This document shows, in pieces, positions 1 to 41,801 of a DNA stretch of 41,801 bases. The DNA lies in the NCBI GenBank assembly GCA_046590855.1, contig JBKJTJ010000180.1:1-41801 (forward strand), read 5' to 3'. The stretch's first letter is position 1. The number at the start of each line of letters is the position of its first letter. The notes below the pieces were generated by a model. It worked only from the letters and a program-made list of their open reading frames with translations. It had not been told where the DNA came from and ran no database searches. The DNA comes from Actinomycetota bacterium. Its GTDB lineage: Bacteria; Actinomycetota; Actinomycetes; Actinomycetales; Angustibacteraceae. A program made the position numbers and the translations under genes.

Positions 1-1616
1 AGTCGCACCTGTGGTCGGAGTCGCTGTGCGAGCAGATGGTCGACGGCTGCGCCCCCCACATCGCCCCGGACGCGATGGCGGTGAGCGCCCTTGCCGGCGC
101 CGCGATGGCGCAGGCCATGACGATCGGTTCGTACATCGGGTTGCCGATCCGTGATGCAGACGGCGAGCTGTTCGGGACGCTGTGCGGCCTCGACCCGCTA
201 GTCCAGGACGTCGACCTACACCGGCACGCCCGCGTCCTCGGGCTGCTCTCGACGCTGCTGGGGCAGATCCTGCAGGCGGAGCCGCTGCGTCAGGACGCTC
301 GCGGTCGCGAGGCGGAGCTGCGGTGGCGGGCGTTCCACGACGACCTGACCCGGCTGCCGAACCGGGCCATGTTCGTCGACCGCCTCGAGCACGCCCTGAA
401 CCTGCACCGGCGGGACTCGCGCCCGCTCGCAGTCCTGCTGTTCGACGTGGACGACTTCAAGGCCGTCAACGACCGGCACGGTCACGCGGCCGGCGACCTG
501 CTCCTCGAGCGGGTGGCCGAGCGGCTGCGCGGGTGCGTCCGGCCGGGTGACACGCTGGCCAGGCTCGGCGGTGACGAGTTCGCCGTGCTGCTCGAGGACG
601 GCGGCGACCCGACCGTCCCGGCCGCGCGCATCCTGGATGCGCTGAAGGAGCCGGTATCGGTCGACGGCACCGACATCACGGTGGCGGTCAGCGTCGGGGT
701 GGCTCTGCTGCCTGCGGACGCCGGCTCCAGCACGGTCGACGCCCTGCTCTCGCACGCGGACATCGCGATGTACTCGGCCAAGCGTGCGGGCAAGGGCCGC
801 CTCGCCGTCTACGACCCGGTGATGCGACTGCCCGAGGCCATCGACCTGCAGCTGCGTGAGCCGCTGCGGCGGGCGATCACCAGCAGCGCGCTGCGCGCGC
901 ACTTCCAGCCGATCGTCGACCTCGAGACCGGTGAGGTCGTCGCGTACGAGGCACTGGCCCGGTGGGCCCACCAGGGTGAGTCGGTCAGCCCGGACGTCTT
1001 CATCCCGATCGCCGCGCGCGGTGGGCTGCTGCCGTCACTGACCCACACGATGCTCGAGCACGCCTGCCACCAGCTGGCGCGCTGGTCGGCCGAGGTGGGG
1101 CACGACCGGCTTCGCGTGGCGGTCAACGTGCCACCGGGCCTGATCAGCGACGCCACCTTTCCGGCTCACGTCGCGCGGGCCATCGCCCAGCACGGTCTGG
1201 CCGCGCACCAGCTCGTCCTGGAGATCACCGAGGACGCCCTGCTGACCGACCTGGACGGCACGCGCGAGGTCACCACCGAGCTGCGTGAGCTGGGCGCGAA
1301 CCTGTCGCTCGACGACTTCGGCACGGGCTACTCCTCGTTGGTGCACCTGCGGCGCATCCCGCTGGACTCCCTGAAGATCGACCGCGGGTTCACCAACGAC
1401 GTCGACACCAACCCCGACACCGAGCGTTTCATGCGCGCCCTGCTGGCACTGGGCCGTGACCTGAACCTGCGGGTCATCGTCGAGGGCGTCGAACGGCAGT
1501 CCCAGGCGGACGTCCTTCGCCGGCTGGGCTGCACCCACGCCCAGGGCTTCCTGTTCGGCCGACCTGGGCACGGTACGGACGTCGGGCCGGCACCCATGCC
1601 GGGCCTGCTCAGGTGA
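1..1616 (+). CDS. GAF(partial)-GGDEF-EAL c-di-GMP signalling protein. The 5' end runs off the window: the frame is open from nt 3 and the first ATG is at 36.
   Basis: Motifs in translation: I-site plus active site 'RPGDTLARLGGDEF'; EAL-domain motifs 'YEALARW', 'DDFGTGYSSL', 'EGVE...QGFLFGRP'. There is no stop between nt 3 and ATG 36. Third codon positions are G/C-rich. Confidence 0.9.
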   Translation, partial: SHLWSESLCEQMVDGCAPHIAPDAMAVSALAGAAMAQAMTIGSYIGLPIRDADGELFGTLCGLDPLVQDVDLHRHARVLGLLSTLLGQILQAEPLRQDARGREAELRWRAFHDDLTRLPNRAMFVDRLEHALNLHRRDSRPLAVLLFDVDDFKAVNDRHGHAAGDLLLERVAERLRGCVRPGDTLARLGGDEFAVLLEDGGDPTVPAARILDALKEPVSVDGTDITVAVSVGVALLPADAGSSTVDALLSHADIAMYSAKRAGKGRLAVYDPVMRLPEAIDLQLREPLRRAITSSALRAHFQPIVDLETGEVVAYEALARWAHQGESVSPDVFIPIAARGGLLPSLTHTMLEHACHQLARWSAEVGHDRLRVAVNVPPGLISDATFPAHVARAIAQHGLAAHQLVLEITEDALLTDLDGTREVTTELRELGANLSLDDFGTGYSSLVHLRRIPLDSLKIDRGFTNDVDTNPDTERFMRALLALGRDLNLRVIVEGVERQSQADVLRRLGCTHAQGFLFGRPGHGTDVGPAPMPGLLR

Positions 1617-2958
1617 CCCTGGACCGCTTGCGGGAGTACATGTCGCGGTCGGCCCGGCGCAGCAGGTCCTCGGCGCCGGTGGCTGCAGTGACGGCGCTGG
1701 GGACGCTCTGCACCGCGATGCCGACGCTGGCTGAGACGGTGCGACCGTCCACGACGGGGATCCGCGTGACGGCGCGCCGATAGCGGTCAGCCACCTGCAC
1801 GGCCACCTGCTCGTCCGGCAGATGCAGGGCGATGACGAACTCGTCCCCGCCCAGGCGTGCCACGACGTCCCCGGTCCGAGCCGTGTTCTCCAGCCTGCGC
1901 GCCAGCTCACGCAGGACGTCGTCGCCCACTCCGTGTCCGTAGTCGTCGTTGACGGCCTTGAAGTCGTCCACGTCGACGAACAGCAGGGCCAGCACACCGC
2001 CGTCCGCGCCGGTGAGCGCGTCGGTGAGGCGAGCGTTCAGGTAGGCCCGGTTGTAGAGGCCGGTGAGCGCGTCGTGCGTGGCCGCGTGGCGCAGGCGGGT
2101 GCCCTCGGTGTGCGAGTCGGTGACGTCGCGCGAGATGGCGAGCACGGCGACGACGTCGCCGTCCGGCCCGATCTCGGGGATCAGGTGGGTGGCGAACCAC
2201 CGGGCGATCCCGTGGATCACGTGCTCACTGAGCAGCTCGTGCGCCTGCGCGTCCGTGACGACCTGGGCGAGGCCGGCTTCCCAGACGGACAGGACTGCCT
2301 CCGGGTGGCCCATCTCGCGCAGGGTGCGCCCGATGACGTCCTCGACGGGGCCGGCGATGAGCCGCTGGGCCGCGCGGTTGAGCGAGACGTACCTGCCTCG
2401 GCGGTCGAACCGCACGATGGAGTCCGGGCTGAGGTCGATCAGCGTGCGCGCCTCGGCCTCGGCGAGCTCGAGCGCCAGCTTGGCCGCGGCCAGCTGCTCG
2501 AACGCCTCGTGCGCCCGTCGCTCGGCCTCGACGCGGCCGGTGATGTCGCGAGAGATGCCGTAGGTGCCGAACACGCGCCCCTCGGCGTCGCGCAGGGGCA
2601 GCTTGGTGGTGCTCACCCAGGTGGTGCTGCCGTCGGGCCAGACCTGCTGCTCGTCGACGTGCAGCGCCTCACCGGTGCGCATCACCCCCTGCTCCTGGGC
2701 CGCGGCGAGCGCCGCGTGCTCGGGGGCGTAGTGATCGGCGTCGCTCGTCCCGAGCAGGCCGGCGTTGTGGGCGCGCAGCGCGTCGGCCGCGCCGCGGCTC
2801 AGCCGCAGGTAGCGGCCGTCGGCGTCCTTGAAGTAGACGATGTCGTGCGGGGTGGCCAGGAGGTTGAGAAAGAGCACCTGGTCGACGGCGGGCTCGCTGA
2901 GCCCGGCGTCGTCGATGTCATCGCGGTCGGACAAACGGTCTCCAGGGTGTGGCTTCAT
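1609..2958 (-). CDS. PAS-PAS-GGDEF diguanylate cyclase (449 aa from ATG at 2958, 'MKPHPGDRLS')
   Basis: Two PAS-like segments ('DIVYFKDADGRYLRLSRGAADAL', 'SIVRFDRRGRYVSLNRAAQRL'), then 'HDALTGLYNR' and 'RTGDVVARLGGDEFVIAL'. The longer ORF reaching 3606 is antisense to the PPOX gene and has Arg/Gly/Pro junk composition, so the internal ATG was chosen. Confidence 0.88.
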   Translation of the reverse strand: MKPHPGDRLSDRDDIDDAGLSEPAVDQVLFLNLLATPHDIVYFKDADGRYLRLSRGAADALRAHNAGLLGTSDADHYAPEHAALAAAQEQGVMRTGEALHVDEQQVWPDGSTTWVSTTKLPLRDAEGRVFGTYGISRDITGRVEAERRAHEAFEQLAAAKLALELAEAEARTLIDLSPDSIVRFDRRGRYVSLNRAAQRLIAGPVEDVIGRTLREMGHPEAVLSVWEAGLAQVVTDAQAHELLSEHVIHGIARWFATHLIPEIGPDGDVVAVLAISRDVTDSHTEGTRLRHAATHDALTGLYNRAYLNARLTDALTGADGGVLALLFVDVDDFKAVNDDYGHGVGDDVLRELARRLENTARTGDVVARLGGDEFVIALHLPDEQVAVQVADRYRRAVTRIPVVDGRTVSASVGIAVQSVPSAVTAATGAEDLLRRADRDMYSRKRSRVT

Positions 2959-3072
2959 CCGTCCCCGGTATAGCACGTCCGTCACCCGTGGCCCGGTCCC
3001 TCGGCGCGGTACCCGCTGAAGATCACCATCACCTGGCAGGACAGCGGGCCGGCCGGACGCCAGACTGACGCC

Positions 3073-3465
3073 ATGGACCTCCCCGACGAGCTGATCGCTC
3101 TGCTGCGCCAGGCCAGCACCTGCTACATCGCGACGACGATGCCCGACGGTTCGCCGCAGCTGACCCAGACGTGGGTCGACACCGACGGCGAGCACGTCGT
3201 CATCAACACGGTGCGCGGCTACCAGAAGGACAAGAACATCGCGCGCGACAACCGCGTGGCCGTGTCGGTCAACGGCACCGACAACCCGACGAGGTACTTC
3301 TCGGTGCGGGGGACCGTCGTGGACGTGACGACCGAGGGGGCGGTCGAGCACATCGAGGCCCTGTCGCAGCGCTACACGGGCCAGCCCTATCCCTGGTACG
3401 GCGGGCGCGACCAGCAGCGGATCATCCTGACGATCGCCGCTGACCGCATCCACACCATGGGGTAG
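3073..3465 (+). CDS. PPOX-class (pyridoxamine-5'-phosphate-oxidase-like, probably F420-dependent) small oxidoreductase
   Basis: The 130-aa product has the typical family signature 'LLRQASTCYIATTMPDGSPQLTQTWVDTDGEHVVINT...KDKNIARDNRVAVSV'. Size and layout match Rv1155-type split-barrel proteins. Confidence 0.78.
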   Translation: MDLPDELIALLRQASTCYIATTMPDGSPQLTQTWVDTDGEHVVINTVRGYQKDKNIARDNRVAVSVNGTDNPTRYFSVRGTVVDVTTEGAVEHIEALSQRYTGQPYPWYGGRDQQRIILTIAADRIHTMG

Positions 3466-3607
3466 ATGGCCCCGGGTAAACCTGTCGACCGATAGCCGAG
3501 ATGGGGACACACTCGGCGTCGACCGACGTACCCGAGCAGGAGGACCACCAGCATGCGAGCGGCTCCCGCGCACCGGACCCCCATCCGTCCTGCCGTGGAG
3601 CTGCACC

Positions 3608-5569
3608 GTGTCCTACCTCAACCTCGGGATCGTCGCGCACGTCGACGCCGGTAAGACCAGCCTGACCGAGCGCCTGCTCTACGAGGCCGGGGTGCTCGAC
3701 GCCCCCGGCAGCGTCGACCAGGGCACCACCCGCACCGACTCGATGGACCTCGAGCGCCGGCGCGGCATCACGATCCGCGCGTCCGTGACCTCGTTCGCGA
3801 TCGGCGACCTGCAGGTCACCGTCGTCGACACCCCCGGCCACCCGGACTTCGTGGCCGAGGTCGAGCGGTCGCTCACGGTGCTCGACGCCGCCGTGCTCGT
3901 GGTCTCGGCGGTCGAGGGCGTGCAGCCGCAGACCGTCGTGATCTGGCGCGCGCTGTGCCGGATCGGCGTCCCAACGGTGCTGATGGTGAACAAGGTCGAC
4001 CGCGCTGGCTCGGACGTGGCGCGTGCTCTCGACCAGGTGGCCCGTCGGCTGACGCCCCACGTGGTGGTCCTCGCCACCGTCGCGGGCGAGGGACGCCGGG
4101 ATGCAGCGGTGCACGCCGTGCCGCTGACCGACCCGACGGTGGTGGAGTCGGTGGCCGACGTCGACGACCGGGTGCTCGCCCGATGGGTCGACGGCGCGCC
4201 CGCCCGTGAGCAGGACGTCCTCGGGGCGCTGCGGCGCGGTGTGCTCGCTGGTGCTCTCACGCCTGTGGTCGTCGGCTCCGCCGCGACCGGTGCGGGGATG
4301 CTCCAGCTGCGTGGGGTGCTCCGTGAGGTGCTGCCCCGCGCGGACGAGACATGCGGCCCAGCTGCCGCAACGGTTTTCGCAGTCGATCGCCACGGCGGCG
4401 GACGGCGGGCCTGGGTGCGGCTGTGGTCGGGCGAGCTCGCGGCGCGCGACCGCGTCGAGCTGCCCGGTCGCCGTCCGTGCCGGGTCACCGAGGTCGCGGT
4501 CAGTGAGGCCGGTGGCCCACGGGTTCGCAGCTCGGCGCGGGGCGGTCAGGTGGCCGTCCTGCGCGGGCTGTCGCAGGTCCGCGTCGGGGACGTCATCGGT
4601 CGAGCACCGGCGCGGCGCGAGCACCGCTTCGCGCCGCCGACGATGCAGGCGCTCGTCGAGCCGGTCGACCCGACGAAGCGTTCCGCCCTGTTCGCCGCGT
4701 TGAGCGAGCTCGCCGGGGAGGACCCGCTGATCGACCTGCGGCTCGACCCGGTGGGCGGCGAGGCCGCGGTCAGCCTGCACGGCGAGGTGCAGAAGGAGGT
4801 CATCGCCGCACTGCTGGACGAGAGGTACGGCGTGCGGGCACGGTTCCTGGCGACGTCCGTCGTGTGCCTGGAGCGGGTGGCGGGCACCGGTTCGTCGATC
4901 GAGCGACTGGGGCAGGACGAGAACCCCTACCTGGCCACGGTCGGGCTGCGCATCGAGGCCGCTGTCGTCGGTCACGGGGTCGAGTTCTCGCCGGGGGTCG
5001 AGCGTGGCAACCTGCCGCCCGCGTTCATCGCGGCGACCGAGGAGGGCGTCAGATCGGCGCTGCGACAGGGCTTGCACGGTTGGCAGGTCACCGACTGCGT
5101 GGTCACGATGACGGCGTCCGGCTACTACCCGCGCCAGAGCCGGCCGCACCAGAAGTTCGACAAGGCCATGTCGAGCGTCGGCGCGGACTTCCGCCACCTC
5201 ACGCCGGTCGTCCTGATGTCTGCGTTGGAGTACGCCGGAACCGTTGTCTGCCAACCGATCGAGCAGATCGATATCGAGGTTCCGGACGCAGCGATCAGCG
5301 GCGTCAGTGCGTTGCTCGGCCGGTTGCGGGGCACCGTGGTGGAGTCGACGTGGCACCATGACCGCACGAGGTTCATCGCGAGGCTGCCGTCCGCGCGGGT
5401 CCCCGAACTGGCCCGAGCGCTGCCGGACCTGACGGGAGGCGAGGCGGTGCTCGTCACGCACCTGGACCACCACGCGCCGGTCCCGGGTGACGAGGACCCG
5501 CCGTCCCGTCGCCGCGCGGGGGTCGACCCGCGTGATCGCGCCTCGTGGTTTCGTGACGTGGCGCGGTGA
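3608..5569 (+). CDS. Tet(M)/Tet(O)/OtrA-like ribosomal protection protein (EF-G-like translational GTPase)
   Basis: G1 'AHVDAGKTS', the RPP hallmark 'GSVDQGTTRTDSMDLERRRGITI', G3 'DTPGH', G4 'NKVD'. Length is 653 aa. GTG start has GGAG 8 nt upstream. Confidence 0.85.
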   Translation: MSYLNLGIVAHVDAGKTSLTERLLYEAGVLDAPGSVDQGTTRTDSMDLERRRGITIRASVTSFAIGDLQVTVVDTPGHPDFVAEVERSLTVLDAAVLVVSAVEGVQPQTVVIWRALCRIGVPTVLMVNKVDRAGSDVARALDQVARRLTPHVVVLATVAGEGRRDAAVHAVPLTDPTVVESVADVDDRVLARWVDGAPAREQDVLGALRRGVLAGALTPVVVGSAATGAGMLQLRGVLREVLPRADETCGPAAATVFAVDRHGGGRRAWVRLWSGELAARDRVELPGRRPCRVTEVAVSEAGGPRVRSSARGGQVAVLRGLSQVRVGDVIGRAPARREHRFAPPTMQALVEPVDPTKRSALFAALSELAGEDPLIDLRLDPVGGEAAVSLHGEVQKEVIAALLDERYGVRARFLATSVVCLERVAGTGSSIERLGQDENPYLATVGLRIEAAVVGHGVEFSPGVERGNLPPAFIAATEEGVRSALRQGLHGWQVTDCVVTMTASGYYPRQSRPHQKFDKAMSSVGADFRHLTPVVLMSALEYAGTVVCQPIEQIDIEVPDAAISGVSALLGRLRGTVVESTWHHDRTRFIARLPSARVPELARALPDLTGGEAVLVTHLDHHAPVPGDEDPPSRRRAGVDPRDRASWFRDVAR

Positions 5570-5740
5570 CCGGGCAAAACCGACAACATGCCGTCGACTG
5601 TTGCCAGATGATCTTGGTCGGTGCTTGCATGGGCGAACTCGACCGAGCCGAACCCGGCCACGCCACCCCTCACCACCCCCGAGTGCCGAGGCGTTGACGA
5701 GCTCCCACCGGCGAGCGTCCGCAAGCGGGGATGTGACGCG

Positions 5741-8700
5741 ATGTCGTTGTGGGACCAGCTGCCCAGCTCGCTGCGCGACGCGGGCGACCTGGATGGGCTG
5801 CGTCCGCTGCTGGACGGGTTGGACGGCACGGGGCCGACCGAGACCACCGACGCCGACGGCACGTGGTCGACGTACACGGCGACGCAGGACCTCACCGGGC
5901 CGCTCTCGCTGGACCCGCGCACGGGCGCGTTCTCGTCGTCCAGCGGCTCGACCGGAACCCCCATCGAGCTGCCCGACCCGCACGTCGGCGTCGAGCTGTC
6001 GTTCCACCTGACCCTCGGTGCGCGAGACGGTGGGTGGAAGGTCGTGCTCGCGGCGCCCTCGGTGCGACTGCGGCTGCCGTTCCTGCGCGGCGCGATGCTC
6101 GACTCGTTCGGCCACCTCCGCGCCGACCCCGCGAACCCGACCGTCGCGTTCACCCTGCCCGCACTGCGACTTCGCGTGCGCCAGCTGGCGGGACGGGGTG
6201 TAGGCGTCGACCTCCTGTCGGCCACCACGAGCGGCAGCGCCGTCGACCAGGTCTACGAGTTCGTCGAGATGAGCCCGCCCTACGCCTTGATCGGGCCCTC
6301 CGACGTCGTCGGTTTCGGCTTTCGCACCGCGGTGCTGGATCTGTCCGGAACCGCCGGCCCGTCCGGCGTCCCGGCTGCGGCGCGGGCGATGCCGACCGAC
6401 TGGCAGGGGCTCTACCTTCCCGAGGTGCGCCTGTTCGTCGCGCCCGAGGGGCTCGAGGGTCTCGCGGTGTTCGCCGGCGTCGAGAACCTGTGGATCGGCG
6501 TCGGCGTCCACGAGGGCGTCACCGGGGTCTTCGAGGCCGAGGTCGTCAACCGTGGTCACGTGCCGACCATCGTCGCGAGGTTCATGACCGCTGCGGGACA
6601 GGCGGTCTCGTTCACCGGCGACACCGCCCTGCTGCCCGAGCACACCACCGTGTACGCCGAGGCGTCCGGGGGGCTCGGCTCGTACGACGTGCGGATCGAC
6701 GCCGCCGGCGCGGTCGCGAGCAGCGACCGCGCCCCGGTCACCACGCCGGCGGCGGGGACCGCGGCCGTCACGATCAGCCTGCTGACCCCCGGGACGTCGA
6801 CCGTCGTCACCTCGCGCACGATCACGGTGACACGCAGCACCGCGGCGGTCGGCACCGGTGCGTCAGCCGGCGACGTCACGCTTCGGACGACCTCGCACGA
6901 GACGGTGGCGCTCGCACTGGTCTCCCGGACCACCACGTCCGTGCGCGTCCGCCTGACCAACGGCGTGAGCGCGACCTGGACCTGGCCGGGCGGGACGTCG
7001 ACCGGCACCTCCGCCGACGTCCCGGTCGTGGCCGGTGCGCCCGTTTCGGTGCAGGCGCAGACGACGGTGGGGCAGGTGCAGTCCCTGGACGCGTACTTCC
7101 GGTACGACCACCCGTTCCCGGCCGAGGGCGGGGACTGGGTGCGCAACCCGGCGAACGTCGGCACCGAAGCGGCGGCGGACGCCCAGCACCAGCCGGCCGG
7201 TGTCTCCTTCGTGACGGACGCCGCCGCCCGGCTGGGCACCATCGGCGCAGCGACCCGGCTGACGGTCAGTGGTTACGCCTCGTACGAGGGGCACGACGAC
7301 TCGGCCACGGTCGCCCACAACCGGAGCCTGAGCGAGCGACGACGAGCTGCCATGCGCACCGCGCTGACCCAGGCTGGGTTCACGAACCTCGCCGACGGCA
7401 CCGCGAACGGTGCGACCGAGGCCCAGAGCCGGACGTCGGTGGATGGTCGCGATGCCCCGCCACCGACGTCCGGACGGTGGTGGCGAGCGAGAGCTGTCGG
7501 CGACGCACCGCCCGCGGCCGTGACCGTCACCGGCGAGCTCCTGCGGCGCGTGGCCACTCCACCGTCAGCCGTCGACCCCACTCCGCCGCGCGCCGCGCCG
7601 CCGGACTGCTTCCACCGGCTGGGCGTCCGCGTCGAGCTGGTGCGCTCGACGTTCGTGCGCTGCGAGGTGTACGGCGAGATCGACATCGAGACGGCGGCCG
7701 AGTCCCAGCTGCGGCGCAAGGGTCAGCCCGCGCTGGGCAGCACGGCCAACCCGGACGACGGGATCTGCACGTTCCTCGCCCGCCTGCGGATCGCCGCTGA
7801 CCAGGGCTCGTGGGAGGTCAGCGCTGAGTTCCGCGCCAAGGACAGCGACCTCGACGGGCTGTGGGAGCGCAGGGACAGCAACACCAACCAGCTGGCGCTG
7901 GACGTCCTCGGCGCGCTCAGCGTCCTCGCCCCGTTGTCGTCCGCGGCGACCGAGCTGTCGCCGGCGGCAGGGGCGGTCGTCGAGCTGGGGTCGCTCGCCC
8001 TGGGAGCCAGCGACCTGATCCACACCAAGCGGTTGACGCTGCGCGGCGCCGAGGTGATCGTCTCTCAGGGCGTGCTGGGCGCCGACGGCATCACCACCGT
8101 GGCGAACCAGGGAACCCAGGTCAGCGTGCTCTTCGACATCGAGGTGGCCTTCCACTTCGACCTGACGATCATCAAGGTCGACCCCGCGAAGCCCATCGTG
8201 ACGCGGTACAAGGCGATCGGCGTCCGCTCCCGCTGGGGCGAGCAGCCCGGCGCGGGTGCCGTCGTCGACTACGTCCCGCTCCCCGTCTTCGACCCCAGCC
8301 GCGGGTACTCCCTCGACATCCCGGCCGGCAGCCTGACCGCCGCACCGCCCCTGGACGAGGTGCTGCGGATCCTGGGCGTCAAGGTCAGCAGGCAGAACCC
8401 GACCTACCTCGAGGTCGAGGTGGGCCTCGGCCTCGACCTCGGCGTGGTCAAGGTCGACACGGTGCGGGTGCGGGCCCGGGTGGACGGGCCACCACTGGAC
8501 CTGCAGCTCACCAAGTTCGGCGCCAGCGTCGACATCCCGAACGTGATCACCGGCCGCGGGTACCTCGCCTTCGACAGCACCGGCTTCTCGGGGTCCTTCG
8601 ACATCCAGGTCATCCCGCTGAAGCTGCGGGCGAGCGCGAGCCTGGCGGTGCACCGCGACCAGGTCGCGGGCGTCACCGGTGTGCTGCTGGGGATCGAGGT

Positions 8701-11700
8701 CGAGTTCCCGGTGCCGCTGGTGCTCGGCAGCTCGGGGCTGGGCCTGTTCGGGCTGATGGCCGGGGTCGGGATCAACGAGGGTCGGGTCGAGCGCACCGAC
8801 GTCCAGGTGCCTGCCCTCGCGTGGCTGCAGGACCAGATGGGCCGGCCCGGCGGCGTGATGGACCCGCAGGGCTGGTCGTTGCAGCCGGGGCACTACGCGT
8901 TCGCCGCGGGGGTGCTGCTCGGCACCCTGGAGGGCGGCTACGTCGTCCACCTCAAGGGCATCGTGCTCATCGAGGTGCCCGGCCCGCGCCTGCTGTTCGT
9001 GATGAAGGCCGACGTGCTGTCCAAGCCGCCGACCCTGAAGGAGCAGCGGACAGCGAGCTTCCTGGCCGTCCTCGACCTGGACTTCGGGCGCGGCACCATC
9101 ACGATCGGCATCGTCGCGCAGTACGAGATCGAGTCGATCCTGAAGATCCGCGTGCCGGTGAGCGCGTTCTTCGACACCAACCACGTCGAGAAGTGGTTCG
9201 TCGAGCTCGGCAGCTACACGGACCGCGTCACCGTCGAGGTGCTCGACGTGATCAGCGGCAGCGGCTACCTCATGGTCCACGGGGACGGCGTGGCGGTCCC
9301 GGGCCTGCCCCCCGTGTCGTCCGGTCTGGGCATCGCCACCGGGTTCCACATCAGCGCGGTGCTGATGGGCAGCAAGTCGATAGGCCTCTATCTCGAGGTC
9401 GCTGCCGGGTTCGACGCCATCGTCGGCTTCGACCCGCCGTTCGTCGCCGGCACCATCTACGCTCGCGGCGAGCTGCGGCTGTTCATCATCAGCATCGGCG
9501 CCTCTGCCGAGCTCACCGTCAAGGTCGGCAAGCGGCTCGAGAACGGCGTGCTCGTCGACCAGCCGTACGTCCACGGCGAGGTCTGCGGTTCGATCGACCT
9601 GTTCTTCTTCGAGATCAAGGGCTGCGTCTCACTGACGATCGGCGACGAACCGGACGACGACCCCGCCGCCAAGCCGCTCGTCGCCGGGGTCAACCTGAGC
9701 TCGCGCAGCCCGGCGCTGGTCGAGGGCAGCGCGACCGGCCGCTCGGTCGACGGGTCGCTCGGCGACGCCCGCGACACTGCCCACCCGAGCCCGGACCCGC
9801 TGCCGACCGTGCCTCTGGACGCCATCCCCGTGATCCGGTTCGTCACGCCGCCCGGAGTCGCCGCCGGGGCGGTGCTGGGCGCGGACGCGTTCGGTGCCAC
9901 CGGGATCGGGGCCAACCCGTGGGCCCGGATCGGCGAGCGCTGGTGGCGATACGAGGTGCAGTCGGTGACGCTGACCGGCACCCTGCTGCCGGCCGACGGG
10001 AAGACCCCTGCCACCTGGTGGACCGGCGTCCCCGCGGGGACCACCGCCCCGATGAGCGCGCTGGCGCTGCTGAACTGGTTGCCGACCCCGTTCTCTCGGG
10101 CGGTGCCGTACGGCGAGCAGCTGACGACGTCGGTCACCGAGCAGTGGGGCACCGTGTGCCACCCGGCCGCGCCCGCCGCCCCCGTCCTGTGGACGTTCGA
10201 CGGCAAGCCGTACGGCCCCAACGGATCCGAGTGGAACCTCGTCGGCATCCCGTGGCCCGACCCGGCCGGGACGGTGCGGTCGGCACCCGTCGAGGCCGAC
10301 CTCGCTGTCGCGGAGCCGTGGCGCACGCACGACACCGCGGCGGATCTGGTGCAGGGCACGACACCGGCGATGGTCGTGGCCGGTGCCGTGCCGTGCACCC
10401 CGGCGCGCGCCCAGTCGATCCGCACGATGTCGGCAGGGCTGGTACGCGACCTGCCTGCCGCGGCGCAGGACCTCGCACTGCCCTTCGACGCGCACGCGCA
10501 GGCGGTGCGGATCCTGCAGGACGGCGTACCGCTCGCCCAGCTCGCGGCGCAGCGGTCGGCGCAGGGGTGGTCGGACGCCGCCTCCGCGGGCGACCTGGGC
10601 TGCCGGGGTGCGGTGCTGCGCTCACCCGAGCACGACCGCACCGAGCCCGCGCCCTACGGGACGCCCGACGACGTCGTGCTGGTCCAGCGCGCCCGGGCTC
10701 GGTCAACGTTCCGCGCGGACGGGCTGCGCGACGCCGTCCGGCTGACGGCGCGGTCCGAGGTGCGTCAGCTGGGGCTGCTGCTCATGGTGCCCGAGCGCGC
10801 CCTCGGTGGGCTGCTGGTGCTGCGGCTCGAGGACTCGACCGGCGCCGTCCGCCGGCACCAGCCCGTGCAGGCCGCCGACCGGATCAGCGCGACGAACCCG
10901 CTGCCGCCGCAGCTGCTCGACCCGACCGGCCCGTGGTTCGACCCGCTGCTGCGCTCGGCGCGGATGGGCGTGCGTGTGGCCTCCGGCGCCGACCCGGCCC
11001 TGACGGCGGTGTGGGTGCGGCTGCGCGACCTGCCGGGCGACATCCGGTCGGTCGTGGTCGGCTGGGACGCCGGCCCGCAGGCGGTCGACCTGCCGGCGTT
11101 CTACGTCGTCGCCGTCGAGGGCCTGCTCGCGGCCGAGGTCGCCCGCGAGAGCTGGGACACCACGACCACCACCCAGAACGTCTCGGCGCTGCAGACCGCG
11201 CTGACCCAGGACCCGGACGACCGGGCGTTGCTGGCCCCCGGCCAGACGTACACCGTCTCGGTGCAGTGGCGGGCGGCGTGGAAGAAGCAGGACGCGCAGC
11301 CGGGTGCCGGCGAGGCACCGGCCTGGCAGCCGTCGCAGACCCAGTCCTACGCGTTCGCCACCGAACCGGCGTCGGCGGCACCCACCGACCTCGGCCCGTG
11401 GCTCCTGGCCACCACCCCGGGCATGGACGACGTGGGTGTGTTCTGCCAGACGCCCGTGCGGATCGCGCTCGCGACCCAGAAGGTGGCCGAGCTGTTCGGC
11501 GCCTACGGCAAGGAGCTGCGCGTCGTCGTCCAGGCCGCGTCGGGCAAGCACCCCGCGCCCCCCGGCGGCACCCCCGGCTCGCCGTGGACGCTGCCCGTCG
11601 GCCTGAGCGCGGAGGTCGCCGCTGCCGCGAAGCTGCACGTGCGGACGCCGTGGGAGCAGACGGTGCGCGACGTGGTCGCCACCGCCCAGGCGCAGCACGA

Positions 11701-12451
11701 GATGCCGTGCATCGACGGCACCGGCAACCGCACCGACCACCTGATCGTCACGCTGCCCTACGACTTCGAACCGCTGACCGACTACCTCGTCGACGTCCAC
11801 TCGGTCGACGTCGGGTCACCGGCGAGCGAGCGAAACCTGGTGCACCGCATCGGTTTCACGACGTCGCGGTTCGCCACGCTGGACGACTTCGTCACCTACG
11901 TCGCTCCGGTCTCTGTGCGCGGCCGGCTGGTGCCGATGCCCGGTGCGCTGACGGCGCTGCCCGACGTCCCGACCGGTGACCAGGTCGACGCCGCCTACCA
12001 GGGCGCCGGGCTCACGGTGCCGCAGGCGCCGCAGTATCCGGCGGTCGAGGTGCTGTGGTCAGGTGACGCCGTTCCCCAGCCGGTCGCCGTGGTGGTCGAG
12101 AGCAGCGAACCACTGTGGCGCTCTCGGGTGATGCCCGCGGTGGTGACGGGGCCGGTCGACGCCGCCGACCCCACGCACCTCTGGTGGGCCGGCGTGCGCG
12201 GTGACTGGCTGACCCTCGAGGCGAGCGCCGCCGCCGTCGGTGCCGGTGACCTGCCGCGTGCCACCGTGACGCGCGTCATCCGCTGTCCCGGGCGGACGAG
12301 GGCGGTCATGCTGCTCGCACCAGGGTCGCGCGGGACGGAGGCGCGGCTGGACCTCGTGCTCGCGGCGGACGACCTGGCCGAGACGACCGAGGTGCGCCGC
12401 ACAGCGGTCCGGGTGCCCCTGGTCGCTGCTCCGTGGGAGGTGGAGGACTGA
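5741..12451 (+). CDS. Giant protein of unknown function (about 2236 aa) with an internal OmpA_C-like module. No signal peptide recognised.
   Basis: A 6.7-kb uninterrupted frame with G/C-rich third positions. ATG at 5741 is preceded by 'GCGGGGA' (SD-like). The 5621 GTG extension adds only a low-complexity 40 aa. 'TVSGYASYEGHDDSATVAHNRSLSERRRAAMRTAL' matches the OmpA/MotB C-terminal pattern. No Walker A, HExxH, RHS/YD or LPXTG seen. Confidence 0.8.
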   Translation: MSLWDQLPSSLRDAGDLDGLRPLLDGLDGTGPTETTDADGTWSTYTATQDLTGPLSLDPRTGAFSSSSGSTGTPIELPDPHVGVELSFHLTLGARDGGWKVVLAAPSVRLRLPFLRGAMLDSFGHLRADPANPTVAFTLPALRLRVRQLAGRGVGVDLLSATTSGSAVDQVYEFVEMSPPYALIGPSDVVGFGFRTAVLDLSGTAGPSGVPAAARAMPTDWQGLYLPEVRLFVAPEGLEGLAVFAGVENLWIGVGVHEGVTGVFEAEVVNRGHVPTIVARFMTAAGQAVSFTGDTALLPEHTTVYAEASGGLGSYDVRIDAAGAVASSDRAPVTTPAAGTAAVTISLLTPGTSTVVTSRTITVTRSTAAVGTGASAGDVTLRTTSHETVALALVSRTTTSVRVRLTNGVSATWTWPGGTSTGTSADVPVVAGAPVSVQAQTTVGQVQSLDAYFRYDHPFPAEGGDWVRNPANVGTEAAADAQHQPAGVSFVTDAAARLGTIGAATRLTVSGYASYEGHDDSATVAHNRSLSERRRAAMRTALTQAGFTNLADGTANGATEAQSRTSVDGRDAPPPTSGRWWRARAVGDAPPAAVTVTGELLRRVATPPSAVDPTPPRAAPPDCFHRLGVRVELVRSTFVRCEVYGEIDIETAAESQLRRKGQPALGSTANPDDGICTFLARLRIAADQGSWEVSAEFRAKDSDLDGLWERRDSNTNQLALDVLGALSVLAPLSSAATELSPAAGAVVELGSLALGASDLIHTKRLTLRGAEVIVSQGVLGADGITTVANQGTQVSVLFDIEVAFHFDLTIIKVDPAKPIVTRYKAIGVRSRWGEQPGAGAVVDYVPLPVFDPSRGYSLDIPAGSLTAAPPLDEVLRILGVKVSRQNPTYLEVEVGLGLDLGVVKVDTVRVRARVDGPPLDLQLTKFGASVDIPNVITGRGYLAFDSTGFSGSFDIQVIPLKLRASASLAVHRDQVAGVTGVLLGIEVEFPVPLVLGSSGLGLFGLMAGVGINEGRVERTDVQVPALAWLQDQMGRPGGVMDPQGWSLQPGHYAFAAGVLLGTLEGGYVVHLKGIVLIEVPGPRLLFVMKADVLSKPPTLKEQRTASFLAVLDLDFGRGTITIGIVAQYEIESILKIRVPVSAFFDTNHVEKWFVELGSYTDRVTVEVLDVISGSGYLMVHGDGVAVPGLPPVSSGLGIATGFHISAVLMGSKSIGLYLEVAAGFDAIVGFDPPFVAGTIYARGELRLFIISIGASAELTVKVGKRLENGVLVDQPYVHGEVCGSIDLFFFEIKGCVSLTIGDEPDDDPAAKPLVAGVNLSSRSPALVEGSATGRSVDGSLGDARDTAHPSPDPLPTVPLDAIPVIRFVTPPGVAAGAVLGADAFGATGIGANPWARIGERWWRYEVQSVTLTGTLLPADGKTPATWWTGVPAGTTAPMSALALLNWLPTPFSRAVPYGEQLTTSVTEQWGTVCHPAAPAAPVLWTFDGKPYGPNGSEWNLVGIPWPDPAGTVRSAPVEADLAVAEPWRTHDTAADLVQGTTPAMVVAGAVPCTPARAQSIRTMSAGLVRDLPAAAQDLALPFDAHAQAVRILQDGVPLAQLAAQRSAQGWSDAASAGDLGCRGAVLRSPEHDRTEPAPYGTPDDVVLVQRARARSTFRADGLRDAVRLTARSEVRQLGLLLMVPERALGGLLVLRLEDSTGAVRRHQPVQAADRISATNPLPPQLLDPTGPWFDPLLRSARMGVRVASGADPALTAVWVRLRDLPGDIRSVVVGWDAGPQAVDLPAFYVVAVEGLLAAEVARESWDTTTTTQNVSALQTALTQDPDDRALLAPGQTYTVSVQWRAAWKKQDAQPGAGEAPAWQPSQTQSYAFATEPASAAPTDLGPWLLATTPGMDDVGVFCQTPVRIALATQKVAELFGAYGKELRVVVQAASGKHPAPPGGTPGSPWTLPVGLSAEVAAAAKLHVRTPWEQTVRDVVATAQAQHEMPCIDGTGNRTDHLIVTLPYDFEPLTDYLVDVHSVDVGSPASERNLVHRIGFTTSRFATLDDFVTYVAPVSVRGRLVPMPGALTALPDVPTGDQVDAAYQGAGLTVPQAPQYPAVEVLWSGDAVPQPVAVVVESSEPLWRSRVMPAVVTGPVDAADPTHLWWAGVRGDWLTLEASAAAVGAGDLPRATVTRVIRCPGRTRAVMLLAPGSRGTEARLDLVLAADDLAETTEVRRTAVRVPLVAAPWEVED
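7087..7440 (+). other. OmpA_C/MotB-like peptidoglycan-binding module embedded in the giant ORF
   Basis: 'LDAYFRYDHP...RLTVSGYASYEGHDDSATVAHNRSLSERRRAAMRTALTQAGF...GTANGATEAQS' follows the OmpA_C pattern (F-FDS-like strand; I-I-G-H-T-D-like strand; N-x-x-LS-x-x-RA-x-x-V helix; G-x-G-E tail). Confidence 0.55.
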
Positions 12452-15400
12452 TGGCCAGGGTCGCCAACAGCTGGTGGTTCCGTGCCGAGGCGATGCGGTT
12501 GGACTGGACCGGTCAACTGCGCCAGCGGATCCAGCTCGGCCAGGGAGTAGACGACCACGACGTCGAGCGGGTGCGCCGCCGCGGTGGCGACGTGCACCTG
12601 TGGTGGGCCTGTGCCAAGGACATCGGTGTGCCACGTGAGCCGTTCACGGTCTGGAGGCGCTCGCCGGGCAGGACCCGGCGGGTCAAGCACACGACGTCCG
12701 GTGACAGCCAGGGCACGCTGATCCGCTGGGGCGCGGTCGAAGCGGTCACCATCGAGGTCACCCTGAGGCCGCAGACGGCGTCCGCCGGCTCGACCCTGCT
12801 GGCGTATCGCGGCGCGGGCACGCTGTGGGACGCCGTGGGTGCGGCCACGACGCCGGGCGGCGGCGACGGCCCACGGGTCGTCGTGGTGCGCTGCTCCGGA
12901 GCGACCAGCGCGCGGCTGGTCAACGGCACCGTGGTGTCGGTGCGGATCGAGACGCTGACCGACGCGGTCAACGACCCGTCGTGGCTACCGCTCGAGGTGG
13001 TCGGACTGCCCGTCGAGCAGCCTTGGCCCGGCAGCGACTACGACACCCGCGAGCAGGGGTTGGTGAGCGCGCCGCTGCCGCCCGCCGAGGCCGCGGTCGA
13101 CCGGCTCCGGCGCGGGACCCCGCCGCTCGGCTGGCCCGCCGTCACCCCGGCCGGCCACCTCGCCCCGCCGTGGGTGGACGCCGACCCCTACGGCGTGGTC
13201 AAGGAGGTGCAGGCCCTGCTGCTGCCCGAGATCGCGTCGATGTACGACGTCGGCACCCCAGAGCCGCGGCAGCACCTGCTCGAGTCGCTGCGTACCGTCG
13301 ACGGCCCGCGACAGGGCTCGCGGACCTCGAGCCTGGGTACCACCGCGGTGCTGCGACCGTTCTCGCTGCTGGCCTTGCCGGCGCAGACCGACCCCCTGAT
13401 GAACCTCGCGACGGGGTTCGGCGCCACCTACTTCGTCGACTCCGGTGACCGCCCGGACGCCTCGATCGGCGGCAGCGACCTGATGGTGACGGCGACCTGG
13501 CGCCGGCCGCCCGCACCGCGTCGCGGCAAGGTCGAGCTGGCCGCGTTCGCGCCGCAGGTCGGCCCGCTGTCGGCCGTGCCGGCCCCGACCAACCTGACGG
13601 CGAGCCGCAGCGGGCTCGTCGGGCCGGCCACGGCGGACCAGCCCTGGCGCGAGAGCGTCCACCTGTCGTGGGACCGGCTGCCCACGACGGCGGCCCTGGG
13701 TCGCGTGGGTGCGGGCACGCTCGCGCGGTACCCCAGCGGGTCGGCCCAGGCGGTGTCGCTGGCCCCGGCGCGCGACGCCGGCGGCGAGCGGCCGCTGACG
13801 CTGTCGCCGGACGGGCCCCCGGATACACCCGGTGCCTCGCGGGTCGCGTTCGTCGACGGTGGGGTCGAGATCCCGGTGCTGAGCGGTGGACGGGACGTCG
13901 GTTACGCGGTGTCCGTCGTCGACGTGCACGGCCTGTGGTCGGCCTGGCGCGACGTCCACTACGTCGGCGACGAGCCAGGCCCTTTGCCCCCCAGGCTGAT
14001 CGGGCTCGACCTGACGACCACGTACGCCGGCTCCACCACCTGCCCGGCGAACCTGGCCCTCGAGGTGGCGCTGGACTGGACCGAACGCACGCCCACGACC
14101 CTGCAGGTCGTCGCGCTGTTCTACCCGATGACCGGCGCCTCGTCGGTGCCGCCCGCGGGTCTCGACCCGTCGACCGCGATGCCGTCGGGGTGCTTCCGCC
14201 GTGACCTCGGGCTGACCTTCGCCGGCGACGTCCCGACCGGTGTGGGGTGCACCGTCACCACCTTGGGCCCGGACGGCGAGCACGCGATGGACCCCGGGCC
14301 CTCGCAGGGCGACGGCGGCCGGCGCTACCGGATGCTCGGCCCGGTGCCGTCGCTGGACTTCACCACGGCCGGACGGTGGGGGGTGCAGGTCTGGCTGCGC
14401 AGCACGCTGGCGGTGGGGTCCAGTCCGACTGAGTACGCGCCCGACACCGCGCACCCGGCCAGGGTCAGTGCGGCCAGTCCCGTTCCGGTGCAACCGATCC
14501 CGCCGCCCGCGCCACCCGGGGTCCCGCTCGGCAGCACGCTGGACGCGAGGGGCTGCTCGCACGTACGCGTGCACTGGTCGCTGCCCGCCGGTGGCGACGT
14601 CCGCACCTGCGTGGTGTGGGAGGTGGCCGAGACCAGCCTGCGCCAGCGTGCGGGCCTCGTCTCGCGCGCACCCGACACCGACTCGCCGGGCGTGCGGCTG
14701 GCCGCCCTGTGGGCCGCGTACGACGCGTTGCCAGCGGCCAAGCAACGGGCCGCGTTCCGTCGGGTGGCCGAGCTCGCCGGCACCGAGCGCTCGCTGGACG
14801 TCCCGCTGCCCAAGGGCTCGACCGACATCCACCTGTTCACGGTCACCACGCAGTCGGCGTCCGGCATCGAGTCGCCCTGGCCGGGCCCTCCGACGTCCGG
14901 GCACCTGCACCTGCAGGCCGCCATCGCCCCGCGGCTGCGCACCCCTACTCAGCCACTCGCGCGCGCTGCGGTGCAGGACGACGGGTCGGTGACGATGTCA
15001 CTGATGAGCGCCAGCACCGTTCCGGTGCAGCAGTTCCAGCTCTACGCGACCCGGTCGTTCGACGCAGCGCGCGACCGCGAGAGCATGGGCCCGCCGCTCG
15101 CGACGGTGCCGGTGACGGCCACCCCGACCGCGACGGACCCGCTGATGGGCTCGCCGATCTACCAGGCGAGCTGGACCGGGACGCTGCCCGCGTCGTGGGA
15201 CGCCTGGTACCTGCGTGCGGTCGCGGTCCCGGTGGCCACCGTTCCTGTCGAGGGCGTGCGCGGGCTGCACTCACCCGCGTCCGAGATCACCACTCTCACC
15301 GTGCTTCCTGCCGGGTCCGACCTCGAGCCGCTCAGCGCCCAGCTGTGGGGCACGGACCACCGCGGGGTGGTGGCGCGCTCATCGACGAGCGCGCCGGCGC

Positions 15401-16158
15401 GGGCCACGGCCGCCGGCTCCCACCGGGTGTCGGCGCTGATCGGTGCTGCGCCGGACGTCGTCCCGCAGGCGAACCTCGAGGACCTGCCTCAGACGGCAGG
15501 CACCACACCGCCCTCGTCCACCGCGAGCCGGATCGAGCGTGGTCCGCGCGCGGCCGGCCGCTCGCCGCTGGTGCTGTGGCTGACCCGGCCGGTCGCGGCC
15601 GACCCGGTGACGGTGGTGCTGCGGCTGACCGACCCGCTGGGGCGGCTGGTCGAGCAGACGGTGACCGTCGCCGGCTGGGTTCCGCCGCCGCCGTGGACCC
15701 TCGAGCTGTCGACCGCCGCGACGCGGGCCACGGGTGTGCTCATCGGGCTGGACACCGACGCGCCGGCCGGCGCGGGCGCCGGTGTCACGATGCGCGTCCG
15801 CGCGGTGAAGTCGCGCCGGTTGCCGCTGCCGGCTGCGCTGACCATCACCGAGCCGGCGCCCGTGTCGATCGACCGGATCAGGGTGCAGCCGCCGCCGCTT
15901 CGTCGCAGCGTCGACCCGCCGGTCGTCGTCACGCCGTGGCGCGGGTCGTCGGCGCTGGACCAGACCTTCGTGCTCGCCGACCTGCCGCGCGGCCTGCCGG
16001 TGTTCGCGAACGACGGCCAGATCCACGCCGTCCGCTGGCGCGGGCCGTTCGCGAGCGCCGCCTACGCGGTGTGGGTGCCGTTCGCGGCGCCGTTCTCGGC
16101 CGAGGTCACCCTGGCAGGGCCGGACGGTCAGAGCGTGACGGCGTCAGTCGTGGTGTGA
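12451..16158 (+). CDS. Large protein of unknown function (about 1235 aa), beta-rich with Ig/FN3-like segments, translationally coupled to the giant ORF
   Basis: ATG 12451-12453 overlaps the upstream stop TGA 12449-12451 (TGATG). A 3.7-kb open frame with G/C-rich third positions. Segments such as 'VHWSLPAGGDVRTCVVWEVAE' look like beta-sandwich modules. No catalytic or secretion motif recognised. An alternative GTG lies at 12433. Confidence 0.8.
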   Translation: MARVANSWWFRAEAMRLDWTGQLRQRIQLGQGVDDHDVERVRRRGGDVHLWWACAKDIGVPREPFTVWRRSPGRTRRVKHTTSGDSQGTLIRWGAVEAVTIEVTLRPQTASAGSTLLAYRGAGTLWDAVGAATTPGGGDGPRVVVVRCSGATSARLVNGTVVSVRIETLTDAVNDPSWLPLEVVGLPVEQPWPGSDYDTREQGLVSAPLPPAEAAVDRLRRGTPPLGWPAVTPAGHLAPPWVDADPYGVVKEVQALLLPEIASMYDVGTPEPRQHLLESLRTVDGPRQGSRTSSLGTTAVLRPFSLLALPAQTDPLMNLATGFGATYFVDSGDRPDASIGGSDLMVTATWRRPPAPRRGKVELAAFAPQVGPLSAVPAPTNLTASRSGLVGPATADQPWRESVHLSWDRLPTTAALGRVGAGTLARYPSGSAQAVSLAPARDAGGERPLTLSPDGPPDTPGASRVAFVDGGVEIPVLSGGRDVGYAVSVVDVHGLWSAWRDVHYVGDEPGPLPPRLIGLDLTTTYAGSTTCPANLALEVALDWTERTPTTLQVVALFYPMTGASSVPPAGLDPSTAMPSGCFRRDLGLTFAGDVPTGVGCTVTTLGPDGEHAMDPGPSQGDGGRRYRMLGPVPSLDFTTAGRWGVQVWLRSTLAVGSSPTEYAPDTAHPARVSAASPVPVQPIPPPAPPGVPLGSTLDARGCSHVRVHWSLPAGGDVRTCVVWEVAETSLRQRAGLVSRAPDTDSPGVRLAALWAAYDALPAAKQRAAFRRVAELAGTERSLDVPLPKGSTDIHLFTVTTQSASGIESPWPGPPTSGHLHLQAAIAPRLRTPTQPLARAAVQDDGSVTMSLMSASTVPVQQFQLYATRSFDAARDRESMGPPLATVPVTATPTATDPLMGSPIYQASWTGTLPASWDAWYLRAVAVPVATVPVEGVRGLHSPASEITTLTVLPAGSDLEPLSAQLWGTDHRGVVARSSTSAPARATAAGSHRVSALIGAAPDVVPQANLEDLPQTAGTTPPSSTASRIERGPRAAGRSPLVLWLTRPVAADPVTVVLRLTDPLGRLVEQTVTVAGWVPPPPWTLELSTAATRATGVLIGLDTDAPAGAGAGVTMRVRAVKSRRLPLPAALTITEPAPVSIDRIRVQPPPLRRSVDPPVVVTPWRGSSALDQTFVLADLPRGLPVFANDGQIHAVRWRGPFASAAYAVWVPFAAPFSAEVTLAGPDGQSVTASVVV

Positions 16159-16740
16159 ACCGGGGGTCCTGATCCCGTCGAGGACGAACCCGAGCAGCCG
16201 CTGGTTCTGCTCCAGGGTGCCGCCGCGGGCCATGCACATCCCGCCGACCAGCTGCATCAGGTCGACGGCGTCCAGGTCGGCGCGCGCGGCACCGCCCGCC
16301 TGGGCCCGGGCGAGCACCGAGCCGGCGGCCCCCGTGATGCTCTCGCGCAGCTGGATCGCGAGGTCGGGGCTCTTCTCGAACGCCTCGTGCAGCTCGGTCA
16401 GCAGGGTGCGCTTGGCCTGGGCGTACCGGACGAAGCCCTCGAGCCAGGCGACGAGCGCCGGCCACGGCTCGGTCGTTGCGGCGAGGTCGGCGGCGAGCGT
16501 GACGAGCCCCTCGACGTCCTCGCGGTAGACCGCCTCGACCAGGTCGATGCGCCGCGGGAAGTGGCGGTAGAAGGTGCCGGCGCCGACGTCGGCGGCCTTG
16601 GCGATCTCTTCGACGGTGGCCGCGCTGCCGCGGGCGGCGAACACCTCACGGGCGGCCTCGATCAGCCTCGCTCGGTTGCGGTGGGCGTCGGCGCGCAGCG
16701 GCCTAGCCGCCACCGCCGTCCGCTCGCGCGCCTCGCCCAT
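16144..16740 (-). CDS. TetR/AcrR-family transcriptional regulator (198 aa from ATG at 16740)
   Basis: N-terminal HTH 'RNRARLIEAAREVFAARGSAATVEEIAKAADVGAGTFYRHFPRR'. Divergent from an MFS gene. The upstream part of the ORF to 16896 would overlap the MFS start and lacks family features. Confidence 0.9.
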   Translation of the reverse strand: MGEARERTAVAARPLRADAHRNRARLIEAAREVFAARGSAATVEEIAKAADVGAGTFYRHFPRRIDLVEAVYREDVEGLVTLAADLAATTEPWPALVAWLEGFVRYAQAKRTLLTELHEAFEKSPDLAIQLRESITGAAGSVLARAQAGGAARADLDAVDLMQLVGGMCMARGGTLEQNQRLLGFVLDGIRTPGSHHD

Positions 16741-16755
16741 GCCCAGCCCTTTCGG

Positions 16756-16805
16756 TTGCAGAAGCGGAGTGATCCTCCGTATAGTTCCGGAAGAAGCCTC
16801 CGCTT
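16756..16805 (+). promoter_or_regulatory. Putative sigma-A-type promoter of the MFS gene, with palindromes in and around the spacer that are probably the TetR operator
   Basis: TTGCAG (16756-16761), an 18-nt spacer, then TATAGT (16780-16785). The spacer contains the palindrome CGGAG-TGATC-CTCCG (16765-16779). An outer inverted repeat is AAGCGGAG (16762-16769) / CTCCGCTT (16798-16805). Confidence 0.45.
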
Positions 16806-16841
16806 GGTCCCTCACCTTAGTCCCCGCCGAGAGAAGCAGCC

Positions 16842-18347
16842 GTGTCCTCTGACACCACCACCGCTCCCTGCGCCCCGCCGGACGCCGCGAGCGCACCTCG
16901 CCGCCTCCGCCGTCCCGCCCACGCGACGATCGTGCTGGCCGTGATCCTGACCTGCCAGCTGATGGTCGTGCTGGACGCCACCATCGTGAACGTCGCCCTG
17001 CCGCAGATGCAGCGCGCGCTCGGCTTCTCGCCCGCCGGCCTGTCGTGGGTGCTGAACGCCTACACGCTGACGTTCGGCGGCCTGCTGCTGCTCGGCGCGC
17101 GGGCCGGCGACCTGCTCGGCCGCCGCCGCACCTTCATCGCCGGCATCGCCGTGTTCTCGCTCGCGTCGCTGCTCGGTGGTTTCGCGCCGACCAGTGGGCT
17201 GCTGCTCGCGGCCCGTGCCTTGCAGGGCGTCGGAGCGGCGCTGGCGGCGCCGTCGTCCCTGGCCCTGCTGACGACGATGTTCAGCGCGCCTCGCGACCGG
17301 GCCCGCGCGCTCGGCCTGTTCACCGCCGTGTCGGTCAGCGGTGGGGCGCTCGGCCTGATCCTGGGCGGCACCCTCACCCAGTGGGCGTCGTGGCGCTGGG
17401 TCATGTTCGTCAACGTGCCGATCGGCGTCGTCGTGATCCTCGTCGGCCTGGCGGTGCTGCCCGAGACCGGACGCCGGTCGGGCACCTTCGACCTGCCCGG
17501 TGCCGTCTTCTCGACGCTCGGCATGACCGGCCTGGTCTACGGCTTCGTCCGGGCGGCGACCGCGGGCTGGGCCGACGTCCTCACCCTGTCGTCGTTCGCC
17601 GCAGGCGCTGTGCTGCTCGCCGCATTCGTCGTGGTCGAGAAGCGCACCGCACAGCCGATCACGCCGCTGTCGCTGTTCGCCGACCACAGCCGCACGATCG
17701 CGAACGTCGCACGCGGACTGTTGTTCGCCGGCATGTTCGGCATGTTCTTCTTCCTCACCCAGTTCCTGCAGGACGTGCTGGGCTACAGCTCGCTGGCCAC
17801 CGGCTTCGCGTTCCTGCCGATGCCGGTGACGGTCTTCGTCGTCTCGCAGGCGAGCAGCCGGGTGCTGATGAACCGGGTCAACGGCAAGGTGATGATGCTG
17901 GTCGGCATCGCCCTGGCGGTCAGCGGGTTCACGTTGGCCAGCACGCTCGGCCCGGACTCGACGTACCTGCGCGTCGTCGCGAGCCTACTGCTCTTCGCCT
18001 TCGGCAACGGACTGTCGTTCATCCCGCTCACCCAGGCCGCGCTCGACGGCGTGCCCGCACGGGACGCCGGTGCGGCGTCCGGCCTGGTCAACGTGACCCA
18101 GCAGCTGGGTGGCACGCTCGGCGTCGCGGTGCTCGTCACCGTCTTCGGCCACTACGCAGCAGCGGCCGGGGTGCTCGAGGGAGCGTCGGCCGTCGCCCAG
18201 GCGCACCACGTCTTCACCGCCGGTGCCTCACACGCCTTCGCTGCCTCAGCGCTGTTCCTCGTCGCGGCCTTCGCCCTCGTCGCCGCCGGCGTCCGGGGCT
18301 CGGGCCAGCACGCGCCCGCACCCGCCGCGGATCACGTCGAGGTCTGA
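16842..18347 (+). CDS. DHA2 (EmrB/QacA-type, 14-TMS) MFS drug-efflux transporter
   Basis: 'LDATIVNVALPQMQRALGFS...WVLNAYTLTFGGLLLLGARAGDLLGRRR' is the canonical DHA2 N-terminus. 501 aa with many hydrophobic segments. Divergent from the TetR gene. Confidence 0.9.
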   Translation: MSSDTTTAPCAPPDAASAPRRLRRPAHATIVLAVILTCQLMVVLDATIVNVALPQMQRALGFSPAGLSWVLNAYTLTFGGLLLLGARAGDLLGRRRTFIAGIAVFSLASLLGGFAPTSGLLLAARALQGVGAALAAPSSLALLTTMFSAPRDRARALGLFTAVSVSGGALGLILGGTLTQWASWRWVMFVNVPIGVVVILVGLAVLPETGRRSGTFDLPGAVFSTLGMTGLVYGFVRAATAGWADVLTLSSFAAGAVLLAAFVVVEKRTAQPITPLSLFADHSRTIANVARGLLFAGMFGMFFFLTQFLQDVLGYSSLATGFAFLPMPVTVFVVSQASSRVLMNRVNGKVMMLVGIALAVSGFTLASTLGPDSTYLRVVASLLLFAFGNGLSFIPLTQAALDGVPARDAGAASGLVNVTQQLGGTLGVAVLVTVFGHYAAAAGVLEGASAVAQAHHVFTAGASHAFAASALFLVAAFALVAAGVRGSGQHAPAPAADHVEV

Positions 18348-18385
18348 CCCGCCGTGCAGAGCCCGGCATCTCGCGCTTCTGCGCG

Positions 18386-18802
18386 GTGAAGTCGTGGACG
18401 GTCGTCGGACGCAGTTGACAGTACTTTCGAGGCCGGACCGCCCGGTGCACGCACCGACGGCGACCATGGGTTCTATCTCTGCCCCAAGCCCAGCGGGCCT
18501 GCGCCGCACTTCCATAGCTCGCTCGCCGAGGCGTTCTACGTCCTCGCCGGCACGGTGCGGCTGTACGACGGTGAGCAGTGGGTGGACGCCGGCGCCGGCG
18601 ACTTCCTGCACGTGCCGGCCGGCGGTGTGCACGGGTTCTGCAAAAGTCCGGTGAGCCGGCGTCCATGATGATCCTGTTCATCCCCGGTGCGGCACGGGAG
18701 GCGTCCTTCGAGGGCACCTTCGAGATGGGCCGCACCGGCGTCCGGCCCAGCGACGCAGAACTGGCCGACTTGTACGCCCAGCACGACACCGTCTGGGTGT
18801 GA
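18386..18802 (+). pseudogene. Cupin-domain gene remnant, frameshifted with an unclear or damaged 5' end
   Basis: The cupin core 'GPAPHFHSSLAEAFYVLAGTVRLYDGEQWVDAGAGDFLHVPAGGVHGF' is read in one frame (about 18420-18638). The expected continuation '..KSGEPASMMILFIPGAAREASFEG...HDTVWV*' is in the -1 frame, ending at 18802. The break is near 18636-18645. No ATG or GTG opens the core frame after the stop at 18387. Confidence 0.55.
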
Positions 18803-18819
18803 GGGTGGAAGCGGTGCCG

Positions 18820-21800
18820 CTAGACCGCCACGGCTCGTGAGCTCAGCAGGACGGCGGGCGGGATCTCATGCTCGAGCTGCCAGGTGATGGCCATCGGCCG
18901 CTCACCGCGGTGCTGCACGTAACGCACAGGGCCGAGCAGCAGAAACGGCGCCCCGGCGCCGAGCGGGTTCGAGGGGGCATCACGCACGAAGAGCAGCACC
19001 TGGGTTCCGAGCCGCTCGTGGTGGACGTAACGGCGCCCGACGGGGGAGTCCGACGTGGTGGCGTTCTGCGACTCCCAGTGGAAGAGCGACTCGGACAGCG
19101 CGTAGTCCCGGTACATGGTGGTGGGCGAGAAGTCGCGCTCGGACTTGTGCAGGTTGACCATCAGCGCGTCTGTCTGGCTGGCTTCAGCCCAGGCAACTCC
19201 GGTGATGTTGCCCCGTGCGGACCGATCGAGCGAGGCCCAGTCCAGGGCAGCCAGCAGCTCCTCACGGCGGTAGTGGGCGTGCGCCGCCAAGGTCACGTCG
19301 CCAATCAGGGGCCGCGCCACATGCTGGGCCCGGCTCAGGCCGAGCGCGATGACCTGCTCGAGCTCGGCACAGACGGCCGGCTGTGTGCGCAGGGCCGCGA
19401 GCCCGGCCTGATAGCTGTGGTGACCGCCACCGTTGGGCCAGACCGTGAAGAACAGCATGCGGGCGTATCGCTGCAGTCGGGCGGGAAGCTCGGCGTACGG
19501 CGGCGCCGTCGGTGACAGCAGCTCGGTGTACGCGTGCGCTCGATCGACGTCGTCGACATGGACGAAAGCACTGACCCGTCGGAGCAGGTACTCCTCGCCC
19601 GGGACGGCCGCGGGCCAAGGCAGGTCGGCGTCGCGAACCAGCCGAGTCCAGCTGCTCTTCGCCGCGTAGATCTCGGCTAGCTCGGCGCCGCTCGCCTCGA
19701 GATAGACCGCCACCGAGGTGGTCGCGATCGAGCGGACATCCGCCACCCGCTGCTTGCGGGAAAGGCGCAGGTGAGCCTTGATCTGCTCGAGCACCTGTTG
19801 CTCAGTCACTCGGTCGAGCACGATCTGAGAGCCAGCCGGCAAGAAGGGGAAGCCGCTTGAAACCTGAGCAGCGAGCTCGTTGCGCCGTGAACCGGTCATC
19901 GCCGTGTACCGCATATCGAGGCGGTACTCCCGCCGTTGCTGACCCACGAAGTCGAGCACCGTCAAGACAGACTTGTCGTGGGTGCGGCGCAAGCCACGAC
20001 CCAGCTGCTGCAGAAAGATCGTGGCGGATGCCGTCGGGCGCAGAAGTAGCAGTGTGTCGACGGCCGGCAGGTCGAGGCCCTCATTGAAGAGATCGACGGC
20101 GAAGATCGCGTTGACCCGCCGATCCTTGAGCGCCTGCAGTGCCCCGGCCCGCTCTTCTCGGGTGGAGTCGGCGTCAATCGCAACTGCGGGGACACCAGCC
20201 TCGGTGAACGTCCGGGCCATGAATGTTGCATGAGCCTTGCTCACGCAGAATCCCAGCGCACGCATCGCCCGAGCGTCAGATACTTTGTCCCGCAGTGCTC
20301 GCAGCACAATCCGCACCCGCGCGTCGTTGCCGGTGTACAGGTTGCTCAGGCTTGCGACGTCGTAGTCTCCGCGCCTCCACTCCAGTCGCGAGAGATCGGT
20401 GCCGTCGGCGACGCCGAAGTAGTGGAAAGGACAAAGCAGATCAGCGGTGAGGGCGTCCCAGAGTCGTAGCTCTGCGCTGATGTGGCCATCGAAGAACTCT
20501 TGGGCGATGTTGACGCCGTCTGCGCGCTCCGGGGTGGCGGTGAGGGCGAGCAGCTCCTGCGGCTTCAGGTGCTGGATCAGTCGCCGATAGCTGGCCGACT
20601 CCATGTGGTGCGACTCATCGAGCACGACGACGTCGAAGTGGTCGGCGGGGATTTTGTCGATCCCGTAGGCGGTCAGCGACTGGATGCTGGCGAAGACGTG
20701 CTGCCACCGCTCCGGTCGTCGCCCGTCGACGTACAGCTCACCAAAGGCCCCGTCGCCCAGTACGTTGCGGTACGTGGACAGGCTTTGTTCGAGGATCTCG
20801 CGGCGATGGGCGACGAAGAGCAACGTCCGGTCGCCGAGTCGCCGGTAGTCCAGTGCGGCGATGACGGTCTTGCCGGTGCCGGTGGCTGCGACGACCAGGT
20901 TCCGATGTCGTTCGTGTACCCGTCGCTCGACGTCGAGCTGCTCGAGCATCTCGGCTTGGTGCGGGAAGGGTCGCACCTCCAGACCGCTGAGTACGGTTGG
21001 TGCTGCCCCTGTCGCCCCCCGAGCCGCCGCGATCGCGTCGTCGAGACGGTCGCGGTCGCGGGCCGGGTCGTAGCGCTCGAAGCTGGGGTCGGCCCAGTAG
21101 GAGTCGAAGGTGGCACGGAACTTGTCGAGCAGTGTCGGTGTGCTGCCAGCCGCAAGGCGCACGTTCCATTCCAGGCCGTCCAGCAGCGCCGCGCGACTGA
21201 GGTTGGAGCTGCCGATGTACGCGGTGTCGAAGCGGCTGTGGCGGTTGAACAACCAGGCCTTGGCGTGCAGCCTGGTGGACGTCGTCTGGTAGTTGATCCG
21301 CACCTCAGCGCCTAGCTGGGTGACCAGGCGGTCAAGCGCCTGCCGCTCGGTAGCTCCCATGTAGGTCGTCGTCAGCACGCGCAGCGGGCCACCGCGTTGC
21401 TTGAGCCGGTGCAGTGGCAACTCGAGAATGCGCAGCCCGCTCCACTTCACGAACGCGCACAGCAGATCCACCGAGTCCGCGCTGTCGAGCTCGGCAGCGA
21501 TTTCGGTGCCCATGCTCGGCTCGCCACGGGCGTTGGTCAGCAAGGCCGGCTGTGACAGGGGTGTCTGTGGGCGGGTGTCCAGTGCCCACACGCCCGGCGC
21601 GATGGGACGGCGGAGCGCCACGAGATGCCTTGGGCCAGGCTCAATCACTTCGTCAGTGCCAAGGTGTGCGAGCACCTCGTTGGCGAAGCGCACCCGCTCT
21701 TCGGGCCTCTGTCTCGCCAGGGCGCGGTTGACGGCGTCGGCGAGAAACCCGGCGAGCTGTTGCGCGGACTCGGCATCTTCGATCGTCGCTGTCTCGGCAA

Positions 21801-21876
21801 TGAGGTCGAGCTCGGTCAGCGCCTGCTGGAGGGAGGCCGTCAGCACTGTCTCGTACAGGCCTTCCCTCAACGACAT
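18820..21876 (-). CDS. Single-polypeptide fusion of a PLD-like (HKD) nuclease domain, an SF2 (ResIII/DExH) helicase and C-terminal DUF3427 (1018 aa)
   Basis: HKD motif 'RLHAKAWLFNRHSRFDTAYIGSSNLS'. Helicase motif I 'AATGTGKT', II 'VVLDESHH', III 'LTATPER', VI 'QQLGRGLRR'. C-terminus 'YRDYALSESLFHWESQNATT...VLLFVRD...FLLLGPVRYVQHRGERPMAITWQLEHEIP' is typical of DUF3427. Confidence 0.9.
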   Translation of the reverse strand: MSLREGLYETVLTASLQQALTELDLIAETATIEDAESAQQLAGFLADAVNRALARQRPEERVRFANEVLAHLGTDEVIEPGPRHLVALRRPIAPGVWALDTRPQTPLSQPALLTNARGEPSMGTEIAAELDSADSVDLLCAFVKWSGLRILELPLHRLKQRGGPLRVLTTTYMGATERQALDRLVTQLGAEVRINYQTTSTRLHAKAWLFNRHSRFDTAYIGSSNLSRAALLDGLEWNVRLAAGSTPTLLDKFRATFDSYWADPSFERYDPARDRDRLDDAIAAARGATGAAPTVLSGLEVRPFPHQAEMLEQLDVERRVHERHRNLVVAATGTGKTVIAALDYRRLGDRTLLFVAHRREILEQSLSTYRNVLGDGAFGELYVDGRRPERWQHVFASIQSLTAYGIDKIPADHFDVVVLDESHHMESASYRRLIQHLKPQELLALTATPERADGVNIAQEFFDGHISAELRLWDALTADLLCPFHYFGVADGTDLSRLEWRRGDYDVASLSNLYTGNDARVRIVLRALRDKVSDARAMRALGFCVSKAHATFMARTFTEAGVPAVAIDADSTREERAGALQALKDRRVNAIFAVDLFNEGLDLPAVDTLLLLRPTASATIFLQQLGRGLRRTHDKSVLTVLDFVGQQRREYRLDMRYTAMTGSRRNELAAQVSSGFPFLPAGSQIVLDRVTEQQVLEQIKAHLRLSRKQRVADVRSIATTSVAVYLEASGAELAEIYAAKSSWTRLVRDADLPWPAAVPGEEYLLRRVSAFVHVDDVDRAHAYTELLSPTAPPYAELPARLQRYARMLFFTVWPNGGGHHSYQAGLAALRTQPAVCAELEQVIALGLSRAQHVARPLIGDVTLAAHAHYRREELLAALDWASLDRSARGNITGVAWAEASQTDALMVNLHKSERDFSPTTMYRDYALSESLFHWESQNATTSDSPVGRRYVHHERLGTQVLLFVRDAPSNPLGAGAPFLLLGPVRYVQHRGERPMAITWQLEHEIPPAVLLSSRAVAV

Positions 21877-22064
21877 GCCGGCAGCTTGTCACGTGGTCCC
21901 CCCGAATCGTCGTGAAAACGGCACAACGGGCAGCCGTGGGCAGCATGTCCGGAACGTGCCGCAGCGACCTGCGGGACTGCCCCTTGCCTAATCGTCCGTT
22001 TTGGGCAGGATGGGGCCCGTCCCCGGAGCACATCCAGCAGGGGGGACCTCACCGAGGAGGATCC

Positions 22065-23702
22065 GTGCGATCAACGAAGCTCGCTCCACCGGCAGCCGCC
22101 CGCTGGCCCCGGCGTCAGCGTCTGGGCCGGACGATCACCGTCGCCGCCGTCGCGTGGCTGTTGGCGAGCCCGACCGCGACGGCCGGACCCGTGCCGGCAG
22201 CGGCCACCCCGCGGGTGACCGCGTCGACCACCGCGGCAACGACCACACCGATGTCCACGACGAGCATCGAGGGGACGAAGATCCAGGGTCCGATCCCGGT
22301 CACCTCGACGTCGTACCCGTTCGGCGGCGCCGCGCACACGCGGGTGCCCGAGAACCTGCGCAAGATCGGCTACGTCGAGGAGGAGTACTTCGTCAGCGGC
22401 CTGGCGAACGTCTACACCTGGCCCAAGCCGGGGCCGGCCGTGGTCCGGACGGCGAACGCCCCGTACACGACCCGGATCCTCGTCCGCCGGCCGGCGAAGG
22501 CCGCGCGTTTCAGCGGCAACGTCGTCGTCGAGCCGCTCAACCCCTCGAACCTGTTCGACCTCAACCTCGGCTGGGGTCTGATGCACGACCAGCTGATCCG
22601 CAACGGTGACATCTGGGTGGGCGTGACCATCAAGCCGGTGTCCATGCAGACGCTCAAGACCTTCGACCCCGTTCGCTACAAGGCGATGGCGATGGACAAC
22701 CCACTGCCGCTCGACGACCCGCGCAACTGCGCCACCGTCCCGTCCGACAGCTCGCGCACCACCGAGAACGGTCTGGCGTGGGACATCTACACCCAGGTCG
22801 GCCAGCTGCTGCGCGCGAAGTCGGCCAAGAACCCCGTCGCGTACGTGGGCCAGCGGATCCGCCATCAGGTCAAGCTGTACGGGTTCGGGTACTCCCAGAC
22901 CGGGGGCTACATGTACGACTACATCAACGCCGTCCAGCCGCGCGTAGTGCAGCAGACCGGCCGGGACGTGTACGACGGGTACATCGTCGCGGTGGCCGGC
23001 GGCAACTTCGCGGGCATCTACCCGATCAACCAGTGCGAGGCGGTGCCCGCGGTCGACGACCCGCGTCGCCAGTTCTCGAACGTCGGGACGCCGATCATCC
23101 ACGTCATGTCACAGTCGGACTACCTGCGCGGGATCACCGCGCGCCGTCCGGACAGCGACTGGCCGACCGATCGCTACCGTCAGTACGAGATGACCGGTGC
23201 CGGGCACGCGACACCCACCGAGCTGAACTACGCCGCACAGCCTGCCGACATCATCAAGGGCGGACGCTCCGTGCCCCCGGCGGAGTGCAACGAGGGCCCG
23301 CGCAGCCGGTTCCCCAGCCAGATCTTCTTCGACGCGATGATGCGCAACCTCGACCAGTGGGTCCGCCGGGGCGCCGCGCCGCCGTACGGGTCGCCGATGG
23401 TGGTCCAGAACGGCGAGCCGGTGCTCGACCGCTTCGGCAACGTGCTCGGCGGCCTGCGCTCGCCGTACGTCGACGTGCCGACGTCGACCTGGTACGGCAG
23501 CTCGACCGGAGCCTCGTTCTGCTTCATCGCCGGCCACGAGGTGCCGTTCAGCACGGCCCTGCTGAAGCAGCTGTACGTGAGCCACACCCTGTACGTGCAG
23601 GCGGTCAGGCGGGACGTCGACCGGCTGGTCAAGGCGCGCTTCATCACGGCCTACGACGGCCGGATGCTCGTCGCCGAGGCGCAGGCGGCGCAGGTGCCGT
23701 GA
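22065..23702 (+). CDS. Secreted protein, possibly an alpha/beta-hydrolase-like enzyme (family not securely recognised)
   Basis: GTG 22065 lies 4 nt after a strong SD, GAGGAGG (22054-22060). The N-terminus 'RWPRRQRLGRTITVAAVAWLLASPTATA/GP' is signal-peptide-like (possibly Tat-type RR). 545 aa with G/C-rich third positions. The function call is weak. Confidence 0.7.
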   Translation: MRSTKLAPPAAARWPRRQRLGRTITVAAVAWLLASPTATAGPVPAAATPRVTASTTAATTTPMSTTSIEGTKIQGPIPVTSTSYPFGGAAHTRVPENLRKIGYVEEEYFVSGLANVYTWPKPGPAVVRTANAPYTTRILVRRPAKAARFSGNVVVEPLNPSNLFDLNLGWGLMHDQLIRNGDIWVGVTIKPVSMQTLKTFDPVRYKAMAMDNPLPLDDPRNCATVPSDSSRTTENGLAWDIYTQVGQLLRAKSAKNPVAYVGQRIRHQVKLYGFGYSQTGGYMYDYINAVQPRVVQQTGRDVYDGYIVAVAGGNFAGIYPINQCEAVPAVDDPRRQFSNVGTPIIHVMSQSDYLRGITARRPDSDWPTDRYRQYEMTGAGHATPTELNYAAQPADIIKGGRSVPPAECNEGPRSRFPSQIFFDAMMRNLDQWVRRGAAPPYGSPMVVQNGEPVLDRFGNVLGGLRSPYVDVPTSTWYGSSTGASFCFIAGHEVPFSTALLKQLYVSHTLYVQAVRRDVDRLVKARFITAYDGRMLVAEAQAAQVP

Positions 23703-23740
23703 CCCGCCAAACGGCGTCGCACCACTGACGCCATGGCGAC

Positions 23741-23775
23741 CGGACGGTCTCGTGGGCTTTGCACGAGGCCGTCCG
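23741..23775 (+). terminator. Stem-loop downstream of the hydrolase-like gene (candidate intrinsic terminator, no U-tract)
   Basis: CGGACGGTCTCGTG (23741-23754), loop GGCTTTG, then CACGAGGCCGTCCG (23762-23775). This gives a 14-bp stem with one G-U pair, starting 39 nt after the stop at 23702. Confidence 0.45.
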
Positions 23776-24562
23776 GTGCGTCAGATCAGCCGCTCGCGCG
23801 GGGCCGACACCAGACGGCGGCGACGCGTGCACGAGCTAAGGCGCCGGCGTCTTCTCCCCGAGGCTGGCGCCACCTGGGACGACGTTGCTCGGGTGGTCCT
23901 GCCAGGTGACCACCGGATGGTCCGGGGTCACCCGCGGCGATCGCAGAACAAGGCGCGCTCGTGCAGCCGCGCCGTGTGCCGAAGGCCAGGCGCGAGCAGC
24001 CGAACCGCGAGTTGCTGGCCCAGCAGCACGCCGCCTTCGCGGCTGGCTGACGTAGCCCTTGCCCGGGTGGGTGGCCAGACGTCTCACCCCGGCCACCCAC
24101 GCTCTCTACGTGGTGGTGGCTCGACCCGGTCATCGCCGAGCTGGGGTTGACGTCGATGGCGCGCGGACGCCATGCGCTCGCGACCGGGCAGCTGCTGAGC
24201 AAGACCCAGGCCATCGAACTCGTGCAGGCCTCCCCGTGGCTGGTCGAGCGGCTGCGGGCTCGCCGCCGCGGTGAGCCCGTTCGGTTGCCGCGACTGCGCA
24301 CCGCCCGCGTCGCCTGGGCCGACGCACGACGTAGCACCGGGCGGGCCAGGCGGTGGGCGTCGGGCGAGAACTAGTGGTGTCTCCGCTCTGGCTGCCTGGT
24401 TCTCGACCGCCTGGAGGGTGACTCGTCCTTGGCCGCGTGGACCGGTTCGCTGCCCAGGTCCCGGTGCGCACACCGAAGTCCGGGACATCCGTCCCGCCCA
24501 AATCCTGGTGCGGCCGATGAGCGCGATGACGAGCGGGGCGACGGAGCAACCCCGTGGCCGAT

Positions 24563-24602
24563 CGGGGCAACGGCGCGTCACATCTGACGCCCCGTTGCCC
24601 CG
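24563..24602 (-). terminator. Long GC-rich hairpin immediately 3' of the DUF222/HNH gene (candidate terminator)
   Basis: CGGGGCAACGG (24563-24573) pairs with CCGTTGCCCCG (24592-24602). An inner pairing is CGTCA/TGACG. It lies 11 nt beyond the stop codon (24614-24616) on the minus strand. Confidence 0.5.
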
Positions 24603-24613
24603 GTCGTCGAAAT

Positions 24614-25891
24614 TCACCCGTCGGGTTGCCACAGGGGTGGCAGGGGTGTCCCGCGTCGCCTGGTCCAGACGGGTGGGTCGAACATCGGTCGGCCGGTGGG
24701 TTCGTCGATCCGGACTGACCACCGGTCGTCGTGCTGGTCGTCGTGGATGACGCGTTGGTGGTGGTACCGGCACAGCAGCACCAGGTTGGCCAGACTCGTC
24801 GGTCCGCCGTCGGCCCAGTGCTGGATGTGGTGGGCGTCGCATCGCGAGGCCGGGGTGTCACAGCCGGGGAACGCGCAGTTCTGGTCCCGGACCATGAGGG
24901 CGGCCCACATTGCGGCGTTGACGGTGCGGGTGCGTCGTCCGACGTCCAGCACCTGACCGAGCGGCCCGACGGTAACCGGGGTGATCGTCGCGTCGCACGC
25001 GAGGCGTCGGGTGGTCTCCCCGGAGATGACCCCGCCCCAGTCCAGGGACGACCCGCCCGGCTCACCCGCCAGGGTCCCGGCGCCGGTGACGACCGACAGG
25101 TGCGCGCCCGGGCGGCGGACGTCAGGTGCCTGCTGGCAGTCCAGGTAGTGGCGCGACACCTCCACCAGGGCGTCCAGGCGGCGCCGGGCCGCGGTGCGCC
25201 CGTCGATGAGCCCGTCCGGGGTCGGCGGTCGTGGGGCGGACAGCGGTTCGAGCGCCGCCTGGATCACGGCCAGGGACTCGGGGTCCAGGTCACCGCGGGC
25301 GATCCCGGCCCCGCACAGGGTGGACGCGAAGGTGACCCCGGACCGCTCACGTTGCTCGGCCTCGTCCCGCGCGACCCCGTGCGGATCGACCCGCGACGCG
25401 AGGTACCGCCCGGCGCGGGCCAGCTGCACCGGGTCAAGGGCCCGGGCGTGCTCGACCAGGGTCGCCTCACCCGCGAGCCGGACGTCCTCGGACAGGGCGC
25501 TGGGCAGGTCGGTGATGACCTTGGTGATGACCTGCGCCTGACCGATCCCGATCGTCCCAGCGGCGATGGCGTGCGCCGTCGCCTCGCAGGTCGAACGCAG
25601 GGCACTGGCCGTGGCCACAGCGCGCGCTGCCTCGGACGGGGACACCAGGCACGTGCCGCGCAGGAACGCCTTCGTCGAACCCGCCCCGATGACCTGGGCG
25701 GCGCCGCGGGCCTGGACCTCACCGACCCGGCGCAACCACTCACCCTCGGCCTGGTCGATCAGCCGACGAAGGTCAGCGACGTCGGTCAGCAGGGACCCGG
25801 CATCGACACCGTGCAGGTCCTCGAACTGCAGCCCCGAGACCGCGTCGCGCACGGCGACGAGCGCCTCGCTCAGTGCCCCGGTGCTGTCCAT
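24614..25891 (-). CDS. DUF222 / HNH-endonuclease family protein (REP13E12-like)
   Basis: C-terminal HNH signature 'CAFPGCDTPASRCDAHHIQHWADGGPTSLANLVLLCRYHHQRVIH'. The long helical N-terminal region is typical of DUF222. An in-frame TGA lies immediately upstream of ATG 25891. Confidence 0.9.
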   Translation of the reverse strand: MDSTGALSEALVAVRDAVSGLQFEDLHGVDAGSLLTDVADLRRLIDQAEGEWLRRVGEVQARGAAQVIGAGSTKAFLRGTCLVSPSEAARAVATASALRSTCEATAHAIAAGTIGIGQAQVITKVITDLPSALSEDVRLAGEATLVEHARALDPVQLARAGRYLASRVDPHGVARDEAEQRERSGVTFASTLCGAGIARGDLDPESLAVIQAALEPLSAPRPPTPDGLIDGRTAARRRLDALVEVSRHYLDCQQAPDVRRPGAHLSVVTGAGTLAGEPGGSSLDWGGVISGETTRRLACDATITPVTVGPLGQVLDVGRRTRTVNAAMWAALMVRDQNCAFPGCDTPASRCDAHHIQHWADGGPTSLANLVLLCRYHHQRVIHDDQHDDRWSVRIDEPTGRPMFDPPVWTRRRGTPLPPLWQPDG

Positions 25892-26062
25892 GTCTCACAC
25901 GCTAGAGGCCACCACCGACAGTCCCGGACCTTCAGACCTGTTCTGGCGCAACGACTTTTGAGAACTTTGGGCAACCATCCGTCACGGTCAGCAACGCTGG
26001 CCCGAGGTCGAGGCCGGCGCATCTCACCCCTGTAACGTGCGTGGCGCCAGGGGTGGGGTGAG

Positions 26063-26081
26063 CACCCACACCCACACCCAC
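26063..26081. repeat. Tandem hexamer (CACCCA) x3
   Basis: Read directly: cacccacacccacacccac. Confidence 0.85.
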
Positions 26082-26150
26082 GCCTGTCCCTGGCCCAATG
26101 GGCCGGGCGTGACCCCGGCGGAGAAGGTGCCGTGATGACCACGCCACCTC

Positions 26151-26182
26151 AGCACCAGCACCCAGCACCCAGCACCCAGCAC
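26151..26182. repeat. Tandem heptamer (AGCACCC), about 4.5 units
   Basis: Read directly: agcacc agcaccc agcaccc agcaccc agcac. Confidence 0.85.
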
Positions 26183-26303
26183 GAACCCAACGTCACCAAC
26201 CACGACCCGAACCACTGGACTGGACCGCCACCAACCCGTTGGCCGAACTAGGAAGCACCACCAGGTCAGCCATAGGCGTGCGTGGCGCACACAGAGTCCG
26301 GCA

Positions 26304-28175
26304 TCAGCGCAGGCGCTCGCGCAGACCTGTCGCCCTCGCGGCGGGACGACCGATTGCGGCGGTCAGGGCCGCGGCGCTGCCGATGAGCCGGACGTGGTGG
26401 GTGGCGCGGGACACGGCGGTGTAGACCGTCTCGCGGGTGCCCAGGGCCGAAGCGGCCGGCGGCAGGACGATGGTGACGGCACCGAACTGGCTGCCCTGGC
26501 TGCGGTGCACGGTGAGCGCGTGCAGGGTGCGGACGTCGCCGAGTCGGGCCACGGGCACCCTCACCGGCTCGCCGCCGCGACCGAAGACGGCGACCAGACC
26601 GCCACGCTGGTCGTCCACGACGACACCGGTGTCGCCGTTGTACAGGCCGACCTCGTAGTCGTTGCTGGTCACCAGCAACGGCTCACCGACCCAGTGCCCG
26701 TCCCCGCGCGGGGCGGTCGGGTGCTGCTCGGCGAGCCACCCGGTCGCCAGGGCCGACCAGTGGGCGACGCCGCGCGGACCACGGCGGTGGGCGCACAGCA
26801 GCCGGTGGGCATCCAGTGCCGCAACAGCAGCAGGGCCGTCACCGCGGACCGCCGCGGCGTGCAGCGCCGACCCGCTCGCGACGACGTCGGCCCGCACGCC
26901 GGCCAGCTGCGCCTCGCTGAGGCGGGCGTCGTCCTCGACCTCGACCAGCTCGACGTGCGCAGCACCCGAGGCCAACAGCTCGAGCACCTGGTCGGCGCGC
27001 CCGGCCTGCACGTGCGCTGCCAGCTCGGCGATCTCGGGCACGTCGGTGCGGTGGTTGGTGTGCAGGGCGCTGACGCCGTCGCGCATCGCGGCGGCGGGCG
27101 AGGGCTCGCGCTCGACGACGTCCAGACCAGGCAGCACTGCGCGCAGAGCGACGGCGGACGACGGCGTGCGTCGGCCCAGCGTCGTGCGATCGACCAGGTC
27201 GCCCAGCACGGCCCCGGCCTCGACCGAGGCCAGCTGGTCGGGGTCACCCACCAGCACCAGGCGGGTCGTCGGCCGCAGTGACTCGAGCAGCCGAGCCATC
27301 ATCGTCAGCGAGACCATCGAGCTCTCGTCGACCACGACGACCTCGAACGGCAGCCGGTTCGATGCGTCGTGCCGGAAGCGGCTGCGAGCGCCGGGGCGCC
27401 AGCCCAGCAGTCGGTGCAGCGTCACAGCTCTCAGGTCCCCCAACCGCTCGCGGTCCGCCGGGGAGAGGTGGGCGGACGACGAGCGCACGGCCTCCTCCAG
27501 CCGGGCCGCGGCCTTACCGGTCGGCGCGGCCAGTGCGATCCGGCACTGCGGGTGCTGCTCTCGCAGCAGGGCCAGCAGCCGGGCGACCGTGGTGGTCTTG
27601 CCGGTGCCCGGCCCGCCGGCCAGGACACTGACCCACGACAACGCGCAGACCGCGGCCGCCGTGCGCTGGTCCTCATCCGCGCCCTCCCCGAAGAGACGCT
27701 GCATCCCCTGTGCCAGAACGTCGAGCGCGAGGTCGTCGGGGCGGGTCGCCGACCGGGTGAGCAGCTGGTCGGCCACCTGTTGCTCCTGCTCCCAGTAGCG
27801 GGCCAGCCACAGGCGGTCGCCGTCGATTCGCAGCGGGCCGGACGCGCCGACCAGTGGGCTCGCCGCGCAGCGGGCCGTCCAGCTGGCGTCGGGCCAGCCC
27901 AGCTCGACCACCGTCGACTCGATGGCCTCGTCGTCGTCGGCGACCGTCGTGTCACGGGCGGTGGTCAGGTCGACGACGACTGACCCGTGCCGGGTCGATC
28001 GCACCACCAAGGCGACGGCGAGCAGCACCGCCTCGTCCGCCTCGCCGCCGAGGGCACCGAGGCGCTGCGCCACGTGGACGTCCGCCGCCGACAGCATCCC
28101 GGCGTCGTTGAACTCGTGGAGCAGACCGGTGGCCCGCAGGGCGGACGTGGGCGCGTACGTCGTCACCTCGGTCAC
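26304..28175 (-). CDS. recD: Exodeoxyribonuclease V alpha subunit RecD (623 aa from GTG at 28175)
   Basis: Walker A 'GGPGTGKTTTVARLL', motif II 'VVVDESSMV', C-terminal 'TVHRSQGSQF'. The GTG overlaps the recB stop (GTGA). The upstream part of the ORF to 28649 is antisense-frame junk over recB. Confidence 0.9.
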   Translation of the reverse strand: MTEVTTYAPTSALRATGLLHEFNDAGMLSAADVHVAQRLGALGGEADEAVLLAVALVVRSTRHGSVVVDLTTARDTTVADDDEAIESTVVELGWPDASWTARCAASPLVGASGPLRIDGDRLWLARYWEQEQQVADQLLTRSATRPDDLALDVLAQGMQRLFGEGADEDQRTAAAVCALSWVSVLAGGPGTGKTTTVARLLALLREQHPQCRIALAAPTGKAAARLEEAVRSSSAHLSPADRERLGDLRAVTLHRLLGWRPGARSRFRHDASNRLPFEVVVVDESSMVSLTMMARLLESLRPTTRLVLVGDPDQLASVEAGAVLGDLVDRTTLGRRTPSSAVALRAVLPGLDVVEREPSPAAAMRDGVSALHTNHRTDVPEIAELAAHVQAGRADQVLELLASGAAHVELVEVEDDARLSEAQLAGVRADVVASGSALHAAAVRGDGPAAVAALDAHRLLCAHRRGPRGVAHWSALATGWLAEQHPTAPRGDGHWVGEPLLVTSNDYEVGLYNGDTGVVVDDQRGGLVAVFGRGGEPVRVPVARLGDVRTLHALTVHRSQGSQFGAVTIVLPPAASALGTRETVYTAVSRATHHVRLIGSAAALTAAIGRPAARATGLRERLR

Positions 28176-31100
28176 GTCGTACCCGCCAGCAGGTCTGATG
28201 CCCCGACCACCAAGGCGGACGGTGGCCGCCACGCGAAGACACCAGGCACCGAGCCGTCCGCGGCGACGACGCCGGGCCCGGACATGCCACGCAGGAACAG
28301 GTACAGCGACCCACCGAGATGGATGTCGGGGTCGTACCCGGGCTGGCGCCAGCGCAGGTACCGGTGCAGGGCGACGCCGTACAGCAGCGCCTGCAACGGA
28401 TAGTGCGCCTCGATCATCGCGGTCTGCATCGCCTCGTGCCGGTAGTGCCAGGCGGTCAGCGGCTCGACGTACCCGCCCAGGCGATTGGTCTTGTAGTCGA
28501 CGACGAGGTACGTCGGTGCGCCGTCGACGCGCAGGCGCAGCACGGCGTCGATGCTGCCGGTGAGGTAACCCCGCAGGGGGGCGGGGTCGAGCGTCGCCAG
28601 CTCGTCGGCGTACCCCGACAGGACACCGGTGCTGCAGTGCTTGCGCCACAACGGAACCAGCCCCGACAGCACCGGGCGAAGAGCCAGGGGTTCATCCCCA
28701 CCGGCCAGGGGCAGCTCGAAGTCCAGCTCGGGCAGCCGGTCGCCGCGGCTCAGCTCGGCCAGCGACACCCCACGCGCGAGCGCCCCCAGCGGCGTCCGCA
28801 GGGCCGTCACGAGCGCGTCGGTCAGCATGCCGACGTCCGTCCCCGGTGCCGACCGCGCGACGTTGAGCGCCACCGCCGAACGGACTGCCGCCTCGTCCGC
28901 GGCGTCCTCGATCTGCTCGAGCGCCGCGTGCACCAGCGTGCCGAAGCCCGCGCCGCCGGGCAGCTGGTCCCACGCCGACGGCAGCGCGCGCAGGGCGGCG
29001 TCGAGCGCGCCACCCGCTTCCGCGACGTCCGAGTCGGTCTCGTCGTCCTTCTGGGCCACCTCGGGCTCGCTGCCCATCCGCTGGTCGTGCGCGGCTGCGG
29101 TGAGAGCGCTGTACGACGTGCGCCGCCAGGTGATGTCGAGAGCGCGGTCGAGCGTGGCGAGCGACAGTGCCGCGGACTTCTGTGCCGGCGGCTCGTAGCG
29201 ACCCACCGCGCGCGGCTCGATCACCTCGACCGCGAGGTGGTCGGTGGCCAGGTCCTGGAACATCTGCAGGGCCACGGAGTCGGCCGGCACGGGGATCTTG
29301 GTGGGCGCCACGGTCACCGGATCGCGGTGCAGCAGCAGGCGGTGCAGGGCTGAGGTGACCGTGTTCGCCGTCGGCGCCCACCAGGTGATGAGGTGACCCA
29401 TGGCGCGGGTGAGCCCGACGTACGCCAACCGCAGGTCGTCGTCCGCCTCCTCTGCCTTGCCCTGAGCCACGTGGGCGGCCCAGCCCGGTCCGGTGGGGCC
29501 GCCGACGTCGCGCACCCGGCCGCGCTCGTCGTGGAACGCCGCCGTCGACGGTTCGTTGCCGGGCCAGCGGTTCCAGCCGAACGGCATCATGACGACGGGG
29601 AACTCCAGACCCTTGCTGGTGTGGACCGTGATGACCTGGACCGCCGCGGCGTCCGAATCCAGGCGGCGGCTGCGCTCGAGCGTCCCTGCGTCGCGCACGG
29701 CCTCGTCGCGACGGGCTCGCAGCCAGGTGACCAGGGCGCTCAGCCCGCGCTGCTCGTGCTGGGCGACCTCGTGCAGCACCTGCGCCAGGTGCCGCAGGTC
29801 GGTCAGCAGCCGCTCGCCACCGTCGAGAGCGAGCAGCCGCGGCTGCAGTGCTCGCTCGGCCGACACGGCTTCGAAGACGGCCGCCACGCCCCGCTCGTCG
29901 AGCAACCGCGACCAGACCCGCAGCTGCAGCGCGAGCTCGGTGACCGAGCCGTCGTCGAGGTCGGCGACCTGCGCCGCGGGCAGTCCGGCGAACGGACCCA
30001 GAGCGAGCCTGGCCACCCGCGCGGTGCGGTGCGGTTGCTCGAGCGCCTCGAGCAGCAGCTGCCACTGCTCCGCGGCGGGCGTGCTGAACACGCTGGTGCG
30101 TCCGGTCACGACGACCGGGACGCCCGCCGCTCGCAGTCCCGCGCTCACCTGCTCGGCCTGCTTGTTGGTGCGCACGAGCACCGCGATGTCGCCGGGGACG
30201 ACGCAGCGCGCGGGGGTTCCGTCGCGGGGGTTCAGTCGCGCGCCGCGAAGGGTCGTGACCACCTCGGCCGCCACGTCGCGCACGATCGAGTCGACGGCGA
30301 CCTGAGTGGGCAGCAGCTTGCCGGGGGCCGCCAGCCCCTCGCGCGGCAGCACGCGCAGGCGCACCGGGGCCGGCGTCCCGTCCACCTCGACCAGCCGGCC
30401 CTGGTGCACGGCCTCGACCGGCCCGACCCGGATCCGTGGGTCACCGAGTGCCGCGCCGCCGAACACCGCACCCAGACCCGCGACCAGAGCGGCGTCGCTG
30501 CGGAAGCTCGTCGGGAGCGTGTGCACGGCGCCGGCCACCTCACGGGCGCTGAGGTAGGCGTGGACGTCGGCGCCGCGGAACGCGTAGATCGCCTGCTTGG
30601 GGTCGCCGATCAGCACCAGCGTGCGATGGCCGTGGAAGGGGATGCGCAGGATCGACCACTGGACCGGGTCGGTGTCCTGGAACTCATCCACGAGAACGAT
30701 GCTGTACCTATCGCGAAGACGCTGCACGGCAACGGTTCCGGTGACATCGGCCTGCAGTGTGCCGTCCAGGCGGGAGAGCAGGTCGTCGTAGTCGAACAGG
30801 TGCAGGCGGCGCTTGCGCGCCTCGACCTCGGCGCGCACCGCCGACGCGATGCGGGTGCGCAGGCCGTGCGGGGTCGTTGGGTCGGACTCAGCAGGAGCGG
30901 GTACCAGCAGGGTTCCGGGGTCGCGGACGGCGACGTCCGTCGCCAGCGCCCGGAACTGCTCGATGGTCAGCTCGGGTGCCCCCGCCCCGACGACGCCCCA
31001 CTTGCGCAGGTAGAGGTCGTCGGCCACCTCGCGCACCAGGTCGCCGATGCCCTCCACCAGCTGCGCACCGGGGTCGTGGTCCCCGGCCGTCCCCAGGGCG

Positions 31101-31531
31101 GCCAGCACCTGCTGGCAGAAGCCGTGCGTCGTCGTGACGGTCGCGGCATCGAAGTCGGCGAGGGCCACCTGCACGCGCCGGTGGCGACGCGCGACCTCGT
31201 CGGCCGCAGCGTCGGCGAGATGGGCCAGGACCCGGTCGCGCGGGTCGACCTCCCGGGGCCGGGCCAGCCCCTCGCGCACGCTCACCAGACGCTCGCGCAC
31301 CCGCTCGCGCAGCTCGCGGGTCGACTCGCGGCTGAAGCTGACGACGAGCAGCTCGTCCATGGTCGCCACCCCCTCGGCGACGTACCGGGCGACGAGTGCG
31401 GCGATGGTGAAGGTCTTGCCGGTGCCGGCACTGGCCTCGAGCACCGTCGTGCCGGTGGGCAGGGGCCCGAGCATCGCGAAGCGCTCCGGGATCGGCTCGC
31501 CGAGGGGCAGGGGGAGTCGGTTCTCGCTCAT
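28172..31531 (-). CDS. recB: Exodeoxyribonuclease V beta subunit RecB (UvrD-like helicase plus PD-(D/E)xK nuclease), 1119 aa
   Basis: 'LEASAGTGKTFTIAALVARY', 'VLVDEFQDTDPVQW', C-terminal nuclease motif 'GSIDAVLRL...YLVVDYKTN'. ATG 31531 overlaps the recC stop (ATGA). Confidence 0.92.
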   Translation of the reverse strand: MSENRLPLPLGEPIPERFAMLGPLPTGTTVLEASAGTGKTFTIAALVARYVAEGVATMDELLVVSFSRESTRELRERVRERLVSVREGLARPREVDPRDRVLAHLADAAADEVARRHRRVQVALADFDAATVTTTHGFCQQVLAALGTAGDHDPGAQLVEGIGDLVREVADDLYLRKWGVVGAGAPELTIEQFRALATDVAVRDPGTLLVPAPAESDPTTPHGLRTRIASAVRAEVEARKRRLHLFDYDDLLSRLDGTLQADVTGTVAVQRLRDRYSIVLVDEFQDTDPVQWSILRIPFHGHRTLVLIGDPKQAIYAFRGADVHAYLSAREVAGAVHTLPTSFRSDAALVAGLGAVFGGAALGDPRIRVGPVEAVHQGRLVEVDGTPAPVRLRVLPREGLAAPGKLLPTQVAVDSIVRDVAAEVVTTLRGARLNPRDGTPARCVVPGDIAVLVRTNKQAEQVSAGLRAAGVPVVVTGRTSVFSTPAAEQWQLLLEALEQPHRTARVARLALGPFAGLPAAQVADLDDGSVTELALQLRVWSRLLDERGVAAVFEAVSAERALQPRLLALDGGERLLTDLRHLAQVLHEVAQHEQRGLSALVTWLRARRDEAVRDAGTLERSRRLDSDAAAVQVITVHTSKGLEFPVVMMPFGWNRWPGNEPSTAAFHDERGRVRDVGGPTGPGWAAHVAQGKAEEADDDLRLAYVGLTRAMGHLITWWAPTANTVTSALHRLLLHRDPVTVAPTKIPVPADSVALQMFQDLATDHLAVEVIEPRAVGRYEPPAQKSAALSLATLDRALDITWRRTSYSALTAAAHDQRMGSEPEVAQKDDETDSDVAEAGGALDAALRALPSAWDQLPGGAGFGTLVHAALEQIEDAADEAAVRSAVALNVARSAPGTDVGMLTDALVTALRTPLGALARGVSLAELSRGDRLPELDFELPLAGGDEPLALRPVLSGLVPLWRKHCSTGVLSGYADELATLDPAPLRGYLTGSIDAVLRLRVDGAPTYLVVDYKTNRLGGYVEPLTAWHYRHEAMQTAMIEAHYPLQALLYGVALHRYLRWRQPGYDPDIHLGGSLYLFLRGMSGPGVVAADGSVPGVFAWRPPSALVVGASDLLAGTT

Positions 31532-34500
31532 CCGGTGGCCACGACCTCGACGGCGAGCAACCGGTCCCACAGCCGGCGGGACAGCTGACCGAACCGGTCG
31601 GTCTCGTCGGCGTACCAGTCCTCGCCGGGCCACGGTGCCTGCGCGGTCAGTGTCGACAGCGGCGCGAGGTCGCCGAGCAGCAGCCGGTGCTCGTCGTCCG
31701 CCTGCTCGCCGGGGAACGTGCCGCCCTCCCAGTCCTTGATGGCCGCCTCACGAGCGAGGTCGACGTCGATGCCCCGGTCGCGCCGCGACGCGTACTCGGC
31801 TGCGGTCTTGACCGGCAGCGGCAGCGGCGCGCGCAAACCGCTGCGGTACAGCGCGACCAGCTCCTCGACGGCCGGCAGCGCATCCTCGGGTGTTGCGAGC
31901 TGCATCGTGCTGCGCCGCGAACCGCTGCGGTTGCGCCCCACTGCCGCCGCGCGCCAGGCGCGATCAGGACGGGTGGCGGTGAGCGCAACCAGGTCGACCC
32001 AGGCCTGCAGGCGGTGCTTGGCCGACAGGCTCGAGTAGGTCGTCGACAGCAGCACGTCCCCGCGCACGCCCGTCACCGTGCCGGTCAGCCGCGTGCCGTC
32101 CGCGAGCGGGACGTCGACGTCGTACGCCTCGGGCTCGTCGCCGAGCTCGACGCTGCAGGCCCGAGCGATCGCCTCGGCCCGGTTGCCGATGTCGGTCATG
32201 ATGCGGTCGGCGAGCGGGCCGGGCGGCAGGGTGCCCGCGTGCCGCTCCAGGTCGACGATGTCGGAGGGCGCGTGCCCGGCGAGCAGGCGTCGCAGTACCC
32301 GATCGCCGATCGCCCACTGCTGCAGGGCATCCAGCTCGATCGGCAAGGCGTCGTCCGGCTCCTGCTCGGCCCACGCGGTCGCCACGCCGAGCCGCTGCCT
32401 CAAGAACCCCTTCGCCGGGTGCTGCAGCAGCCGATGCAGGTCGGTGAGCTCGACGTCGGCCGGCGGCAGGGCCGGCAGCGCCTGCGGCAGGAAGGCCGGC
32501 ACCCGGCGGCGGTCGGCCGCGCCGGCACGCGCACCCGACAGCGCCACGGGGTCGAAGCTGAACGCTCCCGGCGACCCGAGAGCACCGGCCACGAAGTTGC
32601 GGGAGTCGAACGGCTGCAACGGGTGTCGGGTCGTGACGACGTCGCGGACCCGACCAGACCGCGCTGCCGCGGTGCGGTCGAGAGCGTCGAGCAGCTCGCC
32701 CAGCGGCACGGCGGGCACGATCTCGGCCCCGGTTCGTTCGTCCGCGCCGGAGTAGGCGATCACCAGGTGCTGCTCGGCTGCCAGCACCGCGTCGAGCAGC
32801 AGCTGCCGGTCCTCGCTGCGCGGGTCGCGCTCACCCACCCAGGGGTCGCGGGCCAGGACGTCGTCACCATCGCGCAGGCTCTGGCGCGGGAAGGCGCCGT
32901 CGTCCAACCCGATCAGGGCGACGACCCGGTGCGGCACCGAACGCATCGGCACCAGCGTGCAGACGGTCAGGGTGCCGGTGCGGAAGCTGGCTCTGGTGGG
33001 ACGGCCCGACAGCGAGTCCTGCAGCGCGCAGCGGACGTCCGCCAGCGTCGTCCGCACCGTACTGCCCTCGGCGGTGTCAGCCACGGCAGCGAGCTCGTCC
33101 GCGAGCTGGGCCTGCTGCCAGGAGTCCCGGGGGGCGGTCCCGGCCAGGCTCAGCACGGCGCTGAGCAGGCCCTGCGCCCAGTGCGCGGGGGTGTGCGCGC
33201 CCGACATCAGCTCCTGCGCGGCGTCCAGCCGGTCGACGAGCTCGGCGAACCGGCCGAGCAGCTCGATGTCGGCGGAGTCGACGTCGTCCACCGGCAGCAC
33301 GTCGCCGAACTCGGTCGACTCGCCCTCGACCGCGACACCCATCAGCAGCCGGTCGACACCCTCGCGCCAGGTGCCCTGCGGGATCCCGCTGAGCTTCCAT
33401 GACACGCGGTGGGACGGGTGCAGGCCCCAGCGGACGCCGGCCGACACGACCCAGCCGCGTACCCGGTCGAGTGCGTCGTCGTCGAAGCCGAACCGTTGTC
33501 GCACAGCGGTTCTGCTGATCAGATCGAGAACCTCGGGGGCGGTCAGCCGCGACGTCCCGAGGTCGAGCAGCAGCGACAGGACGTCGATCAGCGGGTTGGT
33601 CTGACGCAGGGCGCGGTCGGCGATGCGCACCCGCAACCGCGACGCCGGGTGCACGCCGTCCCCCTCGGCGCCGAGCGAGAAGGCCGCGGCGACCAGCGGG
33701 GCGAACGCCTCGACGTCCGGGCACATCACGAGGACGTCGCGCGGCTCGAGCGTGGGGTCGTCGGCGAGCAGACCGAGAACGACCTCGCGCACCACCTCGA
33801 CCTGGCGGGTGCGGCCGTGGCAGGCGTGCACCTGCACGCTGCGGTCGCCGGCGACCAGGGGCGGCGGCGCATCGGGGACGCGGTCGGCCGCCAGGTCGTC
33901 CTTGAGACGTCCCAGCAGGGACGCCGTCAGTGGGGGAGCCTCGTGCACGACGTCGACGGCGTCGGGGGCAGACCGTCGCACGAGGTGCTGCAGCTCGACC
34001 AGGTCGCGGGCCATCGAGGCCAGCAGCGGGTTCTCGAGCCGACGCGTCGTGGGGTCGTCGGCGCGTCGGTGCACCTGACCCGCCTGCGCGGCCAGGTCCC
34101 ACAGGGCGGGTGAGGGGTGGTGCAGCCACAGGTGGACGTCGCGGTGCTCGGCGAGCGCGGCCAGCACCTGCAGCCGGGCCGGGGACAACCGGCTGGCGCC
34201 GAACACCGACAGCCGGTCGGGCAGGTCGGCCAGGGTCGGGTCGCTGCGCAGCCGGGCGCACGCGTCGTCGAGCAGCTCGGCCGGCGCCGGGCCGAGGCGC
34301 TCGCGCAGCAGCCGCCACAGCTCGGGTTGCCAGCGCAGGTCGGCGGGCAGCGGTGAGCCGTCACCGACCTCGTCGCGGCCCCCCGCCCAGGCGAGCATCA
34401 TCGCCGGGCGCGCGTGACCGTAGGTGTCGAACGACCTCGCCAGGCCGGAGGCGACGGCGAACCGGCGGCCGTCGACGGCGTGGCTGCCGGCCAGGTGCCG

Positions 34501-34854
34501 TGCGAGGGTGGTGGCCCACGGCGCGGCCAGGTGGGCGTCGATGACCTCCAGCAGCGGCCACACGGCCCGGGCCGGCTGCCACCGCTCGACCGAGGCCGCG
34601 TGCTCGGGCGAGGCCCGCCGGACGGCCTCGTCGACCAGGGTGGACGGCCAGGGGAACCGCACGTTGGCGCACACCCCGTCCCCGTCGCCTGCACCGAGCA
34701 CGTGCGAGAGCCGCTGCGCCAGCCACCGCTCGACGCCCTTGGCGGGCACCGCGACCACCTCGGGGGTGAAGGGGTCGGCCGGGGGGGCCGACAGCACCTC
34801 GGCGAGGGCGCGCGCGAGCACCGAGCCACTCCTCGCGCGGTGCACGATCAGCAC
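31528..34854 (-). CDS. recC: Exodeoxyribonuclease V gamma subunit RecC (about 1108 aa; alternative GTG at 34872)
   Basis: Size and position directly upstream of, and coupled to, recB-recD. The N-terminus 'VLIVHRARSGSVLARALAEVL' resembles RecC N-termini. GGAGG lies 8 nt upstream of GTG 34854. Confidence 0.85.
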   Translation of the reverse strand: MLIVHRARSGSVLARALAEVLSAPPADPFTPEVVAVPAKGVERWLAQRLSHVLGAGDGDGVCANVRFPWPSTLVDEAVRRASPEHAASVERWQPARAVWPLLEVIDAHLAAPWATTLARHLAGSHAVDGRRFAVASGLARSFDTYGHARPAMMLAWAGGRDEVGDGSPLPADLRWQPELWRLLRERLGPAPAELLDDACARLRSDPTLADLPDRLSVFGASRLSPARLQVLAALAEHRDVHLWLHHPSPALWDLAAQAGQVHRRADDPTTRRLENPLLASMARDLVELQHLVRRSAPDAVDVVHEAPPLTASLLGRLKDDLAADRVPDAPPPLVAGDRSVQVHACHGRTRQVEVVREVVLGLLADDPTLEPRDVLVMCPDVEAFAPLVAAAFSLGAEGDGVHPASRLRVRIADRALRQTNPLIDVLSLLLDLGTSRLTAPEVLDLISRTAVRQRFGFDDDALDRVRGWVVSAGVRWGLHPSHRVSWKLSGIPQGTWREGVDRLLMGVAVEGESTEFGDVLPVDDVDSADIELLGRFAELVDRLDAAQELMSGAHTPAHWAQGLLSAVLSLAGTAPRDSWQQAQLADELAAVADTAEGSTVRTTLADVRCALQDSLSGRPTRASFRTGTLTVCTLVPMRSVPHRVVALIGLDDGAFPRQSLRDGDDVLARDPWVGERDPRSEDRQLLLDAVLAAEQHLVIAYSGADERTGAEIVPAVPLGELLDALDRTAAARSGRVRDVVTTRHPLQPFDSRNFVAGALGSPGAFSFDPVALSGARAGAADRRRVPAFLPQALPALPPADVELTDLHRLLQHPAKGFLRQRLGVATAWAEQEPDDALPIELDALQQWAIGDRVLRRLLAGHAPSDIVDLERHAGTLPPGPLADRIMTDIGNRAEAIARACSVELGDEPEAYDVDVPLADGTRLTGTVTGVRGDVLLSTTYSSLSAKHRLQAWVDLVALTATRPDRAWRAAAVGRNRSGSRRSTMQLATPEDALPAVEELVALYRSGLRAPLPLPVKTAAEYASRRDRGIDVDLAREAAIKDWEGGTFPGEQADDEHRLLLGDLAPLSTLTAQAPWPGEDWYADETDRFGQLSRRLWDRLLAVEVVATG

Positions 34855-34975
34855 CCTGTCCCCCTCCGCCACCTGCGGCGGCCACCCTACTGAGCGCGCT
34901 GTGCGGCGGGCCTGAGCGGTGGGCCACGGCCGCGATGACGTCACGGGGACGCCCTCGCCAGGGCAGGATGGGGGG

Positions 34976-37537
34976 GTGCATACGACGGGTGGGCTCACCG
35001 CCGACGCGGCCGCGGCGGAACGGCTGCTGCCGCCCGGCGGCCATCTGGCTGCGCTGGACCGGCTGACCGACCTGGCCTCACGGCTGCTGTCGACGCCCAC
35101 CTCGCCCGTGGCAGTGCAGGTCTCGCTGCTGACCGACGTCCAGACGGTCGCGGCTGGCACGGGTCTGGCGGCGGGTGTGGTCGGCGTCCAGAGCCCCGCG
35201 GCGGACTCGCTGTGCACCGTGACCGTCGCCGAGCGCGGCCCGCTCGTGGTCTCGGACGCCCGCAACGATGCGCGCGTGGCCGCCTTTGCACCGGTCACGT
35301 TCGGCGCGGTCGGCGCCTACGTCGGGGTTCCCCTGGCCATGGACGGGGGGGACGTCGTGGGGGCGCTGTGCGCCTTCGGCCCGGCATCGCGCACCTGGAC
35401 GCCCGAGGACGTCGTCATGCTGGAGGAGCTGGCGGGTGCGGTCGTGGCCCAGCTCGAGCTGCAGGCGCTGACCGGTGAGTTCGCGGCCAGCCGGCTCCGG
35501 TGGGAGATGGCGATCGAGGCGGCCGAGGTCGGCTCGTTCGACGTCGACCTGCCCGGCGGTCGGCTCAGCTGGGACGCGCGGATGCGGTTCCTGTTCGGCT
35601 ACCCGGTCGGGTCCGTCCAGTCCCACGTCGACGAGGGGTTGAGCCGGATCCACCCGCAGGACCGGTCGGCGCTCGACCTGGCCGTCAGAGCCGCGATCGC
35701 CAGCTGCGGGGGATTCCGGGCCGAGTGCCGCGTGCTGCTGCCCGGCGGCGGCCAGCGCTGGCTGTCCGCGCAGGGTCGCGCCGTGGCGGGCCCCGACGGC
35801 ACCGCCGTCCGGCTCCTCGGGGCCGCCCACGACATCACCGAGGTGCACTCGGCGCGCGAGGAGGCAGCCCGGCTGCTCGAGACGATGACGACGGGCTTCA
35901 TCGCCCTGGACCAGGCGTGGCGGATGACCTACGTGAACCGCGCCGCACAACGGGTCATGGGCGTCGCCGCCGCCGATGCCGTCGGCCGCGAGATCTGGGA
36001 GGTGTTCCCGGGTCTGGCGGACACCGACTTCGGCAAGCGATACCGGCACGCCAAGGCGACGGGAGAGACGGTCGAGTTCGACGCCTACTACGACCACCTG
36101 CAGCGCTGGTTCGAGGTGCGGGCGGTCCCGGACGCGGGCGGTCTCGGGCTGTACTTCCAGGACGTCACCGAACGACGCGAGGACCGCGCCCGCGCGAAGG
36201 CGGCAACCGCTCGCCTCGAGCTGCTGTCCCTGGTCAGTGCGGAGCTCGTCGCGGCGGGTCTGGCCGTCGAGGACGCCGTCGCCCGGCTGGCCGAGCTCGT
36301 CGTACCCGGCCTGGCCGACTGGTGCGTTGTCTCGCTCATCGACGACGGGCAGATCCGGGACGTCGGCAGCTGGCACCGTGAGGAGCACCTGCGTCCGGTG
36401 GTCGAGAACTACGTCTCGAACCGGCTCGAAGGTCGGGTGGATCTGGGTGCGGTGCAACGGGCCTGGGAGACCGGTCGGCCCTCCGTGATCGTCACCCGGG
36501 CGACCGCCGTCGTCCTGCCGACCCTCGGGTCCGAGGCGGCGCGGACCAGCCTGTCGCAGCTGGCTCCGGAGTCGGTCGTGGCGGTGCCGATGACCGCGCG
36601 CGGCCAGATCACAGGCATCCTCGCGCTGTGCCGCGGCGCGGACCGCCCGCCGATGTCGGACGACGAGATCACGACCGCGCTCGAGGTGGCCAACCGTGCG
36701 GGGCTGGCTCTGGACAACGCTCGGGCGTACGCCGAGCAGCGCAGCCTGGCCGAGGTGCTGCAGCGCAGCCTGCTCACCACGCCACCCGAGCCCGACCACT
36801 GCCAGATCACCGTGCGCTACGTCCCCGCGGCGCAGGCGGCCTCCGTCGGCGGCGACTGGTTCGACGCGTTCCTGCAGCCCGACGGAGCCACGATCCTGGT
36901 CATCGGCGACGTCATGGGCCACGACACGGTGGCGGCTGCGGCGATGGGGCAGGTGCGCAGCCTGCTGCGCGGGATCGCCTGGCACAGCGGGGCGGCGCCC
37001 GCCGAGGTGCTGTCGGGCCTGGACGCCGCCATGCAGGGCCTGCAGGTGAGCACGACGGCCACGGCTGTCATCGCCCGGCTCGAGCAGAGCCTGGACGAGC
37101 GCGACCGGGGGATCACGCGACTGCGGTGGTCCAACGCCGGCCACCCGCCGCCGATGGCGATCAACGCTGACGGCACCGTCATCGCACTGTCGGGGCTGGG
37201 CCACGACCTGCTGCTTGGCTTCGACCCGCTGACCGAGCGCGCGGAGTCCAGCGTGGTGCTGGACAGGGGGTCGACGGTGCTGCTGTACACCGACGGTCTG
37301 GTCGAGCGGCGTGGCCAGGACCTCGACGAGGGTCTGGCGCTGCTGAGCGAGAACCTTCGCGAGCTGGCCGACCTTCCGCTGGAGGAGCTCTGCGACGCGC
37401 TGCTGCGCCGGATGCTGCCCGCCGAGGCCGAGGACGACGTGGCTCTCGTCGCCGTCCGGTTGCACCGGCAGGACCAGCCGCGCCCCCTCGAGGCAGGCCC
37501 CGAGCGCGTCCCCGCCAACGTCCCTGACGAGCCGTGA
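34976..37537 (+). CDS. GAF-PAS-GAF-PP2C (SpoIIE/RsbU-type) serine phosphatase sensor protein
   Basis: PP2C/SpoIIE motifs 'GGDWFDAF', 'LVIGDVMGHD', 'VLLYTDGLVERRG'. PAS-like 'GFIALDQAWRMTYVNRAAQRVMG'. GAF-like N-terminal and central segments. The start is uncertain: GTG 34976 has an AGGA-rich SD, and the ORF is open from GTG 34919. Confidence 0.85.
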   Translation: MHTTGGLTADAAAAERLLPPGGHLAALDRLTDLASRLLSTPTSPVAVQVSLLTDVQTVAAGTGLAAGVVGVQSPAADSLCTVTVAERGPLVVSDARNDARVAAFAPVTFGAVGAYVGVPLAMDGGDVVGALCAFGPASRTWTPEDVVMLEELAGAVVAQLELQALTGEFAASRLRWEMAIEAAEVGSFDVDLPGGRLSWDARMRFLFGYPVGSVQSHVDEGLSRIHPQDRSALDLAVRAAIASCGGFRAECRVLLPGGGQRWLSAQGRAVAGPDGTAVRLLGAAHDITEVHSAREEAARLLETMTTGFIALDQAWRMTYVNRAAQRVMGVAAADAVGREIWEVFPGLADTDFGKRYRHAKATGETVEFDAYYDHLQRWFEVRAVPDAGGLGLYFQDVTERREDRARAKAATARLELLSLVSAELVAAGLAVEDAVARLAELVVPGLADWCVVSLIDDGQIRDVGSWHREEHLRPVVENYVSNRLEGRVDLGAVQRAWETGRPSVIVTRATAVVLPTLGSEAARTSLSQLAPESVVAVPMTARGQITGILALCRGADRPPMSDDEITTALEVANRAGLALDNARAYAEQRSLAEVLQRSLLTTPPEPDHCQITVRYVPAAQAASVGGDWFDAFLQPDGATILVIGDVMGHDTVAAAAMGQVRSLLRGIAWHSGAAPAEVLSGLDAAMQGLQVSTTATAVIARLEQSLDERDRGITRLRWSNAGHPPPMAINADGTVIALSGLGHDLLLGFDPLTERAESSVVLDRGSTVLLYTDGLVERRGQDLDEGLALLSENLRELADLPLEELCDALLRRMLPAEAEDDVALVAVRLHRQDQPRPLEAGPERVPANVPDEP

Positions 37538-37564
37538 CCGTCCCACCTGTGAAAGGCACCTGAC

Positions 37565-39523
37565 GTGACCGGCCCCGCTACTGACTCGGCGACCGCGACC
37601 CCTGCACCGACCGCTGGGGTGCCCGCGCCCGCGCACGCGCCCCGCGCCGGCAACGCCCTGGTGCTCGCGGCGCTGGGCATCGTGTTCGGCGACATCGGCA
37701 CCAGCCCGCTGTACGCCCTGCGCACCGTGTTCACCATCGACGGCGGCGCCGTGAAGCCGATCCCCGAGGACGTCTACGGCGTCATCTCGCTGATGTTCTG
37801 GTCGATCACCGTGATCGTGTCGATCAAGTACGTCGGCATCCTGATGCGCGCAGACAACGACGGCGAGGGCGGCGTGATGGCGCTCGCCGCACTGGCGCAA
37901 CGGTTGTACGCCGGGCGCACCCAGCGAGCGGGCCTGCTGCTGGTGATCGGCATCGTCGGCCTGGCCCTGTTCTACGGCGACTCGTTGATCACCCCGGCGA
38001 TCAGCGTGCTGTCTGCCGTCGAGGGCCTGAAGGTGGTCGCCCCGGGACTGACCAGCTACGTCGTCCCGATCGCCGCGGTGATCCTGGCCGGCCTGTTCGC
38101 CGCCCAGCGGTTCGGAACCGGCAGGGTCGGTGCCCTGTTCGGGCCTATCACCCTGCTCTGGTTCGTCGCCCTGGCCGTCGTCGGGGTCGTCGAGATCGTC
38201 CAGCACCCCAGCGTCGTGCGCGGGCTCTCGCCGACGTACGCCGTGTCGTTCGTCTTCGCGCACCCCGCCATCACGTTCATCGCGATGGGGGCGGTGGTGC
38301 TGGTGATCACCGGCGCCGAGGCGCTGTACGCCGACATGGGCCACTTCGGCCGCCAGCCGATCCTTCGCGCGTGGTTCTTCATCGTGTTTCCGTCGCTGAC
38401 CCTGAACTACCTGGGCCAGGCGGCGCTGATCCTCAACCACCCCGAGACCGCCGACAACCCGTTCTTCCTGCTGGTGCCGTCCTGGGCCCGGCTGCCGATG
38501 GTCATCCTCGCGACCATGGCCACGGTGATCGCCAGCCAGGCCGTGATCTCCGGCGCGTTCTCGTTGTCGCGCCAGGCCGTACAGCTGGGGCTGCTGCCGC
38601 CGCTGACCGTGCGCCAGACCTCCGAGCACGAGGGTGGCCAGATCTACCTGCCGGGCGTGAACGGGGTGCTGTTCGTCGGCGTGATGGTGCTGATGGTCGC
38701 GTTCCGGTCCTCGGAGAAGCTCGCGACGGCGTACGGGGTGTCCGTGACCGGAGCCCTCGTCGTCGACACGACCCTGATGCTGATCGTGGCCCGCATCCTG
38801 TGGAACTGGCAGCCGTGGAAGCTGGTGCTGGCTGGCGTGGTGTTCGGCGGCGTCGAGCTGACTTTCCTGACGGCGAACCTGAGCAAGGTCCTGCACGGGG
38901 GTTGGTTACCGCTGCTGATCGCGACCGCGGTGTTCGCGCTGATGACGACCTGGCGTCGTGGCCGCCAGATCGTCACCGCGAACCGAGGGGCGAAAGAGGG
39001 TTCGTTGCGCGAGTTCATCGAGGAGATGCGCGCCAACCCCCTGCCGCGCGTCGCTGGCATCGCCGTGTTCCCCCACCCCGGCAAGGACACCGCGCCGCTG
39101 GCGCTGCGGGCCAACACCGACCACAACCACGTGCTGCACGAGCAGGTCGTCATCATCTCGGCCAGCTCGGCGAACGTCCCGCACGTGCCGCTGCACGAGC
39201 GGCTGAGCAAGGACGATCTGGGCTACGACGACGACGGGATCCTGCACCTGTCGGCGCGGTTCGGCTTCTCCGACGACCCCAACCTGCCCCAGGCCCTGCG
39301 CCAGGCGGTGGACGAGGGGATGCTCGAGGCACCGGTCGCCGATCTCGACGTGGCCTCGTACTTCCTGTCCCGCGGTGCGGTGCGGCGGACGTCGCAGCCG
39401 GGCATGGCGCGCTGGCGCAAGTCGCTGTTCATCACGTTGGCGCACAACGCCGCTGACCCCACGGCGTACTTCGGTCTGCCGCGCGACCGCACGGTGACGA
39501 TGGGCAGCGACGTCGACGTCTGA
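37565..39523 (+). CDS. kup: KUP/HAK/KT-family potassium uptake transporter
   Basis: Signature 'GIVFGDIGTSPLYALRTVF'. About 12 hydrophobic segments followed by a soluble C-terminal domain. 652 aa. Confidence 0.93.
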   Translation: MTGPATDSATATPAPTAGVPAPAHAPRAGNALVLAALGIVFGDIGTSPLYALRTVFTIDGGAVKPIPEDVYGVISLMFWSITVIVSIKYVGILMRADNDGEGGVMALAALAQRLYAGRTQRAGLLLVIGIVGLALFYGDSLITPAISVLSAVEGLKVVAPGLTSYVVPIAAVILAGLFAAQRFGTGRVGALFGPITLLWFVALAVVGVVEIVQHPSVVRGLSPTYAVSFVFAHPAITFIAMGAVVLVITGAEALYADMGHFGRQPILRAWFFIVFPSLTLNYLGQAALILNHPETADNPFFLLVPSWARLPMVILATMATVIASQAVISGAFSLSRQAVQLGLLPPLTVRQTSEHEGGQIYLPGVNGVLFVGVMVLMVAFRSSEKLATAYGVSVTGALVVDTTLMLIVARILWNWQPWKLVLAGVVFGGVELTFLTANLSKVLHGGWLPLLIATAVFALMTTWRRGRQIVTANRGAKEGSLREFIEEMRANPLPRVAGIAVFPHPGKDTAPLALRANTDHNHVLHEQVVIISASSANVPHVPLHERLSKDDLGYDDDGILHLSARFGFSDDPNLPQALRQAVDEGMLEAPVADLDVASYFLSRGAVRRTSQPGMARWRKSLFITLAHNAADPTAYFGLPRDRTVTMGSDVDV

Positions 39524-39545
39524 GGCCTGGCCGTACCGTCGTTCC

Positions 39546-40022
39546 ATGTCGGTCGTGAGGATCAGCCACGAGCTGGTCGTCGGGGCAGACGTTCTCGAGC
39601 TCGCCCGCACCCATCGAGCGTGGGCGCTGGAGCACTCGCCTCCTCAGGACGTGCACGCTGTGACCGCCGAGGCGCTGCTGGAGCCGGGCCTGACGCTCCT
39701 GACCGCCCGCGGTGACGATGGTGGGCTGCTGGGCATGGGTGCCCTGCGCGAGCTCGACCTCGAGCACGGCGAGCTGAAGGCGATGCACGTGCGCGAGACG
39801 GCTCGCGGTCGGGGCGTCGGACGAGCCATGGTGCTCGGGCTGGTCGACGCGGCTGAGCAGCGGGGGTACCGACGGCTGAGCCTGGAGACGGGGACCATGG
39901 ACGCGTTCGCCGCCGCCCGCTCGCTGTACGCCGGCATGGGGTTCACGACCTGCGCGCCGTTCGGCGAGTACGTGACGAGCCCCAGCAGCGTCTGCATGAC
40001 CCTGTCGCCCCTGCGCGCCTGA
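39546..40022 (+). CDS. GNAT-family N-acetyltransferase
   Basis: Acetyl-CoA-binding motif 'VRETARGRGVGRAMVLGLVDAAEQRGYRRLSLETG' and 'ARSLYAGMGF'. 158 aa. Confidence 0.85.
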   Translation: MSVVRISHELVVGADVLELARTHRAWALEHSPPQDVHAVTAEALLEPGLTLLTARGDDGGLLGMGALRELDLEHGELKAMHVRETARGRGVGRAMVLGLVDAAEQRGYRRLSLETGTMDAFAAARSLYAGMGFTTCAPFGEYVTSPSSVCMTLSPLRA

Positions 40023-40070
40023 GATTCGTCGCCGCGGGGGTCAGTCGTTGCAGCGCAACGGCTTGCGTCG

Positions 40071-41042
40071 CTAGGCGGTCCGGCGGGGTTCCGCCGGGGG
40101 GCAGAAGGCTCGACGGTACGCCGCCGGGGTCGCGCCGACGATGGGTGTGAAGTGGTGCCGCAGCATGGCCGAGGTGCCGAGGCCGGAGCGCCGGGCGACG
40201 TCCTCGATCGCGAGGTCGGTGTCCTCGAGCAGGCGCCGCGCGAGCAGGACCCGCTGGCCGGTCACCCACTGGTGCGGCGTCGTCCCCGTCTCGGCGCGGA
40301 ACCGTCGGGCGAAGGTGCGCTCGGACATCACCGCCCGCTGCGCGAGCCGGCCGATGCTGAGGTCCTCGACCAGGTGCTCGATCGCGAAGGTGAGCACGGG
40401 CTGCAGGGTGTCGCAGGGGACGAGGGCCACCGGCGCCTCGACGTACTGGCGCTGACCGCCGTCGCGGTGGGGCGGCACGACCATCCGGCGGGCGATCGCC
40501 GAGGCGACGCCCGAGCCCAGCTCGGCGCGCACCAGGTGCAGGGCGGCGTCGATACCTGCCGCGGTGCCGGCGCTGGTCAGCACCTTGTCGTCGGCGACGT
40601 AGAGCATGTCCGTCTCGACGGTGGCGCTCGGCACCGCGGCCGCCAGCTCCTCGACGTGCATCCAGTGCGTGGTGCACCGGCGGCCGTCCAGCACCCCGGC
40701 GGCCGCGAGCGCGAACGCGCCGGTGCACACGCTCATGACCCACGCGCCCCGGTCGACGGCGCGACGCAGCTGGTCCAGCAGCTGCGGCGGGTAGGCGTCG
40801 GTCGTGATCCCCGCGGGAACGGCCACCAGGTCGGCGTCCTCCATCGCGCTGAACGGGTGCTGGGCCACGACGGCGAAACCGGCGCGCGTGGTCATCGGTC
40901 GGCCGGGATGCTCGGCGCAGACGCGGAAGTCCAGGGCCGGCAGCCCCTGGGCCGAGCGGTCGAGCCCGAACACCTCGCACAGCACGCCGAGCTCGAAGGG
41001 TGAGACCCCATCCAGGACGGGGACGGCGACGGTGGCGAGCAC
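40071..41042 (-). CDS. GlxA-family regulator (DJ-1/PfpI domain plus AraC-type HTH), GTG start
   Basis: N-terminus 'VAVPVLDGVSPFELGVLCEVFG...VCTGAFALAAAGVLDGRRCTTHW'. C-terminal AraC HTH 'ERTFARRFRAETGTTPHQWV...IEDVARRSGLGTSAMLRHHF'. Confidence 0.9.
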   Translation of the reverse strand: MLATVAVPVLDGVSPFELGVLCEVFGLDRSAQGLPALDFRVCAEHPGRPMTTRAGFAVVAQHPFSAMEDADLVAVPAGITTDAYPPQLLDQLRRAVDRGAWVMSVCTGAFALAAAGVLDGRRCTTHWMHVEELAAAVPSATVETDMLYVADDKVLTSAGTAAGIDAALHLVRAELGSGVASAIARRMVVPPHRDGGQRQYVEAPVALVPCDTLQPVLTFAIEHLVEDLSIGRLAQRAVMSERTFARRFRAETGTTPHQWVTGQRVLLARRLLEDTDLAIEDVARRSGLGTSAMLRHHFTPIVGATPAAYRRAFCPPAEPRRTA

Positions 41043-41088
41043 CTGGTCATCCTGCCACGCCCATGGCGGTAAGTCGATGAATCATGGC

Positions 41089-41112
41089 GATCCTGCCACT
41101 GTGGCAGGGATC
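41089..41112. promoter_or_regulatory. Near-perfect palindrome (candidate operator) in the divergent glxA / small-ORF control region
   Basis: GATCCTGCCAC-T-GTGGCAGGGATC, with the core CCTGCCAC (41092-41099) paired with GTGGCAGG (41101-41108). The half-site ATCCTGCCAC is repeated at 41049-41058. Confidence 0.4.
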
Positions 41113-41123
41113 TGATCAGGCAC

Positions 41124-41279
41124 ATGATTACTGCCATGGCTGCTCTGGTGCTTCTCCTGATCCTGATCGTCATCGCTGTCGCAGCGCCCCGCTGGGGCGT
41201 CGACAGCCACCGCAGCGGGGAGTGGGGCCCCGGCCCGCTGCGCGACGCCTGGGGCACGCCGGACCATTGCCGGCACTGA
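41124..41279 (+). CDS. Small (51 aa) putative single-pass membrane protein
   Basis: 'MITAMAALVLLLILIVIAVAAPRWGVDSHRSGEWGPGPLRDAWGTPDHCRH': a hydrophobic helix followed by a charged tail, with G/C-rich third positions. It is below the ORF-track length cut-off and no homology could be assessed. Confidence 0.4.
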   Translation: MITAMAALVLLLILIVIAVAAPRWGVDSHRSGEWGPGPLRDAWGTPDHCRH

Positions 41280-41463
41280 CCCCCACCCCTTCCTCCCCTC
41301 ACCCCGGTTTCCTCCCGCCAACAGGTTTCCGAACCGGGTATGTCGGGCATCGGGGCCGGTTGGGGGGAGGGGGGACGGCGGAGGCGGAGGCGGGACGTGG
41401 TCCCCGGAGTGTCTCAGAGGTTGTCCACAGTTCGCCTTTCGGGCCCTGGACCGTTGTCGGTGG

Positions 41464-41479
41464 TCGAATGTATGTTCGA
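41464..41479. promoter_or_regulatory. LexA (SOS) box-like palindrome TCGAATGTATGTTCGA
   Basis: It differs at 1 position from the mycobacterial/actinobacterial consensus TCGAAC-N4-GTTCGA. It ends 4 nt before the ATG of the second DUF222 gene. Confidence 0.5.
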
Positions 41480-41482
41480 TTC

Positions 41483-41801
41483 ATGGACGCGAGGTCGGGT
41501 GCGGTGGGCGGGCAGCAGCACCTGCCCGCCGCCGCTGCCGCGTGGGGTGCGGTCGCCGAGGCCTCAGCGAAGGTCGCCGCGGTCGCGGGGCAGGTGTGGG
41601 AGCTGTCCGACGCCGACCTGGTCACCGTGCTGCGAGCCGAGACCGTGGCGGCGGCCCAGCGTGATGCGGCCCGGTTGGCGGTGATCCGCGAGCTGGACGC
41701 CCGCGGGTTCGTTCGGGCTGGTGGGGCGGTCTCGACGGCAGCCTGGTTGTCCCAGCAGCTGCTGGTCGACGCCCGGGTCGCAGCAGCCGACGTGCGGGCC
41801 G
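41483..41801 (+). CDS. DUF222-family (HNH endonuclease, REP13E12-like) protein, N-terminal part only; the 3' end runs off the window
   Basis: The frame is open from ATG 41483 to the window end: 'MDARSG...WELSDADLVTVLRAETVAAAQRDAARLAVIRELDARGFVRAGGAVSTAAWLSQQLLVDARVAAADVRA'. This is the typical DUF222 N-terminal pattern. It is absent from the ORF track because no stop codon lies within the window. Confidence 0.75.
   Translation, partial: MDARSGAVGGQQHLPAAAAAWGAVAEASAKVAAVAGQVWELSDADLVTVLRAETVAAAQRDAARLAVIRELDARGFVRAGGAVSTAAWLSQQLLVDARVAAADVRA

What the first reader, a model, noticed from the sequence alone, without database searches (positions are those of the whole stretch)
5741..16158. Translationally coupled pair of giant ORFs (about 2236 aa and 1235 aa) with almost no recognisable domains: candidate undescribed cell-envelope-associated system
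Seen in the sequence: two uninterrupted frames of 6.7 kb and 3.7 kb have G/C-rich third positions. They are joined by a TGATG stop/start overlap (12449-12453), which argues for stoichiometric co-expression. In 3.4 k residues I found no Walker A, HExxH, HKD, RHS/YD, LPXTG, Sec/Tat signal peptide or long hydrophobic helix. The only familiar module is an OmpA_C-like segment in gene 1. The rest is beta-rich (V/T/L/G-alternating), with Ig/FN3-like stretches in gene 2. Inference: this is a very large structural assembly that contacts peptidoglycan. It could be a new adhesion or secretion device, a contact-dependent device, or an envelope-remodelling or defence module. It has its own lower-G+C upstream region (5570-5740) and sits just downstream of a translational-GTPase-like gene. 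About 10.4 kb (25% of the window) is devoted to it.
Basis: partly seen in the sequence, partly recalled or inferred. Interest (0 to 1): 0.85.

Follow-up and report, generated by a model that had tools for sequence, protein, structure and literature searches.

The report
Conserved giant two-protein cassette, function unknown
Two very large, tightly coupled genes encode a non-enzymatic, beta-rich protein pair that is conserved as a self-contained cassette in hundreds of Actinobacteria, with distant versions in Proteobacteria and haloarchaea, and nobody has yet worked out what it does.

Summary
Gene A (5741-12451, 2236 aa) and gene B (12451-16158, 1235 aa) are intact and have coding-type composition (GC3 0.94 and 0.92). 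They are under purifying selection (dN/dS 0.14 and 0.15) and are joined by a TGATG overlap.

A belongs to the uncharacterised DUF6603 family. It contains a weak OmpA_C-like module and a roughly 700-residue domain of more than 30 long antiparallel beta-strands that matches no solved fold convincingly. B is a string of about ten FN3/Ig-like beta-sandwiches. Neither protein has a signal peptide, a catalytic motif, or a hit in Pfam, PADLOC, PHROGs or phage genomes.

A is followed directly by B in every related locus with enough DNA. In 64 of 71 loci the same 1-nt overlap is present. No other neighbour is conserved. The upstream GTPase is an Otr(A)-like ribosomal-protection gene and is missing from the closest relative.

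Distant relatives add a third gene. That gene carries either a phage tail-fibre N-terminal domain with a degenerate PLD fold, or a Baseplate_J domain.

My best reading (confidence about 0.35) is a 1:1 structural complex that acts on a cell envelope and has phage-tail-appendage affinities. Defence, surface-structure and lipid-binding roles are not excluded.

The parts
5570..5740 (+). Intergenic leader upstream of gene A. It has 67% GC and a GGGGA ribosome-binding site at about 5727-5731.
   Evidence: Sequence and GC content. Nothing is conserved across 13 orthologous upstream regions except the SD and start codon. No Rfam family and no sigma-70-like promoter were found.
5741..12451 (+). Gene A, 2236 aa, a member of the DUF6603-family giant proteins.
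   Evidence: Open frame with GC3 0.94. More than 120 full-length homologue clusters of 2230-2290 aa, many carrying PF20248. dN/dS is 0.14.
5981..6595 (+). A residues 81-285: conserved beta-rich N-terminal domain. It is among the most conserved parts of the protein.
   Evidence: Column entropy profile. The family HMM also matches this region in the Paracoccus relative. No structure model was made for it.
6596..7090 (+). A residues about 286-450: variable T/S/V-rich stretch. I infer it is Ig/PKD-like.
   Evidence: Low conservation. One distant relative has a PKD domain somewhere in the protein; the Pfam summary gave no coordinates, so its placement in this region is not shown. The region was not modelled.
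7214..7465 (+). A residues 492-575: OmpA_C-like module of the 'GYAS...N..LSERR' variant.
   Evidence: The family profile matches PDB 6u83 at E=1.3e-3, and also OprF, Pal and YfiB. Relatives hit Pfam OmpA at 2e-3 to 2e-6. N527, L530 and R534 are invariant.
7607..9700 (+). A residues 623-1320: a giant antiparallel beta-sheet domain with more than 30 strands of 10-22 residues. It includes the DUF6603 match and a glycine-rich hydrophobic strand pair at 993-1011.
   Evidence: AlphaFold2 model mf33da9f226e7, with pLDDT mostly 80-93 in this region. Foldseek gives only weak matches to LptD, PapC/FimD and SlpA barrels (TM no higher than 0.31). This is the most conserved region of A.
7889..8008 (+). A residues 717-756: three short hydrophobic helices inside the beta domain.
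   Evidence: Hydropathy peaks of 1.7 and 1.44. Helices H122-161 of the model.
9818..10420 (+). A residues 1360-1560: Trp-rich region containing invariant Cys1473 and Cys1552.
   Evidence: Invariant columns in the 82-sequence alignment. Modelled with moderate confidence.
11228..12448 (+). A residues 1830-2236: conserved C-terminal region that ends in APWEVED.
   Evidence: The family HMM matches this region in the Paracoccus and Haloferax relatives. The APWE(E/V) ending persists in 21 distant members.
12435..12453 (+). Coupling junction: a Shine-Dalgarno-like GGGAGGTGGAGG inside the end of A, followed by the TGATG stop/start overlap.
   Evidence: Sequence. The 1-nt overlap is present in 64 of 71 loci. 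Two further loci have a 4-nt overlap and five have spacers of 1-3 nt.
12451..16158 (+). Gene B, 1235 aa: a string of about ten FN3/Ig/MG-like beta-sandwich domains with small helical inserts.
   Evidence: AlphaFold2 model m5a11eda99c1d (pLDDT 84, pTM 0.55). Foldseek matches gp130/OSMR, complement C3, mastigoneme and lambda/T1 tail-tip proteins. About 40 homologue clusters. dN/dS is 0.15.
15748..16155 (+). B residues 1100-1235: the most variable part of B, containing a disordered loop at 1123-1164.
   Evidence: Sliding identity and entropy. pLDDT below 50 at 1123-1164.

Best explanation
A and B are the two subunits of one large structural, non-enzymatic complex. Both are made in the cytoplasm in about equal amounts by translational coupling, and the complex acts on a cell envelope.

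In this model A is the platform. It carries a clade-variable glycan-binding module: OmpA_C-like here, and a ConA-like lectin domain in a Mycetohabitans relative. It also carries a ~700-residue amphipathic beta-sheet domain (DUF6603) that engages or inserts into a membrane. B is an extended stalk of FN3-type beta-sandwiches whose ends vary most between relatives.

The cassette belongs to an old superfamily found in Actinobacteria, Proteobacteria and haloarchaea. Other members add a third subunit built from phage tail parts, either a tail-fibre N-terminal attachment domain or a Baseplate_J domain. The most likely working analogy is therefore a phage tail-tip or baseplate-like binding and penetration appendage that has lost, or never had, a tube and sheath.

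Shown here: the gene structure, the coupling, the conservation of the pair, purifying selection, the absence of catalytic or export motifs, the predicted folds, and the third genes of relatives. Inferred: that A and B bind each other, that the complex reaches an envelope, that DUF6603 touches a membrane, and whether the target is the producer's own envelope or another cell's.
For: - **Coupling and order.** The strict A-then-B order is present in all loci with enough DNA, and the 1-nt overlap is present in 64 of 71.
- **Deep conservation of the pair.** The pairing extends to Rhizobium, Paracoccus and Haloferax. The B family matches the Haloferax second gene with hhalign probability 97% and E=8e-11.
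- **Selection.** dN/dS is 0.14 for A and 0.15 for B.
- **No enzyme or export signal.** No enzymatic or export motif was found, and there are no hits in Pfam, NCBIfam, PADLOC or PHROGs.
- **Fold of B.** B is a beta-sandwich string, and its structural matches include the lambda and T1 tail-tip proteins.
- **Fold of A.** The A core is a giant beta-meander with hydrophobic helices and a glycine-rich hydrophobic hairpin.
- **Glycan-binding modules.** A has an OmpA_C-like module. A lectin-type domain (3keto-disac_hyd) is found in the Mycetohabitans relative, which has no OmpA hit.
- **Third genes in relatives.** In the 3-gene clade the N-terminus of C matches the PDB 8jov 'putative tail fiber protein' at E=1.3e-6, and it matches tail-fibre or baseplate-wedge genes in 86 phage records. 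The third gene in Haloferax has Baseplate_J at E=2e-12.
- **Autonomy.** The cassette stands alone, with no conserved neighbours.
Against: - The window's own clade has no third gene, and neither A nor B shows sequence similarity to any phage protein.
- Foldseek matches are at fold-class level only, with TM-scores of 0.07-0.31.
- No secretion, lysis or assembly genes accompany the pair.
- There is no signal peptide or clear transmembrane segment, so how the complex would reach an envelope is unexplained.
- From my own knowledge of Pal/OmpA, the aspartate that contacts diaminopimelate is replaced in A by an invariant serine. Peptidoglycan binding is therefore not assured.
- About 40% of A (residues 1-595 and 1796-2236) was not modelled.
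Confidence: 0.35

Rival explanations
1. The pair is an anti-phage defence (abortive-infection) cassette. A giant sensor/scaffold pair detects infection and kills or arrests the cell by damaging the membrane through the DUF6603 beta-sheet domain. In some clades a PLD-type partner acts as an extra effector.
For: It is an autonomous, patchily distributed two- or three-gene cassette in variable genomic contexts. The Mycetohabitans relative sits on a plasmid beside toxin-antitoxin genes, a HEPN/nucleotidyltransferase pair and an integrase, and it includes an intact HKD PLD protein. In the window a type IV restriction enzyme lies 2.7 kb downstream. Domesticated phage structural domains are present in relatives.
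Against: PADLOC gives no hit. The cassette has no NTPase, nuclease or other usual sensor or effector domain. A scan of 133 non-redundant immediate neighbours shows ordinary metabolic and regulatory genes, with no enrichment for defence or mobile elements. The PLD fold of the 3-gene clade has lost its HxK catalytic residues. The nearby restriction enzyme is an independent insertion that is absent from the closest relative. The GC content of the pair equals that of the genome.
Confidence: 0.2
2. The pair is an exported cell-surface structure of the producer itself, such as an adhesin, a sheath or an S-layer-like tether. A would be anchored to the wall by the OmpA-like domain and B would project outward. 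This is essentially the first reader's preferred picture.
For: A has an OmpA_C-like module followed by a Pro-rich linker and a huge beta domain. This order resembles wall-to-barrel tethers such as SlpA, which appears among the Foldseek matches. B is an FN3/Ig string, as is typical of surface proteins. A is strongly acidic, with net charge -62. Four Cys residues are invariant in the C-terminal half of A and could form disulfides.
Against: There is no Sec/Tat signal, lipobox, sortase motif or N-terminal transmembrane helix in A, in B or in the proteobacterial relatives. No dedicated transporter is linked. The hosts here are monoderms without an outer membrane that could hold a barrel. The superfamily also occurs in a haloarchaeon that has no peptidoglycan.
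Confidence: 0.15
3. The pair is an intracellular binder or carrier of lipid or another hydrophobic cargo. The DUF6603 sheet would form a large hydrophobic groove or belt, as in AsmA-like proteins, the LptD N-terminal domain or ApoB-type sheets. B would act as a spacer.
For: Foldseek matches include LptD and, at low probability, the apolipoprotein B100 beta-belt. The sheet has tight turns on both sides rather than porin-like long loops, and hydrophobic helices are packed within it.
Against: TM-scores are very low and probabilities for ApoB are only 0.2-0.3. There is no link to lipid-metabolism genes. This model does not explain the tail-fibre and baseplate domains in relatives or the OmpA-like module.
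Confidence: 0.08
4. The pair is a decaying prophage or tailocin remnant with no current function.
For: Relatives carry phage tail-derived domains.
Against: The frames are intact at 6.7 kb and 3.7 kb. Lengths are conserved in more than 100 clusters. dN/dS is about 0.15. The coupling junction is conserved. No phage genes lie nearby and there are no phage homologues.
Confidence: 0.02

Closest known systems
Pfam DUF6603 (PF20248), an uncharacterised family
   Same: A is a full-length homologue (49-68% identity) of proteins that score 45-49 bits on PF20248, against a cut-off of 27. The match covers the beta-sheet core at about residues 885-1140 and 1296-1409.
   Different: The family has no known function, and three full-text searches (DUF6603, PF20248 and the InterPro accession I recalled for it, IPR046538) found no paper mentioning it. 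The window protein itself gave no reportable Pfam hit. The Pfam model covers only about a quarter of A.
OmpA_C-like peptidoglycan-binding domains (OmpA, Pal, OprF, YfiB, MotB)
   Same: A 492-575 aligns with the core motif G-x-A/T-(D/S)...N..LS.RRA of solved OmpA-like domains. The best match is 6u83, which shares the 'GYAS' variant.
   Different: The match is sub-threshold (E=1.3e-3). The domain sits inside a signal-less giant protein. The canonical aspartate is replaced by serine (motif knowledge is mine). Binding was not tested.
Phage tail-tip and baseplate appendages (lambda gpJ, T1/T5 tail tip, tail-fibre N-terminal domain, Baseplate_J/gp6)
   Same: B is a signal-less FN3-type string, like the FN3 regions of gpJ-type tip proteins. 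Third genes of distant relatives carry a tail-fibre N-terminal domain or Baseplate_J.
   Different: A and B have no sequence match in 50,697 phage genomes, and A has none in 2.9 million viral contigs. No tube, sheath, tape-measure or lysis genes are present. The window's clade lacks the third gene.
Giant outer-membrane beta-barrels (LptD, PapC/FimD ushers, Deinococcus SlpA)
   Same: These are the best Foldseek matches to the A core (E=4e-5 to 1e-3). SlpA also combines a wall-binding domain with a huge beta domain.
   Different: TM-scores are 0.11-0.31 with rmsd near 20 Å or more (17.9-28.5 Å), so the similarity is at fold-class level only. A has no signal peptide. The hosts are monoderm. The turns are tight on both sides.
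Intimin/invasin and two-partner or chaperone-usher secretion (anchor plus Ig-like passenger)
   Same: Conceptually similar: a wall-binding module, a large beta domain and a chain of Ig-like domains, here split over two coupled genes.
   Different: There is no homology, no signal peptides and no outer membrane in the hosts. This resemblance comes from memory and is a lead, not a test.

Membership tests
DUF6603 (PF20248) | Score at or above the Pfam gathering cut-off (27 bits) on the PF20248 profile | tested here: inconclusive
   Window A gave no hit at E<=1. Orthologues P0056, P0071 and P0008 (50-67% identical over the full length) score 45-49 bits, and P0117 scores 29 bits. 7 of 21 distant members hit the profile. 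Membership is by transitive full-length homology.
OmpA_C-like domain (PF00691) | Significant match to the OmpA family profile or to solved OmpA-like domains | tested here: inconclusive
   Pfam gave none for window A. The family profile against PDB gives E=1.3e-3, and every hit is an OmpA-like domain. Relatives score E=2e-3 and 2e-6 on PF00691, below or near the cut-off.
OmpA_C-like domain (PF00691) | Peptidoglycan binding | not testable with these tools
   This needs a sacculus pull-down. The Asn/Leu/Arg motif is conserved, but the canonical Asp position is Ser.
Known anti-phage defence systems (PADLOC-DB v2) | Match of any component to a defence-system profile | tested here: not met
   No family at E<=0.1 for A or B.
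Phage tail / contractile injection systems (eCIS, T6SS, tailocins) | Sheath, tube, spike or baseplate genes in the locus, or homology of A or B to phage structural proteins | tested here: not met
   PHROGs gave none. tblastn of A and B against phages gave none. A had no hit in the viral contigs. hhalign of the A and B families against the Haloferax Baseplate_J protein gave probability below 1%. Neighbours are unrelated.
Outer-membrane beta-barrel proteins (LptD / usher class) | Signal peptide, and a structural superposition adequate for fold assignment (TM above about 0.5) | tested here: not met
   No signal peptide. The best TM-score is 0.31.
Bacterial alpha-2-macroglobulin / complement-like MG-domain proteins | Thioester motif CxEQ together with MG-domain strings | tested here: not met
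   B matches C3 MG strings structurally, but there is no CxEQ in A or B and no sequence hit.
Polymorphic toxins (Rhs/YD, LXG and similar) | YD repeats or a swappable C-terminal toxin cassette | tested here: not met
   No YD motif. The B C-terminus diverges gradually rather than by abrupt replacement. No immunity-like small ORF is conserved downstream.
Operon with the upstream translational GTPase | Conserved adjacency of the GTPase with A-B | tested here: not met
   The GTPase is Otr(A)/Tet-protection-like. It is absent from the 91%-identical relative and not shared with any of the ~80 related loci (no flank family that includes a window gene is in more than 5 loci).

The most novel reading that the evidence does not exclude
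The A-B pair, with an optional third gene C, is a previously unrecognised and ancient class of cellular machine found in both bacteria and archaea. It would be a tube-less and sheath-less envelope-engaging device, built from a new giant beta-sheet fold (DUF6603) and an FN3 stalk and evolutionarily tied to phage tail appendages. It would mediate a new mode of cell-cell attack or adhesion, or of membrane-level phage defence.
Probability: 0.25. Interest if true: 0.85.

Novelty: categorically new. Interest (0 to 1): 0.62.

Why it matters
About 10 kb of coding capacity is kept intact under purifying selection. The cassette is found in at least 279 species-level genomes, represented by 737 protein clusters at 50% identity, and it spans Actinobacteria, Proteobacteria and haloarchaea. 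No protein in the system has a known function, a solved relative or a single mention in the literature that could be searched.

If it is an envelope-acting device, it would add a new kind of machine to the short list of ways that cells touch, puncture or defend membranes. It would also assign a role to DUF6603 and a first description to its so far unnamed partner family.

Some hosts, such as Ca. Phosphoribacter and other Dermatophilaceae, are abundant in activated sludge. The proteins should therefore be detectable in existing metaproteomes.

The caveat is that the function remains inferred, and many conserved giant proteins of unknown function exist.

Tried and rejected
- **Direct family searches.** Pfam, NCBIfam, PADLOC, PHROGs and PDB sequence searches of A and B gave nothing usable.
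- **Profile searches against PDB.** Only the OmpA-like module was found for A. For B there was one chance-level hit, to RNF128.
- **Foldseek of the A core against BFVD viral structures.** No credible match.
- **Phage genomes and IMG/VR viral contigs.** None for A or B.
- **Literature.** Searches for DUF6603, PF20248, IPR046538 and 8JOV found zero papers.
- **Rfam and promoter/terminator scans.** Nothing.
- **Conserved upstream regulatory element.** None found.
- **Conserved third partner in the Actinobacteria.** None found by flank clustering or by Pfam on 133 neighbours.
- **Domain fusions in 21 distant family members.** Only DUF6603, PKD and OmpA were present.
- **Baseplate_J hidden in A or B.** Rejected by hhalign.
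- **C-type gene in the window or in the 79 loci.** Absent.
- **Operon with the GTPase.** Rejected.
- **Second homologue search with the B profile.** It added almost nothing because the candidate list saturates.
- **Not achieved.** I could not inspect model coordinates, so I cannot say whether the A sheet closes into a barrel.

Full report
**1. Observation**

The window has 72% GC and is actinobacterial in character. Two long frames on the + strand match the finding: A at 5741-12451 (2236 aa) and B at 12451-16158 (1235 aa).
- Codon-position GC (GC3 0.94 and 0.92, GC2 0.54-0.60) marks both as real genes, unlike the many shadow ORFs in this GC-rich DNA.
- The TGA stop of A overlaps the ATG start of B by one base (TGATG at 12449-12453). 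A GGGAGGTGGAGG ribosome-binding run lies within the last codons of A.
- Hydropathy shows only marginal peaks, at A 993-1011 and 718-760, and nothing at either N-terminus.
- Against a 91%-identical metagenomic relative (L090), dN/dS is 0.14 for A and 0.15 for B.

**2. Database identity**

Direct scans of A and B against Pfam, NCBIfam, PADLOC, PHROGs and PDB sequences return nothing except a faint OmpA-like signal. Homology searches are much more informative.
- A has more than 120 clusters of full-length relatives of very constant length (2230-2290 aa). They come from Intrasporangiaceae/Dermatophilaceae, Microbacterium, Cellulomonas, Kribbella, Jiangella, Pseudarthrobacter and Acidimicrobiia, and many are named 'DUF6603 domain-containing protein'.
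- Orthologues score 45-49 bits on PF20248 (cut-off 27) over residues about 885-1140 and 1296-1409. A is therefore a DUF6603-family protein by full-length homology, even though the window sequence itself is not reported by hmmscan.
- B has about 40 clusters of relatives of 1200-1300 aa, with no Pfam domain at all.
- An exhaustive phmmer search with A 596-1795 against 1.84 billion representatives finds 737 clusters at E<=1e-3 and 267 at E<=1e-30. Full-length members are either 2200-2600 aa or about 1750-1800 aa.
- Three full-text searches (DUF6603, PF20248 and the InterPro accession I recalled for it, IPR046538) find no paper.

**3. The pair is an autonomous, strictly ordered cassette**

A scan of one genome per GTDB species found 279 loci encoding a relative of A, and the best 79 were kept.
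- In every kept locus with enough downstream DNA, a B homologue follows A directly on the same strand.
- Of 71 junctions that could be scored, 64 have the same 1-nt overlap, 2 have a 4-nt overlap, and 5 have spacers of 1-3 nt.
- The junction sequence CCGTGGGAGGTGGAGGACTGATGGC is nearly identical in distant genera. The C-terminal peptide APWE(V/E)ED persists even in members that are 27% identical. This may reflect a double constraint, with the protein end also encoding the ribosome-binding site for B.
- Clustering all flanking ORFs shows no other family in more than 8 of about 80 loci.
- A Pfam scan of 133 non-redundant immediate neighbours finds no family in more than three of them. They are ordinary transporters, regulators and enzymes.
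- The upstream 'translational GTPase' is an Otr(A)/Tet-type ribosomal-protection homologue (596 bits, below the 775-bit equivalog cut-off). It is missing, together with the PNPOx gene, from the closest relative. It is not part of the system.
- No regulatory element is conserved upstream of A. There is no Rfam hit and no consensus promoter.

**4. Anatomy of A**

Conservation is highest in residues 160-280 and 840-1320. It is lowest in 286-600 and 1560-1800.
- **OmpA-like module.** A family profile matches only OmpA_C-like domains in the PDB, at A 492-575. The best hit is 6u83 (E=1.3e-3), followed by OprF, Pal and YfiB. The N..LSERR motif is conserved, in the 'GYAS' variant.
- **Beta-sheet core.** An AlphaFold2 model of A 596-1795 (35 sequences; mean pLDDT 76, pTM 0.40) predicts that residues 623-1320 are one huge antiparallel beta-meander. 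It has more than 30 strands of 10-22 residues with tight turns, and three hydrophobic helices at 717-756.
- **Structural matches.** Foldseek against the PDB returns giant outer-membrane barrels: LptD at 4e-5, the PapC and FimD ushers, and SlpA. It also returns the ApoB100 belt at low probability. TM-scores are only 0.07-0.31, so this is a fold-class resemblance and not an assignment. BFVD gives nothing credible.
- **C-terminal half.** After the core comes a Trp-rich region. Cys1473, 1552, 1621 and 1990 are invariant in the C-terminal half (1473 and 1552 in the Trp-rich region itself). A conserved C-terminal region follows and is shared with the Paracoccus and Haloferax relatives.

**5. Anatomy of B**

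The AlphaFold2 model of B 1-1200 (40 sequences; pLDDT 84, pTM 0.55) is a chain of about ten beta-sandwich domains. Small helical inserts lie at 211-320 and 727-767, and one disordered loop at 1123-1164.
- Foldseek matches FN3/Ig/MG strings: gp130/OSMR at 2e-12, complement C3, mastigoneme, and the lambda and T1 tail-tip proteins at 2e-7 to 5e-6.
- There is no thioester motif.
- The two ends of B are the most variable parts. They diverge gradually, with no cassette-like swap.
- Both proteins therefore look structural, not catalytic.

**6. Distant relatives**

tblastn against plasmids finds relatives of A.
- **Rhizobium tropici CIAT 899 megaplasmid.** 30% identity over 85% of A.
- **Paracoccus aminophilus pAMI4.** A 2554-aa 'outer membrane protein' followed by a 1114-aa hypothetical protein.
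- **Mycetohabitans rhizoxinica pBRH02.** A 2337-aa protein, with a PLD protein and a 1322-aa protein just upstream.
- **Haloferax mediterranei pHME322.** An 1858-aa protein followed by a 1370-aa protein.

The B family matches the Haloferax second gene with hhalign probability 97% and E=8e-11 over 642 columns. The pairing is therefore shared between bacteria and an archaeon.

The clade that is 34-37% identical to A always carries a third gene, C, of 1087-1125 aa (L003, R. tropici, L088, L089).
- The N-terminus of C matches the PDB 8jov 'putative tail fiber protein' at E=1.3e-6.
- The same region matches tail-fibre or baseplate-wedge genes in 86 phage records.
- The C-terminus of C is a PLD-like fold whose HxK residues are replaced. 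The Mycetohabitans PLD is intact.
- The third gene in Haloferax instead carries Baseplate_J at E=2e-12.
- The Mycetohabitans relative of A shows a ConA-like lectin domain and no OmpA hit.
- No C gene exists in the window or in the 79 actinobacterial loci.
- Neither A nor B contains a detectable Baseplate_J domain.
- Neither protein has a relative in phage genomes, and A has none in the IMG/VR contigs.

**7. Interpretation**

What is shown:
- A two-gene unit that is stoichiometrically coupled and under selection, encoding very large beta-rich proteins.
- No catalytic, nucleotide-binding or export signatures.
- One OmpA-like module, one new giant beta-sheet domain, and a long FN3 stalk.
- Membership of a superfamily whose other members recruit phage tail attachment modules.

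My preferred explanation (confidence 0.35) is a 1:1 structural complex that acts on a cell envelope. It would bind wall glycan through the variable OmpA or lectin module and engage a membrane through DUF6603. B would serve as an extended stalk. The working analogy is a phage tail-tip or baseplate appendage without a tube or sheath.

The inferred steps are the A-B contact, the route to the envelope, the membrane engagement, and the identity of the target (self or another cell).

The rival explanations are:
- an abortive-infection defence cassette (0.20);
- a hydrophobic-cargo binder (0.08);
- a dead remnant (0.02), which is effectively excluded by selection and conservation.

**8. Comparison with known systems and verdict**

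Membership is supported only for the uncharacterised DUF6603 family, and tentatively for the OmpA_C-like domain class. The defining tests were run and not met for defence systems, contractile injection systems, outer-membrane barrels, alpha-2-macroglobulins and polymorphic toxins.

Its interpretation is partly supported: the structural, conserved-pair and OmpA-like parts hold, the GTPase link is refuted, and the envelope location is unproven.

I rate the system as lying outside every characterised kind. The qualification is that half of it is already catalogued as a DUF, and the function is still inferred. Interest is 0.62.

Noticed in passing
window 3608-5569 (+): The EF-G-like GTPase is an Otr(A)/Tet-type ribosomal-protection homologue. 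It scores 596 bits on tet_protect, below the 775-bit cut-off. Together with the PNPOx-like gene (2974-3465) and part of the PAS-GGDEF gene, it is absent from the 91%-identical relative L090. It is therefore a variable accessory gene and not a partner of A-B.
   Followed up: partly
window about 18300-24000: This is a lower-GC stretch (65-69%) that is missing from the closest relative L090, which suggests an inserted island. It carries a type IV methyl-directed restriction enzyme (PLD-helicase-DUF3427, 18820-21876, minus strand; PADLOC mREase_IV at 1153 bits) and an Abhydrolase_10 gene (21912-23702).
   Followed up: partly
window 16144-18347: A divergent TetR regulator (16144-16896, minus strand) and a DHA2/EmrB-type MFS efflux pump (16842-18347, plus strand) lie immediately downstream of B. 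The end of the TetR gene overlaps the end of B by about 15 nt. The TetR gene is shared with the closest relative. The aligned stretches also cover most of the pump region (to about window 18295), although no MFS gene is called there in L090.
   Followed up: no
window 26304-35298 (-): A RecD-RecB-RecC gene string is present. The longest ORFs overlap heavily (RecD 26304-28649 against RecB 28172-31633, and RecC 31528-35298 against the divergent PAS-GAF-SpoIIE gene from 34919). The true starts are probably further downstream. In Intrasporangium flavum the A-B pair instead abuts AdnAB-like helicase-nucleases.
   Followed up: no
window 24614-25891 (-): A DUF222-HNH endonuclease gene, of a type often repeated in actinobacterial genomes, sits between the variable island and recD.
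   Followed up: no
L003 20974-24333; L086 19453-22716; L088 20665-24042; L089 20591-23938: This is the third gene 'C' of the distant 3-gene clade. Its N-terminal domain is homologous to phage tail-fibre and baseplate-wedge N-termini (PDB 8jov and 86 phage records). Its C-terminal PLD-like fold has lost the HxK catalytic residues.
   Followed up: partly
L085 9706-22819 (Haloferax mediterranei pHME322): A haloarchaeal trio: an A-like protein of 1858 aa, a B-like protein of 1370 aa (4-nt overlap with the first), and a 1142-aa protein with a Baseplate_J domain. No sheath or tube genes lie nearby. The halocin H4 gene is about 10 kb downstream.
   Followed up: partly
window 12428-12448 and the equivalent position in all related loci: The last residues of A (APWEVED) are conserved even in members that are 27% identical. 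The codons spell the Shine-Dalgarno sequence for B (TGGGAGGTGGAGG), so the protein end and the ribosome-binding site may constrain each other.
   Followed up: partly
L084 5147-17691 (Mycetohabitans rhizoxinica pBRH02): Here the order is rearranged: a 1322-aa B-like protein, then an intact HKD PLD protein, then a 2337-aa DUF6603-like protein with a ConA-like lectin domain. The locus sits among toxin-antitoxin genes, a HEPN/nucleotidyltransferase pair and an integrase on a conjugative plasmid of a fungal endosymbiont.
   Followed up: no

What the first reader, a model, noticed from the sequence alone, without database searches (positions are those of the whole stretch)
18820..21876. Stand-alone PLD(HKD)-nuclease / SF2-helicase / DUF3427 fusion in a lower-G+C pocket: candidate single-gene defence system
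Seen in the sequence: one 1018-aa ORF combines a single HKD motif ('LHAKAWLF...IGSSNLS'), a complete DExH helicase core and the DUF3427 C-terminal region. A single HKD implies dimerisation for nuclease activity, as in Nuc/BfiI. Hand counts of five 60-nt lines inside the gene gave about 60-65% G+C. A hand-counted line in the giant ORF gave about 75%, though another there gave only 65%. Codons ending in A/T are visibly more frequent in this gene, which suggests horizontal acquisition. The left neighbour is a decayed cupin gene, and its stop is only 17 nt from this gene's stop. Inference: a nuclease plus translocase plus putative nucleic-acid-sensing domain is the logic of restriction-like and anti-phage effectors. 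The role of DUF3427 is not established.
Basis: partly seen in the sequence, partly recalled or inferred. Interest (0 to 1): 0.7.

Follow-up and report, generated by a model that had tools for sequence, protein, structure and literature searches.

The report
Known SauUSI-type methylated-DNA restriction enzyme
This gene encodes an ordinary, apparently intact member of a well-studied family of one-protein restriction enzymes (SauUSI of Staphylococcus, ScoA3I of Streptomyces) that recognise methylated cytosine in incoming DNA, pull the DNA through an ATP motor and cut it. Calling it a defence gene is right, but it is not a new kind of system.

Summary
ORF 18820-21876 (-) encodes 1018 aa with one PLD/HKD nuclease domain, a complete SF2 DExH ATPase and a C-terminal DUF3427. 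It is the lowest-G+C 3-kb stretch of the window (66.8% against 72.6±1.7% for the other genes).

The architecture is not a new candidate. It is the SauUSI/ScoA3I family of Type IV modification-dependent restriction enzymes:
- PADLOC's mREase_IV model matches end to end (1153 bits).
- The SauUSI crystal structure 7CLG is the top match by sequence (E=1.6e-85) and by fold (E=4.7e-34).
- All four catalytic residues mutated in SauUSI are present and invariant in 119 homologues.
- The modelled C-terminal domain matches the SauUSI target-recognition domain first, then other SRA-like methylcytosine readers.
- No methyltransferase lies in the 41.8-kb window.

The role of DUF3427 is therefore already established.

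Relatives number in the thousands and have no fixed neighbour. Two close relatives carry the gene at the same locus, one as a very divergent allele.

The only mildly new point is a conserved ~81-aa N-terminal helical extension that SauUSI lacks. It appears to have been cut from the ScoA3I constructs reported inactive in vitro.

Verdict: a new member of a known kind; interest is low.

The parts
18820..21876 (-). Complete gene for a 1018-aa SauUSI/ScoA3I-family Type IV restriction enzyme (stop codon 18820-18822)
   Evidence: ORF. PADLOC mREase_IV PDLC03659, 1153 bits, residues 86-1016 against model positions 2-942 of 945. 7clg_A E=1.6e-85 by sequence and E=4.7e-34 by fold.
21553..21876 (-). N-terminal extension, residues 1-108. 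Three helices (14-22, 34-55, 58-71) are predicted. SauUSI has no counterpart for about 81 of these residues.
   Evidence: hhalign puts SauUSI residue 28 at query residue 109. AF2 pLDDT is 71-91 over residues 1-80. G6, Y8, E9, T13 and L16 are at least 90% conserved in 113 homologues. No Pfam or PDB match.
21007..21552 (-). PLD-family (single HxK) nuclease domain, residues 109-290
   Evidence: PLDc_2 at 155-261. Aligned to the SauUSI nuclease domain.
21169..21267 (-). Catalytic segment H204-x-K206 ... N225 ... E236, equivalent to SauUSI H119, K121, N139 and E150
   Evidence: The alignment to SauUSI is. The four residues are invariant in 119 sequences. SauUSI mutagenesis shows all four are essential (PMC3141236).
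19897..20979 (-). SF2 DExH helicase-like ATPase/translocase, residues 300-660
   Evidence: ResIII and Helicase_C. Motifs GTGKT, DESHH, TATP and QQLGRGLR. 34% identity to SauUSI over 565 columns that span the nuclease and ATPase domains.
19282..19896 (-). Alpha-helical coupler region, residues 661-865 (the N-terminal part of Pfam DUF3427 falls here)
   Evidence: The AF2 secondary structure is all-helical over about 689-848, with pLDDT mostly above 90 from about residue 710. It corresponds to the SauUSI coupler, residues 618-805.
18823..19281 (-). SRA-like target-recognition domain, residues 866-1018. D924 and W934 sit at the positions of the SauUSI pocket residues D858 and W868.
   Evidence: The domain model has pLDDT 88.5. 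Foldseek returns the SauUSI TRD first (TMq 0.62, rmsd 3.1), then AbaSI, MspJI, KRYPTONITE, SUVH6, TagI, UHRF1 SRA and ScoMcrA.
21877..22064 (.). Divergent intergenic region between the REase start and the Abhydrolase_10 gene. It presumably holds the promoter, which has not been located.
   Evidence: Sequence. Gene calls of the 99%-identical locus L081 give a 188-bp spacer. No sigma-70-type consensus was found.

Best explanation
The gene encodes a stand-alone, ATP-dependent Type IV (modification-dependent) restriction endonuclease of the SauUSI/ScoA3I family, in its 'long' form common in Actinomycetota.

The mechanism below is taken from SauUSI and inferred for this protein.
1. Two protomers dimerise through their single-HxK PLD domains to form one composite nuclease site.
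2. The C-terminal SRA-like domain flips a modified cytosine (most likely 5mC or 5hmC) out of foreign DNA into a pocket containing D924 and W934.
3. Recognition switches on the DExH motor, which translocates double-stranded DNA, forming loops.
4. The nuclease is carried along and makes double-strand breaks. Repeated cycles shred the methylated DNA.
5. The host is spared because its own DNA lacks that modification, so no partner methyltransferase is needed.

Shown here: domain content, intact catalytic and motor motifs, SRA-like fold, full-length homology to SauUSI and to the PADLOC/REBASE Type IV model, absence of a linked methyltransferase, and purifying selection.

Inferred: activity, dimerisation, ATP dependence and the identity of the modification.
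For: - Family models and solved structures. PADLOC mREase_IV PDLC03659 matches at 1153 bits over residues 86-1016, and PDLC03658 at 277 bits. SauUSI (7clg) is the best solved-structure match by sequence (E=1.6e-85). It is also best by predicted fold for the whole protein (E=4.7e-34 over 948 columns) and for the isolated C-terminal domain.
- Catalytic and motor residues. H204, K206, N225 and E236 align with SauUSI H119, K121, N139 and E150, each essential in SauUSI. They are invariant in 119 homologues. Helicase motifs I, II, III and VI are intact.
- Recognition domain. After SauUSI, the next 13 Foldseek hits for the C-terminal domain are all SRA-like readers of modified cytosine. SauUSI pocket residues D858 and W868 map to invariant D924 and near-invariant W934 in two independent alignments (pocket defined).
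- No methyltransferase. No such domain occurs in any sizeable ORF of the 41.8-kb window.
- Selection. dN/dS is 0.28 against the 99% orthologue and 0.15 against the 75% one.
- Streptomyces member. ScoA3I (Sco2863) restricted Dcm-methylated plasmid about 1000-fold in S. lividans (PMC6765204; PMC3874153).
- No partner gene. 317 neighbours of 72 homologous loci fall into 240 clusters, as expected for a one-gene system.
Against: - No experiment exists on this protein.
- Purified ScoA3I, the nearest studied relative, was inactive in vitro and in E. coli. Its authors pointed to a changed 'D' of HxK(x)4D. That position is N211 here.
- However, position 211 is R in 97 of 119 family members and is E in active SauUSI, so it is not a conserved requirement.
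- Sequence similarity of the recognition domain to SauUSI is weak: 9.6 bits by phmmer and hhalign probability 88%.
- The counterpart of the methyl-contacting Y831 is ambiguous (W896 or V894), so the modification read could differ.
- The gene is not in a recognisable defence island. Its neighbours are an MFS transporter, a TetR regulator, a hydrolase and recBCD.
Confidence: 0.87

Rival explanations
1. The gene is a catalytically dead or decaying relic, or acts by DNA binding and translocation only. That would parallel ScoA3I in vitro and the DUF3427-PD-(D/E)XK fusions that restrict phage yet show little cleavage.
For: Purified ScoA3I did not cleave DNA, and the canonical Asp of HxK(x)4D is missing. 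Position 211 is N here. McaZI-type DUF3427 fusions had little or no endonuclease activity yet restricted T4gt. The adjacent cupin gene is a pseudogene, so the locus does tolerate decay.
Against: The reading frame is intact over 1018 codons. H, K, N and E of the PLD site and all motor motifs are invariant across 119 homologues. dN/dS is 0.15-0.28. Position 211 varies family-wide and is E in active SauUSI. The inactive ScoA3I constructs (945 and 991 aa) were shorter than the 1045-1050 aa annotated for Streptomyces orthologues, which offers another reason for their inactivity.
Confidence: 0.07
2. It belongs to the same enzyme family but senses a modification other than 5mC/5hmC. Candidates are N4-methylcytosine, glucosyl-hmC, 6mA or another hypermodified base.
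For: The recognition domain shares only about 18-23% identity with that of SauUSI. The residue equivalent to the methyl-contacting Y831 is uncertain. SRA/PUA-like folds have been adapted to several modifications.
Against: The cytosine-specific Asp (D924) and the stacking Trp (W934) are conserved. ScoA3I, of the same long subfamily, restricted Dcm (5mC) DNA. The pocket motifs SPTTMYRDYA and FHWESQN are almost invariant across the subfamily, which argues for one shared ligand.
Confidence: 0.08
3. It is a housekeeping DNA-repair helicase-nuclease (RadD/XPB-like) that works with the nearby recBCD genes and is not a defence enzyme.
For: After SauUSI, the helicase core's next-best matches are RadD and XPB. 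recD-recB-recC lie 4.4 kb away on the same strand.
Against: The NCBIfam RadD score is 101.8 bits against a cut-off of 720. RadD has no PLD or SRA domain. The recBCD linkage is not conserved: L001 has no RecD hit and other loci have unrelated contexts. The Streptomyces member is absent from S. lividans, so it is accessory (PMC1934918).
Confidence: 0.02
4. It is the restriction subunit of a conventional modification-blocked R-M system (Type I/III-like, or NgoAVII/CglI-like) whose methyltransferase is encoded elsewhere.
For: It hits ResIII ('Type III restriction enzyme, res subunit'), and weakly hits Type I R-subunit models and RE_NgoFVII.
Against: All of those hits fall far below the family cut-offs or cover only the helicase core: EcoAI 66 bits against 550, RE_NgoFVII 21 against 23.8. 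No methyltransferase or specificity subunit is present in the window. The C-terminal domain is an SRA-like modified-base reader, not a B3 or HsdS-type domain.
Confidence: 0.02

Closest known systems
SauUSI (Staphylococcus aureus USA300; PDB 7CLG), Type IV ATP-dependent restriction enzyme
   Same: Same order of domains in one polypeptide: single-HxK PLD nuclease, SF2 DExH ATPase, helical coupler, SRA-fold target-recognition domain (DUF3427). It is 34% identical over 565 columns of nuclease plus motor. All four catalytic residues and the pocket Asp and Trp are conserved. It is the best fold match for the whole protein and for the recognition domain. Neither has a linked methyltransferase.
   Different: The window protein has about 81 extra N-terminal residues, predicted as three helices. 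Its recognition domain is only weakly similar in sequence. The acidic residue at HxK(x)4[D/E] is N211 instead of E126. The counterpart of Y831 is uncertain. PADLOC places the two in separate models: PDLC03659 at 1153 bits against PDLC03658 at 277 bits.
ScoA3I (Sco2863, Streptomyces coelicolor A3(2)), SauUSI homologue of the methyl-specific restriction system
   Same: It is an actinobacterial member of the family. The PADLOC model that fits the window protein best has 945 positions, the length used for ScoA3I. Streptomyces orthologues are 54% identical and colinear from residue 6 to 1009. It is an accessory gene, absent from S. lividans. It restricted Dcm+ plasmid about 1000-fold in vivo.
   Different: The Sco2863 sequence itself could not be retrieved here, so identity to it was not measured. 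ScoA3I was studied as 945-aa and 991-aa constructs, which were inactive in vitro. The window protein and the Streptomyces orthologues (1045-1050 aa) carry a conserved N-terminus beginning G-[LV]-Y-E.
McaZI/YenY4I group (DUF3427 fused to a PD-(D/E)XK nuclease)
   Same: They share the DUF3427 modification-sensing domain, and they restrict 5hmC phage T4gt.
   Different: They have no helicase motor and no PLD nuclease, so they are ATP-independent. They are often found next to methyltransferases in defence islands.
BfiI / Nuc (PLD-family nucleases)
   Same: Each has a single HxK motif per chain, and the active site forms across a homodimer. The SauUSI nuclease dimer resembles that of BfiI.
   Different: They have no ATPase and no SRA domain. 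BfiI is a Type IIS enzyme that is blocked by methylation, not triggered by it.
NgoAVII/CglI (PLD nuclease plus SF2 ATPase restriction enzymes)
   Same: They combine a PLD nuclease with an SF2 helicase-like ATPase.
   Different: The domain arrangement and subunit composition differ. They have a B3-like DNA-binding domain and a cognate methyltransferase. The RE_NgoFVII Pfam hit here is below its cut-off.

Membership tests
SauUSI/ScoA3I family of Type IV modification-dependent restriction enzymes | N-terminal PLD-family nuclease domain with a single HxK motif and the four catalytic residues (SauUSI H119, K121, N139, E150) | tested here: met
   PLDc_2 at 155-261. H204, K206, N225 and E236 are aligned and invariant in 119 sequences.
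SauUSI/ScoA3I family of Type IV modification-dependent restriction enzymes | Central SF2 DExH helicase-like ATPase with intact Walker A, DExH, motif III and motif VI | tested here: met
   ResIII and Helicase_C. GTGKT at 333, DESHH at 420, TATP at 446, QQLGRGLR at 623.
SauUSI/ScoA3I family of Type IV modification-dependent restriction enzymes | Helical coupler followed by a C-terminal DUF3427 target-recognition domain with an SRA fold | tested here: met
   DUF3427 at 827-1008, 86.9 bits. AF2 domain model with pLDDT 88.5. The top Foldseek hits are the SauUSI TRD and then SRA-like domains.
SauUSI/ScoA3I family of Type IV modification-dependent restriction enzymes | Full-length colinear homology to a characterised member or to the curated family model | tested here: met
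   PADLOC PDLC03659 at 1153 bits over model positions 2-942 of 945. 7clg by sequence, E=1.6e-85. 7clg by fold, 948 aligned columns.
SauUSI/ScoA3I family of Type IV modification-dependent restriction enzymes | Flipped-cytosine pocket residues of the recognition domain (SauUSI M829, Y831, F841, I842, D858, W868) | tested here: inconclusive
   D858=D924 and W868=W934 in both alignments, and F841/I842=M906/V907. Y831 maps to W896 (phmmer) or V894 (hhalign).
SauUSI/ScoA3I family of Type IV modification-dependent restriction enzymes | No cognate DNA methyltransferase next to the gene | tested here: met
   No methyltransferase domain in any sizeable ORF of the 41.8-kb window. No conserved neighbour in 72 homologous loci.
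SauUSI/ScoA3I family of Type IV modification-dependent restriction enzymes | [quoted passage not shown] | not tested
   No multimer prediction was available. Dimerisation is inferred from the single HxK motif and the SauUSI structure.
SauUSI/ScoA3I family of Type IV modification-dependent restriction enzymes | ATP-dependent cleavage of 5mC/5hmC DNA but not of unmodified DNA | not testable with these tools
   This needs biochemistry or transformation and plaque assays.
RadD DNA-repair helicase | Score above the NCBIfam equivalog cut-off, and the RadD architecture without nuclease or SRA domains | tested here: not met
   NF053632 scores 101.8 bits against a cut-off of 720, over the helicase core only.
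Type I / Type III R-M restriction subunit | Family-level match to HsdR or Res, plus linked Mod/HsdM(S) genes | tested here: not met
   EcoAI scores 66 bits against 550, and PRK11448 scores 45 against 729. No methyltransferase in the window.
NgoAVII/CglI-type PLD restriction enzymes | An RE_NgoFVII PLD domain above the Pfam threshold, with a B3-like DNA-binding domain and a separate ATPase subunit | tested here: not met
   PF09565 scores 21.0 bits against a cut-off of 23.8. The C-terminal domain is SRA-like.

The most novel reading that the evidence does not exclude
The 'long' ScoA3I-type subfamily has a conserved N-terminal three-helix module of about 81-105 aa that SauUSI lacks. Residues 1-108 here begin with the motif G-[LV]-Y-E-x-[LV]-x-T. 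The reading is that this module is required for activity or control, for example dimer stabilisation or autoinhibition released on target binding.

This would explain why the 945-aa and 991-aa ScoA3I constructs were inactive in vitro even though the gene restricted methylated DNA in Streptomyces. It would also define a mechanistic variant of the SauUSI family.
Probability: 0.25. Interest if true: 0.35.

Novelty: new member of a known kind. Interest (0 to 1): 0.15.

Why it matters
It matters little for discovery. The architecture, structure and single-molecule mechanism of this enzyme family are published, and standard defence-annotation tools already recognise this protein.

Two practical points follow.
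- This actinomycete lineage is predicted to reject DNA prepared in Dcm+ (or otherwise C5-methylated) E. coli, which matters for anyone trying to transform it.
- The conserved N-terminal extension suggests a simple, testable reason for the unresolved discrepancy over ScoA3I, which is active in S. lividans but inactive as a purified protein.

Tried and rejected
- **Partner gene or operon.** I clustered 317 neighbours of 72 homologous loci and scanned 130 cluster representatives against Pfam and PADLOC. There is no conserved partner. Only scattered defence genes appeared (GmrSD in 3 loci, plus a Type I methyltransferase, a Type III REase, JetA/JetD and ZacC). Without a background set I make no claim of enrichment.
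- **Island boundaries.** The window has no tRNA. No meaningful direct or inverted repeats flank the gene. No integrase was found.
- **Recent transfer of the gene.** dS against L081 is about 0.018 for the REase and about 0.2 for the MFS and TetR genes, which looked like recent transfer. The sliding comparison shows the same low-divergence pattern over the unrelated GGDEF genes at 400-3200. It therefore reflects general recombination or a MAG mosaic, not something specific to the REase.
- **Presence/absence among close relatives.** None was seen. The window, L081 and L001 all carry a homologue between the TetR and HNH-DUF222 genes. The sample is too small to call the gene core.
- **Homology of the N-terminal 108 aa.** Nothing turned up in Pfam at E<=1 or in PDB sequences at E<=10.
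- **Retrieval of Sco2863.** A second homologue search with the S. misionensis protein returned 120 Streptomyces proteins, none labelled S. coelicolor. Identity to ScoA3I is therefore unmeasured.
- **Promoter and terminator scan of 18300-22300.** No promoter-like site was found, and terminator-like sites were no more frequent than in shuffled sequence.
- **EF-G-like gene dN/dS.** My frame choice was wrong, so those values are discarded.
Full report
**Observation**

- Pfam finds PLDc_2 (155-261), ResIII/DEAD (301-451), Helicase_C (527-630) and DUF3427 (827-1008).
- The quoted 'LHAKAWLF...IGSSNLS' lies at residues 203-227 and is the only HxK motif.
- Helicase motifs I (GTGKT, 333), II (DESHH, 420), III (TATP, 446) and VI (QQLGRGLR, 623) are intact.

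The G+C dip is real but modest. The gene has 66.8% G+C against 72.6±1.7% for 16 other genes, and GC3 of 0.824 against 0.904±0.038. It is the lowest 3-kb stretch of the window.

The left neighbour is a frameshifted cupin whose final frame stops at 18802, 17 nt from the REase stop.

**What it is**

PADLOC's model PDLC03659, 'Type IV methyl-directed restriction enzyme', matches residues 86-1016 over model positions 2-942 of 945 at 1153 bits. The sister model PDLC03658 gives 277 bits.

The best solved-structure relative by sequence is 7clg_A, the crystal structure of SauUSI (E=1.6e-85 over 110-661, plus a weak C-terminal stretch). A profile alignment gives 34% identity to SauUSI over 565 columns of nuclease plus motor.

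An AlphaFold2 model of the whole protein (pLDDT 80.2) finds 7clg first (E=4.7e-34, 948 aligned columns), and only then RadD and XPB helicase cores.

A separate model of residues 846-1018 (pLDDT 88.5) finds the SauUSI recognition domain first (TMq 0.62, rmsd 3.1 Å). The next hits are AbaSI, MspJI, KRYPTONITE/SUVH6, TagI, UHRF1-SRA and ScoMcrA, all SRA-like readers of modified cytosine.

This is what the SauUSI papers describe: PLD nuclease, SF2 ATPase, helical coupler and an SRA-fold TRD corresponding to DUF3427 (PMC3141236; PMC7913695). The Streptomyces coelicolor homologue ScoA3I (Sco2863) is listed among the Type IV enzymes and restricted Dcm-methylated plasmid about 1000-fold in S. lividans.

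**Is it likely to be functional?**

The four residues whose mutation kills SauUSI (H119, K121, N139, E150) correspond to H204, K206, N225 and E236. They are invariant in 119 full-length homologues.

The 'D' of the textbook HxK(x)4D is N211 here. That position is R in 97 of 119 family members and E in active SauUSI, so it is not a family requirement.

SauUSI's predicted flipped-base pocket is M829, Y831, F841, I842, D858 and W868.
- Both phmmer and hhalign place D858 on invariant D924 and W868 on W934.
- F841 and I842 fall on M906 and V907.
- The counterpart of Y831 is W896 or V894, depending on the alignment.

dN/dS is 0.28 against the 99%-identical orthologue and 0.15 against the 75% one.

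No methyltransferase domain occurs in any sizeable ORF of the window.

**Most likely mechanism**

This is inferred from SauUSI.
1. A homodimer forms through the PLD domains.
2. The SRA-like domain flips out 5mC or 5hmC.
3. Recognition activates the DExH motor.
4. The motor translocates double-stranded DNA with loop formation and carries the nuclease to the cleavage sites.
5. Repeated cycles shred methylated foreign DNA.

**Surroundings and evolution**

The window holds, from left to right:
- GGDEF/EAL and PAS-GGDEF genes
- an EF-G-like GTPase
- two giant ORFs without any family match
- TetR
- an MFS transporter
- the cupin remnant
- the REase
- an Abhydrolase_10 gene
- an HNH/DUF222 gene
- recD-recB-recC
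- a PAS/GAF-SpoIIE phosphatase
- Kup
- a GNAT
- an AraC/DJ-1 regulator

It is not a defence island.

The nearest public contig, L081 (GCA_966194735.1), has a REase 99% identical in protein and is colinear with the window, except that it lacks the 10.6-kb giant-ORF segment. Divergence between the two is mosaic. It is 1% or less over 400-3200 and over about 18600-23765, and 7-10% elsewhere, so the low divergence of the REase segment is not specific to it.

A second relative, L001, shares the EF-G, TetR (92% aa) and HNH (88%) flanks. It has a 75%-identical REase allele (dS 1.17 against 0.19-0.45 for the flanks) and lacks the MFS, cupin and hydrolase genes.

More distant homologues have other contexts:
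- The 80% relative keeps the hydrolase neighbour.
- The 72% relative lies beside DUF559 and a DDE transposase.
- The 71% relative lies beside a Mu/Tn7-like transposition module.
- The 66% relative sits among metabolic genes.

Across 72 loci, 317 neighbours form 240 clusters with no recurring partner. A few neighbours are defence genes.

Full-length relatives occur on nine plasmid or chromid records and on three metagenomic 'phage' contigs. Sco2863 is absent from S. lividans.

The family is large:
- 8000 or more hits in the 90% clusters.
- 344 loci among GTDB species representatives.
- All 150 listed best matches among the 50% clusters score about 600 bits or more. Most of these are about 1020-1060 aa and align from residue 3-6.

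**The one feature not discussed in the literature I read**

Residues 1-108 precede the point where SauUSI begins to align; SauUSI residue 28 equals query residue 109.
- The region is predicted as three helices with pLDDT 71-91.
- It has near-invariant G6, Y8, E9, T13 and L16.
- It is shared by the Streptomyces orthologues, which are annotated at 1045-1050 aa.
- It matches nothing in Pfam or the PDB.

The ScoA3I proteins reported inactive were 945 and 991 aa long. The PADLOC model of 945 positions starts at query residue 86. On that basis the constructs would have lacked all or most of this module. This is an inference, because I could not retrieve Sco2863 itself.

**Verdict**

The thing is an already characterised kind of enzyme, and the statement that DUF3427 has no established role is out of date.

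I class it as a new member of a known kind, with low interest (0.15). The most novel reading still open is a functional role for the N-terminal module (probability about 0.25).

Noticed in passing
window 5571-16165 (ORFs 5612-12451 + and 12433-16158 +): Two very large ORFs (2279 and 1241 aa) have strong coding signal (GC3 0.92-0.94). Neither hits Pfam even at E<=1, and neither hits PADLOC. The whole 10.6-kb segment is absent from the 94-97%-identical relative L081, where the EF-G-like and TetR genes are 217 bp apart. The first ORF has an OmpA_C-like 'NRSLSERRRAAM' motif near residue 570.
   Followed up: partly
window 3-5570 and 16166-24105 against L081: Divergence from the closest public contig is mosaic. 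It is 1% or less over 400-3200 and over about 18600-23765, and 7-10% over 3200-5570 and 16166-18565. dS is 0.015-0.018 for REase and Abhydrolase_10, and 0.18-0.21 for MFS and TetR. This means either recombination between lineages or mosaic MAG consensus.
   Followed up: partly
window 16807-24109 against L001 7229-13164: The segment between the conserved TetR and HNH/DUF222 genes is replaced in the related MAG L001. That genome has a REase allele only 75% identical (dS 1.17 against 0.19-0.45 for the flanks) and different small genes, and it lacks the MFS, cupin and Abhydrolase_10 genes. The locus looks like a turnover hotspot.
   Followed up: partly
window ~18400-18802 (+): This is a cupin pseudogene. 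Both cupin motifs (PHFH...E...G and GDFLHVPAGGVHGF) lie in one frame, there is a frameshift near 18660, and the tail lies in another frame. The same split is present in L081 (63-aa Cupin_2 piece plus 45-aa piece), so the lesion predates the split of the two lineages.
   Followed up: yes
window 24614-25891 (-), breakpoint near 24105-24109: An HNH endonuclease with DUF222 (the actinobacterial '13E12'-type mobile HNH) lies just beyond the point where colinearity with L081 ends and where the DNA match to L001 resumes.
   Followed up: no
window 26304-35316 (-): A recD-recB-recC operon lies 4.4 kb from the restriction gene on the same strand. The linkage was not found in the relative checked for it: L001 has no RecD hit within its flanks. 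Other homologous loci have unrelated neighbours.
   Followed up: partly
L084 4398-9393: The 71%-identical homologue sits next to a Mu-transposase_C / AAA_22 (TnsB/TnsC-like) module and an HTH gene, which suggests carriage on a transposon in that genome.
   Followed up: no
L088 2417-5278 (S. aureus record NZ_CP077890.1, labelled plasmid): The SauUSI gene copy in this record is split into a 664-aa ORF and a 235-aa ORF, and it carries no annotation. This points to a frameshifted (inactive) sauUSI or a sequencing error. The flanking genes look chromosomal.
   Followed up: no
Plasmid hits H23-H25 (Streptomyces plasmids): Streptomyces plasmids carry proteins that match only residues ~680-1006 (coupler plus DUF3427) at 42-46% identity. 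The recognition module is therefore also found without the nuclease-motor part of this protein.
   Followed up: no
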